The notes beneath the pieces were generated by a model. The model did not search any database. It was not told where the DNA came from and saw nothing but the letters and a program-made list of their open reading frames with translations. Below, one piece after another: positions 1 to 64,000 of a DNA stretch of 64,000 bases. Made by a program: the position numbers and the translations under genes. Positions within the stretch are counted from its first letter, which is position 1, and the number at the start of each line of letters is the position of its first letter. Source of the stretch: Candidatus Binatia bacterium (lineage in GTDB: Bacteria; Desulfobacterota; Binatia; UBA1149; CAITLU01); contig JBLFWR010000003.1 in the NCBI GenBank assembly GCA_047611725.1, positions 18,779 to 82,778 on the forward strand. The letters run 5' to 3'.

Positions 1-638
1 GCGCATGGAACGACCTTGGTCGAGCCCGCGCAGTTCTCGAAGCCGTGGTCTCGTTCGAGGCCGAAATCTCAGTGGTCGCAACCCGTGGCCTGAATGGATC
101 GGTCTCCCTCTACGATCCGTTCCTGAACCACCACGCCAACCATATTCTCGACGTCACCATCTCGCCCGCCCCCATTTCGGAAGCCACGGGTATCCAGGCA
201 GCGGCCATCGCGCGTAGCGTCCTGGAGGGATACGAGGTCGTAGGCGTTGTCTGCGTAGAGATGTTTTTGCTCCCAGGTGGCGGATTGGTCGTCAACGAAA
301 TCGCCCCTCGCCCCCACAATTCCGGCCACATCACGATCGACGCGCACACGACCAGCCAATTTGAACAGCAGGTGCGGGCGATCTGTGGATTGCCTCTCGG
401 AGCCTCCACCCGGCGGGCACCAGCAGCAGCGATGGCGAATCTTCTTGGTGACTTATGGTCCAATGGTGAACCCAACTGGAGCGCAGCCCTGAGTGACCCC
501 GACCTGCGGTTACACCTGTACGGAAAAGACGGGGCACGCCCTGGACGAAAGATGGGACACCTGTCGATCGCCGCCGCCGATCCCGCGATTGCCGAAGAGC
601 GGATTCGTCGCGCGCGTCAGGCTCTGAGCCGGCCCTAA
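1..638 (+). CDS. purK: N5-carboxyaminoimidazole ribonucleotide synthase, C-terminal part (5' end lies outside the window)
   Basis: The open frame runs from the window edge. The ATP-grasp C-terminal motifs EAEISVVATRG, NEIAPRPHNSGH and GRKMGHL are typical of PurK. Confidence 0.85.
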   Translation, partial: AWNDLGRARAVLEAVVSFEAEISVVATRGLNGSVSLYDPFLNHHANHILDVTISPAPISEATGIQAAAIARSVLEGYEVVGVVCVEMFLLPGGGLVVNEIAPRPHNSGHITIDAHTTSQFEQQVRAICGLPLGASTRRAPAAAMANLLGDLWSNGEPNWSAALSDPDLRLHLYGKDGARPGRKMGHLSIAAADPAIAEERIRRARQALSRP

Positions 639-695
639 GAACCTGCCCGCCGACTTTCTGCGTTTTTCTGAATTGAGTCCCGCCCCAACGAAAAA

Positions 696-745
696 CGACC
701 GACTCTCACTCCCGTTGCTCCGGAGTGTGAGTCGGCCATTATCGT
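696..745 (-). terminator. Rho-independent terminator of outer-membrane paralogue 1
   Basis: GC-rich hairpin (ccgactctcactcc...ggagtgtgagtcgg) followed by a T-run on the minus strand, just 3' of CDS 792..1451. Confidence 0.6.
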
Positions 746-791
746 TTGAACGCAAGCCGCAGCGCTAACTACGACTTAAACGTGTTCGCTT

Positions 792-1451
792 CTAGAAGCG
801 GTACATCAGACCCAGGCTGAGTGCGATGGCGTTCAAGTCTTCGAGATCCCCAGTCGGGATCAAGTAGGTCGCATCGCCGGTCACAGCAATATTCTCGGTC
901 ACGTAGACATCGGTACCGAGGCCTACACGTCCGAGGAACTCTTCTGTGCTGCCGCTACCGGAAACGTCTACATCCGCCGACATTAGGCCGACACCCAGCA
1001 ACAGGTAGGGCTGAATACAGCCGGTCATTGCATACAACTTAGCGTTCGCGGTCAGTGCCCAAGCCTCATCAACCTCAGCAATGTCACTAGACTTCGAGAA
1101 GTCGTCAAACCATTCGTACTCGATCTCAGCAGCAACGTTGGGGTGAAAACGGTAGCCAACACGAGCATTGAAGCCACCAGTGTCGTCAGCTAATTCGCTG
1201 AACTCTCCGTCGAAATCTTCGAACGCGTAGCTGCCCGCGCCGATCAGGTAGAACCCGTTACGCGCGTAATCCGGACCAGAATCTGGCATCGGCACTGGAA
1301 CAACCGGCGGGGCCGGCATCGGTGCTGGCGGCGGCGCCGGCAACTCGGTCGGTGCTTCGGGCTCGCCGTAGGCACCAGCCGAAGCCACTGAAACTGTTCC
1401 GAACACTGCTACCATCGCGAGTAGCGCCACAAAATATTGCTTCTTCATCAT
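792..1451 (-). CDS. Outer-membrane beta-barrel protein (OmpA-like / OMP_b-brl family), paralogue 1
   Basis: Internal ATG start (MMKKQYF) with a GAGGAG ribosome-binding site. Signal peptide ending in ASA, Pro-rich linker, alternating amphipathic strands and a C-terminal ...MYRF motif with terminal Phe. Confidence 0.8.
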   Translation of the reverse strand: MMKKQYFVALLAMVAVFGTVSVASAGAYGEPEAPTELPAPPPAPMPAPPVVPVPMPDSGPDYARNGFYLIGAGSYAFEDFDGEFSELADDTGGFNARVGYRFHPNVAAEIEYEWFDDFSKSSDIAEVDEAWALTANAKLYAMTGCIQPYLLLGVGLMSADVDVSGSGSTEEFLGRVGLGTDVYVTENIAVTGDATYLIPTGDLEDLNAIALSLGLMYRF

Positions 1452-1499
1452 CAAGCTCCTCAAGGACTCGGTCGAGTCCGGTCCGATTTGGCGGTGGAA

Positions 1500-1600
1500 A
1501 ACCCCGAATCGGAAACTGCGACGCGGCCTACCCCAATGGTGGGCCTCTCCGTTTGCCTCGCAACAAAGGATTCTAACGCTTCGGGGGGTTCGGACAAAGC
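1500..1600 (-). promoter_or_regulatory. Conserved leader/promoter region of outer-membrane paralogue 1 (about 90% identical to 2490..2590)
   Basis: Near-identical block gcgacgcggNctaccccaatggt...cctctccgtttgcctcgcaac...ggattctaacgcttcggggggtt.cggacaaagc upstream of both paralogues. On the minus strand it contains a candidate -35 TTTGTC / -10 TAGAAT pair. Confidence 0.45.
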
Positions 1601-1630
1601 GGGGGAGCACTTTATAGAACGAAAAACGGC

Positions 1631-1680
1631 CGACTCACGCTCCCGGTTGCTCCGGAGCATGAGTCGGCCGTTCTCAATTT
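1631..1680 (-). terminator. Rho-independent terminator of outer-membrane paralogue 2
   Basis: Hairpin cggccgactcacgctcc...ggagcatgagtcggccg plus a T-run on the minus strand. It is homologous to the 696..745 terminator. Confidence 0.6.
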
Positions 1681-1746
1681 CAGTACTGTCAGCAGGCTAG
1701 CTGCCAACAGAACGTGGAGCCTCCGAGAAGGCCCCGCCGCCGCAGA

Positions 1747-2424
1747 CTAGAACCGGTACATAAGACCGAGGCTGAAGGCGATGGCGTTGAAGTTCTCGAT
1801 ATCTCCGGTCGGGAGCAGGTACGTGGCATCACCGGTAACCGCGATATTCTCGGTCACGTAGACGTCAGTGCCCAAACCGAGACGGGCAAGCAATTTCTCC
1901 GTGTCGCGGCCGCCGGCCGCGACCACATTGTCAGCCCCGCCGATTGGATCCTCGTTGACCGAAAGCATGCCCGCACCAATTAGAAGGTACGGCTGGACAC
2001 AGCCGGTCATTGCAAAGATTTTTGCGTTGGCCGTCAGCGCCCAAGCTTCGATATCCGGGTCGTCTGATTTCGAAAAGTCATCGAACGACTCGAACTGAAC
2101 TTCAACGGCAACTCGGTCGTTGACGCGCTTACCCGCACGGACATTGAAACCAAAAGTGTCGTCGCCAACATCTTTGAAATCTCCGCTGAACTGTTCCAAC
2201 GCGTAGCTACCCGCACCAATGAGGTAGCGACCTGGTCGTGAGTAGTTGGCAGCAGGCGCAGCTACGACCGGAGGCGTCGGAACTACCGGCGGCGCTGGTG
2301 GTGGGGCGGCCGGCAACTCGGTGGGTTGATCGGCGTCGCCATACGCGCCTGCCGAAGCGAGCGAAACACTTCCAAAAATCGCCACTATCGCGACAAGCGC
2401 CACAAAATATTGCTTCTTCATCAT
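1747..2424 (-). CDS. Outer-membrane beta-barrel protein, paralogue 2 (tandem duplicate)
   Basis: Same signal peptide (MMKKQYFVALVAIVAIFGSVSLASA) and the same C-terminal ...LGLMYRF as paralogue 1. Start placed at the internal ATG. Confidence 0.8.
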   Translation of the reverse strand: MMKKQYFVALVAIVAIFGSVSLASAGAYGDADQPTELPAAPPPAPPVVPTPPVVAAPAANYSRPGRYLIGAGSYALEQFSGDFKDVGDDTFGFNVRAGKRVNDRVAVEVQFESFDDFSKSDDPDIEAWALTANAKIFAMTGCVQPYLLIGAGMLSVNEDPIGGADNVVAAGGRDTEKLLARLGLGTDVYVTENIAVTGDATYLLPTGDIENFNAIAFSLGLMYRF

Positions 2425-2489
2425 CAAGCCTCTCCTGTTCGGACTCCCTTGGAGTCCATTCCGAATGATCGGTGGAAGCCGCCGATGCT

Positions 2490-2590
2490 CGGGATATGCG
2501 ACGCGGTCTACCCCAATGGTCGACCTCTCCGTTTGCCTCGCAACCGTGGATTCTAACGCTTCGGGGGGTTGCGGACAAAGCCGAACCCGC
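2490..2590 (-). promoter_or_regulatory. Conserved leader/promoter region of outer-membrane paralogue 2
   Basis: See 1500..1600. Confidence 0.45.
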
Positions 2591-2617
2591 ATTTGGCGGT
2601 GGAAGCGAGATTTCCCT

Positions 2618-3499
2618 TCATAAACCGACAGCAGACAGGTCCAGCCGACCGCCTTGTGTGGGAGGGCACCACAGTGCGGCCGAGGTCAATGGTCTCGTGA
2701 AACGAAACAGTCCGTCGACGACTCCGTCATCAGCACCAACCATCTTGGCCAGCAAAGCTTCGAACGCGTCCAGGCTGTGGCCAAAGGCAACAAACACCAA
2801 CCCGTGAGCCTCGCCATCCACCCACGGCATAGAGCGCCGCAGAACAAAGGCCGGCGGGTCAAACGTCTCCTGCGCCGTTCGTTTGACGTGGGCAGACGCG
2901 GGCGCATCAGACAGCTCCTCATTGTCGGCCAGGGCCCGGCCGATGATGAGGTCGCCAGCTTTCTCTCCCAGACCCCGAAAACGGTCCAGATCGTGGTGCC
3001 ATACTTGAACAGCGACGAAGCTGGCGCCGTCCAGCCCCTCTCCCCGACCGCTCACGAAGGCAGCCGCTAGCGCGTCCTTGCCCGTCGGATTCTCGGTGCC
3101 GTCCTCATAGCCGCTCAAATCGCGTCCCCCGCTGTATTCGAACGAGTCCACGGTAGCGGTAACCCGAAAAGCTGGCGCCAGCACGCGCGTGAAAGTTCGT
3201 CCGCGGTGAAACAACTCGCCGCGGTCGGTACCGCGCAGCCAAAGCCAAAGCGCTGTCGGCGTTGTGGGCACGACGGCTCCTGCGCCCGCGTGCGCTGGGA
3301 GTTCGTGAAGGCCAGCAATCTCGCAACCGAGCCGAGCCACGGTGGAAGCCCCCAAACCTACGACTGTCGCCGCCCCATCCACCAGCGTAGCCAAGCTGCG
3401 CAGCACGGGCCCCGGATCAGCATCCGCCAGCAAGTCGAAAAACAAGTAACGTCCGTGCGACGGGATGCCGTCGAGAATCCCCATTTGTGGTTCGCTCAT
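2618..3499 (-). CDS. Dye-decolorizing (DyP-type) peroxidase
   Basis: Motif GYEDGTENP (the DyP GxxDG motif) and overall DyP-like composition. ATG start confirmed. Confidence 0.85.
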   Translation of the reverse strand: MSEPQMGILDGIPSHGRYLFFDLLADADPGPVLRSLATLVDGAATVVGLGASTVARLGCEIAGLHELPAHAGAGAVVPTTPTALWLWLRGTDRGELFHRGRTFTRVLAPAFRVTATVDSFEYSGGRDLSGYEDGTENPTGKDALAAAFVSGRGEGLDGASFVAVQVWHHDLDRFRGLGEKAGDLIIGRALADNEELSDAPASAHVKRTAQETFDPPAFVLRRSMPWVDGEAHGLVFVAFGHSLDAFEALLAKMVGADDGVVDGLFRFTRPLTSAALWCPPTQGGRLDLSAVGL

Positions 3500-3643
3500 A
3501 CCGCCCCCTAGCCGATCCCGCGGCGGCAGCCAACATCAACGCTGGGCGGTGTCGCTGTGCTTTGCCCGGTTGAACCTGCGCAACAACCGTTGATACATTG
3601 TACCGATCGTTCGAAAAGCTTTCAGATCGAACGCCAAACCGCC

Positions 3644-4207
3644 ATGCCAGCCCCGCTCATTTCACGCGAAGAAATCCTGAACCGTCTAACGGGGGCCTTC
3701 CGCGAGTTCGGCTACCACGGCGCCACCATTAATGAGCTTTCCGCAGCCACAGGGCTCGGAAAAGCCAGTCTCTATCACTCGTTTAAAGGCGGGAAACAGG
3801 AGATGGCCGAAGCCGTTCTCGACCACGTAGCAGTACGATTCGACGAAGCCGTGCTGGCACCACTTCGCAACCGTGGACCCGTACGCGAACGGCTCACACG
3901 CATGGTCTTGGCCCTCGGAGAGTTCTACCATGGCGGCGAAAGCTCCTGCGTTTACGAGCTCTTCAGCGTTGGTGCGACAGGGGGAGCATTCCAAGATCGG
4001 TTGATCCGCGCCTTCGCCGTCTTCAGCGAACATTTGGCCTCGGTGGCAATCGAGGCAGGCATTGACGACGACACCGCCAAACGCCGCGCTAACGAAGCGG
4101 TGATCGCGGTCCAAGGGGCGCTGGTAGTCGCCCGCGGAACCGGCGACGCGGACGTTTTCCAGCAGACGCTGGCCGCACTTCCCGGCCGCTTACTCGCTAC
4201 AGCCTGA
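3644..4207 (+). CDS. TetR/AcrR family transcriptional regulator
   Basis: N-terminal helix-turn-helix (TINELSAATGLGKASLYHSF). The ORF extends to 3557 but the internal ATG at 3644 was preferred. Confidence 0.75.
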   Translation: MPAPLISREEILNRLTGAFREFGYHGATINELSAATGLGKASLYHSFKGGKQEMAEAVLDHVAVRFDEAVLAPLRNRGPVRERLTRMVLALGEFYHGGESSCVYELFSVGATGGAFQDRLIRAFAVFSEHLASVAIEAGIDDDTAKRRANEAVIAVQGALVVARGTGDADVFQQTLAALPGRLLATA

Positions 4208-4310
4208 ATCCTTGTTGGCCGTATGGCTTGACTGGCCACCGCAGTATCTATACTATTCTTATTGTACCGAGCGTTCGGTACAATAAGTTTTTCACACAAG
4301 GAGTACGACA

Positions 4311-4751
4311 ATGCCCACATCGCAATCCGACACAGCCCAGGCCGATTCCGCCGCCCTCACCAACGGCGTTCACCACGTAGGTCTGACCGTGCCCAGTCTG
4401 GCGGACAGCCTTGCTTTCTTCACCCAGACGCTGGGCTTTCGCGTGGTTGGAGAGAAGCCCGATTATCCAGCCGCATTCGTTTCGGATGGGTCAGTCATGG
4501 TCACCCTGTGGCAAGCCGAGAACGCTGCCGAAGCAACACCGTTCGATCGACGCCGCAATGTGGGACTCCACCACCTGGCCCTGCGCGTAGACCCGAACCA
4601 GCTCGATGACCTGCACGCGCGACTGCTCAACGATGCCGGAGTTCAGGTCGAGTTCGCACCGGAACTGCTCGGCAACGGCCCCACTCGCCACATGATGTGC
4701 CGCATCCCCGGCGGAATTAGGCTCGAGTTGATCTCGCCGGTGTCGTCATGA
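4311..4751 (+). CDS. VOC / glyoxalase-bleomycin resistance family protein
   Basis: VHHVGLTVPSL...F..LGF; AAGGAG ribosome-binding site upstream of the ATG. Confidence 0.7.
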   Translation: MPTSQSDTAQADSAALTNGVHHVGLTVPSLADSLAFFTQTLGFRVVGEKPDYPAAFVSDGSVMVTLWQAENAAEATPFDRRRNVGLHHLALRVDPNQLDDLHARLLNDAGVQVEFAPELLGNGPTRHMMCRIPGGIRLELISPVSS

Positions 4752-5764
4752 GCGACACAGAAGATCTCCCGAAACGCCCTTCGCCCTTCCATCGCGGAGA
4801 GCGTGCCATTCAGGAACGACTCGGCTTGGCCACGAAGGCCGAAGACATAGGACGTCGCTTCATACGCGACGCGATGCCAGAAGAGCACGCCGAATTTTTC
4901 GAAGCCCTCGCTTGGGTGGTGCTGGCTTCGTTGGATCCGAGCGGGCATCCCGCGATCACACTTTTCGGCAAACATTCAGGATTCGCTTCAGCCCCTGATG
5001 CTCAAACTTTGAAGTTTAGCGGCTTGCCCGACCCCAGTGATCCCGTGCTTGCGGGCCTGACCGAAGGGCAACCAGTTGGCGTGCTGGGGATTCAGCTACA
5101 CGACCGACGACGCAACCGCGTGAACGGCCGCGTGACTGACGTGACTGATGTGACTGATGCGACTGATGCGACTGATGTTTCCCTAGATTCCCATGATACC
5201 GAAGGTGGCTTTAGCATCGATGTCGACCAAAGCTTCGGGAATTGTCCGGCGTACATTCAGAAGCGAAACGAAGAAAGTCTTGCGGACTCGGCACCGACCA
5301 TCGCGTTGGAGCCAGCCGATGACCTGACGGCGAGACGCCGATTCGTTGAACGCGCCGACACGTTTTTCATCGCTAGCCGATCTTCGGGTGACGAGCAAGA
5401 TCACCCCGCCGGCGTCGACGCCTCTCACCGTGGTGGAAGGCCGGGGTTCGTGCGTCAGGAAGAGAATGCGGCACTGATCTTCCCTGACTTCTCGGGGAAC
5501 AAGTTCTTCAACACCTTAGGGAACATCAACGAGGATCCGCGCGTTGCACTGGTGTTTCCGGACTTTGAAAACGGAGACCTGTTACACCTCAAAGGCCGCG
5601 CCGAAATCGTCTGGGCTGGCGCCGCCCTCGAAGCTTTTGCTGGCGCCGAGCGGTTGATTCGGGTCAGCATCGAAAGCGCTTACTGGCGTCGCAACGCCAT
5701 GCCGTTCCGCGCAGGCGACCCACAACCGTCGCCCGCGCTGAAACGTACGGGGACCTGGTCATGA
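4748..5764 (+). CDS. Pyridoxamine 5'-phosphate oxidase-like FMN-binding family protein
   Basis: PNPOx-like split-barrel signature. ATGA overlap with the upstream gene. Contains an in-frame (V/A)TD repeat. Confidence 0.6.
   Translation: MSDTEDLPKRPSPFHRGERAIQERLGLATKAEDIGRRFIRDAMPEEHAEFFEALAWVVLASLDPSGHPAITLFGKHSGFASAPDAQTLKFSGLPDPSDPVLAGLTEGQPVGVLGIQLHDRRRNRVNGRVTDVTDVTDATDATDVSLDSHDTEGGFSIDVDQSFGNCPAYIQKRNEESLADSAPTIALEPADDLTARRRFVERADTFFIASRSSGDEQDHPAGVDASHRGGRPGFVRQEENAALIFPDFSGNKFFNTLGNINEDPRVALVFPDFENGDLLHLKGRAEIVWAGAALEAFAGAERLIRVSIESAYWRRNAMPFRAGDPQPSPALKRTGTWS
5132..5176 (+). repeat. In-frame 9-mer tandem repeat (gtgactgat x5) encoding VTD/ATD repeats
   Basis: Seen directly in the sequence, inside CDS 4748..5764. 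Confidence 0.8.
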
Positions 5765-5783
5765 AACCAGGCTGTCGGTGCGG

Positions 5784-6401
5784 TCAGCCGTTCGCGTAGA
5801 AGCTTTGAATAGCAGGGTGCGACAACACATTGTCGCGATGCTCGATCAACAACGGTGCGATCCGGTCAGCTAAATCGACCGGAATGTGATCGAGCCCGCC
5901 AGACGTCAAATTGCGTATCCATACAGCTACCGCGAGGTCGCAAACCGTCAGCCGGGAGTCGGCAAAATACTCTCCGCCGGCCTCGATCAAACGGGTGTGA
6001 AGGCGCTCGAGGTAGAAGGGAAACGGGCCTTCGGCCAATGCGATTCGTCGCGCCTTGAGATTGTCGGGGCTGTCGCTGCCAAACGTCGCAACCAACTTGA
6101 CAAGCATTTCTTCGACGGCATCCATGATCTCGTCACAGCGTGCCGCTTCCCAGGCGTCTTCGGGATACAGGCCCGCCAGCTTTCCGACGAACCGATTGAT
6201 CGTGTTGGATTGAGTTAGTTCGTCATTGTCACGCGAAAGAACCGGAACTGCGTGGAAGAACATTTGTTCGCGAGTGTTGGGCCACTCTGAGACCGGGATA
6301 CGGTGATCTTCGAACGGGATGCCCCCAACAACGAAAGCAAGCCTGGCGGCCTCGCCGCGGCCGTTGATGAAATCGAAGTAAGACAGTTTGAGTTTCGACA
6401 T
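5784..6401 (-). CDS. Glutathione S-transferase family protein
   Basis: MSKLKLSYFDF.GRGE..RL thioredoxin-like N-terminal domain plus a GST C-terminal domain. Confidence 0.8.
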   Translation of the reverse strand: MSKLKLSYFDFINGRGEAARLAFVVGGIPFEDHRIPVSEWPNTREQMFFHAVPVLSRDNDELTQSNTINRFVGKLAGLYPEDAWEAARCDEIMDAVEEMLVKLVATFGSDSPDNLKARRIALAEGPFPFYLERLHTRLIEAGGEYFADSRLTVCDLAVAVWIRNLTSGGLDHIPVDLADRIAPLLIEHRDNVLSHPAIQSFYANG

Positions 6402-6454
6402 GCGCCAAAACTAGCGCTGGCAAACGCGCATCGCCAGCGCATCGCCTGCGCGAC

Positions 6455-6501
6455 GCCTGCCCGTCATCTGCCCGTCATCTGCCCGTCATCTGCCCGTCGA
6501 T
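6455..6501. repeat. 11-mer tandem repeat (gcccgtcatct x3-4) between the GST start and the J-domain gene stop
   Basis: Seen directly in the sequence. Confidence 0.8.
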
Positions 6502-6532
6502 GTACCTAACGAAAAGTCGACAAGCGCACGGC

Positions 6533-7030
6533 TCAGGACAATCCGTCAATGCCCGCAACTGTGATAGCAACTTGACCGTCGTCGGTGCGGTTGATCCAGC
6601 CTTTTGCTGTCATGTACCAGAGGTGGAACTGCAAATCGTCGATCGATATTCCCGTCGACTGTTCGAGTGAGTAGTCGCCGATTCCCTTGGGGCCATCACG
6701 ACGCCTGGAATCGTAGAGCAACCCCAGGATCTTCAATCGCAGTTTCCGATCAACCTCGAAACCTACCGAATCGTCTCGTTCCCCATCGCTATCTGTTTGA
6801 CGTTCTCGCGTCTGTTCGTAGTAGGAGTCGTAAGACGGCCGACGACCAGGATCGGTCAAAACCGAGTATGCCATCGTCAACAGCTTGTAGCGGTGCGGAT
6901 CCCCCGTTCTCGGGTTGTCCGGATGGTAGCGCGCCGACAGCAGTGGGAACACGGCTTCTACCGTTTCGGTACTCGCCTTTGGACTGAGTTCTAGAGCTTC
7001 GTAGTAGTCAACGAATGACGGGTCCGACAT
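6533..7030 (-). CDS. J-domain (DnaJ-domain) protein
   Basis: DYYEALELSPKAS...YHPDNP...YKLLTMAYSVLTDPGRRPSYD, a J domain with the HPD motif. ATG at 7030 (the ORF begins two codons earlier at a TTG). Confidence 0.75.
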   Translation of the reverse strand: MSDPSFVDYYEALELSPKASTETVEAVFPLLSARYHPDNPRTGDPHRYKLLTMAYSVLTDPGRRPSYDSYYEQTRERQTDSDGERDDSVGFEVDRKLRLKILGLLYDSRRRDGPKGIGDYSLEQSTGISIDDLQFHLWYMTAKGWINRTDDGQVAITVAGIDGLS

Positions 7031-7046
7031 GGACAATCTCCACTGT

Positions 7047-7107
7047 GTAGCCTGACGCTGTAGCCTGACGCTGTAGCCTGACGCTGTAGCCTGACGCTGT
7101 AGCCTGA
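7047..7107. repeat. 13-mer tandem repeat (gtagcctgacgct x4-5) in the divergent J-domain / GFA intergenic region
   Basis: Seen directly in the sequence. Confidence 0.85.
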
Positions 7108-7225
7108 AGGAGCAGTTGCCACGGTAATGGCGGATTTGCTCAGCGACGCTTGCGGTTGTCTACTCCCAGCTAGCGGAGTTGTCCAAGGCGGGGGACCGGT
7201 GCCCCCTCCTGATAAGGAGGCAGAA

Positions 7226-7636
7226 ATGATAGCGCGAGAAGGCGGCTGCCAATGCGGAACAGTTCGTTATCGAATCCACGGCGAGCCCTTAGTGGTGTCC
7301 GCGTGCCACTGCGACCAATGTCGGCGCCAATCGGGCAGCGCCTTCGGAATGACGATCATCTTTCAACGAGATGATGTGAGCATGCTGGGGGGAAGCCTAA
7401 AATCCTTCGAACGCTCGAGTGACAGTGCCAACAAAGTCACCTGCTACTTCTGCGGTGATTGCGGGACTCGAATCTACCATGCCCTGGAGAGATCTCCGGG
7501 CACGATCAACATCAAACCGGGAACACTCGATGACTCGAGCGACGTGACGCCGGCCCTGCACATCTGGGTTTCAAAGAAGCGCGGGTGGGTAACTTTGCCC
7601 GACGACGTTCCGCAATTCGAAGAGCAACCGTCTTAG
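7226..7636 (+). CDS. GFA family protein (glutathione-dependent formaldehyde-activating / CENP-V-like zinc domain)
   Basis: CQCGTVRY...CHCDQCRR Cys pattern of the GFA domain. AAGGAGG ribosome-binding site before the internal ATG; the ORF extends to 7127. Confidence 0.75.
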   Translation: MIAREGGCQCGTVRYRIHGEPLVVSACHCDQCRRQSGSAFGMTIIFQRDDVSMLGGSLKSFERSSDSANKVTCYFCGDCGTRIYHALERSPGTINIKPGTLDDSSDVTPALHIWVSKKRGWVTLPDDVPQFEEQPS

Positions 7637-7653
7637 CGCGAAGCGACGCGTAA

Positions 7654-8907
7654 TCAGCCCGGTGCAAGCGGCCAGGCTGGTCTTCGCACCATCCCCAACT
7701 CTTCATGAGCGGCTTCATACAGTTGCGCTGGTACCGCTTCCGGACCCGCCAGGGCAGCTAGCAAGCCAAACCCCTTTTCGGGGTGTGTTTCAAGAGACGA
7801 AAACAATTCGATGCGACGCGCACGGGCGGCGTCGCCGAACTCAGCCTCAACACTGGACTGCATTGCAGCCGCAACACGCAGGCCATGCATACGCGACCGC
7901 CGTTCGTCGGCGTAGGCAGTGAAGGCGCGTGCGCTCCAATCTGAGCCGTTCAACAATACGTCGCGCACCAAGCGAACGTCACGATGGGCGATTGAGAGAC
8001 CTTGCCCGATCAACGGATCGTTGTGACCAGCCGAATCGCCGACCAGAACCACACCATCAACAGCCACGTGTTCACTGATGGCATCCGAATTGGGGAAGCT
8101 TCGACAAGGGCCTGCTGCAACCGCGGTCGAAAACGCTGCGCTAGGTGGACAACACTTCATCTGGCAAGCGTCGATCAACGCCTGTGCCCCGTCGGGTCCC
8201 GCGAAACGAGCCTTGGCTGCCAAAGTGTGTGCCGCGTACAACCGCACGCGCCCGCCGCCTTGCGGAAACGCTAAGAACGAAGTTTCGCCTTCGGTCGCAA
8301 TCACCTGAAGATCAACCGGCCAATCAAACGCGCCATCTACGAGAAGTCCCGCAAAGAGATGATGAGGCTCATCGACGAATCGTTGGATACCGAGCATGCG
8401 ACGGACGCTTGAATCTCTACCATCTGCGGCGACAACCAGGCGTGCGGCGAGGGTTTGCTCACCGGTACTATCGACGAACGTCACGCTGGGGTCAGTCCCG
8501 GCCGTCACGGCGACCACCCGTACACCACGGCGAAAATCCACTCCGGCATCGACCGCGGTGGATTGGTAAACTGAACAAAGGCGAGGATGGCCCAGACACA
8601 ACGGCCCCGACACACCGGGGCTGAATATTTCTAGCGCCAACCCCGCAGCCTCGGCTTCGGCCGGAGCCAAGGTCTCATCGTAGGTAACATGACGCACCAA
8701 AGGGTGACCACCGGCGGCGACGATGTCGTCGTACAACCCCAGCTCCTTGGTCTCCGCGACTCCCCAAGGGGCCATCCATTCGCCACGCACCCGATCCTCG
8801 AAAACCTCGGAACGTTCAAGAACGGTGACATCCAGGCCGGCTCGCGCCGCAACCGTAGCCAGCGCTCCCCCGGCAGCGCCACCCCCTACAATGACAAGAT
8901 CTTTCAT
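7654..8907 (-). CDS. FAD-dependent oxidoreductase (geranylgeranyl-reductase-like / FAD monooxygenase family)
   Basis: N-terminal VIVGGGAAGGALA...LDVTVLER Rossmann dinucleotide-binding motif. Confidence 0.75.
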   Translation of the reverse strand: MKDLVIVGGGAAGGALATVAARAGLDVTVLERSEVFEDRVRGEWMAPWGVAETKELGLYDDIVAAGGHPLVRHVTYDETLAPAEAEAAGLALEIFSPGVSGPLCLGHPRLCSVYQSTAVDAGVDFRRGVRVVAVTAGTDPSVTFVDSTGEQTLAARLVVAADGRDSSVRRMLGIQRFVDEPHHLFAGLLVDGAFDWPVDLQVIATEGETSFLAFPQGGGRVRLYAAHTLAAKARFAGPDGAQALIDACQMKCCPPSAAFSTAVAAGPCRSFPNSDAISEHVAVDGVVLVGDSAGHNDPLIGQGLSIAHRDVRLVRDVLLNGSDWSARAFTAYADERRSRMHGLRVAAAMQSSVEAEFGDAARARRIELFSSLETHPEKGFGLLAALAGPEAVPAQLYEAAHEELGMVRRPAWPLAPG

Positions 8908-8960
8908 CGTTTGTTTCTAACCCGATGCCAGCGTTGTTCGAAGATCTAATTGAAATTCTT

Positions 8961-9467
8961 TTAGCGCGGCGGACGATACGGCTTCTTCAGCTTGGGTTCT
9001 ACGCCAGCGTCGATCCATTGCTGGACCCAACCGTTTCCAGCTTCCGGATAGGAGTCGATTCCCGCCAAATACGGTTTGATATCGAAAATCGGCGTGCCAT
9101 CGAGAAGATCAACCCCGTCAACCGTGACAACCCCCGCATCGACATCAACCGACCGCATCGCGACATTGGTCATTCCGATTTGGGAGGGACGATTGGGAGC
9201 ACGGGTTGCGAGCACGCCGCGCCGCGGACCACCGCGTGGGGGTTTTACTCGCGGGGCCCAGCCCGAGCTTCTATCAAAGAGGAAAAGCAGCCAGATTCGC
9301 GCAAACGAATCCAGATCAGCCAGTGCGGGTCGTACGTCAAGATCGATGTCGATGAACCCACGCGCGCCTTCATCATCAGGGGGTTGGTGCGGGGTGTCTT
9401 CCCGGCGGGTCCACGGCGTGCGGATCGTACCGATCGTACGGATTTCAAAATCGTTGCGCTGCGCCAT
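8961..9467 (-). CDS. tRNA methyltransferase TrmO/TsaA (YaeB) family protein
   Basis: IGTIRTPW, SHIWLLFLF and RSP.RPN.IGM motifs typical of the TsaA-like fold. Confidence 0.75.
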   Translation of the reverse strand: MAQRNDFEIRTIGTIRTPWTRREDTPHQPPDDEGARGFIDIDLDVRPALADLDSFARIWLLFLFDRSSGWAPRVKPPRGGPRRGVLATRAPNRPSQIGMTNVAMRSVDVDAGVVTVDGVDLLDGTPIFDIKPYLAGIDSYPEAGNGWVQQWIDAGVEPKLKKPYRPPR

Positions 9468-9666
9468 AGCCTGCCTAATCCCGCATAACCCTGTTCAACT
9501 CGGCCGGATCCAGACGGGTTCCGGGCGGCCATTGATCGCACGACCAATCCCCATTGGCGACCTACTGTCTCCCGCAGCCGCCGCGCAACGGCTCGTTGAC
9601 TCCCCGCCACTACCGACGCAAGCGTGGGCAAGACGGCGCGCAGACCGCGCGGGAAGGAGACAAGAC

Positions 9667-10575
9667 ATGCCGCGTATCCATAGCAACGGAATCGAGTTGG
9701 AATACGACACCTTTGGGAGTCCAAGCGACGAGCCATTGGTTCTCGTCATGGGCTTGGGCGCACAGATGATTTTGTGGGACGAAGCGTTTTGCGCAGAACT
9801 CGTCGAGCGCGGGTTCTTCGTGGTTCGCTTCGACAATCGCGACATCGGCCTGTCCACACATCTTCATGACCTGCCAAGCCCCAACCTGATACAGGTCGTG
9901 GCAGCAGCTTTGACTGGCAGGAAATTCAAGGCTCCCTACCTGCTTCGCGATATGGCGGCCGACACGGCTGGCCTGATCCGCGCGCTCGGTCTGGATTCGG
10001 CTCACGTTGTCGGCGCATCAATGGGTGGAATGATTGCGCAAACGCTTGCGGTCCAACATCCGACGCTAGTTCGATCGCTGACATCGATTATGTCCACACC
10101 GGGTGACGCCGACCTTCCTCGCCCTACTACTCGCGCGCTCACCGCACTGGCACGGCCTATCCCGCGCGCGAGAGACAAAGCGATCGAGCGCACGGTCAAA
10201 CTTTTTCGCACAATTGGAAGCCCGGGCTTTCCGTTTGAAGAAGACCTGGTCCGCGATGTCGCCACTCGTTCTTTCGATCGCTCCTTCGATCGAAAAGGAG
10301 TCGCACGACAAATGGCGGCCATCATCGCCTCGGGCGGACGACGCGCGGTGCTAGCCGCAGTCAATGCACCAACATTGGTCATTCACGGCGACGCCGACCC
10401 ACTAGTGCCACCGCAATGCGGTGTGGCTACGGCCGACGCGATCCGAGAAGCCGAACTCTTGATGATCAACGGAATGGGGCACGATCTGCCCCGTGCAAAA
10501 TGGAAGACCATGATCGATGGCATTGCGGGTCTCACCGAGCGTTACCATAAGGGCAACGCGCAGCGATCTGGCTAA
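9667..10575 (+). CDS. Alpha/beta hydrolase
   Basis: Internal ATG with a GGAAGGAGA ribosome-binding site. HVVGASMGG nucleophile elbow and a C-terminal HGDAD...GHD motif. The upstream 590 nt of the ORF is treated as a non-coding extension. Confidence 0.75.
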   Translation: MPRIHSNGIELEYDTFGSPSDEPLVLVMGLGAQMILWDEAFCAELVERGFFVVRFDNRDIGLSTHLHDLPSPNLIQVVAAALTGRKFKAPYLLRDMAADTAGLIRALGLDSAHVVGASMGGMIAQTLAVQHPTLVRSLTSIMSTPGDADLPRPTTRALTALARPIPRARDKAIERTVKLFRTIGSPGFPFEEDLVRDVATRSFDRSFDRKGVARQMAAIIASGGRRAVLAAVNAPTLVIHGDADPLVPPQCGVATADAIREAELLMINGMGHDLPRAKWKTMIDGIAGLTERYHKGNAQRSG

Positions 10576-10685
10576 ACTTCAGTTCAGAGAACACATAGAA
10601 AAGCGCTCGAGCCTTAAACGAAAACGGGCCGCCCACCAAATGGTGAGCGGCCCAATTTTCTTGCGAAACGTGCTTAGCGATCAGC

Positions 10686-12659
10686 TCAGGGAGCGCAAAC
10701 CACTTCACCTACGCCACAAGGACACACGGTCTCGATCGGACACACAACGGTGCCGTCGTTGTTGTACGGGTCGTTTCCAGCTCCGCCATCCGGATCGAAT
10801 TGGCAGGAACCACTGTCCGGACACTCGACATCCGACGTACAAGTTCCACCAGGGTTCGATCCACCCTGACAGGTATTGACGAGATCGCAGTCACCGCCGT
10901 CACTACAGTCAACGTCGATCCAGCTCGGATCGCCCGCGATCATCGCGTCAACCCAGCTGTCCAGGGTCGGCACACCGTCGGTGGTATCGGTGAAGATCTT
11001 GTCGCTTCCCCATACCGTGTGACGCGAACCCGCGCCCGTGTAAGAGCGGAAGTTATCCGTGGCCGAATTCGCAGCAGAAATGTCACTGACGAAGTCACGC
11101 ATACACGCGCTCCATTCGCAGGTGTTCTGCCACCAGTTCCCCCACTCCGCGATGTCGTTGATATTGGGGAACTTCATCACGTTGTAGAATGCCGACTGGC
11201 CGCCACCGCTACCGTCATACGCGCTTTGGTACTGCGCGAATCGGTGCTGCGGGAACGCCTCTGCAATACGGATCCACATTTCGGGGCTTGAAAGCTCGAC
11301 GGCCGAGTCGACACCCAGAACTTTCGGAAGCACGCTGTCCACGCCCCACTCGGCGATGCTGTTATCCAACCATTCCTGAGTGATAACGCCGGTCCCGGCG
11401 TCGCCGAGAACGTTGTGCGTAACCGAGGGGTAGACAACTTCCATCAAGTTAATTGAGTTCATGATCGCACCGTAAGAGCCGGCGCTCGAACCCGTGGAGA
11501 AAACCTCTTCGGGATCAACAAAACGCTCGCGTGCCCACTTCTCGGCCAAGCGTGCATGTTGAAAACCGCGGTGGAAGGTTAGGCCACCGTTTGGGTAGGT
11601 GGTCGTTCGATTACCCCAGTGCACGTCGCCTGAGCAATACGACACAAACACTACGTGCCAATCTTTGAATTGGTTATCGATGTGCTGTGACGCGTAGCCG
11701 GTACCGGCAATATCGGGATTGTCACCCGCGCCGGTTTCCGCCTTCATCGTGTTGGCGATGTAGCAGGTTCCCGTGCTCCAACATGCGCCACCACCTTGGT
11801 AGTACATGAGAAGCTTGTTCACAGTGCCCTTCTTGTAGTGGAACGAGTAAGGGGTGTCTTTCACGCAGCGGGGCTTTAACAGTAGCTTCTCGTACTGCAC
11901 AGTTGTCTCGCCCCAGCTTTCCTCACCGGAACCTGGCGTACCTTCCACGACGTGGGTGAACACGAACGGTGCGTCGGGCGCGATGACCGTGGAGAGCCGA
12001 ACCCCCTCGACCAAGCCTTCCAGAGCGGCCTGGGCAGAAACAACATCGGGCTGCCCCGCTACGCATTTCGGTTCAGCCTTACCGAACGCCACTGTAAACT
12101 TGTCTTGGGCTTTGACCAGTGAGGCCGCTTTGCGGCTGCGATCGGTATCCTTGACTGGAGCCTTGATGAATTTGGATTCCACTTTGAGAATCCCACCGCA
12201 AAACTTGGCAGCCGCCGAGAACAACCCGGCCCGGCATTTACGATCGTCGGAATCGTTGTTGTCGACCCCGTTGTTGACGGTGTCTGAAATCCCGCCAATC
12301 CCGCCAGCCAGCAGTGCCACTGCCGCCGCCGAGTCGACAGTGGCGAGACTGCAGTCTACGCCTTTCTTCGTAGACCTGGCCTCTTCCTTGGCCCATGTGT
12401 CCGTCAACTTGTCGGCGGCTTTGGCAATCGCCGCGTCGCGGTTGGTTCCGCCGGAATCCTTGGACGGGGCTTTCGCGTACTTTGACCAGGCTTTCAGAGC
12501 GCTTTGGCAATACTTGCTGGCGGCCTTTTGCTTACCAGACACACATTTATTTGTAGGATAGACGCCGGCTTCGGCATCGGTCGTGGTCGCCACCGTAAAG
12601 GCGGCGATCATGGCTACTGCAACAGTTCCTGCGCAGAGCGCAGACGCGGATCGCTTCAT
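10686..12659 (-). CDS. Secreted pectin-acetylesterase/Notum-like (PAE family) esterase with N-terminal Lys/Cys-rich tandem repeats and a Cys-rich C-terminal module
   Basis: Signal peptide. Two repeats of about 75 aa (KC..GK...K[YF]C...LK..SK[YF].KAP.KD...). PAE motifs YQGGGACW, SYCSGD and GSSAGS. C-terminal CSDGGDCDLVNTCQGG...CPCG. Confidence 0.65.
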   Translation of the reverse strand: MKRSASALCAGTVAVAMIAAFTVATTTDAEAGVYPTNKCVSGKQKAASKYCQSALKAWSKYAKAPSKDSGGTNRDAAIAKAADKLTDTWAKEEARSTKKGVDCSLATVDSAAAVALLAGGIGGISDTVNNGVDNNDSDDRKCRAGLFSAAAKFCGGILKVESKFIKAPVKDTDRSRKAASLVKAQDKFTVAFGKAEPKCVAGQPDVVSAQAALEGLVEGVRLSTVIAPDAPFVFTHVVEGTPGSGEESWGETTVQYEKLLLKPRCVKDTPYSFHYKKGTVNKLLMYYQGGGACWSTGTCYIANTMKAETGAGDNPDIAGTGYASQHIDNQFKDWHVVFVSYCSGDVHWGNRTTTYPNGGLTFHRGFQHARLAEKWARERFVDPEEVFSTGSSAGSYGAIMNSINLMEVVYPSVTHNVLGDAGTGVITQEWLDNSIAEWGVDSVLPKVLGVDSAVELSSPEMWIRIAEAFPQHRFAQYQSAYDGSGGGQSAFYNVMKFPNINDIAEWGNWWQNTCEWSACMRDFVSDISAANSATDNFRSYTGAGSRHTVWGSDKIFTDTTDGVPTLDSWVDAMIAGDPSWIDVDCSDGGDCDLVNTCQGGSNPGGTCTSDVECPDSGSCQFDPDGGAGNDPYNNDGTVVCPIETVCPCGVGEVVCAP

Positions 12660-12896
12660 ATGGTTCTCCCCAAGTTGAAATCCATCCCTCCAGCCAGAAG
12701 GCAGTGGCGTGACTGCGCCCCTGGGCGCACCGCGTCAAAAGTAAGGGTTCGGATCGTCGATCAATAGTAAGTTTGGAGCGTACGGATCTGTCAGTAGTAA
12801 AGTCAAGGTAGCGCCGGACTCAAAGGGTTCTGGCGCGTAAACAGTCGGCACCTACCTCGCCACCCCGCTTCCCCTCGACAGTCACGCCGTACCTTA

Positions 12897-12912
12897 CTAG
12901 AACACGTTCTAG
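12897..12912. promoter_or_regulatory. Inverted repeat ctagaac-ac-gttctag upstream of the amidohydrolase gene (candidate operator)
   Basis: A 7-2-7 inverted repeat about 60 nt before ATG 12972. Confidence 0.3.
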
Positions 12913-12971
12913 TCCGCCGCCAACGACGGACCATGTTGCGCATCTTGCCAACGAACGTCGAGGAAATAGCC

Positions 12972-14171
12972 ATGTCTTCCGCCCCTTACGCCATCGTCAC
13001 GTCTGATGCCCATGCTGGAGCCAGTATCGTGGCTTACCGCGATTACCTCGATCAGAAACATCAGCGAATCTTCGATGAACGGCGCGGCACCTACGCCAAC
13101 CCGCAGCGCAAACACATCGGTTCGAAAAAACACAAGAATTGGGACGACGCCGAACGTCTAGCCGACATGGATCGTGAGGGGGTAGCTGGGGAAATCATCT
13201 ACCCCAACACCGTGCCCCCGTTTTTCCGCACCTCGGTTCTAATTTGCGGCAACCCGAGCACCGAGAACTACCCACTTTGGTTGGAGGGAATTCGCGCCCA
13301 TAACCGCTGGCTCCTGGATTTTCAGAACCAGCATCCCGACCGTCGAGCCGGTGTCGGCATCGTCTACCTGAACGATATCGACGAGGCGATAAAAGACGTG
13401 GAATGGATCGCGAAGAACGGGCTCAAGGGCGGCATCTTGCTGCCCCAGGTCCCAGACGACTGTACCCATATTCTTCCGCTGTACTCGCCCGAGTACGATC
13501 GTTTTTGGAAGGTCTGCGAAGATACCGGCGTCGTGCTCAACCATCATGGCGGCACCGGCTCTCCCGACTACGGGCGGTATCCGATTTCTTTGCCGATCCG
13601 GATGCTTGAGACCCCGTTCTTTTCAACACGTAGCTTTGCTCACCTTTTACTTGGCGGTGTATTCCATCGCTTCCCCAAGTTGCGTTACATCGTGACCGAA
13701 GCGGGTTGCGGCTGGGTTCCACAGGCGCTGGAGCAAATTGATCGGGTCTGGGGGTTCGTCAAGCAGGGGTTTGTCGGCGAGTTCCAGTTCGACGCGGATT
13801 CAATTACTCCCGAGTCGCCAAGCTTCTACGCCAAGCGCAACGTGTGGTACGGCGCCAGCGCAGCATCACCGTCAGAGATACGCGACCGTCACGCGGTCGG
13901 CGTGGATAGGATTTGCTGGGGCAGTGACTATCCGCACTACGAAGGGACGTATCCGCATACACGCCTGTCTTTGCGGCACACGTTCAATGACGTACCAGAA
14001 GAAGAAACCCGTTCGATGCTGGGAACCAATGCGGCGAAGCTCTACGGCTTTGATCTGGAAAAACTCGCGCCGCTTGTCGCACGGATCGGCCCCGTTCCGT
14101 GTGACGTTAGCGTGCCGTTAGCCCCCGGAGAGATCCCCACTGACACCATGTCCATGGCCTTCTCGCGTTGA
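12972..14171 (+). CDS. Amidohydrolase family protein (amidohydrolase_2 / ACMSD-like)
   Basis: GAGGAAA ribosome-binding site plus ATG. Metal-dependent hydrolase TIM-barrel motifs (ICWGSDYPH). Confidence 0.75.
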   Translation: MSSAPYAIVTSDAHAGASIVAYRDYLDQKHQRIFDERRGTYANPQRKHIGSKKHKNWDDAERLADMDREGVAGEIIYPNTVPPFFRTSVLICGNPSTENYPLWLEGIRAHNRWLLDFQNQHPDRRAGVGIVYLNDIDEAIKDVEWIAKNGLKGGILLPQVPDDCTHILPLYSPEYDRFWKVCEDTGVVLNHHGGTGSPDYGRYPISLPIRMLETPFFSTRSFAHLLLGGVFHRFPKLRYIVTEAGCGWVPQALEQIDRVWGFVKQGFVGEFQFDADSITPESPSFYAKRNVWYGASAASPSEIRDRHAVGVDRICWGSDYPHYEGTYPHTRLSLRHTFNDVPEEETRSMLGTNAAKLYGFDLEKLAPLVARIGPVPCDVSVPLAPGEIPTDTMSMAFSR

Positions 14172-15842
14172 CGCGTCGAAGGCCTGCGCGCGTTCATCCG
14201 TAGGCCACGGTTGCCATTGGCGCATGCGCGAAATCTCGACTTGGCCTCGGTCAAGTTCGCCGCGTACCGCGTCGTAAATAACCCAGGCCATCGAGCGTCC
14301 GGCCATCGGTTGCGATTCCACCGTAACCACGCGTAGCTCGCCTTCTTCGAAATCACACTGCTCTTGAATCGCGCGTAGAAGCTGCGGCCCATGCAGGTGA
14401 CCGTCGCCGAAGTTCCAGCCAAGCGCCAGACCCGCGATCAACTCACCGTCCATCCATTCATACGCTTCGATATCGTCGACGGCTTTCGGAATGGCCTCGT
14501 GCAGCACGCGCCCCTGCAAATGCAGTAATCTAAACGTGGGCGTCATCATCATCGCCGCGTCAACCTCATCTTCGTTGTCGATGAGACGAGCCAACTGATC
14601 CCGCATCAGGGGAGCCACCTTTACGAGGCGGTCGAGTTTTCGAATGCTATCGCCGCGAAACAGCCACACGCTGTACGCCCAATTTCCGGCGTAGTAGCGC
14701 ATCGCCATGAGGAAAGAGACACGCGAAGGCACAAAGTTTCCAAACAGCGGAACGGCGAAGAGCATCGCGAACAGGAACACTCCAAGAACCGGGGCTTGGG
14801 TTATGGCTGCAATGCTCGCCTCAGCGTGACGGCCGAAAAGAAACGCACCACCGAAAACCATCGCTACGTTCCATTCTATCGGCATCCCCATGGGTAGGTT
14901 GCCCGCAATGAAGCAGTGAAACGAAATCATGACGGCCAGGGCAACAAATGTAACTGTCCCGCCATTGCCTGCGAGCAAAACAAGCGGGAACCCGTACTCG
15001 ACCAAAGTTCCCATGTGGGCCAAACCTTCAGCGACCCGCGAGGGCCTCAAGTCGTTCGGGTACCCCTCATAGAGCGCTTCGCGTAGCCGCTGCGGCACGA
15101 ACGGACTGTTCGTGAGCATCACGCAAATCACCGACGGGAAGTGAGAGTTCAGTTTCGACGTCGCGGCCCAGAACCAGATTGCAAGCCACACCAGCTTGCA
15201 GCCCGCGATCCAAACGCCGCTCGTAGGCGCAAATGCCAGACACACTGCCGCAACCCAATAGTGTTCGGAACGAGCAGCCAAAAAGATCGTCTTGTCGGTC
15301 AACCCCAATATCGGAACGAGCACCGCGATCGGCACCACCAGGGCGCTCGTGATTTCTGGTGCAACCAAAGCGCGAAGAATCAAAACTAGCGTGGCCGCGT
15401 AAAGCGCGACATCAAGCGGCGTTCGGCGAATCCCACCGAATACGGGTAGTCCCGGAACGAGCGCGAGCTTCGTCGTTCCTGGCCGCAAAAAATGCAGCGC
15501 GCCGCCAATGGGCGGAATAAAGCGCCCTGTCAGCGGCCCCGTCGAACAACCCAGCCCAAAGCCCTCGTAGAACAGTGACCAAAGCACCGCCTTCTGAAAC
15601 GCCGTCGCCGTTAGAGCCCATCCTGGAAACGTGGTGATCGATCCGAACCCCGGGGTCAGTGAGCAGAAAAACCACCACCCACCGACGTACAGAAAAGAGA
15701 TTTTGAAAATATAGAGGGCGTAAACGGCCGGTGGCGTAGCGGTGGTCCGAAACAGCCATGTGCGGCACAACAATCGGATACGTTCGGTGAACGGGGCCGC
15801 GCGCAGGCGGGCGATATCGTAGGGAGGCAGATCGTCGTGCAT
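14118..15842 (-). CDS. Polytopic membrane protein, probably DUF3556 family
   Basis: About 10 predicted transmembrane segments followed by a soluble C-terminal domain. The length and layout resemble DUF3556. It converges on the amidohydrolase gene with a 54-nt overlap. Confidence 0.5.
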   Translation of the reverse strand: MHDDLPPYDIARLRAAPFTERIRLLCRTWLFRTTATPPAVYALYIFKISFLYVGGWWFFCSLTPGFGSITTFPGWALTATAFQKAVLWSLFYEGFGLGCSTGPLTGRFIPPIGGALHFLRPGTTKLALVPGLPVFGGIRRTPLDVALYAATLVLILRALVAPEITSALVVPIAVLVPILGLTDKTIFLAARSEHYWVAAVCLAFAPTSGVWIAGCKLVWLAIWFWAATSKLNSHFPSVICVMLTNSPFVPQRLREALYEGYPNDLRPSRVAEGLAHMGTLVEYGFPLVLLAGNGGTVTFVALAVMISFHCFIAGNLPMGMPIEWNVAMVFGGAFLFGRHAEASIAAITQAPVLGVFLFAMLFAVPLFGNFVPSRVSFLMAMRYYAGNWAYSVWLFRGDSIRKLDRLVKVAPLMRDQLARLIDNEDEVDAAMMMTPTFRLLHLQGRVLHEAIPKAVDDIEAYEWMDGELIAGLALGWNFGDGHLHGPQLLRAIQEQCDFEEGELRVVTVESQPMAGRSMAWVIYDAVRGELDRGQVEISRMRQWQPWPTDERAQAFDASTREGHGHGVSGDLSGG

Positions 15843-16097
15843 AGTTTTCCAAGCGACTCGCGCACTGGCCAGTTAGCGCGAGTCTCGCGACGACGCCAAC
15901 GCCGCCCGGCCAGGTTCGCTTTATAGTCGTCGCCAGCCACCGGCTGCCACCCACAGCAGCACTTCCGCCCCGCTTTCTCGGAATGCTAAAGCGACCCTTG
16001 GCGTTGCGATTAAATGCCGACGGCGCGAACATCGCCGACGCGGCTCGCCCCTTGCAGAGAACGCCCAACCTCAGCCGCAAGCAGAATCAGGAGCCTC

Positions 16098-16859
16098 ATG
16101 ACTTTCAAACAACGCCCGACCAGTTTCAAAATCGCCGCTTTTCTCTTGCCTCTTTCGTTCGTGCTCTATGTGAGCAGCCTGACCATGCGCGTGGCCAGCG
16201 TCGAGGGTCGGGTCGATCTGGATGCGGCCGGCATTCAGCAGGCCCTTGTTGCCGATTTTGAGAAAAACCTTCCGGTCAAGGCGATCACCGCCGAAGTCTC
16301 CGGGATGATTTTCGAGGTCATCAAAGAGCGCTTCCCGGTATTCGCCAACGACAACACGTTCAGGATGATCAACGAAAGCGTGACATCGCAGGTCACGACG
16401 CGCGGTCCGAAAATTCTGACTAGCATGATGCCGCAACTCGACATTCCGGCGCCTGAACCCGACATTCGCGAAGTACGACTGTTGCAGACAATCCGCGACC
16501 TTTGGGAAATCGATGATGTATTTTTGGCCACCTGCATCACCCTATTCACCGTCGTCTTCCCAATCTCGAAGTACATAGCGCTTGCGTGGCTGACCTTCGG
16601 GGCGGCGGCCACAACCTCGCGCAAGCGCGTGTTGTCGTGGCTAAAGTCGTGGGGGCAATGGTCGATGGGCGACGTGTTCGTCGTTGCCTTCATGGTCGTG
16701 TTTTTGAAGATCAACACGAGTGTGGTCAGCAGCTCGACTCTGGCAGAAATCCGCGTCCGGGTAGCCGTAGAGTCCGGGATGTACCTGTTCGCCGCTTCAG
16801 TGATGCTGGCGATGATTTGTTCGATGCTGCTGTCGGCCAGTGAGCCATCCGATGCGTGA
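16098..16859 (+). CDS. PqiA-like (paraquat-inducible protein A family) integral membrane protein, single domain
   Basis: WSMGDVFVVAFMVVFLK matches the conserved PqiA WSMLDVF motif. Transmembrane helices present. Internal ATG start. Confidence 0.55.
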   Translation: MTFKQRPTSFKIAAFLLPLSFVLYVSSLTMRVASVEGRVDLDAAGIQQALVADFEKNLPVKAITAEVSGMIFEVIKERFPVFANDNTFRMINESVTSQVTTRGPKILTSMMPQLDIPAPEPDIREVRLLQTIRDLWEIDDVFLATCITLFTVVFPISKYIALAWLTFGAAATTSRKRVLSWLKSWGQWSMGDVFVVAFMVVFLKINTSVVSSSTLAEIRVRVAVESGMYLFAASVMLAMICSMLLSASEPSDA

Positions 16860-16886
16860 CACGGCAGTGACACGGCAACTTCAGGA

Positions 16887-18086
16887 CTAGTCCAAAAAGT
16901 CTCCATCCTTTAACCGCTGGGGTACATACTTTTCGGTAACGTAGGAAATATCCTTTGAGATCAGCGCTTCGACTTCCAGCTTGAAGCCGTTCTTGAGCAT
17001 CAACTGGATTTCGCGCTGCCACTCCCGCTTGTTGGCGAACCACGGGTAAGCCGCGATCTGCTTCGCGCGTTTAATGTCGTTGTCGTTGAGGTCAATCGTT
17101 ACCGACGGAGTTAACTCGCAGGCAGTGTAGTCCTTGCTGCGAAGACCGATGAAGCGGGCATCGGGAATCGCCATACGCTGCGATTCATAGGCCAAATTAA
17201 TCGACCCCTGCTTGAGCACCGAATAGATGTAGTACCCCCAAGGGTCGTTATCGAGCAGGCAATACACCGGTAGTTTCAGCTCGTTGTGCAAGCGGTACAG
17301 CATGCGGCGCACCCCGCGCGGAGGTTGGCCACCACCGTGGGTAAGAATGCACTTGTGGGTGCGCCAAAACTTATCTTCGTTAAAGCGCTGCCAAACAGTG
17401 TCCTTTTCGACGTGCAAGACGAACTTCGCATCGCAGCGCCCAAACTCGATCACGTCGGGCTCCACGATCGATGGAATCCCATAGCCGCCCGATCCCATAT
17501 GTGCACAGTCAATTACGTCGCCATTGTCGGTCAACGTAATTTCACCGACCATGTCGCCCTTCTTCTGAGCGTAGAGATGCAACTGTTCGCGCAGGGCGTT
17601 TAGGGTGACTTCAATGTCCTCAATGATCGGATCGCAATCACCCTGGTCATCGAACGTCTCTTCCTTGGTGCCCGGGATGGTGTGCTTGAGAAGATAGTAC
17701 AGACCACGAATCGATGTGGTCTTGCCCTCGTCAATCAGCTGCTTGCAGCCCGAGCCGACCAGCACCGACTGCATGTAGCTCTTGGCCTGCGAGAGATTGA
17801 ACAACTCGCGCCGATTGGTGCCTGTGCCCATTTCGATGAAGCGCTTGCGCTTGTTGTAACTTACGTTGGACAAGGAGCGAGAAGGAATCTCCAAGTGCGG
17901 CGTGCGGCGTTTGGAGGCCGCGGTGACCACGGAATCGGCCAAGCCTCTTAGTGACGCAAGCGTGCGTTGATCGACCTCGTTCCGCGCAGCGGCCAGTGCC
18001 GCGTTCTTGGCCGCTCGTGCAGCCTCCGCCTTGGCCGCAGCTTTCGTCGAGCCAGTTTTTTTCTTGCCGGTCGCCATCGAAATCAC
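16887..18086 (-). CDS. top6A: DNA topoisomerase VI subunit A (Spo11/Top6A family)
   Basis: Toprim and CAP motifs FVLHVEKD, LLDNDPWGYYIYSV and SINLAYESQRMAIPDARFIGL align closely with archaeal Top6A. The start overlaps the top6B stop by 4 nt. Confidence 0.9.
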   Translation of the reverse strand: MISMATGKKKTGSTKAAAKAEAARAAKNAALAAARNEVDQRTLASLRGLADSVVTAASKRRTPHLEIPSRSLSNVSYNKRKRFIEMGTGTNRRELFNLSQAKSYMQSVLVGSGCKQLIDEGKTTSIRGLYYLLKHTIPGTKEETFDDQGDCDPIIEDIEVTLNALREQLHLYAQKKGDMVGEITLTDNGDVIDCAHMGSGGYGIPSIVEPDVIEFGRCDAKFVLHVEKDTVWQRFNEDKFWRTHKCILTHGGGQPPRGVRRMLYRLHNELKLPVYCLLDNDPWGYYIYSVLKQGSINLAYESQRMAIPDARFIGLRSKDYTACELTPSVTIDLNDNDIKRAKQIAAYPWFANKREWQREIQLMLKNGFKLEVEALISKDISYVTEKYVPQRLKDGDFLD

Positions 18087-20389
18087 ACCAGGCGGAGCTG
18101 TTCGCCCGCCCTACCCTTGGCCGCGTTCTTAACCGCGGGGCCTTTCTTTGCCGTTTGTTTCTTCTTGGTCGTCTTCTTGGTTGGTTTTGCCGCGATTTTT
18201 TTCTTCGGCGATTTCTTCGAAGACTTCTTCGACACCTTCTTGGCGACCTTCTTGGCGACCTGAGCGACTTCCTTCGGTTTCGCCTTGGCGCGCTTCTTCG
18301 GCGCCTTTGTCGCTCTGACCCGGGGAGTCCGCACGCCGCCGTTCGTTGCGGGCCCGGCGTCACCACCATCGAGACGATCGCCAGTAACAACGGCTCCTGC
18401 ATCATCGACAATCAGAACGTTGTCCCCGTAGAATTCTTCTTCGCCTTCTTCTATGCGCTTGCCGGCATCGTCCATTTTCAGGTCGGCTTCGGCTGTCTTT
18501 CGCTGTGCGACTTCAAGAAGTTGCTCATAGACGACTTCCGGATCGGCCTGGTTCAGCTTACCAACAGCGGTCGCGACTTCGCCGAGATAGCGAAGAAAAA
18601 TACTACGACGCTCACCTTCCTGCTTAACACGACGACGACGACGCAAGTAAATTGACAACTTGCGTCCCACAGCCTGGAGCGCGAGTCGCAGTTCCTTTTC
18701 GATTTCGGGGTATGAGGCGACCGCCTCTTTCGATTCGCTGGTAAAAGGCACCCACACGCTACCCATGTGAACAACGATAGAAATCGGACCACCCGGGAGT
18801 TGCCCACGTGACTGCGTCAGACCATACGCACGCCAGTTGGTCTTCATCACGGCCTTAGTAATCGCACAGCCGCCGGCTTGGAACTGCAGCGGGACACGAT
18901 TGGCATAGCGCATGACCTGCATGCCCTGACCATCGGAGACGGTGACCGATTGCATGGCCTCAAAAAGTTTTTCGAGGCAAACGTCATCGACTTTCGATGG
19001 CGACTGACGAGCCGTGAAGCCTGCTGCCTTCAAAATCCGGTCGGCGCTATCGGGGCCCAGCCCATCGAACGAATTGACCAAGAACTGGCGCATGCTGCGA
19101 GCGTCACTTTCAGCCAAAACCTCGCGCAGCCCATCGAGCGAAACCTTCTCAACCGGGCTGCCACCACCAAACGCCAACGCGACCTCAATCTGGAACGGGT
19201 TGCCGCGATACACCGAAGGTGGCCGCGTAGAGGCAACATAAAACTCAGCGGGGACAACTTGATGGAGTCCCGCGAGCAGCAGCGGTTCTCCTATCGGCGA
19301 GATACAGTCGGTCGAGGGCGCAGAGATTTTGGTAGATTGCAGCGAACTATGGAGACGGTCGGCTTCGTCGCGACCAATACGCTTTGTGGACGCGCGAGAG
19401 GAAAGCTTTGCGGACTTGCAAACTTTGCTGGCTATGCCGGGACTGACGCGTGAAAAACTTTTAGTGAGAAACTGCGACAAGGTCTGCCCCTGCGCATCTT
19501 TCAACATCGTGATGAGACGGCCGAGTTCTACACCATAGGGATGGGGCTTGATCTCTTTCGCTTCCGGCGGAAGTTCAAATGTGGAGCGCCGGTATGTGTG
19601 CTGATTATCGTCGGGGTCGTGATAGTGGAGCGTCGCGTGCGGATTCGTGATCGCGGTTTGCTCCAAATACTCGTCAACGCTGCCGCGACCGCGTTTGTAT
19701 CGTGCTTCCAACTCGATCGTCACACGCGTGCCGCTTTTCACTTCCTGCGGCGCGGCACCTTCTTCGTCGGGATCGTAGTGGCTGTCCCACGCGATTCCGT
19801 GTTCGGCCATGTAGGCGCGACCCTTTTCGCCGGGCGCGATGTCGAGACCATTGCCGCGTCCGTTGTGAATTTCGGGCTTGTTGTTCTTCGTGTCGATCTC
19901 CACCTCATAATAATGAACAGGAGTTCGAATCGAGAGTTTGGAGACGATCTTGACTGGCTTGCCGGTCGTGAGCTTGCCGTACATGCCAGCCGCGCTGATA
20001 CCGATGCCCTGCTGGCCACGACTCATACGCAAGCGATGAAATTTGGAGCCGTACAGCAGCTTGCCGAAAATCAACGGAATCTGCTTTTTAACGATACCGG
20101 GGCCGTTGTCCTGGACGGAAACACGGAACCGGTCTTGGGTGGTTCGCTCGATGGCCACCCAGATTTCGGGAACGATGCCCGCTTCCTCACAGGCGTCTAG
20201 CGAGTTGTCGACGGCTTCCTTGACGGTAGTCAGAAGGGCCTTGCGCAGATTGTCGAAGCCGAGCAGGTGACGGTTCTTCGCAAAGAACTCACTGACCGAG
20301 ATCTCGCGCTGCGCCGCCGCCATCGACTGGGCGGTCGCATTCTTACGAGCCTTGGGCTTCCTAGTTGATCCGGCGCTCCGCGTCCCCAC
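18083..20389 (-). CDS. top6B: DNA topoisomerase VI subunit B (GHKL ATPase) with a lysine-rich histone-H1-like C-terminal tail
   Basis: EFFAKNRHLLGF, Bergerat N-box EAVDNSLDA, VQDNGPGI, KPHPYGV and RYANRVPL all match Top6B. GTG start with a GGAGAGGAAG ribosome-binding site. The C-terminal 70 aa is KK(x)-rich. Confidence 0.9.
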   Translation of the reverse strand: MGTRSAGSTRKPKARKNATAQSMAAAQREISVSEFFAKNRHLLGFDNLRKALLTTVKEAVDNSLDACEEAGIVPEIWVAIERTTQDRFRVSVQDNGPGIVKKQIPLIFGKLLYGSKFHRLRMSRGQQGIGISAAGMYGKLTTGKPVKIVSKLSIRTPVHYYEVEIDTKNNKPEIHNGRGNGLDIAPGEKGRAYMAEHGIAWDSHYDPDEEGAAPQEVKSGTRVTIELEARYKRGRGSVDEYLEQTAITNPHATLHYHDPDDNQHTYRRSTFELPPEAKEIKPHPYGVELGRLITMLKDAQGQTLSQFLTKSFSRVSPGIASKVCKSAKLSSRASTKRIGRDEADRLHSSLQSTKISAPSTDCISPIGEPLLLAGLHQVVPAEFYVASTRPPSVYRGNPFQIEVALAFGGGSPVEKVSLDGLREVLAESDARSMRQFLVNSFDGLGPDSADRILKAAGFTARQSPSKVDDVCLEKLFEAMQSVTVSDGQGMQVMRYANRVPLQFQAGGCAITKAVMKTNWRAYGLTQSRGQLPGGPISIVVHMGSVWVPFTSESKEAVASYPEIEKELRLALQAVGRKLSIYLRRRRRVKQEGERRSIFLRYLGEVATAVGKLNQADPEVVYEQLLEVAQRKTAEADLKMDDAGKRIEEGEEEFYGDNVLIVDDAGAVVTGDRLDGGDAGPATNGGVRTPRVRATKAPKKRAKAKPKEVAQVAKKVAKKVSKKSSKKSPKKKIAAKPTKKTTKKKQTAKKGPAVKNAAKGRAGEQLRLV

Positions 20390-20517
20390 TTCTTCCTCTC
20401 CGGCGCCTCTAGCGGCGATCTTGAATCAGTGGAATTTGGCCGGGACTGACCGGCGAGTCGAGACGAAGGTTCTGCGTTCCCAGCCTGCCGCCCACCACAG
20501 CTGCCTCCAGCCTCAGC

Positions 20518-21033
20518 CTAAATCGGGGACGGGTACCTATTTTTCCTAAATAGGTACCCGTCCCCGATTTCTCTATTCGCAAGGTTCACGTCAGTCCGGG
20601 TCAGGCTCAGACTCATCCCACCACCATTAAAAATGGCCAGGCCGGTCGTGATCACCGATGCCATAGTGTCCCCGGTGGTCGTCCCGTTGGTGGGAGAGGT
20701 GTAGAAACGCTCAGGCGACGTCAATGGATGCTTGGTCGTAAACTTGCCCATCTTACGGTCGTTCAGGGCCTCAATCGGCAAAATCACAACCGCACCCGAC
20801 GCCGCAAACTTCACTTCGCCACTAACTTCCGCCGAGTCGCTGCTAGCCCAGCGATCCCATTTCGAATTGCTGCTCTGCAGGGTGCTGAAATCCAGGACCA
20901 GGTTCAGACGCACCGCAGACGCGCCGAGGTCTCCCGCCAGCGTGCCCTCCTGAATCCAAGGAGATTCGCCCTTGGCCTGCTTGAACGCCATAGCAAGGCC
21001 GCCCATCACCCCTAGGTAGGACGGATTGAACAT
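20518..21033 (-). CDS. Hypothetical protein (possibly the 3' fragment of a disrupted lipoprotein gene)
   Basis: High GC3 ORF of 171 aa. Its last 15 codons and the stop lie inside the palindromic repeat at 20520..20570. Confidence 0.4.
   Translation of the reverse strand: MFNPSYLGVMGGLAMAFKQAKGESPWIQEGTLAGDLGASAVRLNLVLDFSTLQSSNSKWDRWASSDSAEVSGEVKFAASGAVVILPIEALNDRKMGKFTTKHPLTSPERFYTSPTNGTTTGDTMASVITTGLAIFNGGGMSLSLTRTDVNLANREIGDGYLFRKNRYPSPI
20520..20570. repeat. Palindromic repeat element, copy 1 (aaatcggggacgggtacctattt-loop-aaataggtacccgtccccgattt)
   Basis: Perfect arms of about 23 nt. Same family as 27799..27855 and 41899..41943. Confidence 0.85.
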
Positions 21034-21563
21034 CGACGTGCCAGTGGCCGAAAAGATGTGCTAGCGGGTTTGGCCGGCCTTACCCAACGCTGCCTCGGCG
21101 TCATCGCAAATGGTGTCGGCCAGGGCCTGCATGCCGGCGACATCCATCGCCCTTCATCTGGTAGATGGAGCGAACCTTTGATTCGACTCGACGCTCCGAC
21201 GACGGCAACAGGCCGCGGCTGGTCGCGGCACTGGCCGATGTTTGGATACCGTACAAAACGTTGCACTCGCTCAAAAAGTCCTTGCCCGGTGTCTTGTTGG
21301 CTCTTCCGTCCTTGGCCTCGATAAACGTGCTGGCCTGCGAAGTGGCCGAAGCGTCTCCGTCAAATCTGAGGCGCCGCAGGTGCAGTGGCCATACCGCCAC
21401 AGCCGGAAATCAAAAGCGCAAGCGCAACTGCAAAACACCCGATACTCACTATAGAAACCTCGAAATGCTTGGTCGTTCGGTCAAAAAAAACGGCTCCGGG
21501 AACGACGCCGGAACCGACTATATTCGCGATCTGAAAAACTCTGGCGACCCCCGGCCCGTGCAC
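21033..21563 (-). pseudogene. Probable degraded lipoprotein gene (lipobox signal peptide followed by at least two frame breaks)
   Basis: On the minus strand a GTG-initiated segment VSIVSIGCFAVALALLISGC (lipobox) ends after 10 more codons. The reading continues in two other frames into ORF 20518..21033. There is an A8 homopolymer at the 5' end. Confidence 0.35.
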
Positions 21564-21569
21564 AACACG

Positions 21570-22037
21570 CTAGTCTCCCGCCCTGGGTACTGGACGCGCT
21601 CCCACCGGATCGCGAAGGGGCCGCTCGCGGGCGAGCCCAACCTCGGCCGGCGAAAACGGTTCTACATTTTCTAGCCCAGAAAACTCGGAGAGCACGTAGT
21701 CCAGCAGGCGCGCCAAACGGGCATCGTCAACAGGAGCCTGCGCGACTCCGGGAACGCGCATGAGATAATCTCGGCCGCCGTTGGCCGTCATGACCGGGCC
21801 AAGCTCGTGCAACGACGGAACGGTTTCAGATCCGGTCCCGTCCATGAGGTGGCAACCCGCGCAGTGAAGGACGTAGTCGTGGCGAACCAAACTCGCAGCT
21901 GACGCAGCTGACGCAGCTGACGGAGTCGACACCGATTGGGGACTGGTCAATACGATTGCCGCATTCTCGGCAGCCACAGCATACGTGGCCATCAGCACGA
22001 GCAACATGCTCGCTGTACCCCAAACAGCCGACTTCAT
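21570..22037 (-). CDS. c-type cytochrome (class I, single CxxCH), probable electron acceptor for methylamine dehydrogenase
   Basis: Signal peptide, CAGCH haem-binding motif, ATGA overlap with mauA. Contains a 9-mer repeat encoding SAASAASAAS. Confidence 0.7.
   Translation of the reverse strand: MKSAVWGTASMLLVLMATYAVAAENAAIVLTSPQSVSTPSAASAASAASLVRHDYVLHCAGCHLMDGTGSETVPSLHELGPVMTANGGRDYLMRVPGVAQAPVDDARLARLLDYVLSEFSGLENVEPFSPAEVGLARERPLRDPVGARPVPRAGD
21895..21921 (-). repeat. 9-mer tandem repeat (gcagctgac x3) inside the cytochrome c gene
   Basis: Seen directly in the sequence. Confidence 0.8.
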
Positions 22038-22582
22038 TTTTCGGGTTGAGCCTCGACGGCCAAACCGATCACCATCGCTGTAGAACAGTTGTAGATCTGT
22101 GAGCTCGCCCCCCCGCACCAATTCACATCGTTGCTTCGATACGGGTGGTAAATCGGACGATCGCCTTCGTTGCGGTGGCAGAAACACCGACCGCAATAGC
22201 TCTTGCCACAGCAGTCGTTGTACCAAATCACATAGTCTTTTCCGTCGGCCGGATTGCGACACGTTCCGATCCAGGACACTGGCGACATCTCGGTCCCCGG
22301 CGGGCAAGCCTTGTGGGAACCACCACAACACGAGCACAAAAATCCATCGATGGCGCAATGCCGCCAGTACTCGCAGCGCATCGGATCTCCGAGTGGACCG
22401 TCGATCCCTTCAGGTGCCGCCGGTGCGCGTGAACTTGAAGCTTGACCACGGGCTACGGGCAAAAGCGGTATCGCAGCGGCGCCCACCAGCAATGCGGCAA
22501 AGCGTCCGAGGAACCCACGGCGAGGCATCCTGCGCGCCGCTTCACGCGAGTAGCGTTCCATCGTTCGATCGAGTCGGTTCAT
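22034..22582 (-). CDS. mauA: Methylamine dehydrogenase light (TTQ-containing) subunit
   Basis: Tat signal RRGFLGRFAALLVGAAA. The mature part aligns with Paracoccus MauA (CEYWRHCAIDGFLCSCCGGS...CPPGT...DCCG...RC.C). ATG in ATGA overlap with mauD. Confidence 0.9.
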   Translation of the reverse strand: MNRLDRTMERYSREAARRMPRRGFLGRFAALLVGAAAIPLLPVARGQASSSRAPAAPEGIDGPLGDPMRCEYWRHCAIDGFLCSCCGGSHKACPPGTEMSPVSWIGTCRNPADGKDYVIWYNDCCGKSYCGRCFCHRNEGDRPIYHPYRSNDVNWCGGASSQIYNCSTAMVIGLAVEAQPEK

Positions 22583-23235
22583 GCTCCGCCTCCTGTAGAA
22601 ACGCCTTCCGGACCGTCTCCCTTGTCCAACTCCGCCGGATCTGCGTGATCCGCCAACCAATCCTGGATCGACGCAACTCCCAGCCTTTCGGCTTCGAACA
22701 GGCTTTCCAGGTGTTCGCGTGTGTTGACCAAGCCCTTCGCTCGCAAAATCCCTTCTGCATCGATCAAAACGGCGTAAGGAAGTTTCGCTACTTCGAAACT
22801 AATCCCCAGGGCCGCCGACACGACATACGGCATCTCTTCAAGATCATGATCGGACACGAAACGGCGATGCTCTTCCTCATCTCCATCGCTTGCCAACACC
22901 ACTCGAAGCGGAGGCACTTGGGATCGAGCCACACGTAAGACCGTTGGCAACAAAACCTTACAAACCGGACAGGTTGGAGACAGGAAGAACACAAGCGTGC
23001 GACGACCATCGTCGGCCGGGCCGCCGATCGAAACTGGGGTACCAGCCAAGGTCGGTACTTCCAGCGTTGGTGCAGGCTCACCAACCTCGGGACCCGAACG
23101 GTTTAGCATCGCGCCCGCCGGAGCGAGACGTTCGTGTAAGACACCGACCTGTCTGATCAGCGCCAGCACGATGAACGCCAAAGCCACGACGACAACCCAA
23201 AGTAACACGTTGGAGATCAACAGGGTTTCGTTCAT
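22579..23235 (-). CDS. mauD: Methylamine utilization protein MauD (thioredoxin-like)
   Basis: N-terminal transmembrane helix and thioredoxin-like CPVC motif (FFLSPTCPVCKVLLP). Position between mauE and mauA. Confidence 0.75.
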   Translation of the reverse strand: MNETLLISNVLLWVVVVALAFIVLALIRQVGVLHERLAPAGAMLNRSGPEVGEPAPTLEVPTLAGTPVSIGGPADDGRRTLVFFLSPTCPVCKVLLPTVLRVARSQVPPLRVVLASDGDEEEHRRFVSDHDLEEMPYVVSAALGISFEVAKLPYAVLIDAEGILRAKGLVNTREHLESLFEAERLGVASIQDWLADHADPAELDKGDGPEGVSTGGGA

Positions 23236-23801
23236 ATCTGTCTCTCCAACGCCCGGGAAGCCCAGGAGGAATGCATCGAATTCTGCGCAACCAGTAAGCG
23301 TTCGATCGATTGCCAGGCTAAAGCCGCAGCAGCAACGCACGCGAAAACAGTTACCGCGTCTAACCAATGAAGCGAGCGAGAAACCGGTGTGACGAACAAA
23401 CTGGAACCGGCAACCAAAAGTGCGACATTTCGGACGATCAGTGCAGGCCCTAGTCTTTGATACAGTTCTGGACCGCCGCAACCGCAGTCGATGTCTCGGC
23501 GCCCACGCGCAACGTTCACGGAAATCGCAGTCGTATACGCGAGCAGAAGGCCCGACACCGCAGCGGCCGCCACAAACGGCGGCGCGAACAGTGCCGCGAG
23601 GCCAGTCGCCCCTTCAAAAACGACAATCGCCGTGCCGGCCGCGCGCACCCAGGTTTTCGGCAGTATTTCGTAAGCCCACAAGGTGCGCCGAAAGGCGTCG
23701 AGATCGGCGATCTTGTGACGCACGCCGACTGCAAAAAGACCGGCAAAGCACAGCCGAACAATCAGCTGTACGATCAGGTCGCCCAGAAAAAAAGCGATCA
23801 C
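23232..23801 (-). CDS. mauE: Methylamine utilization protein MauE (membrane)
   Basis: About 185 aa with four transmembrane helices, located between mauB and mauD. ATGA overlaps on both sides. Confidence 0.7.
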   Translation of the reverse strand: MIAFFLGDLIVQLIVRLCFAGLFAVGVRHKIADLDAFRRTLWAYEILPKTWVRAAGTAIVVFEGATGLAALFAPPFVAAAAVSGLLLAYTTAISVNVARGRRDIDCGCGGPELYQRLGPALIVRNVALLVAGSSLFVTPVSRSLHWLDAVTVFACVAAAALAWQSIERLLVAQNSMHSSWASRALERQI

Positions 23802-25183
23802 GGAAGCGCCATGATCCCGCCGGAAATTCCGGATTCTTCAAGGTTTCGAACATGCTCACCGGTCAACGCGTCTAGGACACCGATGGCACCGAGTTCGGAG
23901 TGACGAACGAACAACAACGGCTGTGCGTCCTGGGTGACAACAACGCTGTGCGCGCCTAACGACGGCAGCAGCCACGAAATTGCGCGGTAGGCGAAACTGT
24001 CGGATTCAAGATCAAGATACGGACGAAGAAACGGAGCTACCAACCCTGGGGCTTCATACGTCGCCACCGAAGTGCGCGCGTGGCTATCGTAGACCCGAAT
24101 CTCGAAACCCGGATCTTTGTGTGAACCCGGACCGCCCTGGTGAACAAGCGAATATAGACGTCCGCTGTCGCGATGCAGTGAGAGGTGCTGTACTCCGCCG
24201 ATCCTCCAACCATCCGCACGCTCGGAGTCAGAGAATAACGACCACCGCTTGCTAAGACTCGGCACATCGCCTGACGTTTCCACTTCGTGAAGCCAGCCGT
24301 CGAAGGAAGCAAAGAGCCATTTCGACCCGTCGCGTACCCCTTTTTCGGTAATCGGATCTTCGACGACATCAAAGAACGGTTCGCTCGAAACTAACGCCGC
24401 CGACTCTCCGGTCTCGTCGAGCTGTACAGCCATCGCGGTACCGTTGCCGCACAGCATGATGAAACTCGCTGGCCCCGTAGGATAAACTCCAGCGCAACCT
24501 GCCGTATCGATGGTTGCCACGAAACGTCGTGCGATGAGATCAACAACTCCGACGGCTGCGGTCGGATTCTGGCTGAAAACAACTAGGAAACGCCCCTCAT
24601 CCAAGACATCCACGAGGCCAACACCGTGGCCGGCCTCGGCGGTGTGAATCGGCAACTTGATTTCGCCAACTACGCCAAGACTTCGAGAGTCATAGATTGT
24701 GACGAAATCGGAGCGCTCACCGTAGTGTCCCCGCGCATACACGGACTCGACCATGTAGAACTCACCGCGGACACGGGATCCGAGCGGAGCGCGACCCGCG
24801 ATGTTGAAATTTGTGTCAATCGCTCCAAGGACGTTGCCGTCGTCACCATCGAAGAGCAAAGAGTGTTGGAAAATGCGGTCCGCGACCCAAACCCAGTGGT
24901 CGCCAGTGGTGTCGGGCAGGCTGGCTACGATCCCGTGAGGGTCTGCCTCAAGCTCGGCAGACGCGGCGCCGGCTCCCGCGAGGACGGTCCCCGCGACGAC
25001 GACCAGCGCGAGCAGCGGCAAAGCGAACAACGGCGCTTGGACGTGAAAGGGGTGCCGTAATCGCGACAATCGCGTCTCGCGCGTCTCGTCCGACTTTCGC
25101 CTCATTTCCGTTTGGCCCGTTGCGTCCGTCGCGCCCGTTTTGCCCGGCCTGTTCATGTTGCCCATGTTGCCTATGTTGCCCAT
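23798..25183 (-). CDS. mauB: Methylamine dehydrogenase heavy subunit (beta-propeller)
   Basis: Signal peptide and a 7-bladed propeller composition (FVVFSQNPTAAVGVVDL...). First gene of the mau cluster. The start is ambiguous: candidates are M1 at 25183 or MRRKSDE at 25105. Confidence 0.85.
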   Translation of the reverse strand: MGNIGNMGNMNRPGKTGATDATGQTEMRRKSDETRETRLSRLRHPFHVQAPLFALPLLALVVVAGTVLAGAGAASAELEADPHGIVASLPDTTGDHWVWVADRIFQHSLLFDGDDGNVLGAIDTNFNIAGRAPLGSRVRGEFYMVESVYARGHYGERSDFVTIYDSRSLGVVGEIKLPIHTAEAGHGVGLVDVLDEGRFLVVFSQNPTAAVGVVDLIARRFVATIDTAGCAGVYPTGPASFIMLCGNGTAMAVQLDETGESAALVSSEPFFDVVEDPITEKGVRDGSKWLFASFDGWLHEVETSGDVPSLSKRWSLFSDSERADGWRIGGVQHLSLHRDSGRLYSLVHQGGPGSHKDPGFEIRVYDSHARTSVATYEAPGLVAPFLRPYLDLESDSFAYRAISWLLPSLGAHSVVVTQDAQPLLFVRHSELGAIGVLDALTGEHVRNLEESGISGGIMALP

Positions 25184-25189
25184 GTTGCC
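25154..25189 (-). repeat. 9-mer tandem repeat (catgttgcc x4) creating an array of in-frame ATG/ATA codons at the mauB 5' end
   Basis: Seen directly in the sequence. Encodes MGNIGNMGNMN. Confidence 0.8.
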
Positions 25190-25292
25190 TCACGCTCATG
25201 GCGCCAGTGCCGTGAACGGTCGAAGTATAAACGAGTGCCAAGTTCAAGGAACAACTCGAGCCTAGATCGTCCTTGTTTGGGGGCGCCTTCCT

Positions 25293-26438
25293 TCAGCTTC
25301 CCACGCCCATGCGACGAGCGATGATCAACTTCATGATCTCGTTGGTCCCGGCGTAGATCGATTGTACGGCGGCGTCGCAGTAATCCTGCGAGATCGGATA
25401 CTCGTGCATAAAGCCGTAGCCCCCGTGCAGTTGCAGGCACTGGGCCGCGACCCGCTTTTGCAGATCGGTAGTCCACCATTTCGACATGCTGACCTCGGTC
25501 ACAATATCGTCGCCACGAACATGGGCCGCCAACAGCCGGTCAACGAATACCTGGCCAATCTCGATTTCACTCGCGAGTTCGGCTAGCCGGAACTGCGTGT
25601 TCTGGAAATCCCCGATCGATTTGCCGAAAGCTTTGCGCTGGTTCACGTAGTCTACGGTATCGTCCAGTGACCGTCGGCACGACGCGATGGAGCCGACGCC
25701 AATGCAGAGACGTTCCTGCTGAAGCTGCTGCATCAGATAGTAAAACCCCTTGCCTTCTTCGCCAAGGAGATTCGAGCGCGGCACTCGGCAATCTTCAAAA
25801 ATCATTTCCGAAGTGTCCTGGCCTTTCAGTCCGATCTTGTGAAGATTGCGGCCGCGCACGAAACCCGGTGCGTCGGCTTCGACCATGATCAACGAAATTC
25901 CCGAATGCCGCGCAGCCGGATCTGTTTTGGCGACAACGATCGTCGCGTCGCAGTTCTGCCCATTCGAAATAAACGTTTTTGCCCCATTGATGACGTAGTC
26001 GTCGCCGTCCTTGATCGCACGGGTTTGAACGTTTGCAAGATCGGAACCCGTACCAGGCTCTGTCATCGCGATCGCTAGCAAGCATTCGCCAGAGATCGCC
26101 GTGCGGTAGAACTTCTCTTTCTGCTCGGGCGAACCATAGTGCCGCACGTAAGGCATGCAGATATCGGAATGCAGTGACATCTGCACACAGTGGGCGCGTG
26201 TGTATGCCAGCTCTTCCATGATCACGGCGTCGTAGAGAAAGTCACCGCCAGCACCGCCATATTCTTCTTCCGCGTTGGCACCAAGAAAACCTTCGGCCCC
26301 CATTCGCTTCCAGATGGCCTTGGGAGAGATTCCGGCTGCATTCCAAGCTTCGATGTTCGGCACGATCTCGGCCGCCACAAAGCGCTTGAAGGCGTCGCGA
26401 AACATGTCGTGTTCTTCGCTGAAAATTTCTCGTTTCAT
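25293..26438 (-). CDS. Acyl-CoA dehydrogenase
   Basis: Acyl-CoA dehydrogenase N-terminal, middle and C-terminal motifs (AMTEPGTGSD, GGYG). Internal ATG start MKREIF. Confidence 0.85.
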   Translation of the reverse strand: MKREIFSEEHDMFRDAFKRFVAAEIVPNIEAWNAAGISPKAIWKRMGAEGFLGANAEEEYGGAGGDFLYDAVIMEELAYTRAHCVQMSLHSDICMPYVRHYGSPEQKEKFYRTAISGECLLAIAMTEPGTGSDLANVQTRAIKDGDDYVINGAKTFISNGQNCDATIVVAKTDPAARHSGISLIMVEADAPGFVRGRNLHKIGLKGQDTSEMIFEDCRVPRSNLLGEEGKGFYYLMQQLQQERLCIGVGSIASCRRSLDDTVDYVNQRKAFGKSIGDFQNTQFRLAELASEIEIGQVFVDRLLAAHVRGDDIVTEVSMSKWWTTDLQKRVAAQCLQLHGGYGFMHEYPISQDYCDAAVQSIYAGTNEIMKLIIARRMGVGS

Positions 26439-26751
26439 CGTGTGTGTTTCCTGAAAATTAGGCGTGCGGCGCCGATTCAATCGAGGGCCGGGAAAGAGCT
26501 GTATCTCCGTTTCCTGTCTCGGAGCGCGCGCGCGAGCAAGCGCGTACGAAATCAGGCCAAGCCCGCGTCGAAAGGGCATCACCGAGAAACGCATGTTCGC
26601 GAGATGGACTTCACCGCCAAGCCGATGAAGGGATACGTATTCGTCGCGTCGTGGGGCACGAGCAAAAACGCCGACCTCAAACGCTAGGTCGATCGCGGTC
26701 TAGCTTTCGCACCCACCCTCGCCGACAGCTGAAACCCGGGAGAAACAATCA

Positions 26752-27795
26752 ATGCGCATCGAAACCGCCGTACCCTTAGGAAATTGGAGAGCCGTATCTG
26801 CAGCCGCCCGCCGCGCCGAGGCCGCGGGGTTTGATGGGCTCGAGAGCTTCGAGATTGCCGCCGATCCTTTCGCGCCGCTGGTCATCGCGACGCTGGCCAC
26901 CGAACGCATACACCTGGGAACAGCCATCGCCGTATGCTTTCCGCGAAGCCCAATGGTCATGGCCAACATCGCCTGGGATCTGAACGTCGAAAGCGGCGGG
27001 CGTTTCACACTCGGGTTGGGAACGCAGGTCAAAGGGCACAACGAACGTCGTTTCAGCGTTCCTTGGAGTCCGCCACTTCCTAGGCTTCGCGAGTATGTGG
27101 GGGCACTTCGTGCGATTTGGAAGACCTGGGAAACCGGCGAGCCTCTCGCCTTTGAGGGCAAGCACTACAACTTCTCGTTGATGACCCCGGAGTTCTCGCC
27201 CAAGCCGTCCGGAATCGCGCCTCCTCCGATCACTGTGGCTGCAGTAAAGCCGGCGATGCTTAAAACAGCGGGACGCGTCTGCGATGGCGTGCGACTTCAC
27301 GGATTCGCAACCCGCAAGTACCTTGAAGAAACGGCGATGCCCGCGTTGGTGGAGGGAATGGAGATGAGCGGACGTGATCGCTCGAACTTCGAGATCTGGG
27401 GCGGTGGCTTTATCGCCACAGGGCGCGACGACGAAGCGGTCAACAAGGCTCTGGAAGGTATTCGCTACCGTATCGGCTTCTACGGCTCGACGCGCAGCTA
27501 CCATGGCGTGCTTGCCGCACACGGCGCCGAGGACCTCGGCATGAAACTTCACGACATGTCTAAGCAGGGAAAGTGGAAAGAGATGGCCGCCGAAATTCCC
27601 GACGATCTTCTTCACGAATTTGTTGCGGTGGCGACCTATGACGGCCTGGTGGATATCGTCAGCAAGCGATTCGGCGGCATCACCGATTCGATCACCATCG
27701 ATTTTCCAGCCGACGCCGATCCAGGATTTTTTGCGGAGCTAGTAAGCGACCTTCAAAAAATCCCATCCACCTTCGAGACGTTCGCCACCGCCTAA
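26752..27795 (+). CDS. LLM-class (luciferase-like) flavin/F420-dependent oxidoreductase
   Basis: Luciferase-like TIM-barrel motifs (GFDGLESFEIAADPF, GLGTQVKGHNERRF). Confidence 0.75.
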   Translation: MRIETAVPLGNWRAVSAAARRAEAAGFDGLESFEIAADPFAPLVIATLATERIHLGTAIAVCFPRSPMVMANIAWDLNVESGGRFTLGLGTQVKGHNERRFSVPWSPPLPRLREYVGALRAIWKTWETGEPLAFEGKHYNFSLMTPEFSPKPSGIAPPPITVAAVKPAMLKTAGRVCDGVRLHGFATRKYLEETAMPALVEGMEMSGRDRSNFEIWGGGFIATGRDDEAVNKALEGIRYRIGFYGSTRSYHGVLAAHGAEDLGMKLHDMSKQGKWKEMAAEIPDDLLHEFVAVATYDGLVDIVSKRFGGITDSITIDFPADADPGFFAELVSDLQKIPSTFETFATA

Positions 27796-27798
27796 AAG

Positions 27799-27855
27799 AA
27801 TCGGGGACGGGTACCGATTTAGCGTAAACGCTAAATCGGTACCCGTCCCCGATTT
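27799..27855. repeat. Palindromic repeat element, copy 2 (26-nt perfect arms, taaa loop), positioned between two convergent stop codons
   Basis: aatcggggacgggtaccgatttagcg-taaa-cgctaaatcggtacccgtccccgatt. It abuts the LLM stop at 27795 and the metzincin stop at 27856. Confidence 0.85.
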
Positions 27856-30435
27856 CTATTTCTTTAGGGCTATGTAGATCAAACCGTCGTCTTTCTTCAA
27901 CGTGTTCATCGTCGCGCCGACACAAACACCTTCGCCGGTAATCAGCTGAATCGTCGGCGACACGTTTCCACCCAGGGCTGCAACGACGCCGAGAGGGAGC
28001 GAAGTCTGCCCTTTTGCCACATTGTTCTTACCAAGCGCATCAGCCTTGCCCTTGCCTGCATCTCCGCTTTTGAGACCAATCTTCGCAACGCCCTGAGTGG
28101 CCACGTCTTTGTCCTTGTAGCCGTATCCCTTCGTGCCCTTGGCCTTCCAACAAGGCTTGCCAGCACAGGTGTCACCCGCGCGCGCGACGACAAACTCCTG
28201 AACGAGATCGGAGAAATCATCATAGATACAAAGCGCCACTTCCGTGAAAGAGTTCACCGGGTCACCGAAGTCGCCTTGAACGGTGGCCTCCTCGATATTG
28301 GTCAACTTAAGCTTCATCTTCTCTTTGCCAGCTTTCTTTTCATTGTACTGAATGCTGGCCCGACCGCCGGTTAAACAACCCAGAGCCGGTGTCGCCGGGC
28401 ACGCGGCCGGTACGGGAATGACTAGGCTGAAATCACCACCCTCAGAGATATTGAAGAAGGTTGCCGCCGGACCGGGGCCTGGGTCCAAAACGCATTCGAC
28501 AAGCACGCGGGCCTGAGACGTCACGACGTTGGGAACGGCGATACTCTCGGATCCATCGTTGGGCGTATCGTCGGCCAAAACCGTAGCAAACGTCGCGCCG
28601 CTATCCGAAGAGAACAAAATGTCTACTGTGGAGCAATTCACCGGCGCGCTGTCGGTGTCGGCAATGTCCCACAGTACGGTCGCGGTGAGGTTGGAGGCCC
28701 ACGCAGTACTGCCGACTGGGCTCGTTACAACGAAAGGCCCCGCACCACCATCCACCGAAAATGCCATTTCGTCGTGTGCGACTCCGCCGCCACCTGCACG
28801 ATTGTCGCGCACGGTCAGACGAAACGTCAGATCTCGCGTCTTGGTTGGCAAAATTTCGCCAATTGTTGATGTACCGCCAAGGATGTCGCTCATTCTCGGG
28901 AAAGTACGAGCGGCCGTTGTCGTAGCGCTAAACGACCGGAAAATCGGCGCGTTGCCTGTCGGCGATTGCGGCACACCTTGCGGGCCCAGGTCGAACTGTT
29001 CCCAGTTGTAAGTCAGCGCATCGAAGTCCGGGTCGGTCGCGGCTCCGGTGAGTGTGAACGGTGTTTCAGACGGGATGGTAAAACCGCCCGCACCCGCGTC
29101 CGGGACCGGCGCAGAGTTTCCGGTGGCCGACGTGGTGCCGCAGGCGCTACCCGACCCAACCGTGGTATGCGCAATCATTTCGTCAAAGCTAAGCGTGTGA
29201 AAGTAGGGATCGCTGTTCGCTTGTAGGTTGTTCGACGAACCGCAAATGCCTGCATACGCCTGAATGGTAGAACCACTGCCTGGTTCATAGGCCGTATCCT
29301 CGGAATGGTTGTCCGACGAACACGACCCTCCCTTCCCGTTCCACGTGTGACTACCCGCGAATTGATGTCCTAGCTCGTGCGCGACGAAATCAACGTAAAA
29401 CGGATCGCCGACAGGAGAACTCAAACCAGTCTCGCCGCCGGCTTTGGCCGACGAGTTGCAGACGACTCCTAGAAAGGCGAGTCCACCGCCACCCGTGGTA
29501 ACCACATGGCCGACGTCGTAATTCGCCGTACCGATCACGGAATCGACGTTCACCTGGTTTTCTCCCAACAGGGCGAACGCGTCTTCATTGGAATAGGGAT
29601 CGGTGCCCGCGTCCAGGTAAATGAGAAGGTCGTTGTTCGCGACGAGCACCAGGCGAGAGGCAATCTCCACCTCGTAGATTCCAGTCACGCGATTAACGAG
29701 CGTGACCAACTCAGCGGCCACTGCCGGCACGGTCCCACCGTGAAACGTGCTGTACTCGCCGTCGGCGGCCATCGCCAAACGATAGGTACGCAACGTGTCC
29801 CCTGAGGCGACCGACACAACCCCACGCGCCAACAGTGAGTTGGTCGCGGCAGCGCGCTTACCACCTGGATCCAGAGGCGGTAGCAAGTCGATCGTTGCCC
29901 CGTGTCTGGGGCGATAGTCACGCTTTTTGTAGCTAACGTAGTTCCGAACTTGACCAGGTGAGTACGGATCGATGTAGATCGCGCCGTTCGGGGAGAGGAT
30001 CTGCGCGTGGAAGCCGGCCGGCGTCCAGTCCAAACGAACCGTCGCGTCAGGGTCGTCGATGCCCTGGCCCACAAAAGTTTGGATCTCGGGGAATTTGGCG
30101 GCCAGGCCGGGCTCCATGACCGGTGACTCAACCAACGAGAAACGCCCCGTCGAGCCGTCCGGCATCGGTAGCCCGACGATCGTCCCCGTAGACCCCGTAT
30201 TCTCCCCCGGGACCGTCGACAAGAAACCTTCCCAACCAATCACGTCGAGTTCTACGGTTCGATAGACGTCGGGGACGATCACCCTTGCCTGGCGCGCCAG
30301 TGCAGGGGAATCAGCGACGTCAGACCAAAACGAAGCGTCGGCGGCCAAAGCAGTCTGGGCGTGAAACGCAAGGGTCAAAAAACCAAGACAAAAGACGAAA
30401 GTTGAGGCAACCCGGAACGGTTTCTGAAAATGCAT
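27856..30435 (-). CDS. Secreted metzincin zinc metalloprotease (reprolysin/M12B-like) with a Lys/Gly-rich C-terminal domain
   Basis: Signal peptide (MHFQKPFRVASTFVFCLGFLTLAFHAQTALA). The HELGHQFAGSH motif fits the HExxHxxGxxH metzincin consensus. Several beta-rich domains. Internal ATG start. Confidence 0.7.
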   Translation of the reverse strand: MHFQKPFRVASTFVFCLGFLTLAFHAQTALAADASFWSDVADSPALARQARVIVPDVYRTVELDVIGWEGFLSTVPGENTGSTGTIVGLPMPDGSTGRFSLVESPVMEPGLAAKFPEIQTFVGQGIDDPDATVRLDWTPAGFHAQILSPNGAIYIDPYSPGQVRNYVSYKKRDYRPRHGATIDLLPPLDPGGKRAAATNSLLARGVVSVASGDTLRTYRLAMAADGEYSTFHGGTVPAVAAELVTLVNRVTGIYEVEIASRLVLVANNDLLIYLDAGTDPYSNEDAFALLGENQVNVDSVIGTANYDVGHVVTTGGGGLAFLGVVCNSSAKAGGETGLSSPVGDPFYVDFVAHELGHQFAGSHTWNGKGGSCSSDNHSEDTAYEPGSGSTIQAYAGICGSSNNLQANSDPYFHTLSFDEMIAHTTVGSGSACGTTSATGNSAPVPDAGAGGFTIPSETPFTLTGAATDPDFDALTYNWEQFDLGPQGVPQSPTGNAPIFRSFSATTTAARTFPRMSDILGGTSTIGEILPTKTRDLTFRLTVRDNRAGGGGVAHDEMAFSVDGGAGPFVVTSPVGSTAWASNLTATVLWDIADTDSAPVNCSTVDILFSSDSGATFATVLADDTPNDGSESIAVPNVVTSQARVLVECVLDPGPGPAATFFNISEGGDFSLVIPVPAACPATPALGCLTGGRASIQYNEKKAGKEKMKLKLTNIEEATVQGDFGDPVNSFTEVALCIYDDFSDLVQEFVVARAGDTCAGKPCWKAKGTKGYGYKDKDVATQGVAKIGLKSGDAGKGKADALGKNNVAKGQTSLPLGVVAALGGNVSPTIQLITGEGVCVGATMNTLKKDDGLIYIALKK

Positions 30436-30754
30436 CCAGGGGTTACACCATAGATCGGTGGTCCTTATCAAGGTGTTCCGCGTAGCTTCCCCCGATACAG
30501 TTCTATAGACGCACCCACGCCCCCATCCCGGCTGGCGACCCAACATGACAGACAGCAATCGGTCCACCCAAACGGCCTCGCCGACGACGCCGGACCGCTG
30601 CGCGGCCGATTTCTCCACCGAATCGAAGACTTGGGCGGCATTCGTTTGATTCTCTAAAGCCTAAGCTCGCTGCGCGAAACCGTGCCCCTGTGGCGACAGC
30701 CGAAAAAGGAGCTCCGTACTTGCGTACAGGTATGCATGTAAGTACAAGTAATGC

Positions 30755-31372
30755 ATGGCGAGAACTTCCAACGCCCGCACCCAGACCCAGCGCTCAACCC
30801 AGACGAGGCTGCGCCTGGTTCAGGCGGCCACTGCTTCGCTGATTGAAAGTGGCTACGCCTACACAACCACGGTCGAGGTCTGCCAGCGCGCGGGCCTAAC
30901 TCGAGGCGCTTTCCATCACCACTACGCCAGTTTGGGCGAGCTTCTTGTGTCAGTCCTTGAGCATTTGTACGACCAGATGCGGCCGCCCACCGATGCCGAC
31001 CAACCGGAATCGCCGGAATCGCCGGAGTCGCTCGAAGCACTGCTACACCTCGGAGCGCAGCACATAAGCCGCCCAGAGTTCAAAGCAGTGATCGAAATCT
31101 GGCTTGCGGCACGCAACGATTCCGAGCTTGCTGTTGAGTTGCGGCCCGCGATCGCAAAACTGAGCCTGCTTTTCAGCCCTAACCGGAACTCACGACTCTC
31201 GGCGCTTTTGGAATCCGACCCGAGCCGAGCCGCGTTCTATCGATTGATGTTCGAAGCCTTGATCGGTCTCGCATTGGGGCGCGCAACCTCAACCGACGAC
31301 AGACCGGTTGAGCATGAAAAACAGGTCATCGACCTTCTCGCCTCGCAGGCGCGCGAGTACGACCGGCGCTGA
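30755..31372 (+). CDS. TetR family transcriptional regulator
   Basis: Helix-turn-helix TTVEVCQRAGLTRGAFHHHY. Contains a PESPESPES repeat. Confidence 0.75.
   Translation: MARTSNARTQTQRSTQTRLRLVQAATASLIESGYAYTTTVEVCQRAGLTRGAFHHHYASLGELLVSVLEHLYDQMRPPTDADQPESPESPESLEALLHLGAQHISRPEFKAVIEIWLAARNDSELAVELRPAIAKLSLLFSPNRNSRLSALLESDPSRAAFYRLMFEALIGLALGRATSTDDRPVEHEKQVIDLLASQAREYDRR
31004..31030 (+). repeat. 9-mer tandem repeat (ccggaatcg x3) inside the TetR gene
   Basis: Seen directly in the sequence. Confidence 0.8.
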
Positions 31373-31455
31373 TCGCGAAGAACCCGTAACCGATTCGCCG
31401 AACAACGATTGCCCCGAGCCCCTCGCCGCTTGAGGAACAAAAGGAATCAAAGGCT

Positions 31456-33708
31456 ATGCCCGCCATTTACTCGATCGATCGCAACGCGATGTCCGGACCG
31501 CGCCGTTCCACGAAAGCCAAGCCGGGTATAACAACCTACAAAACTCTCTGCGCCAGTTGCGACATCGCTTGTAGTGTTGTTACCGAAGTCAAAGATGGCC
31601 GCGTCGTTCGGGTTCGGTCGTCTGACAATCCGATCTTCAAAGACAACATCTGCATGAAGGGGATCGTTGCTCCGAAGGGCTTCGCCCACCCCGATCGCAT
31701 CCACTATCCGCTGCGACGGGTTGGCGAGCGTGGTTCGGGCAAGTGGGAACGAGTGGGCTGGGATGAGGCAATGTCGGACATTTCAGTTCGCCTAAAAGCG
31801 ATCATCGATGAACATGGACCAGAAGCGTGGGCGGTTTCCACAAGTCAGTGGAATACAGCGACCGATCACGGTCTAGGCCGCCGCATCATGAACCACGTAG
31901 GCTCCCCGAATTGGATTAGCGGAGTCGCCCTTTGCGCGGGCAACACGGCGGCGATCAACCGGCTGACCTACGGATGGTTTCCGTTCGCAGATTTCACCAA
32001 CACGAAATGCATTGTGCTTTTCGGGCACAACCCCAAACGCCACAGCTGGGTTCCAATCTACAATCAGATCCGCAGTGCCCAGGCCCGCGGAGCGAAGCTC
32101 ATCGTCCTGGACCCACGTAGAAGTGAGAACGCTGAGCTGGCAGACATCTGGCTCCCCCTTAAAGCGGGTAGCGACGGAGCGATGTGCTTCGGCTGGCTGA
32201 AAGTCATTCTCGACGAAGGTCTATTCGACAAAGAGTTTGTCGCAAAGTGGACGGTCGGATTTGAAAAACTGCGCGCGCGCGTAAACGAGTACCCCCTGGA
32301 ACGTGTCGCCAAGCTCACCGGCTGCGATATCGAGATGATTAGTGAAGCCGCCCGCATGTACGCAACGCAAGGCCCATCGGTAATTCCGTGGACACCGATC
32401 ACCGACATGCAGCGCAACTCAACGTCTGCGATTCGATTGCACAGCATCCTGCGAGCTGTGTGCGGCTACCTCGACGTTCCTGGCGGCGAGTCGTTCCAAG
32501 GTTTCAACCCCGACGTGATTTCAGAATCTGAAATCGAAATGCACGAAGCTTTAAGCGAAGAGCAGAAAGCCAAACAACTCGGCTCCGACACCCATCCGGC
32601 ATTTACCTACCGTGGGCAGCAAGCCCTGCGCGAGCCAAGTAAACGCGTATGGGGACACGAGTATGCGAACCAAGTTACCGGGTGCTTCATGGCCAACCCG
32701 TCGGCGACGTTCCGCGCGATGGCAGGAGAAGGCCCATACCCGGTCAAGGCTTTTTTCACGCTTGGCAATAACACGATGATGAGCTTCGCCAACATGCCGT
32801 TGATCATCAAGGCGATGATGAATCAGGATCTGATCGTCGTGCACGAGCAGTTCATGACTCCAACGGCACAGCTGGCTGATTACATTTTTCCCGGAGACAG
32901 CTGGCTCGAACGCCCGTGGCTCATGGATGGATTTGGCTGGACGTCGATGTACCGCCCCTCGCAAAAATCGATGAACCCGCCCGGAGAATGTGAAAGCACA
33001 TTTGGATTCTGGAAGCGGCTGGCCAACGCCATGGACCTCAACGACGTTGTGCCTTGGGCAAAACTCGAGGATTTTTACGACGAACGCCTGCGCAAAACCG
33101 GAATGAACTTCGCCCAGTTCGCTGAAACACACGAGGTGTATTTTGGCCCCTTGGAATACAAGAAATACGAGCAAACGGGTTTTGCGACGCCGAGCGGAAA
33201 GGTTGAACTAGCCTCATCGATTCTTGCCGACCTCGGCTTCGACGCCCTTCCCTACTTCCGTGAAGATCCTGAGATTGACCCGAAGTTCCCGTTGATGATG
33301 TTCACCGGCGTGCGCGAAGACGAGTACTTCCAAACTGGGCATCGGCACATTCCGGAGATGCGCAGCCGCAAACCAGAGCCCACCCTTTTCATCAGCCCAA
33401 ACACAGCCACCGAAGTAGGCGTGGTTGAAGACGAGTGGGTCGAGGTCATGAACCCAACCGGCAAGATCAAGATCATGGTCAGCATTCGTGAATCGATGCC
33501 CGACGGTTTGGTTCGCATCCCCCATGGCTGGTGGAAGCCTGAGATGAAACAAGGCGCGGGCCATTTATCGGGCGCCCTGGATTTCGCCGACGCGCAACTT
33601 TGCCCCGACGATGAAGACTACCTAGATCGAGAACAGGGCATCCCGCACTTGAAAGGTATCCCGTGTCGCATCGATAAAATCTCCGCAACCCCGGGACTAT
33701 CGCAATGA
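31456..33708 (+). CDS. Molybdopterin-dependent oxidoreductase (DMSO-reductase family catalytic subunit)
   Basis: N-terminal 4Fe-4S Cys cluster (CASCDIAC...C), molybdopterin oxidoreductase and molybdopterin dinucleotide-binding domains. 750 aa. Confidence 0.8.
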   Translation: MPAIYSIDRNAMSGPRRSTKAKPGITTYKTLCASCDIACSVVTEVKDGRVVRVRSSDNPIFKDNICMKGIVAPKGFAHPDRIHYPLRRVGERGSGKWERVGWDEAMSDISVRLKAIIDEHGPEAWAVSTSQWNTATDHGLGRRIMNHVGSPNWISGVALCAGNTAAINRLTYGWFPFADFTNTKCIVLFGHNPKRHSWVPIYNQIRSAQARGAKLIVLDPRRSENAELADIWLPLKAGSDGAMCFGWLKVILDEGLFDKEFVAKWTVGFEKLRARVNEYPLERVAKLTGCDIEMISEAARMYATQGPSVIPWTPITDMQRNSTSAIRLHSILRAVCGYLDVPGGESFQGFNPDVISESEIEMHEALSEEQKAKQLGSDTHPAFTYRGQQALREPSKRVWGHEYANQVTGCFMANPSATFRAMAGEGPYPVKAFFTLGNNTMMSFANMPLIIKAMMNQDLIVVHEQFMTPTAQLADYIFPGDSWLERPWLMDGFGWTSMYRPSQKSMNPPGECESTFGFWKRLANAMDLNDVVPWAKLEDFYDERLRKTGMNFAQFAETHEVYFGPLEYKKYEQTGFATPSGKVELASSILADLGFDALPYFREDPEIDPKFPLMMFTGVREDEYFQTGHRHIPEMRSRKPEPTLFISPNTATEVGVVEDEWVEVMNPTGKIKIMVSIRESMPDGLVRIPHGWWKPEMKQGAGHLSGALDFADAQLCPDDEDYLDREQGIPHLKGIPCRIDKISATPGLSQ

Positions 33709-33989
33709 GTCGTAATAGTGACGGGTACAACGCTCGAGCCCGGCAGGCGAAGATCACCATGTGGCTCGGAAAGCGGGCGTCACGCGACACCGGAATCGTT
33801 GACCGGCTGTGCCGCAAGCTACTCCAGCGCGTGACCCAGCCCGACCCCCAGAACGATTTCATGCATGATGAAATGATTGAGTCCGACCTCGGCTTCGACG
33901 CCGAAGAACTGGCTCGCTATCAGCGCGGCGAGACTGGGCGCGAGACTGCGGGCGAAACCGACGGTGGAACTGGCCGCGAGCCGGATTGA
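33705..33989 (+). CDS. Small hypothetical protein translationally coupled to the molybdoenzyme gene
   Basis: ATGA overlap with the upstream gene. 94 aa and acidic. No recognisable family. Confidence 0.35.
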   Translation: MSRNSDGYNARARQAKITMWLGKRASRDTGIVDRLCRKLLQRVTQPDPQNDFMHDEMIESDLGFDAEELARYQRGETGRETAGETDGGTGREPD

Positions 33990-34135
33990 GCCCGTGGGCT
34001 CTGGGGACGGGACCACGGCGGAAGAGGCCCCGCTCGCCCCTAATTTTGCCAGCTTTAGACCCTAAACTGATCGGTGCAGGGCCAGACTCGGCCGTTCGGT
34101 TCGCGCACCGGCATCCAAAACGCTAGGAGAACGGT

Positions 34136-34672
34136 GTGCCCCCCATATCATCCACACCGCGGCCCGCCGAGACCGACCTGCCGGACGAAGTCCTGCGATC
34201 GATTCGACGTATTCTGCGTAGGATCTCCGAGCACTCTCGCTGGTTGTCCCGTGAGATCGGCCTAACCGTGCCGCAATTGGTCTGCATGAGGGCAATCGGG
34301 GTACTCGAGGAATCTGGCAAACGAGAAATCACCGTAGCCCTGGTCGCGGCTGAGGTTTCGATGAGTGCACCTACCGTCTCAAGAATCCTTGATCGCATGG
34401 TTACGGCTGGCCTCGTGACGCGCGAGCGGCGTGCAATAGATCGCCGCAAAGTGTGCCTGAGTCTGACTGATTTGGGGGCCGAGCGCCGGGCTTCATTACC
34501 GTCGGCGCTCCAAGATCGCTTCACGGATAGACTAAGTTCTCTTCCGGAAATTCGCCGCCGCGAACTACTCGGGGCATTGAACGAAATCGGTGCGATGATG
34601 GATGCCGATGACTTGGTAGCAGCGCCGATTCTCACTGAGGGCTCTGACCTCAAGCCTCCAGTCGAAGGCTGA
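34136..34672 (+). CDS. MarR family transcriptional regulator
   Basis: Winged helix-turn-helix (LTVPQLVCMRAIG...VSRILDRMV.AGLV.RER...DRR). Confidence 0.8.
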   Translation: MPPISSTPRPAETDLPDEVLRSIRRILRRISEHSRWLSREIGLTVPQLVCMRAIGVLEESGKREITVALVAAEVSMSAPTVSRILDRMVTAGLVTRERRAIDRRKVCLSLTDLGAERRASLPSALQDRFTDRLSSLPEIRRRELLGALNEIGAMMDADDLVAAPILTEGSDLKPPVEG

Positions 34673-34696
34673 GCCAACCAGCCTCAATCAGGATTC

Positions 34697-36133
34697 TTAT
34701 CCTTTGTTCGCCAGCGTGCGGCTTTCCACGGCCGACCAGATCGCGTGGATCGTGAATGGCACCAACATCCCGGGCAGCAGCTTGAAAATGTCCCCCGCCC
34801 ACGGCGAGGCTCCCCAGGCAAAAACAGTCGCCAGGCCAGCCACCATCATCACGACTCCCTGAGCACTGCCGACGTCGCGACCAGCCACCCGCAAAACCAT
34901 TAGAGGGCCGAGACTGGCACCAAGAGCCGACCAGGCGACAAGCACGAGATCGAAGACGCCCCCTTGAGCAAAGATGGCCAGAAACAGGGCCAAGCTCGTT
35001 ACCGCCAGCGTCGCCGCTTTGGATGCGAAGCTAGACTTGTTCAAGTGCGGCGCCAGGTCCTGGGTCACGACCGCCGAACAAGCCAAAACCTGCGAGTCGG
35101 CCGTAGACATGGTCGCCGAAAACAGCCCAGCCAGAACAAGGCCGACAAGGACCTGAGGCAACAGTAAGTTCGCTAGCAGCGGAAGCGTTTGCTCCGCGGC
35201 GGCAGCCGAGGCGCCTGCCGGTACGGCCGCGACAAGATCGGGAAGCAAGACCCGACCGCAAAGGCCTGCAAGCACCGCCAGAATATTGAACGGAATGAAC
35301 CACGCGAAGTACACGCGGCGCGCCGCCGGAATGGCATCGACCGAACAGATGGCCATGCTTCGAACCAAAATGTGAGGCTGCCCAACGGCTCCAAAGCCCG
35401 CCACGACGAAACCGAGGAAGTACAGTCCGAAGCCAAACGCCAACCCTTGTGGCAACCACTCGACCAGTGACGGATCTTGCGTTGCCAACGAGGTCATCAG
35501 GTTCGACGGACCACCGATCTGAACCATCGCCATCGTGGTCAGCAGCAACATCGACCCGAACATCACGAACGATTGCACTGCGTCCGTCCAGATCGAGGCG
35601 CGCAGCCCGCCGGAAAAACAATACGCCGTAACGATGGTAGCGCCCAGTGTGGCACCGGCCCATGGTGGCCAGCCGAAAAGCTGTTCAAGAGCTAGGCTTC
35701 CGGCTCGGAACTGAGCCGCAGCGTAGCCGCCTAGAAAAATGAACGTGAGTAGGCCCGCGACGATGAGGATCCCGCGCTCGCGCTTGCCGTCATCGCGCGT
35801 GGCAAGCAGCGAAGTAACCGACGAAATTTCTAGTCGCCCAGAGATTTCACGCACACGGCCGTGGACCCATAGCCATACGAAAAGATCGCCAACCACCCAG
35901 CCAGCCTGCAGCCACACGGCCTGGACGCCGAACCGGTACGCGAAGCCAAGCAGGCCGATGAACATGAAACCGCTGTTGTTGGTGGCAACCGACGACAGCG
36001 CCGTCAACCACGGCGAGACCGTGCGACCGGCGACTAGGTAGTCTTCGGTCGTTCCGGTACTCTTTCGCACCGACAACAAGCCGACCACGCTGAAGAGCGA
36101 GAGAAAGAAAATGAAGCTGAGAGCAGCCTGCAT
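34697..36133 (-). CDS. Sodium:solute symporter family transporter
   Basis: About 13 transmembrane segments. N-terminal SSS-family consensus (DYLVAGR...S..AT..S...F.G). Confidence 0.8.
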   Translation of the reverse strand: MQAALSFIFFLSLFSVVGLLSVRKSTGTTEDYLVAGRTVSPWLTALSSVATNNSGFMFIGLLGFAYRFGVQAVWLQAGWVVGDLFVWLWVHGRVREISGRLEISSVTSLLATRDDGKRERGILIVAGLLTFIFLGGYAAAQFRAGSLALEQLFGWPPWAGATLGATIVTAYCFSGGLRASIWTDAVQSFVMFGSMLLLTTMAMVQIGGPSNLMTSLATQDPSLVEWLPQGLAFGFGLYFLGFVVAGFGAVGQPHILVRSMAICSVDAIPAARRVYFAWFIPFNILAVLAGLCGRVLLPDLVAAVPAGASAAAAEQTLPLLANLLLPQVLVGLVLAGLFSATMSTADSQVLACSAVVTQDLAPHLNKSSFASKAATLAVTSLALFLAIFAQGGVFDLVLVAWSALGASLGPLMVLRVAGRDVGSAQGVVMMVAGLATVFAWGASPWAGDIFKLLPGMLVPFTIHAIWSAVESRTLANKG

Positions 36134-36162
36134 CTGGCGACCTCAGCCCTGAGCCCGCGGGT

Positions 36163-37470
36163 TCAAGACGCCTTGCGAATCGGCTCGCTCTCTTCTGTGT
36201 CGGCGAACACCTCACTCATACTTTCGGCGATGATGTCGAGTCCGGAAACTAGCATCGGCACATCGATAGTAAGCGAGGGCAAGAGCTTCAACACTTCGTC
36301 ATCCGGACCTGCGGTCTCGATCACCAACCCGCGCTCGAAACACGCGCGAGAGATGGCAGACGCCACGTTGCGGTTTTCGAAGGCCAGCCCTTGGATCAGG
36401 CCGCGGCCGCGATGCTCGCCACCGTGGGTGGCTGCCAGTTCCGCGAGAGTGGAACTCACCGTGGCCGCCTTGCTGGCAACGTCGCGCGTAAACGCGTCGT
36501 CCTTCCAATAAAGCTCAAGCGCCGCAGTGGCCGTCACGAAAGCATGGTTGTTACCGCGAAAGGTACCGTTGTGTTCGCCCGGCTGCCAAACATCGAGTTC
36601 GGGGCGGAACAGAACCACCGAAAGCGGTAGGCCGAAACCTGACAGAGACTTCGAAAGACAAACCACATCGGGATCGAGCCCCGCATCTTCAAAGCTGAAG
36701 AAGGGGCCAGTGCGACCGCAACCAACCTGAATGTCATCAACGATGAAAAGGATGTCGTTCTCATTCGCCAACCGTTCCAGGCGGCGTAGCCAAGAAATCG
36801 AGGCCTCATTGATGCCGCCTTCAGCTTGGATTGTCTCGACGATGAATGCTGCTGGCTTGTCCAGACCACTACTACCGTCGTTGAGAAGAGCCTGAAGGTA
36901 GTCGAGTGTATCGACACCCTCTCCCAAGTAGCCGTCGAACGGCAAGGTGGTAACCCCACCCAGTCCAAGCCCCGCTCCTTCACGTTTCATGCTGTTGCCG
37001 GTTAACGAAAGCGCCCCAAGCGTCATTCCGTGAAACGCATTGGTAAACGATATGATGTTGGTTCGACCCGTGACCTTGCGAACCAACTTCAGAGCCGCCT
37101 CAACGGCGTTAGTGCCCGTGGGTCCGGGAAACATAACCTTGTACTCGAGGTTGCGTGGTTCCAGCACGGTGGAAACTAGCGTCTGAAGGAATTTTTCCTT
37201 GGCGTCTGTAGCGAGATCCAACCCGTGCGTGATGCCGTCCCTAGTAATGTAGTCGACGAGCGCGCTTTTCAGCTCGGGGTTGTTATGGCCGTAGTTCAGA
37301 GCTCCGGCGCCGGCCAGGAAGTCGATGTAGGGGCAACCACTTCGGTCGAACATTTCCGACCCTACGGCTCGGTCGAAAATGACCGGAAACGAACGACAGT
37401 AGGTACGAACGCCGGATTCGTGGCGCTCGAACGTAGAAAGGTCTGTGTCAGTGTTACGATGCTTGCTCAT
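36163..37470 (-). CDS. ectB: Diaminobutyrate--2-oxoglutarate transaminase
   Basis: N-terminal FERHESGVRTYCRSFPVIF signature and a class-III aminotransferase fold. Immediately follows ectA. Confidence 0.9.
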   Translation of the reverse strand: MSKHRNTDTDLSTFERHESGVRTYCRSFPVIFDRAVGSEMFDRSGCPYIDFLAGAGALNYGHNNPELKSALVDYITRDGITHGLDLATDAKEKFLQTLVSTVLEPRNLEYKVMFPGPTGTNAVEAALKLVRKVTGRTNIISFTNAFHGMTLGALSLTGNSMKREGAGLGLGGVTTLPFDGYLGEGVDTLDYLQALLNDGSSGLDKPAAFIVETIQAEGGINEASISWLRRLERLANENDILFIVDDIQVGCGRTGPFFSFEDAGLDPDVVCLSKSLSGFGLPLSVVLFRPELDVWQPGEHNGTFRGNNHAFVTATAALELYWKDDAFTRDVASKAATVSSTLAELAATHGGEHRGRGLIQGLAFENRNVASAISRACFERGLVIETAGPDDEVLKLLPSLTIDVPMLVSGLDIIAESMSEVFADTEESEPIRKAS

Positions 37471-37993
37471 GGGTGTCTCCCTTTTGAATCTGAGCGACGG
37501 CGCCGTGAACTTGAGTCACAGGCCGTAGCGGACCGATGCGATACAGGGGTTCGTCTTCGTGAGACGCCCCTCCGAAATGTTCGCGCGTGAAATAGTCACG
37601 CACGACACATTCCGTTTCGCGGCGACGTGCAAAGCCGCGGAACATGGCATCAGAACTTTGGTTATCGGGAGCCACCGTGGCTTCCAGGTAATGCACGTTG
37701 CTACAAGCGGGGCTTGAAGCGAGCGTTTCGAGAAGAGCCGTGCCGAGACCGAGGCCGCGCGAGTTCGCGTCCACTCCGATCTGCCACACGAAAATCGTTG
37801 CAGGGTCAGCGGGCGGGCAGTAGCCCGCAACAAAGCCTGCGATCGCGCCATCCGAACTTACCGCCACCAATGATGTCGCAGCGAAGTGCGTGCATATGAG
37901 CAGATAGGCGTACAAGGAGTTGGCCTCCAAGGCCTCGGACGCAACCACCAAGCGATGGATACCGACCGCGTCCGCCGCCACAGGCTGGCGCAT
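37454..37993 (-). CDS. ectA: L-2,4-diaminobutyrate acetyltransferase (start may lie further upstream, up to 38143)
   Basis: ANSLYAYLLICTHF, FVWQIGVD...RG.GLG and ATVAPDNQSS align with EctA. 17-nt overlap with ectB. Confidence 0.8.
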   Translation of the reverse strand: MRQPVAADAVGIHRLVVASEALEANSLYAYLLICTHFAATSLVAVSSDGAIAGFVAGYCPPADPATIFVWQIGVDANSRGLGLGTALLETLASSPACSNVHYLEATVAPDNQSSDAMFRGFARRRETECVVRDYFTREHFGGASHEDEPLYRIGPLRPVTQVHGAVAQIQKGDTHEQAS

Positions 37994-38090
37994 ATGGGGC
38001 TGCACCAAACTGTCCTCGCCGGACAGAGCGCCTGAAAACTCGGGCTTTTCTTGTTGTTCTTTCAAACTGGGGTGGCAGCGCGACAGGGTT

Positions 38091-38145
38091 GTCAAAATTA
38101 GTTGCTGCGACAACAAGTTAGTTGCCCCGACAATTGGTGTCAATC
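38091..38145. promoter_or_regulatory. Two 16-nt direct repeats (ttagttgcNNcgacaa) plus TTGACA-like boxes in the divergent ectA/ectC control region
   Basis: ttagttgctgcgacaa-caag-ttagttgccccgacaa. The minus strand has TTGACA-17nt-TAACTT. Confidence 0.4.
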
Positions 38146-38297
38146 ATGCTCTTTTTGAGGAAATTCGGCGCCAACCCTGGGGCCAATTTGATTCACAGAG
38201 CCAAATCATCCACGAAAACACCCAGTTCGCCGAAAAAAATGGTTGCTGGCCGCGACGAGAACACCGACCGCGTCGATGAAGGCCCAAGGGAAATTGC

Positions 38298-38687
38298 ATG
38301 AAAATCGTTAGATTGTCAGAAATCGTCGGAACCGACCGCGATGTTGAGGGGCCTGGCTGGAAGAGTCGCCGCCTTCTGCTCAAGAAGGACGGCATGGGGT
38401 TTTCCTTTCATGAAACGCTAATTCCCCCCGGTGCAGAGCTACGCCTTTGGTACAAGAACCACCTTGAAGCCGTCTATTGTGTAGCGGGCGACGGGAGCAT
38501 CGAAAACCTAGCCACCGGCGAAATTCACGAAATCAGCGACGGGACCCTGTACGCGCTGAACGCGCACGACCGGCATGTTGTACGTGGCGGGAGCAAAGAG
38601 ATGCGGCTCGTGTGTGCGTTTAACCCACCGGTGACCGGGCGCGAAACCCATGACGCCGATGGGTCGTACACATTGGTCGATGATTGA
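38298..38687 (+). CDS. ectC: L-ectoine synthase
   Basis: [16 protein letters not shown]...[13 protein letters not shown]...[13 protein letters not shown] (cupin fold). Transcribed divergently from ectAB. Confidence 0.9.
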
Positions 38688-38743
38688 GTCGGTGAAACTA
38701 AGCCATCGCGAGGCAACACGAACGATGATGAGTTAAGCGTGGG

Positions 38744-38983
38744 CTAATGCTGGCCCACGCACACGAAACACGGTGGAGCCTGGCCAACCTCGCAGCCGAT
38801 GTACTCGCAAACTCCGCGCGGGCCATTGGGAAGTTGACACTGTGCACCGAGCTCGGTGCACACGGTTGAAAGAGCGGGGCTGGAAAGCGAACCCGGGTCG
38901 CAGCCGACGCACGACAGAATGCTCACCAGGATCAAAGCCGCAGCGAGAGGCAAGTGGGAAAACCGTAAGATGGGAAAAGTCAC
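38744..38983 (-). CDS. Small secreted Cys-rich protein (8 Cys, 79 aa)
   Basis: Hydrophobic N-terminal signal-like segment with a lipobox-like LSCVGC, then CTELGAQCQ...CEYIGCE...CFVC. Confidence 0.35.
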   Translation of the reverse strand: MTFPILRFSHLPLAAALILVSILSCVGCDPGSLSSPALSTVCTELGAQCQLPNGPRGVCEYIGCEVGQAPPCFVCVGQH

Positions 38984-38992
38984 GACCGCTGT

Positions 38993-40273
38993 TCAGCTAC
39001 CGACCTTGCCGGGCGTAAATTTGCACGGCATTCGTTTGATACCGTTAATAAAGCCCGAACGCAGGAAGTCCGGTTCGCCGGTAATTTCCAAATCAGGCAA
39101 GCGTCGGAAAATCTCACGGAACATCACGGTAATTTCTCGGCGAGCTAGATTTGCGCCGAGGCAAAAGTGCGGGCCTGGCCCCCCGAATCCGACATGATCG
39201 TTGGGGGTACGGCGGACATCAAAGGAGTGGGGATCCTTGAACACGGCCTCATCGCGATTTCCTGACGCATACCACAGTACCGCTTTGTCTCCCTCGCGCA
39301 TTTGCTGCCCACCGATTTCGTAATCTCGCAGCAAGCTGCGACGCATTTGAATCACTGGCGTCGCGACTCGAACGATCTCTTCCACAGCGGTGGGAGCAAC
39401 TCCCTCGAAATCGGCCGCCCAAATAGCGCGCTGATCCGGGTTGTCGCAGAGCGCCTTCATGCCGTGGCTGATCGAGTTTCGTGTTGTCTCATTGCCGGCA
39501 ACGACCAAGAGGACGAAAAACGAGCAAAGCTCTTCTTCGGTGAACGCACCGTCTTCTTGGCCGGCATCAAGAAGCATGGTCGTCATGTCATCTTTCGGAT
39601 TCTTGCGACGGTCTTCGGCCATCTCACTCATGAGTTCGGCCAGAGCCGCGCCTGCCATCATCGCAGCCGTCTGTAAATCGCCGCCCGGAGGGACGAAGTC
39701 GGGGTCACCGAGGCCGAGAATGGTATTGGTCTGCTCGAACACCATCGCGGCCTTGCTGTCGGGAATACCCATCATGTCGCAGATGATCTCAAGTGGCAGC
39801 GGCGCGGCAATATCGGTAACGAAATCGCACTCACCTCGCTCGATCACACGATCGACGACCAAACGTGCCCGTTCGATAACCTGCTGGTCCAGGCGCTGCA
39901 GAGATCGTGGGGTAAAACCACGCGACACAATACGGCGCTGCCGCGCATGGCGCGGGTCGTCCATATTGATCATGCCGCCGAAAAACTCGTTGAATTCAAC
40001 GGGCAGATCCATAATCGACGTCGCACCGCGCGCCGAACTGAACACATCGGCCATGCGGCTGGCCTCCAAGATGTCGGCATGTCGGGTCAGGTTCCAAAAA
40101 CCCGGACCCGGCTCGATAGGCAGTCCGGGAATCCTATGTTCCTTAAGAAAGGGAATCGGCCGTTCCGCACGCAGCGTAGCAAAGGCCCCCTCGCGCTCGG
40201 CCAAGGGCCGTCCCCAAAACTCGATATCCGCTAAATCGATTTCGTCTACCGAGAGAACCTGTCGCATTTCCAT
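38993..40273 (-). CDS. Cytochrome P450
   Basis: FGGPGPHFCLGANLARRE haem-binding loop and AGNETTRN (I-helix). Confidence 0.85.
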   Translation of the reverse strand: MEMRQVLSVDEIDLADIEFWGRPLAEREGAFATLRAERPIPFLKEHRIPGLPIEPGPGFWNLTRHADILEASRMADVFSSARGATSIMDLPVEFNEFFGGMINMDDPRHARQRRIVSRGFTPRSLQRLDQQVIERARLVVDRVIERGECDFVTDIAAPLPLEIICDMMGIPDSKAAMVFEQTNTILGLGDPDFVPPGGDLQTAAMMAGAALAELMSEMAEDRRKNPKDDMTTMLLDAGQEDGAFTEEELCSFFVLLVVAGNETTRNSISHGMKALCDNPDQRAIWAADFEGVAPTAVEEIVRVATPVIQMRRSLLRDYEIGGQQMREGDKAVLWYASGNRDEAVFKDPHSFDVRRTPNDHVGFGGPGPHFCLGANLARREITVMFREIFRRLPDLEITGEPDFLRSGFINGIKRMPCKFTPGKVGS

Positions 40274-40353
40274 CCTGCTGTCTTAATGGAAATTCTGGAT
40301 AGGTCCACACAAGGCGAACCGGGCGGCCCTAGTGTGTCCGGCGATCCTCGCCT

Positions 40354-41871
40354 ATGGATGTCAGCGGGGACACAACTTCCTGCAACCCTTTGTCAGACCG
40401 GAGACTCGTTGACGTGACCACAAACACCACCCTTCGCATCGCCATCATCGGCGCCGGCCCCGGTGGCCTTGCCGCTGGACACGAACTTCTCGACAAAGGG
40501 TTCACAAACTTCACCCTATTCGAGGCCACCGATGCGGTGGGCGGCACCTGGCACATCCACACCTACCCGGGCTTGGCCTGCGATGTCTGGGCTCACTCGT
40601 ACACGTTTTCCTATCGGCCGAATCCGGATTGGACCGCAAACTTCGTCGAACAGCCGGAAATCGAACAATACCTGCAAACCTGCGCACTCGAGTTTGGGCT
40701 GACCCCGCACATAAAACTCAACACACGCATTGCTAGCGCCGTGTACCAAGACGGTGGAAGCTGGCGGCTGACCAGCGAACGCGGCGAGACATTCGAGTGC
40801 GACGTCGTGATCAACGCGATGGGCAACCAGCACACGCCGCTATACCCAGATGTTCCGGGCAAAGAAGATTTTGCTGGGAACAGTTTTCACGGCACACGCT
40901 GGGATCACACGGTCGAACTCCGAGGCAAGCGCGTCGTTGTTGTGGGGTCGGCGGCAAGCGCCGTGCAGATCGTCCCCGAAATCGCCAAGGTCGTCGGCCA
41001 TCTCACGGTTTTGCAACGAAGCGCCAACTGGATCATGCCGCGCCGACGCAAGCTGTACTCGGACGCCAAGCGCAATTGGTTTCGCCGCTTGCCGCTTTTG
41101 ATACGGCTTACCCAGCGCTTTCAGCGTTTTCTCATGAGTTTCGTTCTTCCCGCCGTCACGATCGGGCACAAGCGCATGAAGGATTTCGAGAAACTCGCAA
41201 AACGCTACCTCGACTCGGTGATTCCGGAGGGCGCAATGCGCGACGCACTGACTCCGGACTCGCAGTACGGGTGCAAGCGAGGGTTGGTCTCTGATGACTT
41301 CTACCCCGCGTTGATGCGTGAAAACACAGAGCTGGTGCACGACGGGTTGGGCAAGGTTCGCCCCGAAGGAATTACAACCAGCGGCGGCCGTGAGATCGAC
41401 GTAGACGTCATCATCTACTGCACCGGCTATCGAATTCTCGACTTCGATCGAATCAACGTAGTCGGAGAGAACAGCCAAACCCTCGCCGCGCAAATGAGCG
41501 ACACACCCGAAGCGCACAAGGGCATCGCAGCACCTGGCTTTCCGAACTACTTCTTCGCGGTCGGCCCGAACGGGTTGGTGCTAGACACCCCGTACTTTAT
41601 GACCGTCGAAAAGAACCTCGAGACCATCGTTCGACTGCTCATCGAAAAGGAAGCCGCGGGTCTGCACGCAATCGCCGTCAAACCCGACCTTCACCGTGCG
41701 TACAACGACTGGATGGAACCGCGTTTTCCTTTGTATTCGTGGGGCAATGAGGCTTGCAGCAGCTACTACCGCACCGCCAGCGGCCGAGTCCCCTTCCTAT
41801 ACCCCGGCAGCTTCAAGGACTACACGAAAATGCACGCGGCCATCACTCTTGAAGAGTTCGAATCGCGTTAG
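40354..41871 (+). CDS. Flavin-containing (Baeyer-Villiger-type) monooxygenase; probable GTG start near 40413
   Basis: Two Rossmann dinucleotide-binding motifs (IAIIGAGPGG; VVVVGSAASAVQI) and an FMO-family layout. Confidence 0.8.
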   Translation: MDVSGDTTSCNPLSDRRLVDVTTNTTLRIAIIGAGPGGLAAGHELLDKGFTNFTLFEATDAVGGTWHIHTYPGLACDVWAHSYTFSYRPNPDWTANFVEQPEIEQYLQTCALEFGLTPHIKLNTRIASAVYQDGGSWRLTSERGETFECDVVINAMGNQHTPLYPDVPGKEDFAGNSFHGTRWDHTVELRGKRVVVVGSAASAVQIVPEIAKVVGHLTVLQRSANWIMPRRRKLYSDAKRNWFRRLPLLIRLTQRFQRFLMSFVLPAVTIGHKRMKDFEKLAKRYLDSVIPEGAMRDALTPDSQYGCKRGLVSDDFYPALMRENTELVHDGLGKVRPEGITTSGGREIDVDVIIYCTGYRILDFDRINVVGENSQTLAAQMSDTPEAHKGIAAPGFPNYFFAVGPNGLVLDTPYFMTVEKNLETIVRLLIEKEAAGLHAIAVKPDLHRAYNDWMEPRFPLYSWGNEACSSYYRTASGRVPFLYPGSFKDYTKMHAAITLEEFESR

Positions 41872-41898
41872 AGCCGCAGCGGCGGTGGAAGCGAAAAG

Positions 41899-41943
41899 AA
41901 TCGGTACCCGTCCCCGATTTTTAATCGGGGACGGGTACCGATT
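41899..41943. repeat. Palindromic repeat element, copy 3 (arms in swapped order, ttt loop), between convergent genes and overlapping the 41942 stop
   Basis: aatcggtacccgtccccgatt-ttt-aatcggggacgggtaccgatt. Confidence 0.85.
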
Positions 41944-43120
41944 AATTGACGACTGCGGAGATGACTATATCGGAGAGTCGTGAGAGGCGCTCCATGTGGC
42001 GGCTGTCTTCCATGAGGCCGGTGGATAGGAACGTGAAGCTTAGGTCTCGTTCCGGGTCTACCCAGAAACAGGTCGAGCCTGCTCCCCAACCGCAGAAGCT
42101 TCGGGGCGAGGCGAGCGAACCGATGGGGCCTGGGGTGATTGCCTCGCCGCGTAGGAAGAAGCCTAAGCCGATGTAGGCGGGCCAGGGGCGCCAACCGCGA
42201 GTTGCCACGGTGTAGTCGAACAAAGAGTTGGGGCGACGGGCTGTGTGGTTGCGTGTAGCCAAGTCGATCATTGCCGGCGATAGAATCCGTTCGCCGCCTA
42301 ACTCCCCTCCGCGGCGCAACATGGTCGCGAAGGCATGCAGGTCGTGGGCGGTCGACAGGTAGCCGCCGCCAGGCAGCTCGATGCCGGGCAAGGTCAACAA
42401 TAGCGCCATGCCTTCCAATTCTTCGCCGCTAAAGATTCCTCGCTCGCTGTAGCGCGACACGACTGGGCACAAGCGCTCCATCAAATCCGCACGGCCACCG
42501 AGCGACGTGCTCTTCATGCCGAGGCGATCGTAGAGATCTTCCTGAAGGATCTGCGAGATTCCACGACCGGCGGGATCGGTTCGCACCAACATCAACGCGA
42601 GCACCGAGTGCGCGACGAGAATCGAATACTGCACGCGCTTGCCGGGCTCGGATTCCAACGCGGCGCGCGCCGCGAACTCGGTCATTTTCTCAATGTTTCC
42701 GAGATCGGCAGGTTCCAAAGCCGGAACTTGAGACGCGATTCCGCTGGTATGCGAGAGCAGTTGGGCCAGCGTGATGTGGTCTTTTCCAGTTCCCTCGAAC
42801 TCGTTTAACACTTCGACAATGGGAGCGTGTAAACGCAGGCGACCCGCTTCGACTGCCGCCAGAATCAACACGTTGATGAACTGCTTTCCGACCGACATGG
42901 TCACAAACACGTCGTCCAGACTCAGTTCCCGGTTGGCACTTCGATCGGCGAACCCCACGGCCCGCGCAGCGGCGATTCCGTTGCCGCGGCCGACAACCAA
43001 CGTACCACCATCATAAAGGTTTGCGGCGATGTCAGAGGCCATGGCCTCCCACACGCGATCCAATCGGGCAGCGTCGAAACCAAGTTCTTCAGGGTTTGTG
43101 ATGTTCATATCGGTCTCCAT
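41942..43120 (-). CDS. Serine hydrolase (class C beta-lactamase / esterase family)
   Basis: SVGK (SxxK) active-site motif; beta-lactamase-family length and composition. Confidence 0.75.
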   Translation of the reverse strand: METDMNITNPEELGFDAARLDRVWEAMASDIAANLYDGGTLVVGRGNGIAAARAVGFADRSANRELSLDDVFVTMSVGKQFINVLILAAVEAGRLRLHAPIVEVLNEFEGTGKDHITLAQLLSHTSGIASQVPALEPADLGNIEKMTEFAARAALESEPGKRVQYSILVAHSVLALMLVRTDPAGRGISQILQEDLYDRLGMKSTSLGGRADLMERLCPVVSRYSERGIFSGEELEGMALLLTLPGIELPGGGYLSTAHDLHAFATMLRRGGELGGERILSPAMIDLATRNHTARRPNSLFDYTVATRGWRPWPAYIGLGFFLRGEAITPGPIGSLASPRSFCGWGAGSTCFWVDPERDLSFTFLSTGLMEDSRHMERLSRLSDIVISAVVN

Positions 43121-43171
43121 TCGCGAGTCAGTAAATTGTCACGCTCGATGCTGCCAGCACGATCCAAACCG

Positions 43172-44221
43172 TCAGCTCGTCTCTCGCTCGACCGCACCGC
43201 CGGTGATCTCGGCAATCACCCGCGTCGCATACGCTCCGGATGGCAGGAAGAACGAAAGCACAACAACCCCCTCATCACCCCCATCTTGCCGCTTCCACTC
43301 AATGTCCAAAGGACGAACCAGAAGGTCGCGTCGCGTCCCCGGTGCCTCGCGGGCCAACTTTTCCAAGGTATCTGCGGGAAACGCTCCGGCAGCCTCGTCT
43401 TCCATAATCGCGGCCCCGCCCGCGGCCACACGCATCTTCGGGCCGTGAATCGGGCCTGTCAGGTGAACGTCTCCGTTTGCCAGCCGCAGTTGTTCCGCGC
43501 TCAAATCTTCGACAACAAACACACCTGAACTGCCCTCGAGGCGAACGACCTCACCTTCGATCAACTGCTTCAATCCGAGCTCAGCCCGCGCAACCGCATA
43601 TCGATTGAAGATCTCGGATTGTATGGCACTGGCCAACAGCTTGCGCAGACGGCGATCTTTAACGCGCCGGCCATCGAGCCAGGCAACAGCCTCATCAAGG
43701 TTGCGGCCGCCATAGCCAAAACGCTGGGCGTCGAAAATATTGAGGTAGCCATCGTTGGCCATCGTTTCGCACACGGCTGCGATGTTGCCATCCGCGGTTT
43801 CGCCGGTCTCGACTCCAACCAAACGGACCTCGAAACGATTTCCGCGTAAATGGCCAGTACGCAGTTTGTTGCTGTGGCGTGCGACCTCCAACACGGAGCA
43901 CCAATCGGGCAACTCCCAAGCCATCGCGTCTCCGGCATCGCGAGCGGGCATGCTCAGCCATTGTTCGGTGACTGCGTGTTTGTCCTTCATCCCCGCCGAG
44001 CCGATCTCTCGATCGCGGATGCCAGTGACAAGACTAACCGCTCGAATCAGATCTCGCGTGGTTCGCGAACGTTTACGCATGCGAACGTAGAGGTGTTCCC
44101 CCTCGCCGCAGAACTCGTAGGCTGGAATTTCGGTGACGCGAAAATCTTCCGGGTCGGGGCCCAACTGGCCACCGACCGCAGAAATATGGGTCAGACTGCG
44201 TTCAGGAATGGTAGGAAGCAC
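43172..44221 (-). CDS. truD: tRNA pseudouridine(13) synthase
   Basis: FRVTEIPAYEFCGEGEHLYVRMRK...GSAGMKDKHAVTEQW matches TruD. Confidence 0.85.
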   Translation of the reverse strand: MLPTIPERSLTHISAVGGQLGPDPEDFRVTEIPAYEFCGEGEHLYVRMRKRSRTTRDLIRAVSLVTGIRDREIGSAGMKDKHAVTEQWLSMPARDAGDAMAWELPDWCSVLEVARHSNKLRTGHLRGNRFEVRLVGVETGETADGNIAAVCETMANDGYLNIFDAQRFGYGGRNLDEAVAWLDGRRVKDRRLRKLLASAIQSEIFNRYAVARAELGLKQLIEGEVVRLEGSSGVFVVEDLSAEQLRLANGDVHLTGPIHGPKMRVAAGGAAIMEDEAAGAFPADTLEKLAREAPGTRRDLLVRPLDIEWKRQDGGDEGVVVLSFFLPSGAYATRVIAEITGGAVERETS

Positions 44222-44333
44222 GTCGCCCTATGTCTCGCCCGCACGATTCTTGCGAACGCCGCTGGCATCTATGGCGAGCACAACGCAAATCAGCGAACTA
44301 GCGAACCGTGGGCCTGCCCGCCTCTACGCTGGC

Positions 44334-45947
44334 TTAGCTCTCAGCCAGCACTCGCTTAAGGACCTTCCCGGTTGGGTTGCGCGGCAATGCGTCGAGGAAA
44401 ACGATTTCGCGCGGGATCTTGTAACGAGCCAGGTGGGTCTTTACATGGGCTTTGAGATCGGCCTCGGTCACCGATTCGCCGCTTTTGACCACGACAAAGC
44501 CTTTCAGGCGCTGACCAAACTCGTCGTCAGGAACACCGATCACTGAGGCCTCTTCGATCGCGGGATGATCGGCCAGAAGATCTTCAACCTCGCGTGGGAA
44601 GACATTCTCGCCGCCGGAAATGATCATGTCGTCGTCGCGGCCATCCACGAAGAGCAACCCGTTCTCGTCGAAGTGACCGACATCACCGGATGACATCAAA
44701 CCGTCAACGACTTCTTTGTTGCCACCACCCGTGTAGCCCTCGAACTGCGCATCGTTGCCAACAAAAATACGACCAACGGTTCCGGTTGGAACCTTCTTGC
44801 CGTTCTCGTCGATAATTCTCACGACCACACCACGCGGAGGGCGCCCGGCGGTTCCGGGAACCGCTCGGAGTTCATCCGGCATCGCGATCGAAGCCGTCGC
44901 AACTTCAGTGGATCCGTAAAAGTTGTGCAAGTTGTCACCGAACGTGTCCATCCACCGAACGGCTAACTCACCCGGCAGGGCTGAACCGCTGGCGCCAACC
45001 ACGCGCACTGAAGAACAATCGTATTTGCGGATGACCTCAGGCGGCAGCTGAAGGATTCGCTGCATCATCACCGGCACCACGGCCATCGCGTAAGGCTGCT
45101 CGCGGTCGATGGTTGCCAAGGTGTCTTCAGGATCGAACCGCCGTCGTAGCACCACCGTGCAAGAGGCAAGCGATGCCATCAGCAAATGCGCACCACCCCA
45201 AGAGTGGAACGTGGGTGCGACGACAAAGTTTATTTGTTCCGCTACCAGCGGCATGCGGCCCATGATTCCGACGAGAGAGTCCAGACCCGCACTGCGTGCG
45301 CTTCGCTGCGCCCCTTTCGGCGTGCCGGTGGTTCCGGATGTCAGAATTGTCGTACGACCGTGTCGGGATGGAGGAACCGGCTCGGCATCGGAGTTGTTTT
45401 TGACCAGGTCGTCCAGGGTCGGGTGCCCGTCGTTCGAACCATAAGAAACGACGCGGTGACGACCTCCGCCACCAGCATCGACGACTTTGGCGAATTCTTC
45501 GTCATAAACGACAACATCAACGCCCTCGCGCTCAAGAACCTCAGAGAGCTGCGGTGCGGCAAACCCAGTATTGAGAAGCAGGGTGTCGGCACCGAGCTTG
45601 CCCAAGGCGATGGTCGCCTCGACAAAGCCGATATGGTTGCGGGCGAAAAGCCCGACTCCGTGGCCCGCACGGACACCGGCGGCAGCCAATCCATTGGCGA
45701 TCGCGTTGGTTCGTCGATCGAGCTCGGCGTAGGTCACCTGACCGTCGTCGTCGATGATCGCGACCGCGTCGGGCCGCCGGGAAGCAGAAGCCGCAAAGCC
45801 AGCTGCGGGGGTCGGACCCCACTTCTTCGTGGCGGCGCCCAGCGCCAACATGCGGCCCGGGTGTAAAAACCCCGCCGATCCCAAAACTTCTAATACTTCG
45901 AGAGCACGTGAAAACGTGCCGCCCTGCCCTGTTCCGCGAAGACTCAT
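44334..45947 (-). CDS. AMP-dependent synthetase/ligase (acyl-CoA synthetase)
   Basis: ILTSGTTGTPKG AMP-binding motif; C-terminal GKV.K motif. Confidence 0.85.
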   Translation of the reverse strand: MSLRGTGQGGTFSRALEVLEVLGSAGFLHPGRMLALGAATKKWGPTPAAGFAASASRRPDAVAIIDDDGQVTYAELDRRTNAIANGLAAAGVRAGHGVGLFARNHIGFVEATIALGKLGADTLLLNTGFAAPQLSEVLEREGVDVVVYDEEFAKVVDAGGGGRHRVVSYGSNDGHPTLDDLVKNNSDAEPVPPSRHGRTTILTSGTTGTPKGAQRSARSAGLDSLVGIMGRMPLVAEQINFVVAPTFHSWGGAHLLMASLASCTVVLRRRFDPEDTLATIDREQPYAMAVVPVMMQRILQLPPEVIRKYDCSSVRVVGASGSALPGELAVRWMDTFGDNLHNFYGSTEVATASIAMPDELRAVPGTAGRPPRGVVVRIIDENGKKVPTGTVGRIFVGNDAQFEGYTGGGNKEVVDGLMSSGDVGHFDENGLLFVDGRDDDMIISGGENVFPREVEDLLADHPAIEEASVIGVPDDEFGQRLKGFVVVKSGESVTEADLKAHVKTHLARYKIPREIVFLDALPRNPTGKVLKRVLAES

Positions 45948-46060
45948 ACGCCTTCATTAGTGCAGGACCCGAGTCAGGTCGAGAGCAAAGGGCGTTCAGT
46001 GGACGAGAAACGCCCCAAAAGCTGCTGGCCGGCGTAGTTCCCCCGCCAGCTCCGGGCCCG

Positions 46061-47233
46061 TCACCTATACAGAAGCGCTGCTTCTCTAGCCCCGTCGTAG
46101 ACCTGGAGCCCATCCAGAGCCGCAGCCATGACGTCTTCGAAATGCGCGAACCTGTCGATCGCTTCGCGGACACTCGGTTTTCCGGTTAGCAGATCGATCG
46201 CGGGAACGTCGTCACGAAACTCGTACGGTTCAGCTCGCCAGGCGAATGATTCGGGCCACAGTTCATGAACGGCGGCAACCACAGCCAAGCCCGTTCGATA
46301 GGAATTGAAATGCTGCCGGTCTGTGACGTGAAGCTGCAGTCCACCGCAGCGCTTTCCGGCCCACTTATCGAATGTCGGCACGAACACGCAGGGGCGCAGC
46401 GCAAGACCGGGCAAGTTCATGCTAGCCAAACGTGCGGCAAGCTTGCCGCCGTTAATCCATGGCGCACCGAACAGTTCGAACGGACGAGTCGTTCCGCGCG
46501 CTTCGGAAATGTTAGTGCCTTCAAGCAAACACATTCCGGGATACACAACGGCCGTATCGACCGTCGGCATGTTCGGCGATGGCATTACCCACGGCAATCC
46601 GGTGGCTTCGAAATAGTCGGCGCGCTTCCAACCCTGGCAGGCAACGACCTCGAGCTCGCAGTCAATTGAAAACGCATTGCGATACAAGCGAGCCAATTCC
46701 CCGACCGTCATCGCGTGACGTTGCGGCACCGGATACAAACCGCAAAAATTCTCAAGGCCCTGATCAAGGCCGCCGCCTTCAACTTGGGAGCCTCCGATCG
46801 GGTTGGGCCGATCCAGCACGATCACTTTCACACCCGCCCGGCCCGCAGCGCGCATGCACAACGCCATCGTTGCCGCGTAGGTGTAGTAGCGGGCCCCAAC
46901 ATCCTGAATGTCGAAGAGCAGGACATCGAGGTCGACAAGCTGGTCGGGCTGCGGCGACAAGCTGTCAAAGGTTTCGCCGTAGAGACTGACTTCGGCGATG
47001 CCGGTGGCAGGGTCGTGGCCGTCACCAACCCCAACCATGTACTGGGCTTCCCCACGAATACCGTGTTCGGGGCCGAACAAACGCTGCAAATCGACGGCCG
47101 AGCTGGCATGCAAAAGGTCAACAGCGTGCCGCAAGTTGCGATCAACAGTCGTGGGATTGGCGACAAGCCCCACGCGTGCACCGCCGAGATAATGGCGCGG
47201 GTCGCCCAAAAGTCGTTCCAAGCCAGTTTGCAT
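46061..47233 (-). CDS. DUF1343 family protein (NamZ-like exo-beta-N-acetylmuramidase); the ORF extends to 47395
   Basis: ARVGLVANPTTVDRNLRHAVDLL...LFGPEHG and downstream DUF1343 motifs. Internal ATG MQTGLERLLG chosen. Confidence 0.7.
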   Translation of the reverse strand: MQTGLERLLGDPRHYLGGARVGLVANPTTVDRNLRHAVDLLHASSAVDLQRLFGPEHGIRGEAQYMVGVGDGHDPATGIAEVSLYGETFDSLSPQPDQLVDLDVLLFDIQDVGARYYTYAATMALCMRAAGRAGVKVIVLDRPNPIGGSQVEGGGLDQGLENFCGLYPVPQRHAMTVGELARLYRNAFSIDCELEVVACQGWKRADYFEATGLPWVMPSPNMPTVDTAVVYPGMCLLEGTNISEARGTTRPFELFGAPWINGGKLAARLASMNLPGLALRPCVFVPTFDKWAGKRCGGLQLHVTDRQHFNSYRTGLAVVAAVHELWPESFAWRAEPYEFRDDVPAIDLLTGKPSVREAIDRFAHFEDVMAAALDGLQVYDGAREAALLYR

Positions 47234-47339
47234 CGCGCCACTGTAGCCGAGAATTGGGCGAAGGTCGCGCAACGCGGCTTGCACAGTTTGCGCAGAGCAT
47301 CGCAGTTGGAAGCCGTCCGGGGCGGTGCGATGCTGACGC

Positions 47340-48884
47340 GTGCCGGAAACCAACGAAGCCGACGAGGCCCCATCAACACCCAACGCCGCGAACACCGAGA
47401 TCCCAAAGGATCCGCGCGGCGCGCGCGCGGCGGTTTGGACCTCAAGTACGTACTTCGCCGAAGGCTTTCCCTACACGATCGTCAATGGCCTCCCCGAGAT
47501 GCTGTTCAAGGAGTTCGGCGCGAGCCTGGAGTCCATCGGACTGACATCGCTGTTCCATCTTCCGTGGAATCTGAAGTTCCTCTGGGGCCCCTTTCTTGAC
47601 CGCTTCGGCACGAAGCGAAAATGGCTACTCGGCGTCGAGGTCGTCCTGACCGCACTGCTGTTCGCTTTGGCGGCAGCGGTTTCAGGAGGCAATGTATTGG
47701 TTGCCGCGTCGGTTTGTTTTTTCGCGATTGCCATTGCGGCGGCCACCCATGACATCGCCATCGACGGCTACTACCTAGAGGCACTCGACGAAGCCGATCA
47801 ATCGCGCTTCGTAGGAACTCGCGCCACGGCGTATCGCATCGCGATGCTTGCGGCGTCAGGTCCTTTAGTCTTGCTCATCGGAAAGGTCGGATGGACGTAC
47901 GCACTGCTTTTTGGCGCGACGACAATGGGCGGCCTTTTGCTGTTCCACACCCGTTTCCTTCCCAGGGTCGAGACCGAAACCCGCCCGATACGTGAACTGC
48001 TTCCGCTGCTTGCCACCCCGACCATGCTTGGCGGCGTGGCCAGTCTTGGCGCAGCGATCTGGGTGCTTTGGGAGCTGGCCGCACGCGGTGCTGCCGGGAC
48101 GTTGCCCGAGCCCTTCGCTTCGATCTTTGGCGCCGTGTCGTTCTCGGGATGGCTAGGACTGACCTTGCTCGCAGCGCTAGGGGCAATCTTGCTCGCGCTA
48201 CCCCGAATTCGCACGCGCATGGAATCATCGGAGAGTTTCTACGCCGAGGCCTTCGTCAATTTCCTCGCCCAAGATCGTATCGCGGTGATCCTCGGCTTCG
48301 TCATCCTGTTCCGAGCCGGCGAGTCGTTTCTATTGAAAATGCGCTACGCATTTCTGTCGGACATCGGAATCAGCATCGAACAATACGGCATCGCCAGCGG
48401 AACGTTTGGAGTCATCGCTTCATTCGTCGCCACCATCGCGGCCGGTTGGTTGATCTCAAGCGGTGGCTTGCGGAAATGGATTTGGCCCTTCGTGCTCGGC
48501 CAGAACCTGTTGAATCTTCTCTACGCCGTATTGGCGGCGCACTACGCTCCCCTGTGGCTCGACCCCGGTTCCGGAAGTGCAAGCATGGTTGTCGTTACGG
48601 TTACGATCATCATCGAGTCAGCAGGCGCGGGCCTCGGGACAGCCGTGTTCATGGTCTACCTCATGCGCTGCTGTCGCCCTGGCTACAAGGCGGCACACAT
48701 GGCTATTTTGACTGCCCTAATGAGCGTGAGCTTTACATTGGCTGGCGTAGCTAGCGGCTTCCTGGCGACACGTCTTGGTTTCACAAACTATTTCGTCTTC
48801 ACATTCTTGACGACGATTCCGGGGATGCTGCTAATTTTCCGACTGCCGTACTTGGACAGCGCGCCGGTGGCGAAGACTGCATGA
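47340..48884 (+). CDS. ampG: AmpG-family major-facilitator-superfamily (MFS) muropeptide permease
   Basis: FPYTIVNGLP..L....G.SL..IGL.SL..LPWNLKFLWGPFLDR signature. 12-14 transmembrane segments. Confidence 0.8.
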   Translation: MPETNEADEAPSTPNAANTEIPKDPRGARAAVWTSSTYFAEGFPYTIVNGLPEMLFKEFGASLESIGLTSLFHLPWNLKFLWGPFLDRFGTKRKWLLGVEVVLTALLFALAAAVSGGNVLVAASVCFFAIAIAAATHDIAIDGYYLEALDEADQSRFVGTRATAYRIAMLAASGPLVLLIGKVGWTYALLFGATTMGGLLLFHTRFLPRVETETRPIRELLPLLATPTMLGGVASLGAAIWVLWELAARGAAGTLPEPFASIFGAVSFSGWLGLTLLAALGAILLALPRIRTRMESSESFYAEAFVNFLAQDRIAVILGFVILFRAGESFLLKMRYAFLSDIGISIEQYGIASGTFGVIASFVATIAAGWLISSGGLRKWIWPFVLGQNLLNLLYAVLAAHYAPLWLDPGSGSASMVVVTVTIIIESAGAGLGTAVFMVYLMRCCRPGYKAAHMAILTALMSVSFTLAGVASGFLATRLGFTNYFVFTFLTTIPGMLLIFRLPYLDSAPVAKTA

Positions 48885-49726
48885 GCGAAGCGACATCAGC
48901 TACATCACCTAAGCAAATCGGGAGCGCCGGGCTTACCGGGCTTACCGACGAGCAAGTCAGCGCCTACTGGCGCGACGGCTATGTCATTGTGCGTGGCCTG
49001 TTCGACGAAACCACACTCGCGCCATGGCGCGAACGCGTACGCGATTTGGCAACCCGCCGCGTACCCCCAAGCCCCAACATGACACTGGTTCGCGACGTCA
49101 TGTTCGCCAAAGGTGCCGCCGAGCCTCTAACTCCCGAGCACGAGATCTGCAAGATCAACTTCTTTGAAAATGATCCGGTACTCGCCACCTACGCCAACCA
49201 CCCTGGTCTGCTCGACTGTATTGAGGCGTTGCTCGGTCCCGAGCTTTTGTTCGTTAACAGCATGGTTATCACTAAGCCGCCGGGCGTGGATGGGCGCCAC
49301 CCTCTACATCAGGACCTATTGTACTTTGGGTTCCGACCCGGCGACGCGTTGGTCGGAACGTGGACCGCCCTGGAAGAGGTCAACCGAGACAACGGCGGGC
49401 TTTCCGTGCTGCCCCGTAGCCATCGCGGCACTTTACTCGAACACGACGTGCCCGACTGGGACTATGTCAACGCGGGCTTCTTCGGCGCCAACAACATCGA
49501 CCCCAACGCCGAGCGCGTGCATGTCGAAATGAACGCGGGCGACACCTTGCTGTTCCACTCTCAGTTGTTACACGGCTCGGGGACCAACAGGACCGATCGA
49601 TTCCGCCGGGCGATCTCAACCCACTACGTGCGCACGACGGCGGACGATCTTTGGAACGGCAAAGATGTGATTTCTAACCGCCCATGGATCCCCGTGCGCG
49701 CAGCCGCCCAACGACCAGAATCCTGA
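48881..49726 (+). CDS. Phytanoyl-CoA dioxygenase (PhyH) family Fe(II)/2-oxoglutarate oxygenase
   Basis: HQD...H motif context (RHPLHQDLLYF...LPRSHRG...H) and a PhyH-like fold. Confidence 0.75.
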   Translation: MSEATSATSPKQIGSAGLTGLTDEQVSAYWRDGYVIVRGLFDETTLAPWRERVRDLATRRVPPSPNMTLVRDVMFAKGAAEPLTPEHEICKINFFENDPVLATYANHPGLLDCIEALLGPELLFVNSMVITKPPGVDGRHPLHQDLLYFGFRPGDALVGTWTALEEVNRDNGGLSVLPRSHRGTLLEHDVPDWDYVNAGFFGANNIDPNAERVHVEMNAGDTLLFHSQLLHGSGTNRTDRFRRAISTHYVRTTADDLWNGKDVISNRPWIPVRAAAQRPES

Positions 49727-49766
49727 GCAGAGTGACGCAGCGGCGAAACTTGGCTACGCTTCGGCG

Positions 49767-50204
49767 ATGAACGAAATACTCCAAGACCCAACGTTTTCGC
49801 TGTACGCGATTTGTTCGCTGGTTCTCGCTCTCAAAATGCTCGCACTGGGCGCGGGCACTGGCGTAGTGCGGATCGTTCGCGGTAACTACATCTCACCCGA
49901 AGACTATTCGACGTTCGGCACTACCCCTGCCGCAGCACCAGACCCACTGATAGAACGACTACGACGTGCGCATCAAAACGATCTGGAAAACATCATACCT
50001 TTCTTCGTGATTGGCGCGCTCTACGCGCTTTCAGGTCCGAGCTACAACACCGCCTGGTGGCTCTTTACGACATTCACCGCCTTCCGCGTTCTTCACACCA
50101 TTACCTATGCAGCCGGTCTGCAACCTTGGCGCACCATCGTGTTCGAGGGAGCCAATATCGCCAACTTTATCTTAGCCTTCCTCGCGCTCGCGTCGCTACT
50201 GTAA
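49767..50204 (+). CDS. MAPEG family membrane protein (microsomal GST-like)
   Basis: 145 aa, four transmembrane helices. ENIIPFF and FRVLHTITY motifs. Confidence 0.6.
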   Translation: MNEILQDPTFSLYAICSLVLALKMLALGAGTGVVRIVRGNYISPEDYSTFGTTPAAAPDPLIERLRRAHQNDLENIIPFFVIGALYALSGPSYNTAWWLFTTFTAFRVLHTITYAAGLQPWRTIVFEGANIANFILAFLALASLL

Positions 50205-50228
50205 CGCTGACGCGAAACGATCATTACA

Positions 50229-51263
50229 CTAGGGCGCGCTAACGCTTCCGAGCGTCTCGAAAAGGCGCTGTTCTAGATCCGCGACTTCCGACGTACCGCG
50301 TGCGGCTTCTTCGAAAAGGCCGATCGATGCGCCGTCTTCGGCCGCACGGGCCAGGATATCGGCGACAGCCGTCCAGCCATCGGCAGCCTGCACAGCTAGT
50401 TGTGCTGCACCGTCGGGAACCAGCGAAGGATCCATCGTTCTGGTCCACTCCAGGAACCCGGCGTACATGCGTCGAAAGTTTCCGCCGCCATTTCCGAACT
50501 TCTCGATACAACGCGCATTGTAACTGGCTAGCCACGCGCGATCTTCACGTTCGCCCCAGGTTCTAACCTCATTGGCAAAGGCACGGGTGCCGGCGACTCC
50601 GGTTACCACGCGTGTGTCCGCACCGGCGAGCGAACCGAGGTCGGCACTGGAATCGCTTAGCATACGGCGCACCGTCCGATCGATTGCGAAGCGAGACGCC
50701 TCGCTTAGGCTTCTTTCAGGTTTCGTTGAATGGAACCGGCCCCATAAGTTGTGGGTGGACATTCCTTCTGTGGGATTGCGGCTGGTTGCGAGGGCTGCGT
50801 AGGAACAAGTCTCGGCCTCGGGGCGAACACGATCGGCAATGAAAGCGTTGTGGCTCTCGTCATCGAAACCAACCAGGACAAAACGATGCCCCGGAAAATG
50901 AACTGTAAACTCGCGGTAGTCGAGATAGAAGATGTCGCCAGAAAGCATCGTTGGCCGACCGGCTATTACTTCGTCGCGAACCATCTGCCACGCCACATTG
51001 TCATCGCGTTCGGTGACTTCCCGGTAGTCTATTCCCAAAGCACTACCTAGATCGATTTCCATCGTCGCGGTTCGCCCGAACAAAACCACAGCCGGATTCA
51101 TAGACGGATTGGCAATCAGGACACTGTCCACTCCCGACCCAAGACCGAATACCGCAGCTTCAGGTAACTGCAGATCGCAGTAGTGGTTCAAAAGCCCGCG
51201 CATCGCCACGCTTCCGCAGTGCTCGCCCGGAAAGCTTTGATAGGTATCGATCATGGTTTTCAT
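50229..51263 (-). CDS. BtrH N-terminal domain / DUF4872 protein (papain-like fold)
   Basis: N-terminal MKTMIDTYQSFPGEHCGS (BtrH_N-like Cys). The ORF extends to 51332. Confidence 0.5.
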   Translation of the reverse strand: MKTMIDTYQSFPGEHCGSVAMRGLLNHYCDLQLPEAAVFGLGSGVDSVLIANPSMNPAVVLFGRTATMEIDLGSALGIDYREVTERDDNVAWQMVRDEVIAGRPTMLSGDIFYLDYREFTVHFPGHRFVLVGFDDESHNAFIADRVRPEAETCSYAALATSRNPTEGMSTHNLWGRFHSTKPERSLSEASRFAIDRTVRRMLSDSSADLGSLAGADTRVVTGVAGTRAFANEVRTWGEREDRAWLASYNARCIEKFGNGGGNFRRMYAGFLEWTRTMDPSLVPDGAAQLAVQAADGWTAVADILARAAEDGASIGLFEEAARGTSEVADLEQRLFETLGSVSAP

Positions 51264-51379
51264 AGTCTGAGTCCAATCCCCTTTCGTTCTTTGGCCAGGC
51301 ATTCCTATCGTCGCGACGCAGAAAACTTGCAAAACAGATCTTCGGCAGTTGAACCTCCCCGTCGTGCCCCATAGCCATC

Positions 51380-52546
51380 GTGGCGATGTCAGCCCCTATT
51401 AACGGTGAAGCCTTCGCCCATGACCTGGATCAATTGCGCGCACGCGTGATGGGAAAACTTGGGGCCGAAGACTTAACCCACCTCAAGCGAATGGAACGAT
51501 GGGGAAGGCTTTGCACGCTAGGTGGCTGGGCGAGCGCCTGGATCGCGCCGAATCCGCTTTCGGCGATCCTTATCGCACAAGGGCGTACCTCGCGATGGGC
51601 AATGGTCGCCCATCATATCTTGCACCGAGGGTACGATCGCGTTCCGGGTGTGCCGCGGGAGCGCACAAGTAAGGGGTTCGCGCAGGGACGGCGACGCCTT
51701 CTAGATTGGAACGACTGGATCGACCCGGAGGCCTGGGCCTTCGAACACAACCAGCAACACCATTACAGACTTGGCGAGGACGCTGATCCGGACCAGGTCG
51801 AACTGAACCTTGATTGGCTGCGCGACTCGAAACTACCGGCGTTCGCAAAACTGGCGATCGTGTCGTTCTTCGCCGCGACCTGGAAGTGGACGTACTATGC
51901 GCCCAATACTTTTCGCCAATTGCGCGGTCGTCGGAAAAACCAACCCGCAGCCCGCAGTGATCTTGAGCCGCTGGCTTCGATGTACCTCAAGCCGTCGTTT
52001 TGGCGGCGCTGCTTGGGTCCCTACGCGATCATCCAGTTCGTTGCTCTACCACTCATGTTCCTACCTTTGGGCCGTTGGGCGGCGTTCAGCGTTTTGTGCA
52101 ACAGCGTGTTGGCTGAAGTGATCACAAACCTGCATTCCTTCTTGATCATCACAACCAATCACGCCGGTGATGACCTGCATGCGTTTGAAGCTCGCGCTGA
52201 CACGCGCGCTGAATTCTATGTTCGCCAGGCTTTGGGGTCGGTGAATTTCAGAACCGGCTCGAACCTGAACGACTTCGCGCACGGTTGGTTGAACTACCAG
52301 ATCGAACACCACCTTTTCCCCGATCTTCCCATGCGCCAGTACCAACGCATCCAACCTGAGGTGCGCGCGATTTGTGAGCGCCACGGCGTCGCCTACGTGC
52401 AAAGCTCAGTATGGAAGCGTCTGAAAAAGACTTTAGATGTAATGATCGGACGCACGGACATGATCCGGGCTGAGTCGATCGAAGCAATTTCCGCAGAGTT
52501 AGCCACGGCATCGTTGGTGGAGCCGGCCGTGGTTACGCCAGCCTAG
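51380..52546 (+). CDS. Fatty acid desaturase family protein
   Basis: Three histidine boxes (HHILHRGYD, HNQQHHY, HHLFPD) and transmembrane segments. Confidence 0.8.
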   Translation: MAMSAPINGEAFAHDLDQLRARVMGKLGAEDLTHLKRMERWGRLCTLGGWASAWIAPNPLSAILIAQGRTSRWAMVAHHILHRGYDRVPGVPRERTSKGFAQGRRRLLDWNDWIDPEAWAFEHNQQHHYRLGEDADPDQVELNLDWLRDSKLPAFAKLAIVSFFAATWKWTYYAPNTFRQLRGRRKNQPAARSDLEPLASMYLKPSFWRRCLGPYAIIQFVALPLMFLPLGRWAAFSVLCNSVLAEVITNLHSFLIITTNHAGDDLHAFEARADTRAEFYVRQALGSVNFRTGSNLNDFAHGWLNYQIEHHLFPDLPMRQYQRIQPEVRAICERHGVAYVQSSVWKRLKKTLDVMIGRTDMIRAESIEAISAELATASLVEPAVVTPA

Positions 52547-52902
52547 CCCGGACTCTTCATGAGGCAGCGTTCTACGAGGCGCATTCGCACAAACTCCACG
52601 TGAAGGGCTGCCAGGTTCGCCGCCTTCCGCGCGCGAAGTTCTCGGCAAGTGGTTGTTCATTGAATCGAGTCACGAAGATTCAGAAACGACGATGAGTGCG
52701 CTGGCTCGCTGTACCGCGAGCAACGACCCGCGCTTCGCGTGTCTATTCGAAACCGAGCAAGGCGAAACCAGAGGCTAGCCCGGGTTCTTCATGAATAGTC
52801 GGGCCTAGGGAGCTAGCCCACGAGCTCTCACCGCGTCGGTTCGACACTGACGGCGAACACACGAGCGGTTCCGCAACAAGCCTTCGATCATGTTTTGGTC
52901 CA

Positions 52903-54933
52903 GTGGGGGTCTCATTGTATGTTGCGCCGATGATCTCCCGTCCATTCCGTCTAAGTACAAAAAAATCTGGACCGATGCCGATATCGATTTGCACCATGAT
53001 GGCGATCGCGATGCTCGCGGTATCCTGCCCCAGCGCCTCGGCCAGTAGCGCCGACGAAGGCGGCCAGAACGGCTCCAGTACCCAACGGCGCGTCGTAGCA
53101 CAGGTTGCCGATTCTATTTGGAGATCATCATTCCCAGGGCCAATGATTACCGCGATCTCTCCACGCGTATCGATCGCACGAGAGACGCGACCGGTCCTAA
53201 CACGCCACCCGAGTAAAATGAGGAACGGCGACCTTCTGCACGGCCGAATCGTACTCGATCTGACCGAAGGAAGCCGCGTAGAATTCGCACTTGGGGTGGT
53301 CGCCTCGCCAGCCGCGGCCCCCACGAAAGATCCGCCCCATCCCTCGAATGTAAACGAGAAAGGCGACGACCAACCCGTGCCCGCAGAAACTGAGCCCCCT
53401 TCCCTTACAACACGCGCGCAAGCAGAGGTGTGGATTCTCAGCGAAGCCGGGCCGCGACGAGTGTGGTCGAAAACATTGCCGGACAAAGGCAGCCCGTGGC
53501 AAACGCAAAGAGTGGATCTTCCGGCAGGGCCAAAACAAACTTTGGAATTTAGAATCGCATCCGGTGAAGGGATGGGGAACGCGCGCTTTGGCGACCCAGT
53601 TGTTTCAAGCCCGGCTTCGGAAGCACCAGCGATTCGTGGCGTCATCTTGATTTCGCTCGATACCTTGCGCGCGGATCGAACCAGCGTGTACGGCTACAAG
53701 CGCCAGACCACACCGCGGCTAGAAGAGCTGTTCGGCCAAGGCGGCACTGTTTTCGAAAACGTGTACACCCAGGGCCCCGATACTGTGCTCGGGCATATCG
53801 CCATGTTGAAGGGACGCACTGGCGCATCCACCTTACTGGAACCCGGCGTTGGCATGAAACAATCCAGGGCGTTCGCTTCACTTGCCGATGTGCTGCGGCA
53901 CAACGGCTATCGCACCGCCGCGTATACCGAAAATGGGATGTTGATTGGCAACAACGGGTTCAACCAGGGATTCGAAGTTTGGTTTGAAAACACCGACGTC
54001 GAACAACGGCCGGAGAAGGGGCACATCAAGCGCACGTTCGCGATGGGCATGGACTGGTTTCGACAACATCAGGAGGAGCCGTTTTTTCTTTTCCTTCACT
54101 CGTACCAGGTCCATTCACCGTACGGTGCGCCCGCTCCTTGGTCCGACCTGTTCCCAAGCGCAGCGAACGCCGACTCAGTCGCCCGAGACTCAGACAGTTA
54201 CGACGAGGGAATTGCTTACGCTGACGCCCAAACCGCGGCTTTCCTAGAACAAATTGACGCGCTCGGTTTTGGCGACGACATCCTTGTGGTGGTGACCAGC
54301 GACCATGGCGAGGAATTCGCCGAGCACGGGCGCTTGCAGCACGGCGCCAATCTGACGCAGGAAAACCTACTCGTTCCGTTGCTGATGCGCGGCCCGGGAG
54401 TTTCGGCTGGCAAGCGCGTTGACCGTGGCCCCTCAGCGCTTATGGACGTTGCCCCAACCATCCTAGATTACCTGGGCATCGCCGCGCCGGAGTCATTCCA
54501 AGGAGTTTCGCTTCGCAACCCGGACGCCCTTGCACCTTCCGGCGAACGAATCATTCCGCACGAAGCCTGGCTTAAGCTGGTATTCACCCCGGACGGCTTC
54601 GACCCCAGTTTTGTTGCGCCAAGTTTCGCAGTGACCCGCGGCAGCATGCGCCTGGTGCGCGTACGCCACGACACCGGACATCATTTTGAAATGTACGATC
54701 TTGGAAATGACCCCGGCGAGAAGCACGACTTGGTCGCCGCAGGCTCGGAGGTTCCAAAAGACCTGAAGCGTCGCTTGCGAAACTATCTGGAGAACCAGAT
54801 TGGGCTGCATTACCAAGCAGTCAGGAAGCTACAAAAAAACTCCGCCGCCACCAAGCCAGCGAAGCCCCAAGAGACGACCGAAGACGCCGAGCGCAATGAA
54901 AAACTCAAAGCCCTCGGCTACATCTCCGATTAA
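52903..54933 (+). CDS. Sulfatase family protein (LTA-synthase / arylsulfatase-like) with a roughly 240-aa N-terminal extension; start uncertain
   Basis: LISLDTLRADRTSVYGYKR (sulfatase signature I region) and VVVTSDHGEEF. The antisense ORF 52743..53645 was rejected. Confidence 0.8.
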   Translation: MGVSLYVAPMISRPFRLSTKKSGPMPISICTMMAIAMLAVSCPSASASSADEGGQNGSSTQRRVVAQVADSIWRSSFPGPMITAISPRVSIARETRPVLTRHPSKMRNGDLLHGRIVLDLTEGSRVEFALGVVASPAAAPTKDPPHPSNVNEKGDDQPVPAETEPPSLTTRAQAEVWILSEAGPRRVWSKTLPDKGSPWQTQRVDLPAGPKQTLEFRIASGEGMGNARFGDPVVSSPASEAPAIRGVILISLDTLRADRTSVYGYKRQTTPRLEELFGQGGTVFENVYTQGPDTVLGHIAMLKGRTGASTLLEPGVGMKQSRAFASLADVLRHNGYRTAAYTENGMLIGNNGFNQGFEVWFENTDVEQRPEKGHIKRTFAMGMDWFRQHQEEPFFLFLHSYQVHSPYGAPAPWSDLFPSAANADSVARDSDSYDEGIAYADAQTAAFLEQIDALGFGDDILVVVTSDHGEEFAEHGRLQHGANLTQENLLVPLLMRGPGVSAGKRVDRGPSALMDVAPTILDYLGIAAPESFQGVSLRNPDALAPSGERIIPHEAWLKLVFTPDGFDPSFVAPSFAVTRGSMRLVRVRHDTGHHFEMYDLGNDPGEKHDLVAAGSEVPKDLKRRLRNYLENQIGLHYQAVRKLQKNSAATKPAKPQETTEDAERNEKLKALGYISD

Positions 54934-54974
54934 TCACCTTTTCTAACCGAACAATTGTCGCGAAAACGAGATAG

Positions 54975-55631
54975 TCAATCCCCGACAATTCCACCGAGCA
55001 TCAAATCAACAAGCGTCTCGGCGTAGCGTTCCACCGCGCGCTCAGACTTGGGTCGAGGGACACCAAGCTTGGCGGCCAGTGCTCCATGCGTGAATGGCGC
55101 AGACACTACGCTGGCCACGAACAATGCGAGCATACGGGAATCGACGTCGTGAATTCGATTGCCCTGCGCGCCTCCCAAAAACCGTTCTAACGTCGTTAGT
55201 CCCGGCTGAATGAATTCGTCGTAAATGTAGTCGAGCCGTTCGCCACCGCGGCCCGCTTCGTCGGCAATGATTCGTGCGATCGCCGGACGGCGAGCAAGCA
55301 TTGATATCGTTCGTCGCAATCCGATTCGAAGTGTCTCTTCGGGACTCGGCAAGCCAGTGGCTTTCTCAAGCAGCTCGACAAGTTCGAGAATCGACGCTTC
55401 GAGCCCAAACTTAACAGCCGCCTGCCACACTTCCGGCTTGGCCCCAAAGTGATGGTGCACAAGGTTGTGGCTAACCCCGACACGCCTGGCCAGCTCTCGA
55501 ACCGACATCGCCTCGTAGCCAGCGTCGGCAAACGCTTCCAAGGCGCCCTCGAGAATTTCTTCCCGGGTGCGATCGGCGGTCGCCCCGCGCGGACGCCCGG
55601 CGCCCCTTCGGGGGGCTTGAGGATCAACCAT
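54975..55631 (-). CDS. TetR family transcriptional regulator
   Basis: Helix-turn-helix MSVRELARRVGVSHNLVHHHF. ATG at 55631 (the ORF begins at a TTG at 55679). Confidence 0.75.
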   Translation of the reverse strand: MVDPQAPRRGAGRPRGATADRTREEILEGALEAFADAGYEAMSVRELARRVGVSHNLVHHHFGAKPEVWQAAVKFGLEASILELVELLEKATGLPSPEETLRIGLRRTISMLARRPAIARIIADEAGRGGERLDYIYDEFIQPGLTTLERFLGGAQGNRIHDVDSRMLALFVASVVSAPFTHGALAAKLGVPRPKSERAVERYAETLVDLMLGGIVGD

Positions 55632-55737
55632 TTTGTCGTTTTTATTTGACACGTGTCTAATTGTGCGTAACCTGCTCAATAGGGCGCTTGTTTAATTAAT
55701 ATTGTGAGCGCCGGAACCTCAAGAGGAGTTTCAGGAT

Positions 55738-57084
55738 ATGACCTTCGAACCCTTGGAGAAACAATACTGGGAGCACCCGTATCGCGCGTACCGGCAACTG
55801 CGCGACAGTGACCGGCTGCACTGGGCACCGGGAGCCCAAGTTTTCTGCGCTTCCCGTTACGACGAGGCCGAGTTTATCTTCAAGCACCCGGACATTTTTT
55901 CGTCCGGAGTCGCGTTTGATCTTCTGGTAAACGACCGCTGGAAGAGCGTCGGGCTGAAAGACGTGGTCGAGATGGTACGATTTTTCATGAGATCGCACCT
56001 AAACCCGCTCTCGTTTCGAAACGCACCCGAGACTCTTCTTTCTTCAGATCCCCCTCGCCACGACACCCTGCGCAGGACCGTCAACCGAGGGTTCACCCCG
56101 CGACATATCGCAGCCTGGAAACCCCGCGTCCGCGAGCTTTGCGAGCAATACCTCGCCAACTTCGAAGACGCCCAACACGTCGAGATCATCGCTGAGTTTT
56201 CAAACCCTCTACCGATGACCATCATCGCCGAGATGCTCGGCATCGAAACCGATCGCCTCGGCGACTTTCGCCGGTGGAGCAACAACATCATCTCGGGCCT
56301 AACCGGGGCGAATCGCGCGGACTCCCCGAGAGCTTTGCTGCGAGACGTTGGCGAATGGCTGGGGTACTTGCGTGTCATCGTTGAGCGCCGTCGCAAAAAT
56401 CCGGGAGACGATCTGATCAGCACGTTGGTCGACCCCAAGCATCAAGAAACTCTTGACACCGAATCGGTCTTAACGTTCGCCAGCATTCTTTTGATTGCCG
56501 GCAACGAAACGACAACCAACGCGATAGGCAGTACGATCCAACTACTGCTCGAACATTCACAAGTACTGAGTGAAGTTCAGGCCGATGCGACCCTGATTCC
56601 GGCGTTGATTGAGGAAAGCATCCGGCTCGAGTCACCGTTTCAGTTCATGCCGCGGCTGGCCACCTGCGACACTGAACTGCGAGGAACGCTCATTCCAAAG
56701 AACAGTACCGTTCTCGTAATGATAGGCGCTGCCAATCGTGACGAGCGCCATTTCGCCCATGCAGACCGCTTAGACCTGCACCGCAACGAAGAATCTCATC
56801 TGGCATTCGGTCGCGGTATTCATTTCTGTTTGGGAGCCGCTTTGGCCCGGCTCGAAGCCCAGGTGGCGCTAGAGGTTATCATCCCGCAACTACATCGCTG
56901 GGAAATAGCAGAAGCGGGAACTTCGCTCGGGGATTCGTATTTCACGCGCGGACCGAGCCATTTGGATTTGGTGCCAGCCGGCACAGGATCGTTTGTTGTC
57001 GGAGCTAAGAGCTGTTCTCAGCCGTCTTCTCAGCCGTCGAAGAAATCGCAGTTGCAGACGCACGATCGGCCTTCCCAAGCGTAA
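55738..57084 (+). CDS. Cytochrome P450
   Basis: FGRGIHFCLGAALAR haem loop, AGNETTTN and ESIRLESP. Divergent from the TetR gene. Confidence 0.85.
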   Translation: MTFEPLEKQYWEHPYRAYRQLRDSDRLHWAPGAQVFCASRYDEAEFIFKHPDIFSSGVAFDLLVNDRWKSVGLKDVVEMVRFFMRSHLNPLSFRNAPETLLSSDPPRHDTLRRTVNRGFTPRHIAAWKPRVRELCEQYLANFEDAQHVEIIAEFSNPLPMTIIAEMLGIETDRLGDFRRWSNNIISGLTGANRADSPRALLRDVGEWLGYLRVIVERRRKNPGDDLISTLVDPKHQETLDTESVLTFASILLIAGNETTTNAIGSTIQLLLEHSQVLSEVQADATLIPALIEESIRLESPFQFMPRLATCDTELRGTLIPKNSTVLVMIGAANRDERHFAHADRLDLHRNEESHLAFGRGIHFCLGAALARLEAQVALEVIIPQLHRWEIAEAGTSLGDSYFTRGPSHLDLVPAGTGSFVVGAKSCSQPSSQPSKKSQLQTHDRPSQA

Positions 57085-59251
57085 AAAAGAACGTCGCCCC
57101 TTGTTCTTCTTCGCCTTCGGCCCAAATGCGACCGCCATGCTGCCGTACGATTCGTTCGGCGGTTGCCAAACCAATACCGGTACCCGGGAACTCGTCCGCC
57201 CGGTGAAGCCGCTGGAACGCTCCGAATAGCTTTTCCTCAAAATCCATATTGAACCCAACACCGTTGTCACGCAGCGAATAGACCCGCTCTCCGTCCACCA
57301 CGTTTACGTCGAAGTGAATACGGCGCGGCTCCCTAGTGGCAGAAAACTTCCAGGCGTTCCCCGTCAAATTGCGCAGCAACAGATCAAGAAGCCTGGGATC
57401 ACCGAGCGCCTCAATACTTGGCTCAAGCTCGATTTCGGCGACGCAAGACGGCTCCGCTTCACGAAGCTCTTCGAACATGCCCGTAACCAACTGAGTCAAA
57501 TCGACGGTTTCGCGACCAAGATCGGTACGACCAATTCGTGCTAACAACAAAAGCCCATCGATCATCTCGGACATGCGATCGGCGGTGGCTACGATACGTG
57601 CGAAGTACCCGCGTGTAACGTCGTCAAAATCCTTCGATCCATCTTCCTCGATCATGTGCACGTAGCCGTTCAATGATCGTAGCGGCTGACGTAGGTCGTG
57701 CGAGACCGAATAGCTAAACGCTTCAAGTTCCCCAATTGCGGCTTCAAGATCGGACGTGCGCGCAGCGACCCGATCTTCGAGTTCGCTATTCAAGGACTGA
57801 AGAGCTCGTTCAGCCTGCTTGCGCGCAGTCACCTCAAAAATAGTTCCAACAACCGTTACCGCCTGACCATCACCGGACGCTGAAACCTCGCCAACCTCTT
57901 GCACGTATCGCATTTCACCATTTGGCGGCACAATACGGTGATCAACAGCGAGTCGGCCTCCTTGGGTAACAAGTCTCATGGCGTGTTCCATAAGATTTTC
58001 GCGATCGTCAAGTGGGATGAATGTCAGCCAAGACTCAAGTGTGCCGTCAAAATCTCCGCGAGAAATTCCGGTGACGTTGTAAACTTCGTCCGACCACTCA
58101 AGAGTCCCCTCGTGCACCTGCCACACCCACGAGCCCAGGCGTCCAACCCGTTGCGCCTCACTTAGTTGAGCCTGACTGCGTCGCAACTCTGCATAAACCG
58201 CCTCCTGTTCCGTGAGATCGATCGAGAAAACGACAATCACCTCACGGCCAAACAGCTGCGAGCGTTGGACATGCGATTGAACGGGATACATTGACCCGTC
58301 TTTGCGGCGGTGACTGGTATTGATCTGCCTTAACGGTGCCCCGTGGACCAAAAGCGGGCCAAGAATCTCGAGAAACTCGGGGTCATCGAGATCGGGGACG
58401 ACGCTGTCAGCCGTCAAGCCGGTCAACTCCTCCACAGAATAGCCCAGGTTTCGACAAGCCCCGTCGTTGACACGCAAGAAGCGAAGGGTTGCGAAATCGA
58501 TGACATAGACTTCGTTGACCGACTGGTCGACGAGGCGACCCAGGCTCAAAATACGTTCTTCAGCTTGCTTACGTTCGGTAAGGTCACGCGCTGAAACCAC
58601 AACTTGCTTTGTTCCGCCCAGCGTCACCGGAAAGCTGCGGGCTTCAACCGGAACGACCGTCCCATCCTTGCGACGAATCGAGTACTCCCCAGCGTTTTGA
58701 AGCCGCACGCCAGCCAAATACTGAGAAACACGGACAAGGTTCTCTTCAGAAAATATATGGAGATCGAGCAAGTTGCGGCCGATCACCTCGTCGGCCTCAT
58801 ATCCAATCAATTCCAACGCGCGTCGGTTGCAATCAAGCAAAACGCCGGAAGAATCGTGTAGGAAGGCACCGTCGGGGATATTTTCAAAAATCGTTTGAAA
58901 ACGTTCAGCGTTCGCCTGCGATTCCGCGAGTAGACTTTCTACTCTCTTCCGCGCAACGGTAAGGTTGCCAAATTCTCTTGACGTCAGCACCGCACCAAGA
59001 AGAATTAACGCCGCAAGAATCAGGCCGAAGAAAGCCGTTATAGATGCCTCCCATGGCACCGATCTGCCGAGAAGAGAGGGTTCTGAAAGCGCGAACGACA
59101 GCAGGCCCAGCAACGACAGATTCAGCGCGAGTACGGCACCCAACAGGCGCAGACCCGACTCGCGCGCTCGATATAGGCTTACAGCAACCGCCACCAAGTA
59201 CAGGATGCCAGATAGGAGTTGGAGCGCGCCTAAACCCACGCGAGCCACCAA
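57005..59251 (-). CDS. Multi-PAS sensor histidine kinase (membrane-anchored)
   Basis: Two N-terminal transmembrane helices, three or more PAS/PAC regions, HisKA H-box (SYSVSHDLRQPLRSL) and HATPase_c. Confidence 0.85.
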   Translation of the reverse strand: MVARVGLGALQLLSGILYLVAVAVSLYRARESGLRLLGAVLALNLSLLGLLSFALSEPSLLGRSVPWEASITAFFGLILAALILLGAVLTSREFGNLTVARKRVESLLAESQANAERFQTIFENIPDGAFLHDSSGVLLDCNRRALELIGYEADEVIGRNLLDLHIFSEENLVRVSQYLAGVRLQNAGEYSIRRKDGTVVPVEARSFPVTLGGTKQVVVSARDLTERKQAEERILSLGRLVDQSVNEVYVIDFATLRFLRVNDGACRNLGYSVEELTGLTADSVVPDLDDPEFLEILGPLLVHGAPLRQINTSHRRKDGSMYPVQSHVQRSQLFGREVIVVFSIDLTEQEAVYAELRRSQAQLSEAQRVGRLGSWVWQVHEGTLEWSDEVYNVTGISRGDFDGTLESWLTFIPLDDRENLMEHAMRLVTQGGRLAVDHRIVPPNGEMRYVQEVGEVSASGDGQAVTVVGTIFEVTARKQAERALQSLNSELEDRVAARTSDLEAAIGELEAFSYSVSHDLRQPLRSLNGYVHMIEEDGSKDFDDVTRGYFARIVATADRMSEMIDGLLLLARIGRTDLGRETVDLTQLVTGMFEELREAEPSCVAEIELEPSIEALGDPRLLDLLLRNLTGNAWKFSATREPRRIHFDVNVVDGERVYSLRDNGVGFNMDFEEKLFGAFQRLHRADEFPGTGIGLATAERIVRQHGGRIWAEGEEEQGATFFFTLGKADRASATAISSTAEKTAENSS

Positions 59252-59567
59252 CTTGAAGATTGCCGAATTCTATCCACTGAAAATTGTTGTTCGCAGTGTC
59301 ATGGTTGGGCAGACTCAATCACAACGCAGTACGAACAGCCCACCATAGAAGAGTTCACCACCTAGAGGAAAGGCGACGCCTACCCGTGGATTTCCGGGTT
59401 GGGCTAGCGCGCTCCCCAGGCAAATGTCGCGATCGGCAATCCATTGCAACCCAACTAATGGCATGGTTAATGCCACTTTGAATGTGGCGAGGAGCATGGC
59501 GGGCCCAGTCGAAACACGCAGTCAATTTCCGCACCCCGCACAAACCGATAGCCCGGCTACAGAAACC

Positions 59568-60209
59568 ATGAACGCACCCCTGATTTGGCTCAGTGCCCTT
59601 GCCCTCTACGGACTCTTTTCACTTTGGTACAACAATTGGCACGGCCCCTTGCGGCCCGACGAAATCGACTACTACATGGACCAACTCGTCAGCAGTGCCA
59701 ACGAAACGCCCGACTCGGAACGACTCTCGGTTATACGAAAATTCTTGGAGACCGACGACGCGACGGAGTTCTTCATGGTGAACTTGATTCGACTGCGCCC
59801 GGGAAAACTAGACGTCGCCGGGCTCGACGCGCCGACCTCCGCAGGCAAAGTTCTAGAGAAGTACACCGGGTACTTCCTGCCTGCACTGCTTCGACGCGCC
59901 GGGCATCCAGCGTTCTACGGGCGCGCAGCCGGTGGCTACGTTGAAAGCTGGGGCGTCGAAGCCAATCCCGGCTGGAGTCTGGCAGGGGTTGTACGCTACC
60001 GCAGCCGCAGAGACATGATCGTGCTGGCGACCAATCCAGCGTTTGAACCGGCGCACGTATTCAAGGTTGCCGCGTTGGAAAAAACTTTCGCGTTCCCCGC
60101 CACGCCCGGACTGGTCATTGTCGGTCCCCGGATTTGGGTCGCGCTTGTGCTCAGCCTGGTCGCCGCACTACTTCACCTGCTTCTTGTGACCAGCGGTGCT
60201 TCCGCATGA
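59568..60209 (+). CDS. Hypothetical membrane-anchored protein
   Basis: N-terminal transmembrane helix (LIWLSALALYGLFSLWY) and a C-terminal transmembrane helix. No recognised family. Internal ATG start. Confidence 0.4.
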   Translation: MNAPLIWLSALALYGLFSLWYNNWHGPLRPDEIDYYMDQLVSSANETPDSERLSVIRKFLETDDATEFFMVNLIRLRPGKLDVAGLDAPTSAGKVLEKYTGYFLPALLRRAGHPAFYGRAAGGYVESWGVEANPGWSLAGVVRYRSRRDMIVLATNPAFEPAHVFKVAALEKTFAFPATPGLVIVGPRIWVALVLSLVAALLHLLLVTSGASA

Positions 60210-60817
60210 GCGGAGACGAGCTACGAATCGCGCGCCGATCGATTCCTGACGGGCGCTTGCAACGCGCCGAACGAAGCAGGACCGCCATTGTCAAAGCCCT
60301 TCACGATTTGATTGGAGAAGGCAGTCTCGTACCGACTGCCCAGGACGTCGCAACCCGCGCCGGGGTCGGCATGCGAACGGTCTTTCGTCACTTCTCAGCC
60401 ATGGATGATCTATTCGCAGAGCTCGACCAACTTCTTCGCGCTGAAATTCAACCGCTTCTCAATAGCCAAGCCCCGACCGGTCCGTTGCCGACTCGAATTT
60501 TACAACTAGCCGAGCGCCGGGCTGCTTTGTACGAGCGTGTTGGTCCATACTTGCGGGCCACTCGGCTCCACCATTGGCGCTCGGACTTTTTAGAGCAACA
60601 ACTTAAAGCTACGGTACGTGATCTTCGTCATGAACTGCGCCAGTGGGTGCCAGAGCTCAAGGGTCGTCCCAACGTTTTGGAAACACTGGATCTGCTACTT
60701 GCCTTTGAAACGTGGGACCGGCTTCGAACCGAACAGCGACTCGGCGTGGCACGCGCGTTGAACACGCTGGAGCCGTTGCTTGTCCAGGCCGCAAGCGAAC
60801 TGAAGCGAAAACCTTAG
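60206..60817 (+). CDS. TetR/AcrR family transcriptional regulator
   Basis: Helix-turn-helix AQDVATRAGVGMRTVFRHF. ATGA overlap with the upstream gene. Confidence 0.65.
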   Translation: MSGDELRIARRSIPDGRLQRAERSRTAIVKALHDLIGEGSLVPTAQDVATRAGVGMRTVFRHFSAMDDLFAELDQLLRAEIQPLLNSQAPTGPLPTRILQLAERRAALYERVGPYLRATRLHHWRSDFLEQQLKATVRDLRHELRQWVPELKGRPNVLETLDLLLAFETWDRLRTEQRLGVARALNTLEPLLVQAASELKRKP

Positions 60818-60877
60818 GAGCGAGACGATAATGCTCGTACTCTACGACAACGAGATCGCGCGCGTCCGGATCACGAA

Positions 60878-62227
60878 ATGAGCCGTCAGGAGAAAATTCG
60901 CAGGCGCGTGTCTCCCTGGGTAACCAGGGTCTTGACCAGCCCACGCCTGCGCGACATGCGCAGAACCCTAGCAGAAAAACGGCGCAGGCTTCGTGGAGCA
61001 CCGCGCAAAATTTCGTACTTTCACCAAGCTGACGACCCGTATTCGCATCTAGCGGTGCAGACTCTAGCGACGCTACTCAAGCGCTACGAGATCGAATTAG
61101 ACGTATTTTTGGTTGGCCCTCATCCCGACGATGCGGCACCGCAACCAGAGCTCCTTGAAGCCTTCGCGCGCAAAGACGCAGGAGACATCGCGCAGCCCTA
61201 TGGATTAGAGTTTCCTCATATCGACCATCAACCCGACCTTGGTCTGGTCGCCACGGCGAACAGAATTCTGACCGCTGCGATTCAAAACGGTACGTTTGTC
61301 GAGATCGCACCGCAGGTAGGCCGCGCCCTGTTCACCGAAGATTCTCCTGCAATGGACGCGCTGGCTGCGCGAACCGAGCCAGCCACACAGGCGGCAGCCG
61401 AAACGGCGATTCGCCAAGGAAGTGAACGACGCAAAAAGCTCGGACACTATTCGGGTGCAATGTTCTACGACGAGCCCGAATGGTACTGGGGGGTCGATCG
61501 TCTGCACCACCTCGAGACTCGACTTGACAACGACGGTGCCCGACGCTCGGGCGAACCTGGCACACCGATCGTGGTTCGTCCGACGGCCATCACAGAACCG
61601 GATACGCCAGCGAACCAACCACGCCTGACGGTGGAATTTTTCGCGTCGCTGCGCAGCCCTTACACCTACATCGTCATGGAGCGCATTTTGGATCTGGCGA
61701 AGCGTTTCCCCATCGATGTCGTGCAGCGCCCGGTGCTGCCCATGGTCATGCGTGGCCTCGCCGTCCCGCTAACCAAGCAATTGTACATTCAGTTCGACAC
61801 CAAACGAGAAGCCGAACTTGCTGGGGTCGATTTCGGGCACGTCTGCGACCCTGTTGGCGAGCCGGTTGAGCGCGGTTTCTCTTTGTTCAATTGGGCACGC
61901 AACGAGGGTCGGGCACCCGAATTCCTGCTTGAGTTTACACGCGCCGCGTTCGCCGACGGCATCGACACCGGGTCGGAAAAAGGCCTACGCCAGGTTGTCG
62001 AACGGGCCGGGCTGGATTGGAACGAAGCGCAGGTTGATCTCGACGGTTGGCGCGAGGAACTCGAACAGAATCGACTCGCCCTGTTTGATTTGGGCCTGTG
62101 GGGCGTTCCTTCGTTTCATATTATTGGCGACGAGCGTGATCCCGATTTCTGTACGTGGGGACAAGATCGCGTCTGGCTCGTCGAGCAGGAAATCGCAAGA
62201 CGTGTCGCTCGCGACAGCGGGCCCTAG
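60878..62227 (+). CDS. Tandem DsbA-like / 2-hydroxychromene-2-carboxylate isomerase family protein
   Basis: Two DSBA-like thioredoxin-fold halves (ISYFHQADDPYSHLA...; FFASLRSPYTYIV...). Confidence 0.7.
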   Translation: MSRQEKIRRRVSPWVTRVLTSPRLRDMRRTLAEKRRRLRGAPRKISYFHQADDPYSHLAVQTLATLLKRYEIELDVFLVGPHPDDAAPQPELLEAFARKDAGDIAQPYGLEFPHIDHQPDLGLVATANRILTAAIQNGTFVEIAPQVGRALFTEDSPAMDALAARTEPATQAAAETAIRQGSERRKKLGHYSGAMFYDEPEWYWGVDRLHHLETRLDNDGARRSGEPGTPIVVRPTAITEPDTPANQPRLTVEFFASLRSPYTYIVMERILDLAKRFPIDVVQRPVLPMVMRGLAVPLTKQLYIQFDTKREAELAGVDFGHVCDPVGEPVERGFSLFNWARNEGRAPEFLLEFTRAAFADGIDTGSEKGLRQVVERAGLDWNEAQVDLDGWREELEQNRLALFDLGLWGVPSFHIIGDERDPDFCTWGQDRVWLVEQEIARRVARDSGP

Positions 62228-62293
62228 CGCAACCCCCATCGAACAATTCAGCTGCGAACCTAGCAAGCGTTCAACCACACAATGGAGTGACCC

Positions 62294-63100
62294 GTGTTTC
62301 AACAACCCAACGATTTTCGCGATGAAAGCCTAGCGCTATACCAACTGCTCGCACCCCTGGTCGACGCCGACTTCGAGCGCAAGACCCTCTTCAAGGATTG
62401 GACCGTACATGACGTTCTCAGTCATCTGCATGCGTGGAACCGGGCAGCCGACCTTTCCTTGAACGATCCCGAAAAGTTCGACGCATTCAAGACTCAAGTC
62501 ATCTCGGGGATGATGGAAGGGAAACAGATTCGTGAGCTTGAATCAGTATTGCTTGACGACGCGAAGAACCGCGCCCGATTCGAACAGTGGAACGAGTACA
62601 TTGGCGAGATGACACAACGGTTCGCCGCTGCAGACCCCAAAAAACGAGTCGCGTGGCCGGGCCCCGACATGAGTGTTCGCTCAAGCATCACCGCCCGCCT
62701 CATGGAGACATGGGCTCACGGTCAAGAGCTCTACGACTTACTGGGCGTTGTGCGAACCGATGGCGATCGCATCAAAAACATCGCCGTCCTTGGCATCAAT
62801 ACATTCGGATGGACATTCAAGAATCGACGCCTCGAAGTGCCGTCGGACTTGCCGTATGTACGACTTAGCGCGCCGTCGGGAGAAACGTGGACTTGGAACG
62901 AGCCGAGCGAATCCAATTGCGTGGCCGGCAGTGCCAGTGATTTTTGCCAAGTCGTAACTCAGGTCCGCAATATCGCCGACACTAAACTTGAAGTGGTCGG
63001 CGAAACCGCCGTCGGCTGGATGGCGATTGCCCAGTGCTTCGCAGGCGCACCGGCAGATCCGCCCGCCAAAGGGGCGCGCTTCACGGCTCGGAAAAGCTAG
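62294..63100 (+). CDS. DinB/YfiT-like (maleylpyruvate-isomerase N-terminal domain, TIGR03084-type) metal-binding protein
   Basis: WTVHDVLSHL...ETWAHGQEL His motifs. Confidence 0.55.
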   Translation: MFQQPNDFRDESLALYQLLAPLVDADFERKTLFKDWTVHDVLSHLHAWNRAADLSLNDPEKFDAFKTQVISGMMEGKQIRELESVLLDDAKNRARFEQWNEYIGEMTQRFAAADPKKRVAWPGPDMSVRSSITARLMETWAHGQELYDLLGVVRTDGDRIKNIAVLGINTFGWTFKNRRLEVPSDLPYVRLSAPSGETWTWNEPSESNCVAGSASDFCQVVTQVRNIADTKLEVVGETAVGWMAIAQCFAGAPADPPAKGARFTARKS

Positions 63101-63112
63101 CCCGCGCCTGTT

Positions 63113-63310
63113 CTACCCGTAGCCGCCATTGGCAATAGTGTTCCAAAAATCCGCACCGGTCCCAGCCTCGTTCGGAATGTCGCAAACGTCGCATCCAGTG
63201 GTCCCATCTACGCACCCCGAGCAGTGATCAGTCCGAGACTCCAAATCCGCCAACACTTGCCCCAACGGGTTGGTTTGGTTTTGCGGGTCGCTGGCGGAGG
63301 AGTAGGTCAT
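63113..63310 (-). CDS. Small Cys-rich protein (65 aa, CxxCx7CxxC)
   Basis: ATG preceded by a GAGGGGGG ribosome-binding site. HCSGCVDGTTGCDVCD zinc-knuckle-like motif. No family recognised. Confidence 0.35.
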   Translation of the reverse strand: MTYSSASDPQNQTNPLGQVLADLESRTDHCSGCVDGTTGCDVCDIPNEAGTGADFWNTIANGGYG

Positions 63311-63799
63311 TCACCCCCCCCCTCGCGTCTCCGCTTCCCCCGCGTCCGATAACGTAATTTCCGTCAACTTGAATTCGTGAATTGCGTGCGTTCATCGACT
63401 CAGCGGGACGATGTTGGCCGGCCGCCGCTGCGTACAGTGCCGCCATTGCTGAGTCCTTGGAGCCTTGCGATTCCCCATCTTCGCCGGCCCTGCCTTCATC
63501 GCGCGCACGTCTTTCAAGCACTCGCGCGATACCCATGGCAGCATCGGCAAGAACCGCTGGGCTCACAACTAACAATAGAACCCGCCGCCAACAGTCCGCG
63601 CAGACTGTGGAGAACTTCGCCCCCAGAGGTAAGCCCAGTCGCCGCGCTCTTCGCACTTTCGAACCCGCGCGAAGGCGCCTGCGCGAGGCAGCGCTCGAGC
63701 AGGGAGTCGAAGATGTAAAGGCCATCGCATTGATGATTGACGGGTGCGTTAAGCGCCAGACCTGAAGCGAGGACGAACTCGAATTCGTCGGTAACCAGA

Positions 63800-64000
63800 C
63801 TAAAGAGGGTCGATGACCCGCAGACCGGGCAATCGGATGAAGTTGACGTCATGGGTCCACATCTGCGTGGCTCCGTTGTCGAACGCGGTTAACGCGATCT
63901 GAAGATCAAAGATCCGCACTCCACTCAATTCCAGATCGCACGCGCAGGCCAATAAGCGTGGTCCGAAGCCGGGGCCAGGCACCCAGGTTTGCATTGCAGC
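63800..64000 (-). CDS. vapC: PIN-domain toxin VapC, C-terminal part (5' end outside the window)
   Basis: ...DLQIALTAFDNGATQMWTHDVNFIRLPGLRVIDPL matches the VapC C-terminus. The ORF is open to the window end. Confidence 0.6.
   Translation of the reverse strand, partial: AAMQTWVPGPGFGPRLLACACDLELSGVRIFDLQIALTAFDNGATQMWTHDVNFIRLPGLRVIDPL

Follow-up and report, generated by a model that had tools for sequence, protein, structure and literature searches.

What kind of enzyme is encoded by the 657-aa open reading frame at positions 10686 to 12659 (minus strand) of the window, the 64,000-nucleotide stretch of Candidatus Binatia DNA analysed here, and what might the segments on either side of its esterase domain do? 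A preliminary description of this locus had recognised pectin acetylesterase (PAE)/Notum motifs in the central domain, a family that it called mainly plant and animal, and had placed this domain between two repeats of about 75 aa and a Cys-rich tail, in a possibly new architecture for a secreted deacetylase. A Pfam profile search, structure prediction of the repeats and a search for the repeat in other proteins were suggested there as checks. An identical protein has already been deposited in NCBI, labelled hypothetical protein, and no NCBIfam model was matched by the full-length protein.

Gene and protein layout

The esterase gene appears to be monocistronic, standing alone with its own Shine-Dalgarno sequence and with a terminator-like hairpin about 30 nt 3' of the stop codon. 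Neither the N-terminal module nor the esterase nor the Cys motif recurs elsewhere in the window. The order along the protein is signal peptide, two ~100-aa helical repeats, PAE/Notum-type alpha/beta-hydrolase domain and Cys-rich tail, with features located as follows (a slash marks the probable signal peptide cleavage site):

12665..12671, minus strand: Shine-Dalgarno sequence GGGGAGA (including GGAG), read from sequence, with a 6 nt spacer to the ATG at 12659
12567..12659, minus strand: signal peptide, aa 1-31 (MKRS, hydrophobic core, AEA/G)
12267..12560, minus strand: repeat 1 of the helical module, aa 34-131, three helices, with Cys39, Cys51 and Cys103
11976..12251, minus strand: repeat 2 of the helical module, aa 137-228, three helices, with Cys142, Cys154 and Cys199
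10914..11975, minus strand: PAE/Notum-type catalytic domain, aa 229-582 (PF03283; NOTUM by sequence and fold)
11484..11486, minus strand: codon of Ser392, predicted nucleophile, in G-S-S-A-G, aligned to Notum Ser232
11214..11216, minus strand: codon of Asp482, predicted catalytic acid, in A-Y-D-G-x-G-G-x-Q, after strand 473-479
11019..11021, minus strand: codon of His547, predicted catalytic base, in G-S-R-H-T, after strand 537-542
10689..10913, minus strand: Cys-rich C-terminal tail, aa 583-657, with 10 Cys, mini-motif CQGGSNPGGTCTSDVECPDSGSC and terminal CPC...C
10625..10654, minus strand: intrinsic terminator-like hairpin with a 13 bp stem (10 GC pairs), then TTTTCGTTT

Secretion is suggested by the signal-like N-terminus, by a conserved AxA/G junction and by the number of Cys. 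In the alignment, homologs keep the sequence A-x-A/G-x-YPTN-x-C at the end of the signal peptide, and the mature protein (signal peptide removed) has 22 Cys, an even number and enough for 11 disulfides. The full-length AF2 model has a pLDDT of 88.7 and a pTM of 0.89, with residues 1-30 below a pLDDT of 50.

The catalytic domain

Profile searching assigned the protein to Pfam PAE (PF03283), and not to an unrelated alpha/beta-hydrolase family, with scores of 52.6 bits (E = 4.9e-14) for the full-length protein and 55.3 bits for the catalytic domain alone, where the cutoff is 26.6; the match spans only positions 23-187 of the 355 in the profile. The motifs on which the preliminary description had based the same assignment, YQGGGACW (residues 287-294), SYCSGD (340-345) and GSSAGS (390-395), are all present. 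By sequence, NOTUM is the only genuine match among solved structures (E = 2e-11 with the family profile), and the best 50 Foldseek matches in the PDB were all Notum (E ~2e-8, 340-380 aligned columns, TM 0.55-0.62 normalised to Notum).

Residues expected of an active esterase of this type are conserved. G390-S-S392-A-G394 aligns to the GSS(A)AG of Notum (index 155 + 77 = residue 232), and C265, C293, C299 and C342 align to Cys of Notum. Counterparts of the plant motifs GGxwC, nWN, rYCDg, GCSxG and NxayDxwQ are likewise found in the catalytic domain. Across 36 of 36 sequences, no variation was observed in S392, D482, Q488, H547, GGGACW and YC..D, and the motifs G289-G-G-A-C293-W, D333-W-(N/H) and Y341-C342-x-x-D345 are invariant or nearly so. 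In the acid motif, A480-Y-D482...Q488, both Asp and Gln are invariant, with a spacing of D+6 and not D+3. The invariant His547 follows strand 537-542 in a motif (SRHT) unlike the HCQ of plant enzymes. Together these residues make up a predicted Ser392/Asp482/His547 triad. Since the PAE/Notum sequence match is restricted to the N-terminal half of the catalytic domain, Asp482 and His547 (the latter set against Notum His389) were placed by motif, invariance and strand order rather than by residue-level superposition. Asp420, which index mapping puts at Notum D264, was considered as the catalytic acid and rejected; Asp482 is the predicted acid, and not the Asp that comes after the GSSAG strand.

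The N-terminal module and the C-terminal tail

Comparison of the two N-terminal segments points to an internal repeat far beyond chance. BLASTP of residues 38-124 against 141-220 gave 36% identity over 87 aa (E = 1e-15; E = 9e-10 with composition correction in a 120-protein set), and hhalign of repeat 1 against repeat 2, with 24 homologs, gave a probability of 99% (E = 8.9e-18, 83 columns). The repeat pattern first noticed is real, although larger than the ~75 aa first given: the period is about 100 aa, with C39 to C142 and C51 to C154 each 103 aa apart, and about 85 residues can be aligned. Modelled in isolation, this region folds confidently (pLDDT 92.1), and the two three-helix repeats are predicted to form one compact six-helix domain of ~190 aa, referred to here as the module.

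As the preliminary description had also held, the module belongs to no recognisable family. No Pfam family matched the repeats even at E<=10, no solved structure in the PDB was matched by sequence or fold, and no NCBIfam model matched over the module in ten other module-bearing proteins. A myosin/EB1 coiled-coil chimera (E = 0.004, module profile against PDB sequences) was treated as compositional noise. Identity with pectin methylesterase inhibitors (PMEI, PF04043) was rejected as well, with no Pfam match at E<=10 and with Foldseek values of E ~2 and TM 0.33-0.35 for 1x8z and 1xg2_B.

Two features of the module are conserved at the level of single positions. The Cys probably pair as C39-C103 and C142-C199 within the repeats and as C51-C154 between them; C51 and C154 are both present in 149 cases, with a single one in 4 and neither in 14. 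Thirteen Lys/Arg positions, with i/i+4/i+7 spacing, are conserved at >=60% in both module architectures (N-terminal PAE-type and C-terminal). In the window protein the net charge of the module is +10, with the rest at -19 and -13. A strongly positive module throughout the family was nevertheless rejected, as the median net charge is only +1 to +3 and only the position-specific Lys/Arg conservation holds.

The Cys-rich tail contains CSDGGDCDLVNTCQGG at residues 585-600 and CPCGVGEVVC at 646-655, both as previously reported. It matched no described domain family in Pfam-A, NCBIfam or the PDB, and no Pfam family even at E<=10. C519 of the catalytic domain covaries with the terminal CPC..C of the tail.

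Distribution of the module and of the esterase family

Searching for the module in other proteins gave 603 matches at E<=1e-3 among 1.84 billion representatives, in several unrelated architectures. Among the matches listed, about 20 proteins carry the module C-terminally, without a PAE domain. Partners of these C-terminal modules are Peptidase_M10, LRR+TSP_3, Kre9_KNH Ig-like, CrtC lipocalin, LVIVD and Lcl_C, and in P0222 and P0251 the module follows TIGR04393 T5SS/PEP-CTERM-associated repeats. Dockerin is also among the partners (the module once precedes a dockerin, in P0248), and a sulfatase has an N-terminal copy. A profile of the C-terminal-type modules (A3; large word-indexed search) gave 7 matches. 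PAE-type modules carry Y34-P-T-N37, R74 and T107, which C-terminal-type modules lack. The module is thus mobile and decorates unrelated secreted proteins at either terminus.

The esterase family comprises at least 216 database clusters, all PF03283-positive, and 153 reference species. Its members are all from uncultivated MAGs, mostly labelled Binatia, Deltaproteobacteria or Myxococcota, and some are named 'pectin acetylesterase-family hydrolase' by NCBI. Most have the same architecture as the window protein. The architecture suspected to be new is the standard form of the family, and within this large family of uncultivated bacteria the window protein is unexceptional. Given at least 216 PF03283-positive clusters, bacteria have a larger share in the PAE/Notum family than the phrase 'mainly plant and animal' suggests. 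No characterised bacterial PF03283 protein or member of this family was found in the literature on bacterial PAE/Notum homologs, CE13 and Binatia esterases.

Gene neighbourhoods were compared by reading three homolog contexts and by clustering ORFs around 84 loci, and no conserved neighbour gene was found. Of the non-self clusters, the largest, at 10 loci, is an antisense artefact, and it is followed by clusters of a histidine kinase (7 loci), a cyclase (6) and a wax-ester synthase, WS_DGAT (6). No pectinolytic genes were found near the esterase gene. PF12740, a PET-hydrolase/cutinase-like domain, is fused to the esterase in rare, independently observed proteins. A PETase-like association of the family as a whole was considered and rejected, being confined to one fusion cluster without PETase-like neighbours.

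Discussion

What is new at this locus is an undescribed, Lys-rich helical add-on domain, while the esterase is a recognisable member of its family. The reading that we prefer, to which we would give about an even chance, is that of a Sec-exported, disulfide-stabilised PAE/Notum O-deacylase that the module retains or targets. The enzyme would be a serine carboxylesterase of the CE13 type, using Ser392, Asp482 and His547 and with the GGG(A)C loop as oxyanion hole. Its substrate would be a macromolecule outside the cell or in the periplasm, probably a polysaccharide, from which it would remove an O-linked acyl group (most likely acetyl); a 'deacetylase' function is something that we infer from the family name only. 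The N-terminal 190-aa module would be autonomous and take no part in catalysis, most likely retaining its cargo at, or targeting it to, an anionic polymer or surface (for example cell envelope or extracellular matrix), and the tail may be a clade-specific disulfide knot pinned to the catalytic domain. More generally, we tentatively suggest that the Lys-rich module, with its three putative disulfides, could be an undescribed and widespread extracellular retention or ligand-binding domain with which uncultivated bacteria hold diverse cargo on an anionic cell-surface or matrix polymer, from esterase, sulfatase and metalloprotease to LRR/adhesin-like and autotransporter-type repeat proteins.

The same fold and triad could instead serve a longer-chain ester substrate. 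The enzyme would then either deacylate a lipidated protein or a lipid in the manner of Notum, or hydrolyse polyesters or wax esters in the manner of a cutinase. We regard this as rather doubtful. Among relatives, only Notum has been solved, and it is a palmitoleoyl/octanoyl O-deacylase, although the GGG.C, DWN and aYD..Q pattern is at least as plant-PAE-like as Notum-like. P0171 (ENA) and P0273 (JGI) fuse module and PAE domain to a C-terminal PF12740 domain (E = 2e-91), yet they represent one 50%-identity cluster, and no PETase-like gene adjoins the family elsewhere. The WS_DGAT gene lies <=4 kb away in 6 of the 84 loci, but only in these, and synteny that related genomes have in common may be the reason. 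That the protein is a catalytically dead binding protein (pseudo-esterase) is barely conceivable: nothing specific speaks for it apart from a C-terminal half of the catalytic domain that is too diverged for the PAE profile, whereas the oxyanion loop, the three triad residues and the Gln of the acid motif are invariant in 36 of 36 diverse homologs.

Other alternatives concern the module. It could act as a lid or as a platform for substrate binding, built into the active site and setting specificity, rather than as a generic anchor. With a pTM of 0.89, the full-length model implies that module and catalytic domain keep a fixed orientation; it suggests rigid docking of the one on the other, in keeping with such a role; Y34-P-T-N37, R74 and T107, specific to PAE-type modules, could form the interface, and helical caps are frequent in alpha/beta hydrolases. 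However, a module with the same Cys and Lys positions occurs on unrelated folds and at the opposite terminus, and the isolated module is modelled to fold confidently alone, so that we consider this role distinctly unlikely. Still more improbable, in our judgement, is an intramolecular inhibitor or pro-domain that would keep the esterase inactive until cleavage after export. A parallel exists in the PRO region of plant pectin methylesterases, which is PMEI-like, the putative disulfide-bonded helical bundle stands directly after the signal peptide, and the inhibitor structures 1x8z and 1xg2_B are among its weak Foldseek matches. Those matches are not significant (probability 0.2-0.25), though, the PMEI family was not matched in Pfam, no conserved processing site is evident in the alignment between module and catalytic domain, and the module is also found C-terminally on non-enzymes (LRR, Ig-like and repeat proteins).

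Returning to the module as a retention or targeting domain, its interest extends beyond this locus. It is a confidently folding (by model) and unannotated domain that occurs, in several architectures, on hundreds of secreted proteins, and defining it at least at the DUF level would improve annotation. If it anchors or binds, it would provide a new way for bacteria to retain exoproteins, and the esterase would then be the bacterial equivalent of a Notum tethered to glycans, acting at the cell surface to edit the acyl groups of an extracellular macromolecule. Assigning a substrate for the first time would close a gap both in CE13-type esterase biology and in that of Binatia-like uncultivated bacteria. 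Current understanding is not overturned by any of these findings.

Among known systems, Notum (human and Drosophila; PDB 4uyu/4uzl and ~130 other entries) is the only solved relative by sequence and the best match by fold. It is secreted, acts extracellularly as the Wnt deacylase of animals, and is held at the cell surface through binding to sulfated glycans; this tethering resembles, in function, the anchoring that we propose for the module. The window protein shares with it the nucleophile (S392 = S232), the D..Q acid motif (D340xxQ343 in Notum), the GG..C oxyanion loop, four Cys and, probably, the catalytic His after the last strand. In contrast, sequence identity is only ~16%, no sequence alignment could be made for the C-terminal half, W128 of Notum is replaced by Ala292, and a 3-residue Gly-rich insertion is present in the acid motif (YD-GxGGx-Q versus DxxQ). 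Notum is also a single-domain protein, with neither a helical N-terminal module nor a Cys-rich tail.

Plant pectin acetylesterases (CE13, PF03283; AtPAE8/9) belong to the same Pfam family and share the signal peptide and, as seems probable here, secretion. Their motifs C.DG/P.Y, GGxwC, nWN, rYCDg, GCSxG and NxayDxwQ all have matches in the window protein, as probably does their catalytic His. They differ in being single-domain proteins of ~400 aa and in having HCQ as the His motif, compared with (S/T)RHT in the window family. The same full architecture, at 36-72% identity, is found in the 'pectin acetylesterase-family hydrolase' proteins of Candidatus Binatia, Limnocylindria, Dormibacteraeota and related MAGs, in which the accessory domains are un-annotated.

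For the module itself, the likeness to known anchoring domains is one of functional analogy, and no sequence or fold relationship to them was found. Like PEP-CTERM, the T5SS translocator, MYXO-CTERM and dockerin, it can stand C-terminally after passengers, which include a protease, LRR, Ig-like domains and TIGR04393 repeats. Unlike them, it is predicted to be a soluble, disulfide-bonded six-helix bundle rather than a beta-barrel or a transmembrane helix combined with a sorting motif, and it is also found at the N-terminus, on both PAE-type esterases and a sulfatase.

Catalytic domain and family

The esterase gene is as follows:
10686..12659, minus strand: esterase open reading frame, 657 aa.

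All motifs quoted in the preliminary description are found at their places in this protein, and the catalytic family proposed there was confirmed by profile search. The PAE model of Pfam (PF03283) covers aa 264-423 with a score of 52.6 bits, the curated cutoff being 26.6; no NCBIfam model matched the protein. Among PDB sequences NOTUM is the sole relative (E=4.9e-5 for the single-sequence query, E=2e-11 when a profile of 36 family sequences is used), with both matches spanning only the N-terminal half of the catalytic domain. An AlphaFold2 model built from the family alignment reached a pLDDT of 88.7 and a pTM of 0.89. When the model was compared with the PDB by Foldseek, Notum entries took all of the best 50 places, over 340-380 columns at ~16% identity (TM 0.55-0.62, normalised to Notum), indicating that in the model the entire catalytic domain has the Notum fold.

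By index mapping of the phmmer alignment, Ser392 (G-S-S-A-G) falls on Notum Ser232, and Cys265, 293, 299 and 342 fall on Notum cysteines. Asp420 was rejected as the catalytic acid, since phmmer pairs it with Notum D264, which is not Notum's acid. The acid of Notum is D340 in D340xxQ343, a motif that corresponds to NxayDxwQ of the plant PAEs (PMC5465549). Its counterpart in the window protein is A480-Y-D482-G-S-G-G-G-Q488, directly past predicted strand 473-479. His547, which comes after predicted strand 537-542, is the putative catalytic histidine, judged by invariance and strand order only. The 36 diverse homologs show little or no variation at S392, D482, Q488, H547, the oxyanion loop GGGACW, D-W-(N/H) and Y-C-x-x-D. 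The window protein is thus a bona fide serine esterase of the PAE/Notum family and is almost certainly active.

A word-indexed search with the window protein gave at least 216 clusters at E<=1e-3. The 120 listed clusters are all PF03283-positive, with query coverage of 60-100%; except for two truncated ones of 403 and 468 aa, all are 578-728 aa long and cover at least 85% of the query. The name 'pectin acetylesterase-family hydrolase' is attached to several of them, which come from MAGs of Candidatus Binatia, Limnocylindrales, Dormibacteraeota and Actinobacteria. BLAST detected repeat 1 of the N-terminal region in 115 of these 120 homologs, repeat 2 in 91 and the C-terminal tail in 61. When one genome of each GTDB species was scanned, relatives turned up in 153 stretches; all 80 loci kept come from organisms that are uncultivated, with Binatia, 'delta proteobacterium', Myxococcales or Myxococcota as the usual labels. 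Given this wide occurrence, the architecture of the window protein is the norm for a sizeable family and not peculiar to the window. Overall, the preliminary description is upheld in both its observation and its interpretation. The esterase family is a known one; within it the window protein is typical of a bacterial branch that is uncharacterised, and its novelty is moderate.

A mobile helical module

The N-terminal tandem repeats are genuine: they align over 87 aa with 36% identity (E=1e-15), and their profiles from 24 homologs, compared by hhalign, give 99% probability and E=8.9e-18. Their period is ~100 aa instead of the ~75 aa first proposed. Each repeat has three helices, and structure prediction of the isolated pair gave a single compact six-helix domain (pLDDT 92.1, pTM 0.89). 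As had been noted from the sequence, the repeats belong to no recognisable family: the module has no Pfam match even at E<=10 and no NCBIfam match, its profile finds coiled-coil noise only among PDB sequences, and the best Foldseek match of its model in the PDB has E=0.58.

Cys39 and Cys103 of the module are near-universal. Cys51 and Cys154 are both present in 149 cases, singly in 2 and 2, and both missing in 14 (Fisher p=1.6e-16, a value that ignores phylogeny). This joint gain and loss points to a disulfide between the repeats, together with one inside each repeat.

The module profile was searched against 1.84 billion representative proteins and matched 603 at E<=1e-3 (220 at E<=1e-10). The majority are PAE-family proteins in which the module directly follows the signal peptide. 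Of the 150 matches listed, about 20 carry the complete two-repeat module at the C-terminal end, without a PAE domain, behind a matrixin-type M10 protease, LRR and thrombospondin-type-3 repeats, Kre9/KNH Ig-like domains, a CrtC lipocalin, LVIVD beta-propeller repeats or an Lcl_C domain. One protein has a dockerin after the module, and one arylsulfatase carries the module N-terminally, like the esterase. In P0222 and P0251, two database proteins, it follows TIGR04393 'T5SS/PEP-CTERM-associated' passenger repeats, at the position otherwise taken by an autotransporter barrel or a PEP-CTERM anchor. Thirteen Lys/Arg positions, in helical i/i+4/i+7 spacing, are kept at >=60% in both N- and C-terminal versions. 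The module of the window protein has a net charge of +10, whereas its two remaining parts carry -19 and -13; family-wide, the charge of the module is only +1 to +3, against ~-17 for the remainder. The module would have a cargo-independent binding or retention function toward an anionic partner; one point in favour is its position where TIGR04393-repeat proteins normally have a surface anchor. The N-terminal repeats are an unannotated, mobile, probably disulfide-bonded helical domain common to many other secreted proteins, which is the chief new point of this analysis.

Cys-rich C-terminal tail

The disulfide-rich tail described from the sequence was also recovered: aa 583-657 hold 10 Cys, and the mature protein has 22, counting Cys514 and Cys519. 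Among homologs, Cys519 occurs exactly when the terminal CPC...C segment occurs, which suggests that the tail is pinned back onto the catalytic domain by a disulfide. At the core of the tail is C-x-G-G-x-N-x-G-x-x-C-x4-D-C-x-G-G-x-C, a short portable motif that matched no Pfam family and is doubled in some homologs. In alignment A1 of the window protein with family homologs, a Cys-rich stretch of 25-35 aa, similar in motif type, is inserted in a catalytic-domain loop between GGGACW and DNP in P0014, P0025 and P0055 (and in P0015, aa 321). Two further loci are relevant:
L048, ~1-1637, minus strand: unrelated Cys-rich open reading frame beside a family member, at least 4 copies of C-x-G-G-x-N-x-G-x-x-C...D-C.
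L012 (UBP10 MAG), 2-1243 and 1541-3343, both plus strand: two tandem PAE-family genes.
The copies in L048 mark the core as a mini-repeat that is portable within these lineages, and the tail is regarded as a clade-specific structural decoration. The 5' copy in L012 also has the Cys-rich motif.

Genomic context

A GGAG Shine-Dalgarno lies 6 nt 5' of the esterase ATG. About 30 nt past the stop comes a strong hairpin resembling a terminator, with 10 GC pairs in its 13-bp stem and a T-run. The 3' neighbour, an alpha/beta hydrolase gene, is convergent and the 5' neighbour, Amidohydro_2, divergent; the esterase gene is therefore monocistronic. Other features of the surroundings are:
9076-10575, plus strand: over-extended mechanical open reading frame overlapping the TrmO gene of the opposite strand; its Abhydrolase_1 part begins near 9676.
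14118-15842, minus strand: DUF3556 transmembrane protein, 574 aa (E=1.8e-170).
16887-18086, minus strand: topoisomerase VI subunit A (TP6A_N, Toprim).
18083-20389, minus strand: topoisomerase VI subunit B (Topo-VIb_trans, HATPase_c), adjoining subunit A.

The DUF3556 gene, two genes 5' of the esterase, adjoins a PqiA-like gene; it is not kept beside esterase homologs in ORF clustering over 84 loci. No kept neighbour emerged from this clustering or from three homolog contexts viewed in detail. Topoisomerase VI, found mostly in archaea and plants, is here encoded in a bacterial MAG. An identical protein in NCBI (hypothetical protein, P0001) comes from a MAG labelled Hyphomicrobiaceae bacterium, whereas nearly all named relatives are from Binatia, Deltaproteobacteria or Myxococcota MAGs, reflecting either taxonomic mislabelling or horizontal transfer.

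Function

The substrate is most likely acetyl on a glycan. The main rival is a longer-chain or polyester substrate, which is backed to some extent by a rare type of protein in which module and PAE domain are fused to a C-terminal PET-hydrolase/cutinase-like domain (PF12740, E=2e-91), so that a single secreted protein has two esterase domains (P0171, 928 aa, and P0273, 938 aa, from two independent sources). However, this fusion was found nowhere else in the dataset, and the neighbourhoods searched (84 loci of the family and the window) contain no PETase-like gene. In 6 of 84 loci, L004 and L045 among them, a WS_DGAT (wax-ester synthase/DGAT) gene is no more than ~4 kb away from the esterase, which may be shared synteny of related genomes. 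As for the module, a role as lid is compatible with the high pTM of the model, but the presence of the module on unrelated proteins speaks against it. A PMEI-like pro-domain role found no support in Foldseek against the PDB or in Pfam at E<=10.

No characterised bacterial PF03283 enzyme was found in the literature. Both characterised PAE/Notum branches are secreted O-deacylases acting on extracellular macromolecules: plant PAE takes acetyl off pectin, and Notum takes palmitoleoyl or octanoyl off proteins. The same mechanism is taken to apply to the window protein, which would likewise be a secreted O-deacylase of an extracellular macromolecule.

Follow-up and report, generated by a model that had tools for sequence, protein, structure and literature searches.

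The 64 kb window (the whole stretch of DNA analysed) contains on its minus strand a two-gene operon, top6B-top6A, that encodes a type IIB topoisomerase (topoisomerase VI). The B subunit of this enzyme ends in a tail, predicted to be disordered, in which a Lys-rich low-complexity segment is followed by a short terminal peptide resembling the beta-sliding-clamp-binding motif (QL[SD]LF / QLxLxL). In our estimate it is an evenly balanced question whether the tail of this topoisomerase VI is a disordered tether, composed of a DNA-binding Lys-rich linker and a probable DnaN-docking peptide. Bacterial topoisomerase VI is already known and is common; the Lys-rich tail and the terminal docking-like peptide are the new elements.

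An initial annotation had placed two overlapping minus-strand genes, top6B and top6A, between 16887 and 20389, and both were found there. The locus comprises:
18083..20389, minus strand: top6B CDS, 768 aa with a GTG start, from the ORF call with profile and PDB matches
16887..18086, minus strand: top6A CDS, 399 aa counted from GTG, from the ORF call with profile and PDB matches
20522..20568, no strand assigned: palindrome with a perfect 20-bp stem, lying upstream of top6B at about 135 nt from its start

A Shine-Dalgarno-like sequence, GGAGAGGAAGAA, precedes the GTG start of top6B. If GTG is taken as the start of Top6A, the two genes overlap by 4 nt (GTGA); the true start of Top6A is probably the ATG at 18077 (MATGKKK...), since the relatives begin with MAKKK..., and this start leaves a short gap after top6B. 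The window matches a Hyphomicrobiaceae MAG. The presence of methylamine dehydrogenase (mau) genes as neighbours of the operon, together with the Hyphomicrobiaceae label carried by an identical protein, indicates that the host is bacterial, an alphaproteobacterium of the Hyphomicrobiaceae, as far as can be judged from sequence matches.

The identity of the two proteins, proposed in the initial annotation from characteristic peptides, was borne out by equivalog profiles above their cut-offs and by best PDB matches that were both topoisomerase VI. Top6B scored 667.4 bits against the NCBIfam equivalog NF003218 (cut-off 274) and 480.1 bits against TIGR01052 (cut-off 380.7), its transducer matched PF09239 at 1.5e-51, and its best PDB match was Top6B of M. 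mazei (2q2e_B, E = 1.5e-139). Top6A scored 550.8 bits against NF003333 (cut-off 465), with matches to PF04406 at 7.2e-14 and PF21180 at 3e-60, and its best PDB match was Top6A of S. shibatae (2zbk_A, E = 2.1e-76). The domains of the two subunits are located as follows:
19685..20335, minus strand: GHKL ATPase domain of Top6B, with E58/N62, D94, the G2 box and KRGR motifs
19319..19543, minus strand: first H2TH domain of Top6B, residues 283-357
18923..19150, minus strand: second, duplicated H2TH module of Top6B, residues 414-489, inserted in the transducer domain
18404..18541, minus strand: stalk end, helical hairpin and conserved YGDNVLIV block of Top6B, residues 617-662
16911..17423, minus strand: Toprim domain of Top6A, with E227 in HVEKD and D279/D281 in DNDPWG
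17979..18086, minus strand: basic, Ala-rich N-terminal extension of Top6A, residues 1-36, upstream of the family-model match

Every peptide quoted for the identification was located, namely EAVDNSLDA at 58-66, VQDNGPGI at 92-99, KPHPYGV at 281 and RYANRVPL at 494 in Top6B, and HVEKD at 225 and DNDPWG at 279 in Top6A. In Top6B, the N-box residues E58/N62 lie in KEAVDNSLDA, the G1 box D94-G98 in VQDNGPGI, and the G2 box is SRGQQGIGIS (residues 123-132); these GHKL motifs align with the M. mazei residues and are invariant in 40 relatives. The KRGR motif (K232-R233-G234-R235) aligns with the KGRR DNA-sensing loop of M. mazei, the switch lysine K554 is found in FTSESK, and the WKxY element is present as W519-R520-x-Y522. 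The catalytic-tyrosine motif RGLYY of Top6A (residues 127-131) is located in the winged-helix/5Y-CAP region, upstream of Toprim. Both subunits keep intact catalytic and DNA-sensing motifs, the enzyme is predicted to be catalytically competent, and an A2B2 type IIB architecture is implied. The window's Top6B is a member of a large bacterial clade characterized by the second H2TH module, which was found in every one of the 40 members aligned and is lacking in M. mazei Top6B. Residues 617-662 are the last conserved, structured part of Top6B and correspond to the archaeal Top6A-binding region.

Beyond this last structured element Top6B continues for about 105 residues, in three parts:
18320..18403, minus strand: Gly/Asp-rich disordered spacer, residues 663-690, net charge -1
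18119..18319, minus strand: Lys-rich low-complexity segment, residues 691-757, 67 aa
18086..18118, minus strand: terminal peptide KGRAGEQLRLV, residues 758-768
18086-18100, minus strand, within the terminal peptide: QLRLV, a clamp-binding-motif-like short linear motif conserved in relatives

The tail had initially been given as roughly 70 aa. Its Lys-rich segment, of net charge +27, has 26 K and 2 R against a single E, with a peak of 19 K per 40 residues and one SPKK at 727. No other ORF of at least 40 aa in the 64 kb window reaches the threshold of 12 Lys per 40, the second-highest Lys density among its 51 long ORFs being 10 per 40. The tail is predicted to be disordered, the AF2 model having pLDDT <50 over nearly all of residues 648-768.

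The tail is real and in frame. GC3 peaks in the annotated frame, at 0.70 for the whole tail and 0.75 for the Lys-rich segment, versus 0.58 and 0.51 for the two other frames across the tail; AAG:AAA usage in the Lys-rich tail is normal; and the frame continues into GEQLRLV, which is in frame in relatives with otherwise unalignable tails. A reading-frame artefact, named in the initial annotation as a possible refutation, was checked against these three observations and was not found. The chance that the tail is frameshifted, or that the locus encodes another system (MutL, GyrB, topoisomerase VIII, Mini-A or Wadjet/Gabija nucleases), is practically negligible. The odd composition of the tail, and nothing more, speaks for it, and it is refuted by the profile scores, by the PDB E-values (1e-139 and 1e-76), by the in-frame terminus and by GC3 and codon use. 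MutL identity was rejected with 18.4 bits against TIGR00585 (cut-off 180), and GyrB identity with no GyrB model among the profile matches.

The terminal peptide shows strong, clade-wide and position-specific conservation among the relatives compared. It takes the form GEQLRLV in class A, the lineage of the window, sister clades having Q.ELPLx or DPQxxLF instead, and these motif classes track the core phylogeny. The motif forms the end of 100 of 273 unique bacterial Top6B proteins. The other 173 (about 63%) lack it and end in short acidic tails; clamp tethering therefore cannot be general to bacterial topoisomerase VI. The motif ends 91 of 199 sequences (shuffled tails: mean 0.33, maximum 3). 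An independent metagenome sample gave 10 of 74 (shuffle mean 0.06), and a third one 34 of 120. Because the shuffle controls preserve composition and not relatedness, the independent events are fewer than these raw counts suggest. At the C-terminus it was found in none of 119 outgroup representatives (strict rule), none of the 839 ORFs other than Top6B in the same DNA and none of 88 Top6A proteins.

In class A, G-E-Q-L-R-L-V is kept over unalignable linkers of 16 to about 120 aa, the search pattern itself fixing Q, the two Ls and the final aliphatic residue. Positions outside this pattern are also conserved: E at -5 occurs in 17/17 class C sequences, R at -3 in 10/11 class A sequences, and G-E recurs before the motif. 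The motif is kept where top6A is 36-379 nt away, and is thus not imposed by the ribosome-binding site of top6A. This conserved QLRLV terminus had been missed in the initial annotation.

The remainder of the tail behaves differently. The C-terminus of Top6B is hypervariable, with tail lengths of 2 to 125 aa across relatives, most of which have short acidic tails. Basic tails turn up in unrelated Top6B subclades and in outgroup clusters, and arose more than once. In relative P0002, with a core 86% identical to that of the window's Top6B, the tail has 13 K+R and 14 D+E (net charge about -1), versus a whole-tail net charge of +28 in the window. Given this close relative with no net-basic tail, Lys-richness is not a conserved feature of the enzyme; the conserved element of the tail is the extreme C-terminal peptide.

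The description of the tail as histone-H1-like holds for composition and fails for homology. A K/A/P-rich composition, one SPKK and predicted disorder are shared with the C-terminal domain of histone H1, chlamydial Hc1 and mycobacterial HupB tails, but sequence homology and the H1 globular domain are lacking, and a Pfam scan of the tail alone (E up to 10) returned only DUF5427 at E = 1.2, with no H1/Hc1 family. Similarly, Top6A does begin with an Ala/Lys-rich segment, but this is not special to the gene, as a short basic N-terminus (MAKKK...) is clade-wide.

The tail was originally considered an adaptive H1-like DNA-clamping module, which would leave the terminal peptide with no role of its own. 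The charge of the segment and its SPKK, the adjoining DNA gate, the independent occurrence of basic tails in several subclades and outgroup clusters, and the precedent of TopA are consistent with this proposal; however, Lys-richness is gone at 86% core identity where the terminal peptide is retained, the tail matches no H1/Hc1 family, and the invariant Q/L positions, like the absence of the motif from 839 other proteins, are left unexplained. We consider it unlikely.

Since Lys-richness differs fully between cores of such similarity, the segment could instead be a nearly neutral, slippage-expanded low-complexity stretch, with only the length or flexibility of the linker and the terminal peptide being of importance. 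A weak periodicity of 12 nt, (xxKK)n, runs through its coding DNA, as is typical of low-complexity sequence that has expanded by slippage, the linkers of close relatives vary from 16 to about 120 aa and from -1 to +28 in net charge, and no second segment of this kind occurs in the window. Against neutrality, a basic stretch directly upstream of the motif is kept in all long-linker class A members and in class C, and the recurrence of basic tails in separate clades suggests selection for positive charge. A purely neutral origin is, in our opinion, rather improbable.

Published clamp motifs are QphixLF, in which positions 1, 4 and 5 are critical, and QphixLxL, exemplified by QLVLGL of Pol IV and QLSLPL of Hda. 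In Caulobacter, an alphaproteobacterium, QFKLPL of HdaA is required for DnaN binding and replisome localisation. According to a review of clamp partners, the consensus sits at the partners' C-terminus. Like the C-termini of Pol II and Pol IV, Hda and Caulobacter HdaA, the window's Top6B carries, beyond a disordered linker, a terminal peptide in which position 1 is Q (Q764), position 4 is L (L767) and position 5 or 6 is hydrophobic; in addition, L765 provides the aliphatic residue at position 2. The location of the peptide, at the extreme C-terminus in an exposed region predicted to be disordered (pLDDT <50), is that expected of a clamp motif. Unlike the known motifs, it ends with V768, and not with F at position 5 or L at position 6. 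Replacement of F at position 5 of the pentapeptide consensus weakens clamp binding, and a validated motif of the exact QLRLV form was not found in the literature searched. F5 or L6 is present in the sister classes (QxxLF, QxxLPL), and position 2 is not aliphatic in classes B and C (K, G, Q, R, P or E). This resemblance leads us to infer that the terminal peptide docks on DnaN, whose gene, dnaN, lies outside the window.

The peptide may also be a real motif for another role, such as a ClpXP/Lon degron, a contact with SMC/ScpAB, FtsK or SSB, or a latch onto Top6A or the GHKL gate. Degrons can likewise be conserved, hydrophobic and located at the extreme C-terminus, the class of the window has V/I at position 5, and topoisomerase IV of E. 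coli is positioned via MukB and SeqA and not via the clamp. On the other hand, an invariant Q three residues before L is a clamp signature, and the three forms QLxLphi, QxxLF and QxxLPL mirror known motifs; the AF2 model has no intramolecular docking of the tail within Top6B, and comparison of gene neighbourhoods revealed no conserved gene hinting at another dedicated partner. A function other than DnaN docking seems to us doubtful.

In the preferred reading, that of a tethered topoisomerase VI, the stalk hairpin would dock on Top6A beside the DNA gate and the disordered tail would extend onward; the corresponding point of M. mazei Top6B binds the winged-helix domain of Top6A, next to the G-segment. 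The 67-residue Lys-rich segment (+27) probably arose by expansion of a 12-nt xxKK unit. By analogy with the lysine repeats of actinobacterial TopA, it would bind DNA as a non-specific electrostatic tether, raising DNA affinity and dwell time. The terminal peptide would be a partner-docking short linear motif, most probably for the beta-sliding-clamp (DnaN), and could recruit topoisomerase VI to clamps left on newly replicated DNA, where the enzyme would remove precatenanes and positive supercoils. More broadly, part of the bacterial topoisomerase VI clade may be an unrecognised client of the clamp, with a C-terminal motif gained after archaeal transfer and then diversified (QLRL[VI], QxxLF, QxELPLx), accompanied here by a Lys-rich DNA-binding linker, and with replisome tethering and a role distinct from that of gyrase and topoisomerase IV; we rate this proposal somewhat short of even.

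Archaeal topoisomerase VI (M. mazei 2Q2E and the 9O0G series; S. shibatae 2ZBK) has the same B-subunit domains (GHKL, H2TH, transducer, stalk) and A-subunit domains (winged-helix/5Y-CAP, Toprim), with all catalytic and DNA-sensing motifs. The window's Top6B differs by the extra H2TH module in its transducer, an insert of about 44 aa in GHKL, and a disordered tail with a terminal peptide in place of the Ig-like C-terminal domain, and its Top6A by the basic N-terminus. The Ig-like domain of M. mazei is attached at the same point of Top6B, but is a folded beta-sandwich of unrelated sequence, and not a disordered tail with a linear motif. Archaeal Top6B C-terminal extensions track the presence of gyrase and were proposed to localise or specialise the enzyme; the Ig-like domain, which occurs in organisms with gyrase, has been suggested to direct it to a partner or to a region of the cell.

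The enzyme had been described as only sporadic in bacteria, which understates its distribution: relatives occur in at least 588 species-level GTDB genomes, a lower bound, and alphaproteobacterial topoisomerase VI has been published. The published bacterial enzymes (Pirellula staleyi, Bradyrhizobium sediminis and others; PMC11302465) belong to the same bacterial clade, of archaeal-transfer origin. A helical bundle in the P. staleyi transducer was noted there and treated as unique to that species, whereas here it is identified as an H2TH duplicate found in 40/40 aligned clade members; that study describes no C-terminal tail or motif. As the initial annotation had supposed, no description of a basic tail on topoisomerase VI was found in the literature searched.

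The nearest parallel for the Lys-rich segment is actinobacterial TopA (Streptomyces, Mycobacterium), likewise a topoisomerase with a C-terminal Lys-repeat low-complexity tail, which in Streptomyces stabilises the enzyme-DNA complex and confers processivity (PMC5714199). Residues 691-757, with (xxKK)n, show the same pattern, Lys clusters recurring in a C-terminal region predicted to be disordered. However, TopA is a type IA enzyme with no homology to this type IIB enzyme, and its Lys repeats are phylum-wide, while Lys-richness is found here only in a few close relatives.

The role of topoisomerase VI in bacteria is an acknowledged puzzle, above all in Pseudomonadota, where it is reported to co-occur with gyrase and topoisomerase IV (Allen and Maxwell, 2024; PMC11302465). 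The conserved terminal docking peptide leads to a testable hypothesis on where and when the enzyme acts. If true, the clamp partners listed in the review, none of which is a bacterial topoisomerase, would gain their first such member, and a horizontally acquired archaeal enzyme would have been wired into a bacterial interaction hub, in parallel with the proposal that Top6B C-terminal appendages specialise the enzyme in gyrase-containing organisms. With the Lys-rich linker and the H2TH duplicate, a well-studied mechanistic scaffold gains two more candidate DNA-binding elements.

The palindrome upstream of top6B belongs to a family of intergenic hairpins with three copies in the window, and probably insulates the top6 operon from the upstream mau genes.

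The initial annotation described a topoisomerase VI operon whose B subunit carries a histone H1-like, lysine-rich tail. Both minus-strand ORFs were found at the coordinates claimed, and all peptides quoted for them were recovered. The observation itself thus holds; the reading placed on it holds in part. The features of the region are as follows.

16887-18086, minus strand: top6A, 399 aa
18083-20389, minus strand: top6B, 768 aa
18923-19150, minus strand: duplicated H2TH module (Top6B residues 414-489); the transducer domain of M. mazei Top6B lacks this 73-aa insert
19736-19867, minus strand: insertion of ~44 aa in the GHKL domain (Top6B residues ~175-218), lying between residues 160 and 172 of the M. 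mazei protein
20522-20568, 27803-27850 and 41901-41941: intergenic palindrome family, one copy at each of the three positions
21570-25183, minus strand: methylamine-utilisation cluster directly upstream of the topo VI operon (heavy chain, MauE, thioredoxin-like MauD candidate, light chain)

Searches of Pfam, NCBIfam and the PDB concur on the identity of the two proteins. The family hits of Top6B are the topo VI-B transducer and HATPase_c; it scores 667 bits against the NCBIfam equivalog NF003218 (cut-off 274) and aligns to M. mazei Top6B with E = 1.5e-139. Top6A hits the TP6A_N and Top6A/Spo11 Toprim families, scores 551 bits against NF003333 (cut-off 465) and aligns to S. shibatae Top6A with E = 2.1e-76. 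The MutL alternative raised at the outset fails, as the MutL model reaches 18 bits and its cut-off is 180; misassignment to another family is refuted, as is the tail as an artefact. In alignments to the PDB homologues, with roles taken from published structural work, functional signatures are intact throughout both subunits. Top6B contains the ATPase motifs (E58/N62, D94xGxG and the G2 box), a KRGR sequence (232-235) aligned with the KGRR loop, W519-R-x-Y522 as the WKxY motif and K554 as the switch lysine, and Top6A carries the catalytic signatures RGLYY (127-131), E227 and D279/D281. Among NCBIfam equivalogs, the top models for Top6A (16887-18086; NF003333) bear the title “DNA topoisomerase IV subunit A” despite their membership in the PRK04342 Top6A family; a sibling model is titled VI. 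This naming quirk could spread misannotation.

Profile-profile comparison (hhalign) of the transducer-domain insert with H2TH gave a probability of 98.2% (controls, 0.2%) and, across 69 columns, E = 4.5e-14. The insert is also matched by NFACT_N (3.5e-5), is predicted by AF2 to form four helices, and occurs in 40/40 aligned bacterial-clade members. A “unique alpha-helical bundle,” not named H2TH, has been described in Pirellula staleyi and a dinoflagellate xenologue only (Allen & Maxwell 2024, PMC11302465). The GHKL-domain insertion is partly conserved in the clade, with G179, G181, D183, G190, I199 and W201 invariant.

The view that topo VI is sporadic in bacteria did not hold: in a GTDB search of one-genome-per-species contigs, at least 588 stretches (588 of the 600 matches listed) encode relatives, which among the matches listed belong mostly to Planctomycetota, Acidobacteriota and “Deltaproteobacteria,” and the number of proteins matching at E <= 1e-20 exceeds 8000. 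Topo VI has been recorded in 17 bacterial families, including the Pseudomonadota representative Bradyrhizobium sediminis; topo VI-bearing Pseudomonadota and Terrabacteria are reported to keep topo IV as well, and the bacterial role of topo VI is described as an open question (Allen & Maxwell 2024, PMC11302465). The enzyme encoded in the window belongs to this known bacterial clade. Finding topo VI with an H1-like tail in a bacterium is less remarkable than initially supposed.

The lysine-rich segment of Top6B (residues 691-757) is 67 residues long, has a net charge of +27 from 26 K, 2 R and 1 E, and includes one SPKK. Its densest 40-residue stretch holds 19 K; all other ORFs of at least 40 aa in the window stay below 12, the next highest value among long ORFs being 10. 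A reading-frame artefact is excluded because GC3 peaks in the annotated frame (0.70 for the tail and 0.75 for the lysine-rich segment, against 0.58 and 0.51 in the other two frames), lysine codon choice in the segment is the same as in the rest of the gene, and the terminal peptide is in frame with relatives. The resemblance to H1 stands for composition and not for homology: the tail alone matches no Pfam family, and “H1-like” is therefore a description of composition only.

Conservation among 40 aligned Top6B members ends with the YGDNVLIV block (residues 654-661), beyond which the C-terminus is hypervariable, ranging from 2 to 125 residues; in the AF2 model, built from a 40-sequence alignment, pLDDT is below 50 over nearly all of residues 648-768. 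Most relatives have a short acidic tail, and K/R-rich tails ending in a basic run occur in several separate subclades and in several outgroup clusters of ~50% identity. Within the subclade of the window, the relatives P0001, P0004, P0010 and P0012 have strongly lysine-rich tails, P0020 has a tail of just 21 residues, and P0002, with a core 86% identical, has a tail of net charge about -1 (13 K+R, 14 D+E). Because tail types vary among relatives even at 86% core identity, sequence comparison identifies lysine-richness as a recent, lineage-specific elaboration and not a trait of the enzyme family. Basic tails arose several times, in differing arrangements. In a planctomycete subclade (loci L041, L050, L051, L056-L080, L139 and L147-L155) the K/R-rich tails end, for example, in KKRRVKK and carry no terminal Q-motif, and in P0116 and P0341 an internal QKELF is followed by a basic end.

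The coding DNA of the lysine-rich segment has a weak 12-nt periodicity (VAKK VAKK VSKK SSKK SPKK), suggesting that it arose by slippage-driven expansion. It is plausible that this expansion is neutral and that only the linker and the terminal motif matter; against this, basic stretches adjoining the motif recur.

The initial annotation credited the lysine-rich tail and missed the conserved element, which is the terminal peptide (KGRAGEQLRLV, residues 758-768). The extreme C-terminus of Top6B takes a few forms, which track the core phylogeny: G(E/D/N)QLRL[VI] in the subclade of the window (class A, QLRL[VI]), DPQxxLF in a large planctomycete group (class B, QxxLF), Q.ELPLx after a basic patch in a sister clade including a Binatia MAG (class C, QxELPLx), and QxxLL in a further group. 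The frequencies of the motif are given below.

Occurrence of the motif at the protein end. The counts are not independent events, because the shuffles keep composition and ignore relatedness.
First set of unique bacterial-clade sequences: 91/199 (shuffle mean 0.33, maximum 3 in 1000)
All unique bacterial-clade sequences: 100/273
Independent metagenome sample: 10/74 (shuffle mean 0.06)
Third sample, mostly fragments: 34/120
Outgroup representatives of ~50% identity, strict rule (the library folds the whole bacterial clade into one representative and served as outgroup only): 0/119
Non-Top6B ORFs in all fetched DNA: 0/839
Top6A C-termini: 0/88

A stronger argument than the counts is that the peptide is kept while the neighbouring linker diverges past alignment. 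Positions outside the search pattern are conserved as well, with E at -5 in 17/17 and K/R at -8 in 15/17 class C members, and R at -3 in 10/11 of class A. Class A stays at 11 members, since the metagenome relatives are at most 74% identical; searching for homologues of the C-terminal third yielded gene fragments for the most part and added nothing to class A. Overlap with the top6A ribosome-binding site was rejected as the cause of conservation, because the motif is still there at loci with 36-379 nt between it and top6A. The 22-aa tails of class B (e.g., L009, P0112: …NVLIVEQDPEDLLLNLTASDDPQKKLF) contain a further conserved stretch, (D/E)Q(D)PE(D/E)LL, right after the NVLIV block, and may therefore hold two short linear motifs.

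The terminal peptide resembles the bacterial motif for binding the beta sliding clamp DnaN, QphixLF (consensus QL[S/D]LF), in which positions 1, 4 and 5 matter most and which, according to a review, sits at the C-terminus of clamp partners. A second published form, QphixLxL, is represented by QLVLGL of Pol IV and QLSLPL of Hda, and in the alphaproteobacterium Caulobacter QFKLPL of HdaA is needed for DnaN interaction and replisome localisation. QLRLV agrees with the clamp motif at positions 1, 2 and 4, but has V at position 5 where the consensus has F. Class B agrees at positions 1, 4 and 5 and class C at positions 1, 4 and 6, sharing a Pro at position 5 with Hda and HdaA; classes B and C both lack the aliphatic residue at position 2. 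No validated clamp motif of the QLRLV form, and nothing linking topo VI with a clamp-binding motif, was found in the literature searched; the review of bacterial clamp partners names no topoisomerase, and E. coli topo IV is positioned via MukB and SeqA. On this likeness DnaN is a candidate partner of the peptide, at odds just short of even; that the motif is a degron or serves another partner is less probable.

Two outgroup clusters of ~52% identity have clamp-motif-like ends, QLDLVK and QGLFDR, missed by the strict rule. Of the distant representatives concerned (P0132, P0195 and P0126, in clusters ~52-53% identical to the query), P0126 and P0195 also have in common a conserved block, MRL[VI]NGKLVPVD, ahead of the C-terminus. 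An archaeal PIP-box ancestor was rejected as a general explanation, as a PIP box occurs in only 1/119 outgroup sequences. This sole case, the 649-aa outgroup Top6B P0264, ends in the canonical PCNA-interacting PIP box QNTLDSYFG, a hint that topo VI may sporadically be tethered to clamps beyond bacteria too.

The tail is a bipartite appendage, predicted to be disordered, in which a basic linker leads to a short linear motif at the very end. Cryo-EM structures from M. mazei show a small helical hairpin at the tip of the Top6B stalk, bound to the winged-helix domain of Top6A next to the channel for the G-segment; the Ig-like C-terminal domain after the hairpin is mobile and was proposed to localise the enzyme. 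Archaeal C-terminal extensions of Top6B are confined to gyrase-containing lineages and have been read as specialising topo VI. Where some archaea have the Ig-like domain, the Top6B of the window has a disordered tail, and since this tail exits the enzyme at the attachment point of that domain, a tether is proposed. The +27 segment would make non-specific contacts with DNA next to the G-segment and so increase affinity and dwell time, in the manner of the lysine repeats of TopA (PMC5714199); the actinobacterial repeats are analogous and not homologous. The terminal peptide would bind DnaN clamps that remain on newly made DNA, so that topo VI would be enriched behind forks. DNA binding by the segment is somewhat probable; for the combined tether the chances appear evenly balanced. 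That the tail is a purely DNA-binding module, as originally held, is unlikely, as this leaves unexplained both the conserved terminal peptide and the loss of lysine-richness at 86% core identity. Neither a lysine-rich or disordered tail nor the terminal motif was found described for topo VI in the literature searched. The clamp-motif-like terminus provides a specific, testable hypothesis on the role of bacterial topo VI.

A protein identical to Top6B, the start-codon residue aside, is deposited under a Hyphomicrobiaceae bacterium; matching the Top6B sequence exactly against contigs gave no hit. P0121 was discarded as an independent second assembly, being the same sequence with a difference at the start-codon residue alone. 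Nearby genes encode methylamine dehydrogenase light and heavy chains, MauE, a thioredoxin-like protein and ordinary metabolic enzymes; the methylamine-utilisation cluster is consistent with a methylotrophic Hyphomicrobiaceae host. A mobile element or genomic island was rejected: no hallmark genes lie nearby, and GC content is 0.56-0.57, slightly below the ~0.58-0.60 of the window. Across 81 loci no conserved third gene was found by the operon, linkage being consistent for top6A and top6B only. Two small putative ORF families (~124 and ~197 aa) lie on the opposite strand upstream of top6B in 27 loci each (L003-L080); these loci are of planctomycete type, and both families are absent from the window.

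Top6B is preceded by a strong Shine-Dalgarno sequence. In a promoter and terminator scan only the palindrome exceeded shuffle expectation, and an Rfam scan of the window gave no matches. The copy ~135 nt upstream of top6B is perfect, with a 20-bp stem, and the other two sit between convergent gene ends. The arms read GGGGACGGGTACC(T/G)A...T(A/C)GGTACCCGTCCCC, with 6 arm matches in the window against a chance expectation of 0.94, and the palindromes look like REP-type or bidirectional terminator hairpins.

If Top6A begins at GTG (18086), its overlap with top6B is GTGA. Bacterial Top6A very often begins MAKKK..., with a basic N-terminus of 15-40 aa (loci L010-L069), which suggests that the true start is the ATG at 18077 (MATGKKK...) and not the overlapping GTG, and that the basic N-terminus is a clade-wide trait.

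Follow-up and report, generated by a model that had tools for sequence, protein, structure and literature searches.

Three perfect palindromes of 45-56 bp, which have one unit of 17-21 bases in common, lie at the 3' ends of unrelated genes in the 64-kb stretch of DNA analysed here (hereafter the window). We document their anatomy, their copy number, their positions at gene 3' ends and their relatives elsewhere, and we consider it moderately probable that they represent a REP/REPIN-type repeat family of uncultured Binatia (Binatota), whose very stable hairpins would form at the 3' ends of transcripts and whose spread would have been of the HUH type, by way of single strands. The palindromes look like a known kind of bacterial repeat rather than a new mechanism, and appear to constitute a new family of the REP/REPIN type, which would add REP/REPIN-like repeats to Binatota. 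Their only unusual feature is a conserved unit centre of 13-14 nt that recurs in perfect hairpins in several phyla; apart from the cross-phylum possibility discussed below, they belong to an ordinary kind of bacterial repeat.

Anatomy of the palindromes and of their building unit

The first copy spans positions 20520-20570, with arms of 23 nt (20520-20542 and 20548-20570) around a 5-nt loop, ttcct. The second extends over 27799-27854, with 27-nt arms (27799-27825 and 27828-27854) and 2 nt between them, and the third over 41899-41943, with arms of 21 nt (41899-41919 and 41923-41943) and the loop ttt. In an inverted-repeat search, arm complementarity was 100% in all three copies, which are by far the strongest inverted repeats of the window. 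The 17-mer AATCGGGGACGGGTACC matches the window six times, against 0.21 matches expected, and these matches form three inverted pairs (for copy 1, at 20521-20537 on the plus and 20553-20569 on the minus strand); none of 100 shuffles reached six. An earlier interpretation made from the sequence alone (the sequence-only reading) had described three perfect palindromes formed by one core unit and its reverse complement, which the six core matches and the fully complementary arms confirm. It had also located copies 1 and 3 correctly, and had set the end of copy 2 at 27855, one base beyond the true end. No further match to the 17-mer was found in the window with up to three mismatches, and the 13-mer core with up to two mismatches gave one additional match, which is at chance level; therefore, the 64 kb hold no decayed relics and no single copies. 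A GGTACC (KpnI-type) site is present inside the core. Folded as RNA, the copies reach -42 to -61 kcal/mol with z-scores of -7.9 to -11.5 (-44.5 and -45.7 kcal/mol for copy 1, -59.8 and -61.0 kcal/mol for copy 2, -44.9 and -41.7 kcal/mol for copy 3), and folded as DNA they reach -27 to -35 kcal/mol (-27.6 for copy 1).

Copies 2 and 3 are built from a 21-nt unit, AATCGG-GGACGGGTA-CCGATT, whose own ends are complementary to each other, and the pattern AATCGG-N(3-25)-CCGATT has four matches in the window versus 0.17 expected. Copy 2 consists of a unit in plus orientation (27799-27819), a 14-nt palindromic spacer, TAGCGTAAACGCTA, and a unit in minus orientation (27834-27854), whereas copy 3 displays the reverse arrangement, with the minus unit followed by TTT and the plus unit. 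The order of the cores in copy 3 is thus swapped relative to copies 1 and 2, just as the sequence-only reading had noticed. The arm of copy 1 is a variant, termed T-type in the following, with the composition AAATC-GGGGACGGGTACC-TATTT. No other REPs with an AATCGG stem or a GTAG tag were found in the window beyond the copies' own family.

Comparison of the arms indicates that the unit is a conserved GGGGACGGGTACC centre flanked by a short stem, the sequence of which varies between lineages. Across 24 distinct arms from at least nine genomes, 72.7% of the flank cells pair, a proportion that none of 500 column shuffles attained (58.8%) and that drops to 31-42% when the partner is slid. For the same 24 arms, the covariation score of the flanks amounts to 0.349 versus 0.137, and compensatory changes are seen, for instance A:T, C:G and G:C at one position. 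Furthermore, the flanks of family arms pair at 3.1 of 6 positions, as opposed to 1.5 of 6 in 136 chance occurrences of the core, which comprise viral and unrelated genomic matches. The hairpin of a single unit is marginal (-4.5 to -5 kcal/mol for the G-type), the type found in copy 1 does not fold alone, and in any single strand the long hairpin dominates over the single-unit stem.

Gene context and the ends of the flanking genes

The window represents an ordinary part of the chromosome in a Candidatus Binatia MAG. Its F420-dependent LLM oxidoreductase shares 100% identity with a protein annotated in Candidatus Binatia, and the best relatives of this protein are from Binatia as well. Comparison of 54 window ORFs, including all long ones, with Pfam revealed metabolic and housekeeping genes, and no transposase, integrase, HUH enzyme or RAYT/Y1 was found among them.

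Copy 2 nearly fills the 60-nt gap between two convergent stops, namely that of the F420-dependent LLM-class oxidoreductase gene (26752-27795, plus strand), whose TAA lies 3 nt before the palindrome, and that of an M12B (reprolysin-like) metallopeptidase gene (27856-30618, minus strand), whose TAG is 1 nt away from it. Copy 3 begins 27 nt after the stop of a flavin-containing (Baeyer-Villiger-type) monooxygenase gene (40354-41871, plus strand), and its last 2 nt overlap the TAA stop of a gene for a beta-lactamase-fold protein (41942-43120, minus strand). Hence the sequence-only reading was right in assigning two copies to the space between the stop codons of convergent genes, as copies 2 and 3 occupy such gaps almost entirely. 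According to our crude gene map, the convergent gaps that hold copies measure 60 and 70 nt, while the other tight ones measure 19-41 nt and one further tight pair overlaps by 54 nt, all of these without a strong hairpin. Subtracting the element from the two occupied junctions leaves ~4 and ~25 nt, and the element looks as if it had been inserted into normal tight convergent junctions. The same crude map contains three wider convergent gaps of 153-707 nt, in which genes were probably missed.

Copy 1 is located between an orphan ORF of 171 aa without a Pfam match (20518-21033, minus strand) and the topoisomerase VI B/A operon. In this operon, the gene for subunit B (18083-20389, minus strand; identified by Pfam), which has copy 1 130 nt upstream of its start, is followed by the gene for subunit A (16887-18086). 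The palindrome encodes approximately the last 17 codons of the orphan ORF and the first base of its stop codon; it had been credited with the last 15 codons and the stop, so that the encoded tail stands, with a somewhat greater length and with only one base of the stop. The codon score of the ORF is gene-like (0.159 vs 0.164 ± 0.027 for known genes), frames competing with it have negative scores, and public annotations, including that of the Logan assembly L174, treat it as a gene. Among 5.8 billion proteins, the search for homologues returned only the protein itself, annotated as hypothetical. Elements of this kind can create or extend ORF tails, as exemplified by this one ORF, which argues weakly for the proposal of the sequence-only reading that they are reshaping gene 3' ends. 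The LLM oxidoreductase speaks against it: its homologues, 346-349 aa long, align over 99-100% of the query, and its C-terminus has the same length as theirs, which implies that the element has not altered that gene.

Relatives in other genomes and metagenomes

Across 185,579 species, each represented by one genome, the exact 17-mer occurs at 26 loci, about 16 of which are isolated chance matches, the remainder being family-like. Another Binatota MAG carries a T-type hairpin (locus L023) and a single G-type unit (L002). The unclassified MAG Glo_18 has the core on three contigs, in each case within ~220 nt of the contig end, with T-type hairpins at two loci (L007 and L022) and a single unit at the third (L021). 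Other carriers are MAGs of Bacteroidales, Burkholderiales and Steroidobacteraceae, as well as Ca. Bariatricus faecipullorum, a gut Clostridia MAG that is Lachnospiraceae-like. In metagenomes, the paired 14-mer core was found at 18 loci, most of them from a Bariatricus-like gut organism, whose element is a 36-nt hairpin, CGGGGACGGGTACCGGC-YR-GCCGGTACCCGTCCCCG, often preceded by GTAG, followed by CTAC and accompanied by further repeated flanks. The relatives elsewhere are multi-copy, and a few unrelated genomes have perfect hairpins of this 13-14-nt core at 2-24 nt behind a stop.

When ORFs were crudely called around 24 sites, nine turned out to be convergent and six tandem, typically 2-24 nt from the stop. 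The single site called divergent is copy 1 of the window, which codon scoring converts into a tandem one; five sites lie inside long ORFs in GC-rich loci, where the ORF calls are probably spurious, and three are flanked by a called ORF on one side alone. Next to the related copies lie unrelated housekeeping genes. Paired arms were absent from 2.9 million viral contigs, and the viral matches listed contain only the single 14-mer, which we take as chance. Likewise, no family member was found in ~60 kb from other relatives reached via the flanking genes. Altogether, the distribution of the family is rare and patchy.

At two of the five loci shared by two gut metagenomes, an inverted central dinucleotide, TG versus CA, is the sole difference. 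Such flipping of the loop shows that the hairpins are dynamic, fits recombination or template switching between the arms, and offers a possible way to keep the arms perfectly complementary while their inner parts diverge between copies. As to the G-U wobbles of imperfect relatives, their strandedness agrees with the transcribed strand in one case and disagrees with it in another.

Explanations for the family

Classical REP, BIME and REPIN elements, associated with RAYTs (TnpA-REP Y1 transposases), consist of palindromic units of 20-40 nt, which are extragenic and multi-copy, join head-to-head or tail-to-tail into pairs that form a long hairpin, and reside near gene 3' ends without target duplication. 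The window copies resemble them in the size and position of the units, in their pairing and in the absence of target duplication. The 21-nt unit is itself an imperfect palindrome, albeit with a stem of only marginal stability, the units of copies 2 and 3 are joined in inverted HH or TT dimers that form a long hairpin, and three doublets are dispersed over 64 kb, all of them extragenic or at ORF ends. The sequence-only reading had spoken of a REP/MITE-like family, and its REP half has gained ground from the dispersed units at gene 3' ends, both pair arrangements, the assembly break at copy 2 and the relatives near stops. HH and TT dimers as well as intragenic units have been described for REPs (PMC3733652), and REP copies within 15 nt of stop codons have been discussed as translational modulators (PMC12306157).

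There are also clear differences from these elements. The GT[AG]G tag (or terminal CGTC) is absent beside all six arms in the window, but it is present beside gut-MAG relatives, and near L023 and L156. Moreover, the conserved part is here the centre or loop of the unit and not its stem, the arms are perfectly complementary, and the same core recurs in several phyla. Finally, the present family has no linked RAYT gene in the 54 window ORFs and ~400 kb of loci looked at; a tblastn search of these loci with an E. coli RayT query, which is a weak test, yielded nothing below E = 0.38. RAYT genes, of the PF01797 family, are usually present as a single copy per genome and typically have the repeats on their flanks. 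Among the orthologues P0002, P0005 and P0019 (LLM oxidoreductase) and P0125 (monooxygenase), no empty orthologous site was found, as either the junction is not kept or the contig ends 57 nt after the stop. The nearest relatives have 74-86% amino acid identity and are not syntenic at the junctions, the closest monooxygenase relative being ~75% identical. According to the literature, every tnpA-REP gene is associated with a REP family of its own, horizontal transfer has given these genes a patchy distribution, and REPs that lack the tag occur in some subclasses (PMC6006769). Such a picture would be compatible with the missing tag as well as with the patchy occurrence across phyla.

The copies are also reminiscent of GTAG-tagged palindromes such as the SMAG elements of Stenotrophomonas and the GTAG families (Di Nocera et al. 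2013, PMC3733652), as gut-MAG relatives have the form GTAG-a-[17-bp stem]-t-CTAC, in which the tag is located at the hairpin foot, and HH and TT dimers and the 3'-end location are common to both. However, the flank in the Binatia window is AAAAG, ATAGA or another sequence instead of GTAG, and the stems of those families comprise 5-13 bp (PMC3733652) versus 21-27 bp in the window. The exact core appears in only one paper of the searchable literature, which is unrelated and probably a primer match, and the strings GGGGAC or GTCCCC are absent from the text of the REP surveys examined.

As a REP/REPIN-type family, the copies would descend from a common element that spreads into the narrow spaces directly behind stop codons. 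This spread would most likely be due to a single-strand, hairpin-recognising enzyme of the RAYT or IS200 type, which leaves no target duplication, and the arms would probably be kept perfectly complementary by template switching within the hairpin or by gene conversion. At its new site, the hairpin would form at the 3' end of the flanking transcripts, where it may terminate transcription or block 3' exonucleases and so stabilise the RNA. Its formation could furthermore be coupled to translation termination, because the hairpin lies within ribosome reach of the stop codon.

A bolder idea, which we put forward only tentatively, is that the invariant core, (C)GGGGACGGGTACC, serves as a trans-phylum recognition module carried on lineage-specific covarying stems, and marks either a single system of hairpin element and enzyme or a hairpin-binding factor, in both cases undescribed and horizontally moved between phyla. 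It would cover the hairpins after stops in Binatota, in the Lachnospiraceae-like gut bacterium, and in Bacteroidales, Burkholderiales and Steroidobacteraceae, and its specificity would depend on the loop rather than the stem, in contrast to known REP-RAYT pairs. If the cross-phylum core reflects real recognition rather than coincidence, it would provide a compact sequence handle by which the enzyme or factor reading it could be found, and would help to test if hairpins of the REP type move from phylum to phylum along with their enzyme.

Host-selected bidirectional intrinsic terminators without any mobile history, which share their sequence through local duplication or convergence on an efficient design, are in our view an unlikely explanation of the family. 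Bidirectional intrinsic (Rho-independent) terminators likewise place a GC-rich hairpin with an A-rich 5' and a T-rich 3' side between convergent genes, and the copies combine GC-rich stems with A-rich 5' and T-rich 3' flanks (AAATC...GATTTC) at sites that all have a gene 3' end. In a crude scan for a terminator-like consensus, four of the six sides passed. These are both strands of copy 2, the minus strand alone of copy 3, and the plus strand alone of copy 1, on which there is no upstream gene. U-tracts are poor on the transcribed strand of copy 1 and on the plus strand of copy 3. Bidirectional termination, as the sequence-only reading had suggested, is thus tenable for copy 2, but copies 1 and 3 pass on a single strand only and the stems are atypically long. 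With 21-27 bp, they far exceed the ordinary terminators of this genome, which have normal short stems and a U8 tract, such as the one at 21491-21516 with its 9-bp stem followed by T8. Compared with bidirectional terminators in general, the stems are two to three times the usual length and the U-tracts are short or interrupted.

Further observations weigh against termination as the origin of the family. Ordinary terminators have no common sequence of 17-21 nt across unrelated genes, and still less across phyla, whereas that of the copies is common to unrelated loci and genomes. The internal units and their swapped arrangement have no role in termination, and the reversed arm order of copy 3 is left unaccounted for. 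In addition, the gut-MAG copies are devoid of U-tracts, and the good U-tract of copy 1 is on the strand without an upstream gene. In Glo_18 (locus L007), a variant palindrome that is family-like (GGGGAAGGGTAC...) adjoins a canonical A-tract/T-tract terminator in one and the same convergent gap, which argues that the family is not simply the terminator of its host. A terminator role is plausible for some sides of the copies, but it does not explain the family.

Even less likely is that the core acts as a recognition signal on double-stranded DNA, either as a motif similar to DNA uptake sequences or as a site for a nucleoid or other DNA-binding protein. The uptake sequences of Neisseria (DUS) and Haemophilus (USS) often occur as inverted pairs that form terminators; they are mostly single, abundant inside genes and lineage-specific. 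Like them, the copies consist of a fixed short sequence in an inverted pair with a variable spacer, forming terminator-like hairpins. Such a signal would suit a core that is invariant over 13-17 nt, separated by a variable spacer and used in either relative orientation; the core also harbours a KpnI-type site, and its positions behind genes resemble those of DUS/USS pairs. By contrast, all window copies are paired; with a tolerance of 2-3 mismatches, the 64 kb still contain neither single nor intragenic ones. The flanks within an arm covary to keep a stem, which is unexpected for a duplex-DNA site, and the occurrence of the same core in several unrelated phyla contradicts a species-specific uptake tag. 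An operator role is excluded by the location between convergent stops.

We regard it as very improbable that the copies are very small MITEs, i.e., deletion derivatives of a DDE-transposon with terminal inverted repeats that are mobilised in trans. Bacterial MITEs such as Correia/NEMIS and ERIC are equally small, non-coding, dispersed and hairpin-forming, and sometimes overlap gene ends, and the window elements are small, dispersed and extragenic, with conserved outer parts of the palindrome and a variable inner part in copies 1 and 2. However, MITEs are characterised by fixed terminal inverted repeats, by target-site duplications and by lengths of >100 bp, none of which is seen in the window copies. 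Copy 3 has the opposite ends outward, 45-56 bp is far below the usual MITE sizes, relatives occur as single units (L002 and L021), and the window contains no transposase gene. Target-site duplications, which the sequence-only reading had proposed to look for, were not found at a length of 3 bp or more abutting any of the three copies, and their absence fits Y1/HUH-type elements and not DDE-type MITEs. The swapped ends of copy 3 and the missing duplication largely refute the MITE reading, and together with the lack of a transposase in the window they remove the second half of the REP/MITE-like label. Among the orthologues P0002, P0005 and P0019 (LLM oxidoreductase) and P0125 (monooxygenase), no empty orthologous site was found, as either the junction is not kept or the contig ends 57 nt after the stop. 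The nearest relatives have 74-86% amino acid identity and are not syntenic at the junctions, the closest monooxygenase relative being ~75% identical.

Comparison with Rfam gave no match in the window at the gathering score, only generic hairpin (miRNA-precursor-like) matches at copy 2 below threshold, and no match covering a hairpin in 145 kb of related loci. Integron attC sites, dif/Xer sites, CRISPR repeats, Tn3-type inverted repeats, KOPS/Chi, group II intron domain V, and tRNA or rRNA fragments were rejected, as they are not known to bear any sequence or architectural resemblance to the palindromes.

Assembly or sequencing artefacts such as fold-back chimeras, to which the breaking of contigs of two assemblies inside copy 2 might point, are practically out of the question, since the copies are embedded between intact genes, related ones exist in many unrelated assemblies, and for copy 1 its identical presence in an independent Logan assembly of another run refutes an artefact. 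This assembly (L174) agrees with the window along 9.6 kb except for one SNP and breaks off at window position 27820, within copy 2, and a JGI contig of the same population has an inferred start at ~27816; assembly breaks of this kind are expected at a repeated palindrome. The exact-protein look-ups that matched gave sequences of one and the same population, which differ by 1-2 SNPs and add no further copies. For annotation, the elements serve as markers of gene 3' ends in an uncultured phylum and account for the contig breaks in its assemblies.

Loop inversion in the gut Clostridia hairpin

A 36-nt perfect hairpin built on the core of the palindrome family occurs in many copies in a gut Clostridia organism (L018, L148-L165), represented by Ca. 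Bariatricus faecipullorum together with matching metagenome contigs; examples lie at L163:3493-3528, L163:9634-9669, L162:1338-1373 and L162:3823-3858. These hairpins lie 2-24 nt behind the stop codons of housekeeping genes that are unrelated to one another. In many cases GTAG...CTAC encloses the hairpin, as does a second repeated flank, gaattgtaga / tctacaattc..aaactattctgac. When the same locus was compared between two gut metagenomes, the sole difference was the inversion of the 2-nt loop, which reads TG in one and CA in the other. This was found at two of the five loci common to both metagenomes, namely L148:5359-5394 versus L163:3493-3528, where the 40-nt flanks are identical, and L149:9-44 versus L163:9634-9669. 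The TG/CA difference is a flip-flop polymorphism of the gut hairpin.

Core sharing and core variation among taxa

The identical 13-14-nt core is also present in hairpins of Bacteroidales, Burkholderiales and Steroidobacteraceae MAGs as well as of unassigned GC-rich contigs (L005:1075-1133, L013:2881-2953, L017:4078-4148, L156:5625-5706, L164:3222-3278, and L151:2285-2361). The inner palindromic extension differs in every one of them, and additional GGGGAC / GTCCCC fragments lie close to several of these hairpins. L156 has perfect arms of 40 nt.

A single convergent gene gap of the unclassified MAG Glo_18 holds two structures (L007:6373-6409 and 6430-6474): a canonical bidirectional terminator that reads AAAGAGGGGGTGACGCCG a CGGCGTCACCCCCTCTTT, and a perfect palindrome with a variant core, GGGGAAGGGTACGAATTTCCC. 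Members of the family thus differ in their core, and the family occurs side by side with ordinary terminators. In another Binatota MAG, a single family unit adjoins a small GTAG-tagged hairpin (L002:1395-1450), GTAG-ATCGGT-atcggcc-ACCGAT, whose stem is similar to that of the family unit but whose loop is different; this is a hint that the Binatota phylum has canonical GTAG REPs with related stems.

In L027, the closest related contig, the F420-dependent LLM-class oxidoreductase is 86% identical to the window gene, and the assembly stops 57 nt past its stop codon (L027:11045-11101). This terminal sequence includes GGGGCTCGTCCCC, and the assembly may have broken at a repeat here too.

Terminators and gene clusters of the window

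A textbook intrinsic terminator, with a 9-bp GC-rich stem followed by T8, is located at 21491-21516 on the minus strand; it shows that terminators of the ordinary kind, very different in appearance from the palindrome family, are in use in this genome. A near-perfect hairpin at 1625-1672 (19-nt arms, 95% complementary, 10-nt loop), bearing no relation to the family, lies between two tandem outer-membrane beta-barrel genes.

Directly downstream of palindrome copy 1 lies a bacterial topoisomerase VI operon (16887-20389, minus strand), encoding subunit B (18083-20389), with an additional NFACT_N-like match, and subunit A/Spo11 (16887-18086). A methylamine dehydrogenase cluster comprising heavy chain, MauE, thioredoxin-like and light chain genes (21570-25183, minus strand) is found beside the oxidoreductase in L027 too; a gene for a glutathione-dependent formaldehyde-activating enzyme (7127-7636, plus strand) is set apart from this cluster. 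Ectoine-type genes occupy 36163-38687, where class-III aminotransferase and GNAT acetyltransferase genes on the minus strand are divergent from an ectoine synthase gene on the plus strand.

Follow-up and report, generated by a model that had tools for sequence, protein, structure and literature searches.

The best described relatives of the operon reported here are the aau cluster of Alcaligenes faecalis, which encodes aromatic amine dehydrogenase (AADH), and the mau cluster of Paracoccus denitrificans, which encodes methylamine dehydrogenase (MADH) and is arranged as mauRFBEDACJGMN. The aau cluster, which was reportedly described by Chistoserdov in 2001, is betaproteobacterial and consists of aauB-E-D-A followed by the cytochrome c gene orf-2, with an aldehyde dehydrogenase gene, the porin-like orf-1 and a gene for an AraC regulator adjacent to it. 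The substrates of AADH are aromatic amines (phenylethylamine, tyramine, tryptamine), and its electron acceptor is azurin.

From mauA and mauB, Murphy et al. (2021; PMC8262859) predicted methylamine oxidation in five orders of the Binatota. That paper reads the genes as encoding methylamine dehydrogenase, names amicyanin as its probable acceptor and makes no mention of mauG. Those genes very probably belong to the same gene family as the ones analyzed here, which lie in a 64-kb stretch of DNA (the window). Proteins of the window have been deposited both as 'Candidatus Binatia bacterium' and as 'Hyphomicrobiaceae bacterium', and a close relative bears the NCBI name UTPRO1, an order of the Binatota (PMC8262859).

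We conclude that the locus is likely to be an intact five-gene operon, in what is probably a metagenome-assembled genome of the Candidatus Binatia (Binatota), for a periplasmic TTQ-dependent primary-amine dehydrogenase of the aau (AADH) type. Set against the published reading of the Binatota genes as methylamine dehydrogenase, which is unproven, the window contains an operon of the aau type, lacks amicyanin and gives no evidence that methylamine is the substrate.

Operon organization

A preliminary description of this DNA had placed five open reading frames between positions 21570 and 25183, and all five were found there, on the minus strand. The first encodes the heavy (alpha) subunit of a TTQ amine dehydrogenase (23798-25183; PF06433, 115.5 bits, E 3e-33), for which a seven-bladed propeller and a Sec-type signal peptide are predicted; an alternative, later start is possible at 25105 (MRRKSDE...). 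It is followed by MauE, a disulfide-forming membrane protein whose active-site motif is CGC (23232-23801; PF07291, 77.7 bits, E 1e-21), and by MauD, a membrane-anchored thioredoxin-fold protein with a CPVC motif (22579-23235; TIGR02661, 240.9 bits against a cut-off of 188.6). The precursor of the TTQ light (beta) subunit comes next (22034-22582; PF02975, 166.3 bits, E 4e-49), and the last gene encodes an Orf2-type mono-haem cytochrome c that has one CxxCH motif, a Sec signal and no Pfam match (21570-22037). MauE has been described as having a CXC active site and a DsbB-like function (bioRxiv 10.64898/2026.03.05.709764).

The genes are joined by four 4-bp start/stop overlaps. Three ATGA overlaps, at the MauE/MauD, MauD/light subunit and light subunit/cytochrome junctions, had already been cited as a sign of tight translational coupling, correctly so; to these we add a fourth at the heavy subunit/MauE junction, which reads GTGA because the start codon of MauE is GTG. 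A terminator-like hairpin on the same strand (21491-21516; nine pairs, seven of them G-C, then T8), identified as a consensus match only, lies 55 nt past the stop codon of the cytochrome gene and is probably the point at which the operon ends. A sigma-70 promoter scan gave no match, a result that is uninformative for the host phylum.

The identification of a TTQ light subunit from its Tat signal and cysteine framework stands. The leader carries the twin-arginine motif RRGFLGRF, the protein has 14 Cys, and alignment places both TTQ tryptophans as well as Asp32, Asp76 and Tyr119 (P. denitrificans numbering), with Ser at the position of Thr122. Judged by alignment, the catalytic residues and the cysteine framework are those of TTQ amine dehydrogenases in general, and the assignment of the locus as a TTQ-dependent amine dehydrogenase operon in B-E-D-A order is supported. 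The residue before the second TTQ Trp (beta-107), a position that presumably helps to set substrate specificity, is Asn as in AADH, whereas all four canonical MADHs compared have Ile; the two-residue insertion that follows Trp108 in the canonical MADH light subunit is also missing. Possession of 14 Cys was considered as a marker of AADH and dropped, as the canonical MauA of Indioceanicola also has 14; the 12 Cys of the Paracoccus and Methylobacterium light chains are a derived state.

Classification of the subunits

The preliminary description took the enzyme for a methylamine dehydrogenase, an identity that the comparisons do not bear out. The NCBIfam equivalog models for MADH have cut-offs of 196.85 bits for the light subunit (TIGR02659) and 454.45 bits for the heavy subunit (TIGR02658). 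The light subunit from the window scores 172.8 bits on the former, compared with 178 for Alcaligenes AADH and 301.5 for the canonical MADH of Indioceanicola; the corresponding heavy-subunit scores on the latter are 114.8, 167.3 and 391.5 bits. Both window subunits are therefore under the equivalog cut-offs, as is the biochemically characterized Alcaligenes AADH.

The mature light-chain domain aligns without gaps to that of AADH (2agl_D) at 154.8 bits, compared with 126 bits for P. denitrificans MADH. The light chain shares 57% identity with AADH and 48-52% with canonical MADH, although several uncharacterized lineages reach 60-62%, so that AADH is no nearer than these. For the heavy chain, the best solved relative is again AADH (2h3x_A, 138.8 bits, with MADH at 107). 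The heavy chains of three related loci (L002-L004) are 52-56% identical to that of the window, Alcaligenes AauB 27-29% and canonical MauB 23-26%, and with values of this order 'AADH-like' denotes an operon type and a rough affinity, not a substrate. By these sequence comparisons, both subunits appear closer to AADH than to MADH. The margin between AADH and MADH is small for the heavy chain.

In neighbour-joining trees of the light and of the heavy subunits, the canonical MADH clade was monophyletic in 100% of bootstrap replicates and excluded the window sequence in both cases. The window and L002-L004 form a clade of their own, which is not nested in the betaproteobacterial AADH clade (Alcaligenes/Achromobacter); of the named genome loci, L086 has the nearest light chain and L080, L084 and L085 the nearest heavy chains. 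Sequences having '14 Cys + Asn' received 0% bootstrap support for monophyly, but the set had been picked by a regular expression that misses nested members, and this value was set aside as uninformative. Light-chain homologues number 4909, the best 120 of them all at least 64% identical, and on this sequence basis the light-subunit family clade is a large and conserved one.

Gene content of related loci

The aau layout was checked directly on Alcaligenes genomes. One locus (L007) reads aldehyde dehydrogenase, orf1, heavy subunit, mauE, mauD, light subunit, cytochrome homologue, AraC regulator, orf4 and hemE, and both this locus and a second one (L008) contain the heavy subunit, mauE, mauD, light subunit and homologous cytochrome genes, as the window does, in the same order. 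Of the 80 best AADH-like genome loci, about 70 have the five-gene order with an Orf2-type cytochrome; so do L002-L004 and plasmid loci that carry aauB/aauA annotations. The window locus is a divergent member of this known AADH-type operon family. It shares with Alcaligenes the gap-free light-subunit alignment, the 14 Cys and the Asn before the second TTQ Trp, but it represents a separate lineage, with identities of only 57% (light) and 27-29% (heavy), and its host is probably a member of the Binatia. It also differs in its surroundings: the aldehyde dehydrogenase gene, orf-1 and the AraC regulator gene that adjoin the Alcaligenes cluster are all absent, and no homologues of orf-1, orf-3, orf-4, hemE or the aldehyde dehydrogenase were found in the window. 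Neither an aldehyde dehydrogenase nor a regulator gene lies close to the cluster in the window or in L002-L004; an aldehyde dehydrogenase gene is present within 10 kb in 51 other loci, Alcaligenes included.

With the P. denitrificans mau cluster the window shares homologous heavy subunit, MauE, MauD and light subunit genes, the B-E-D-A core, and the TTQ Trp and catalytic Asp residues. In contrast to that cluster, it has no mauF, amicyanin, mauJ, mauG, mauM, mauN or mauR gene. Phmmer searches with MauF, amicyanin, MauJ, MauG, MauM and MauN of P. denitrificans (PD1222) gave no match in the 64-kb window, and every stop-to-stop frame in it contains at most one CxxCH motif, so the earlier statement that mauG, mauF, C, J, M and N are missing within 10 kb is true of the whole window. 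Azurin of P. aeruginosa likewise found no phmmer match in the window, and a wider cupredoxin search (azurin and amicyanin seeds, motif scan) returned only chance motif matches in the window and in all fetched loci.

These absences had been presented as an unusual trait, but the five-gene layout is that of Alcaligenes aau and of most AADH-like loci. MauF, MauJ, MauM and MauN seeds match only the three canonical mau loci, two of which also have amicyanin, and none of the 90 non-canonical loci has mauF, mauJ, mauM, mauN or amicyanin. Since the same layout is found across AADH-like loci, the missing mau genes are typical of the family and do not single out the window locus; operons of the aau type regularly lack mauF, mauG, mauJ, mauM, mauN and amicyanin. 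Genes of the MauG family do occur near 10 AADH-type loci.

The linked cytochrome

An Orf2-type cytochrome gene follows the light-subunit gene in nearly all of the non-canonical loci and in none of the canonical mau loci; in Alcaligenes, the homologue (E 7e-19) comes right after the light-subunit gene. The AF2 model of the window protein (pLDDT 87) has Thermus cytochrome c552 as its best fold match, with a target-normalized TM-score of 0.57 and a probability of 1.0. The CxxCH motif is invariant among the homologues, and an alignment of 70-72 of them contains neither a conserved Met nor a second conserved His. Where paralogues keep an 'MP' ligand loop, the Orf2 type has lost about 20 residues and carries an invariant VPG (Val-Pro-Gly). 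The alignment suggests a protein derived from a class I cytochrome by loss of the Met ligand. The preliminary description had proposed that a linked cytochrome replaces amicyanin as the acceptor: the linked cytochrome is present, but a role as acceptor is uncertain in a family from whose alignment the conserved Met haem ligand is missing.

The presence of this gene is complementary to that of MauG-family genes. None of the 70 loci with an Orf2-type cytochrome has a MauG-family gene within 10 kb, while such genes (confirmed by PF03150) lie near 10 of the 13 loci without the cytochrome, the other three being loci with shortened flanks. The pattern spans about two clades and so amounts to about two evolutionary events.

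Proposed function and alternative explanations

In the AADH-type operon that we favor, the light-subunit precursor would be exported by means of its twin-arginine leader, and the heavy subunit and the cytochrome by Sec signals. The seven disulfides of the light subunit would be formed from its 14 Cys by MauE, acting through its CXC site as a quinone-linked disulfide oxidase, together with MauD, anchored in the membrane, and the two conserved Trp would then be converted to TTQ by an oxidant that may be encoded outside the operon or is as yet unrecognized. The resulting alpha2beta2 enzyme is predicted to convert a primary amine to an aldehyde and ammonium and to pass the electrons to a periplasmic carrier, for which the linked cytochrome is one candidate and an unlinked cupredoxin or cytochrome another.

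The locus could instead encode a genuine methylamine dehydrogenase serving methylotrophy, with MauG and the other accessory proteins encoded elsewhere and the cytochrome c in the place of amicyanin. Both subunits are named methylamine dehydrogenase by NCBI and JGI, methylamine oxidation has been predicted for five Binatota orders (PMC8262859), and every catalytic residue is present in a protein whose substrate the sequence cannot tell. We nevertheless think this unlikely, as the two subunits score at or below true AADH and under the MADH cut-offs, fall outside the fully supported canonical clade and have Asn, not Ile, at beta-107, as non-canonical loci uniformly lack mauF, J, M, N and amicyanin, and as the cytochrome has no Met ligand. 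Methylamine as the substrate is not supported, the generic family names being what points to it. As true AADH reaches scores on the MADH models at least as high as those of the window genes, caution is warranted in taking mauA and mauB matches as evidence of methylamine methylotrophy in the Binatota and in similar uncultured groups.

How TTQ is formed where no MauG is linked is a question for the whole family, for which the Met-less cytochrome beside the light-subunit gene offers a candidate. Throughout the aau-type family, TTQ might be finished without a linked di-haem enzyme of the MauG type, with the Orf2-type cytochrome serving, alone or as one component, as the maturation catalyst rather than as a simple electron carrier. 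The gene is coupled to that of the light subunit by an ATGA overlap and is kept beside it in nearly all aau-type loci, the 'MP' loop has given way to the invariant Val-Pro-Gly, and the acceptor of Alcaligenes AADH that is established biochemically is azurin, not Orf2. Such a role in TTQ formation would also explain why the cytochrome does not co-occur with adjacent MauG-family genes (0/70 against 10/13). We regard it as quite unlikely, however: about two evolutionary events underlie that pattern, a single haem would hardly replace the bis-Fe(IV) chemistry of MauG, the loss of the Met ligand is deduced from an alignment, the protein has the same fold as ordinary electron-transfer cytochromes, and genes of the CCP/MauG family, which are common in genomes, could provide the function from another location.

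The cluster might also be a decaying remnant from which no active enzyme is made, since the neighboring lipoprotein gene is frameshifted and accessory, regulatory and aldehyde-processing genes are absent nearby. This we consider highly improbable given five intact reading frames that keep their catalytic, Cys, CXC, CPxC and CxxCH motifs and their precise overlaps, in a module that is conserved in many relatives across different genomic contexts. The degradation reported for the lipoprotein gene downstream of the operon is itself plausible: the frame that encodes its lipobox signal peptide, MSIGCFAVALALLISGC, is cut off by a stop codon, the rest of the gene is spread over other frames (20518-21449), and the same break is seen again in a second assembly at 99.99% identity.

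Genomic organization of the operon

Positions 21570-25183 of the minus strand hold five open reading frames in head-to-tail order, an operon that is real and intact and whose components were rightly recognised in the preliminary description. The first gene (23798-25183, minus strand) encodes the heavy subunit, a 461-aa protein that matches PF06433, the family of methylamine dehydrogenase heavy chains (E 3e-33). It is followed on the same strand by genes for MauE (23232-23801; PF07291, E 1e-21), MauD (22579-23235), the TTQ light subunit (22034-22582; PF02975, E 4e-49) and a secreted 155-aa cytochrome c with one CxxCH motif and no Pfam family (21570-22037). MauD has a CPVC motif and scores 240.9 bits against TIGR02661, for which the curated NCBIfam cut-off is 188.6. 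In the light subunit, behind a twin-arginine leader, both tryptophans of TTQ are present and Asp32, Asp76 and Tyr119 are kept, with Thr122 replaced by Ser (P. denitrificans numbering). MauE contains the CXC motif recently demonstrated to be the active site of MauE as a DsbB-like disulfide oxidase (bioRxiv 10.64898/2026.03.05.709764).

All four gene junctions are 4-bp overlaps; three are ATGA, as had been described, but the total is four rather than three, the heavy/MauE junction being GTGA. A hairpin with a T8 run is located 55 nt past the last stop codon of the operon. The heavy subunit as annotated opens with MGNIGNMGNMNRPGKTGATDATGQTE (25105-25183, minus strand), a stretch of low complexity upstream of a normal signal peptide; translation may in fact start from the ATG at 25105.

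Homology and conserved motifs allow a confident prediction of function: the product would be a periplasmic alpha2beta2 TTQ amine dehydrogenase, with the disulfides of its cysteine-rich light subunit supplied by MauE and MauD, and the aldehyde product and ammonium would be released into the periplasm.

Affinity of the subunits

The cluster had been identified as encoding a methylamine dehydrogenase (MADH), an assignment that is not supported. Against the NCBIfam MADH equivalog models, the light and heavy subunits of the window score 172.8 and 114.8 bits, below the respective cut-offs of 196.85 and 454.45. On the same models, the biochemically characterised aromatic amine dehydrogenase (AADH) of Alcaligenes scores 178 (light) and 167 (heavy), and the canonical mau-cluster enzyme of Indioceanicola 301 and 391. 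Compared with solved structures, the mature light domain scores 154.8 bits with AADH, ungapped, and 126 bits with P. denitrificans MADH; the corresponding heavy-chain scores are 138.8 bits (AADH) and 107 bits (MADH). In neighbour-joining trees of both subunits, the window falls outside a canonical MADH clade with 100% bootstrap. Asn precedes the second TTQ tryptophan in the window, in its relatives and in AADH-like sequences, where all four canonical MADHs have Ile, and a two-residue insertion after this tryptophan in Paracoccus MADH is not present in the window. The position before the tryptophan, beta-Ile107 in MADH, is reportedly one of two found by mutagenesis to govern substrate size. This evidence places the window enzyme outside the canonical MADH group.

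AADH was chosen as the characterised reference for the broad non-MADH radiation, and the window also lies outside the betaproteobacterial AADH clade in light and heavy comparisons. Its light chain is 57% identical to AADH and 60-62% identical to several uncharacterised lineages; its heavy chain shares 27-29% identity with Alcaligenes, 23-26% with canonical MADH and 52-56% with its own relatives. By these sequence affinities, the window enzyme is a separate lineage within the non-MADH radiation.

Distribution of the operon type

With one genome scanned per species, at least 599 loci were found to encode a TTQ light chain, of which the 80 closest to AADH were kept. Among them is Alcaligenes, whose light chain matches that of the crystallised AADH at 100% identity and where the gene order is aldehyde dehydrogenase, orf-1, heavy, mauE, mauD, light, cytochrome, AraC regulator, orf-4, hemE. 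This order agrees with the aau cluster that Chistoserdov reportedly described in 2001, which is said to be without counterparts of mauF, G, L, M and N. The order heavy-mauE-mauD-light-cytochrome is also that of the window, and the Alcaligenes cytochrome after the light gene is homologous to the window's cytochrome (E 7e-19). A profile of this cytochrome finds a copy directly 3' of the light-subunit gene in nearly all non-canonical loci, often as a tandem pair, and no copy in any of the canonical mau loci, of which there are three. The window's close relatives, on contigs of 4.77 Mb (ctg322060 of ERZ25072999), 8.1 Mb (ctg10032 of ERZ25074583) and 134 kb, keep the exact five-gene module in otherwise unrelated surroundings, and none has a PF03150 gene within 10 kb of it. 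The operon adds a new and divergent member to an established family, that of AADH-type TTQ dehydrogenase operons.

In contrast, the annotated mau cluster of P. denitrificans PD1222 has mauR, F, amicyanin, J, G, M and N around the B-E-D-A core (order mauR-F-B-E-D-A-amicyanin-J-G-M-N). With its proteins as queries on every six-frame segment of the window, the operon was recovered by each of MauB, E, D and A, and MauF, amicyanin, MauJ, MauG, MauM and MauN gave no match anywhere in the 64 kb. An azurin query likewise found nothing in the 64-kb window, and no stop-to-stop frame across it contains two CxxCH motifs. The absence of mauG, mauF, amicyanin and the like was thus correctly noted earlier, and it reaches further, to 21 kb and 39 kb on the two sides. 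Its significance as a special feature of this locus was overestimated. MauF, MauJ, MauM and MauN do not occur outside the canonical mau loci among the loci examined; the compact cluster is therefore the standard form of the family.

Some variation was seen among these loci. In four AADH-like loci (L060, L068, L080 and L084), mauE and mauD are missing from between the subunit genes: the light gene and then the cytochrome come directly after the heavy gene, a further-reduced three-gene form. One close relative (L003) has a gene for a 50-aa Rdx-family (selenoprotein W-like) protein between the light-subunit and cytochrome genes (10621-10773). The relative on the 4.77 Mb contig (L002) has an amino-acid permease gene immediately 3' of the cytochrome gene (11055-12323), the sole substrate-related neighbour seen within the window's clade.

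The cytochrome and cofactor maturation

What remains of interest in the locus is how TTQ matures across the family, together with the odd cytochrome. The latter (21570-22037, minus strand) is predicted to adopt the fold of class I cytochromes (pLDDT 87); Thermus c552 is its closest solved match. Among 70-72 homologues, the proximal His is the only invariant His and no Met is conserved. The classical 'MP' ligand motif is retained in a paralogous type that usually forms the first member of the tandem pair; hhalign shows the two types to be clearly homologous (probability 99.8%). In the window's type, about 20 residues are deleted at the position of the 'MP' loop, and an invariant Val-Pro-Gly (VPG) is found there. 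Without a conserved sixth ligand, the Met-less type may carry a five-coordinate haem.

The TTQ of MADH is completed by MauG; for AADH, no completing enzyme turned up in the literature searched. CCP/MauG-family genes are distributed far more widely than MauA, so a distant one could serve in TTQ completion. A MauG-family gene lies within 10 kb of none of the 70 loci with the Met-less cytochrome and of 10 of the 13 without it (the other three have shortened flanks), but these loci fall in about two clades and so represent about two events rather than 83 independent observations. The di-haem genes concerned are confirmed as PF03150 and score 164-207 bits with TIGR03791, under its cut-off. This complementary pattern is no more than a lead: it fits a role of the cytochrome in cofactor maturation, and fits a simple difference in electron-transfer partners equally well.

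Relatives and neighbouring features

Murphy et al. (PMC8262859) reported mauA and mauB in five Binatota orders and inferred methylamine oxidation, naming amicyanin as the probable acceptor and leaving mauG unmentioned. The present comparisons suggest that this inference was based on family-level names only. One close relative of the window is labelled 'Polyangiaceae bacterium UTPRO1', and UTPRO1 is an order of Binatota in the same study. NCBI lists identical copies of the window's proteins under two conflicting MAG labels, 'Hyphomicrobiaceae bacterium' and 'Candidatus Binatia bacterium' (accessions MFT4569421.1 and MFT5039839.1); one of these labels is probably wrong.

At 20518-21449 (minus strand), a lipoprotein signal peptide, MSIGCFAVALALLISGC, stops after about 30 codons and the frame resumes in two other frames; the broken gene, identical in a second assembly (L001, 99.99%), is probably a pseudogene. 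At its 3' end, a 47-nt near-perfect hairpin with a 20-bp stem (20522-20568) lies between it and a gene for topoisomerase VI subunit B (16887-20389, minus strand; 768 aa, lysine-rich tail). The 399-aa ORF preceding the latter may be subunit A. Topoisomerase VI is known best from archaea, and the copy here is in a bacterial MAG. On the other side of the operon, a 920-aa ORF (27856-30618, minus strand) has a long hydrophobic N-terminal region and a HELGHQF zinc-metalloprotease-like motif.
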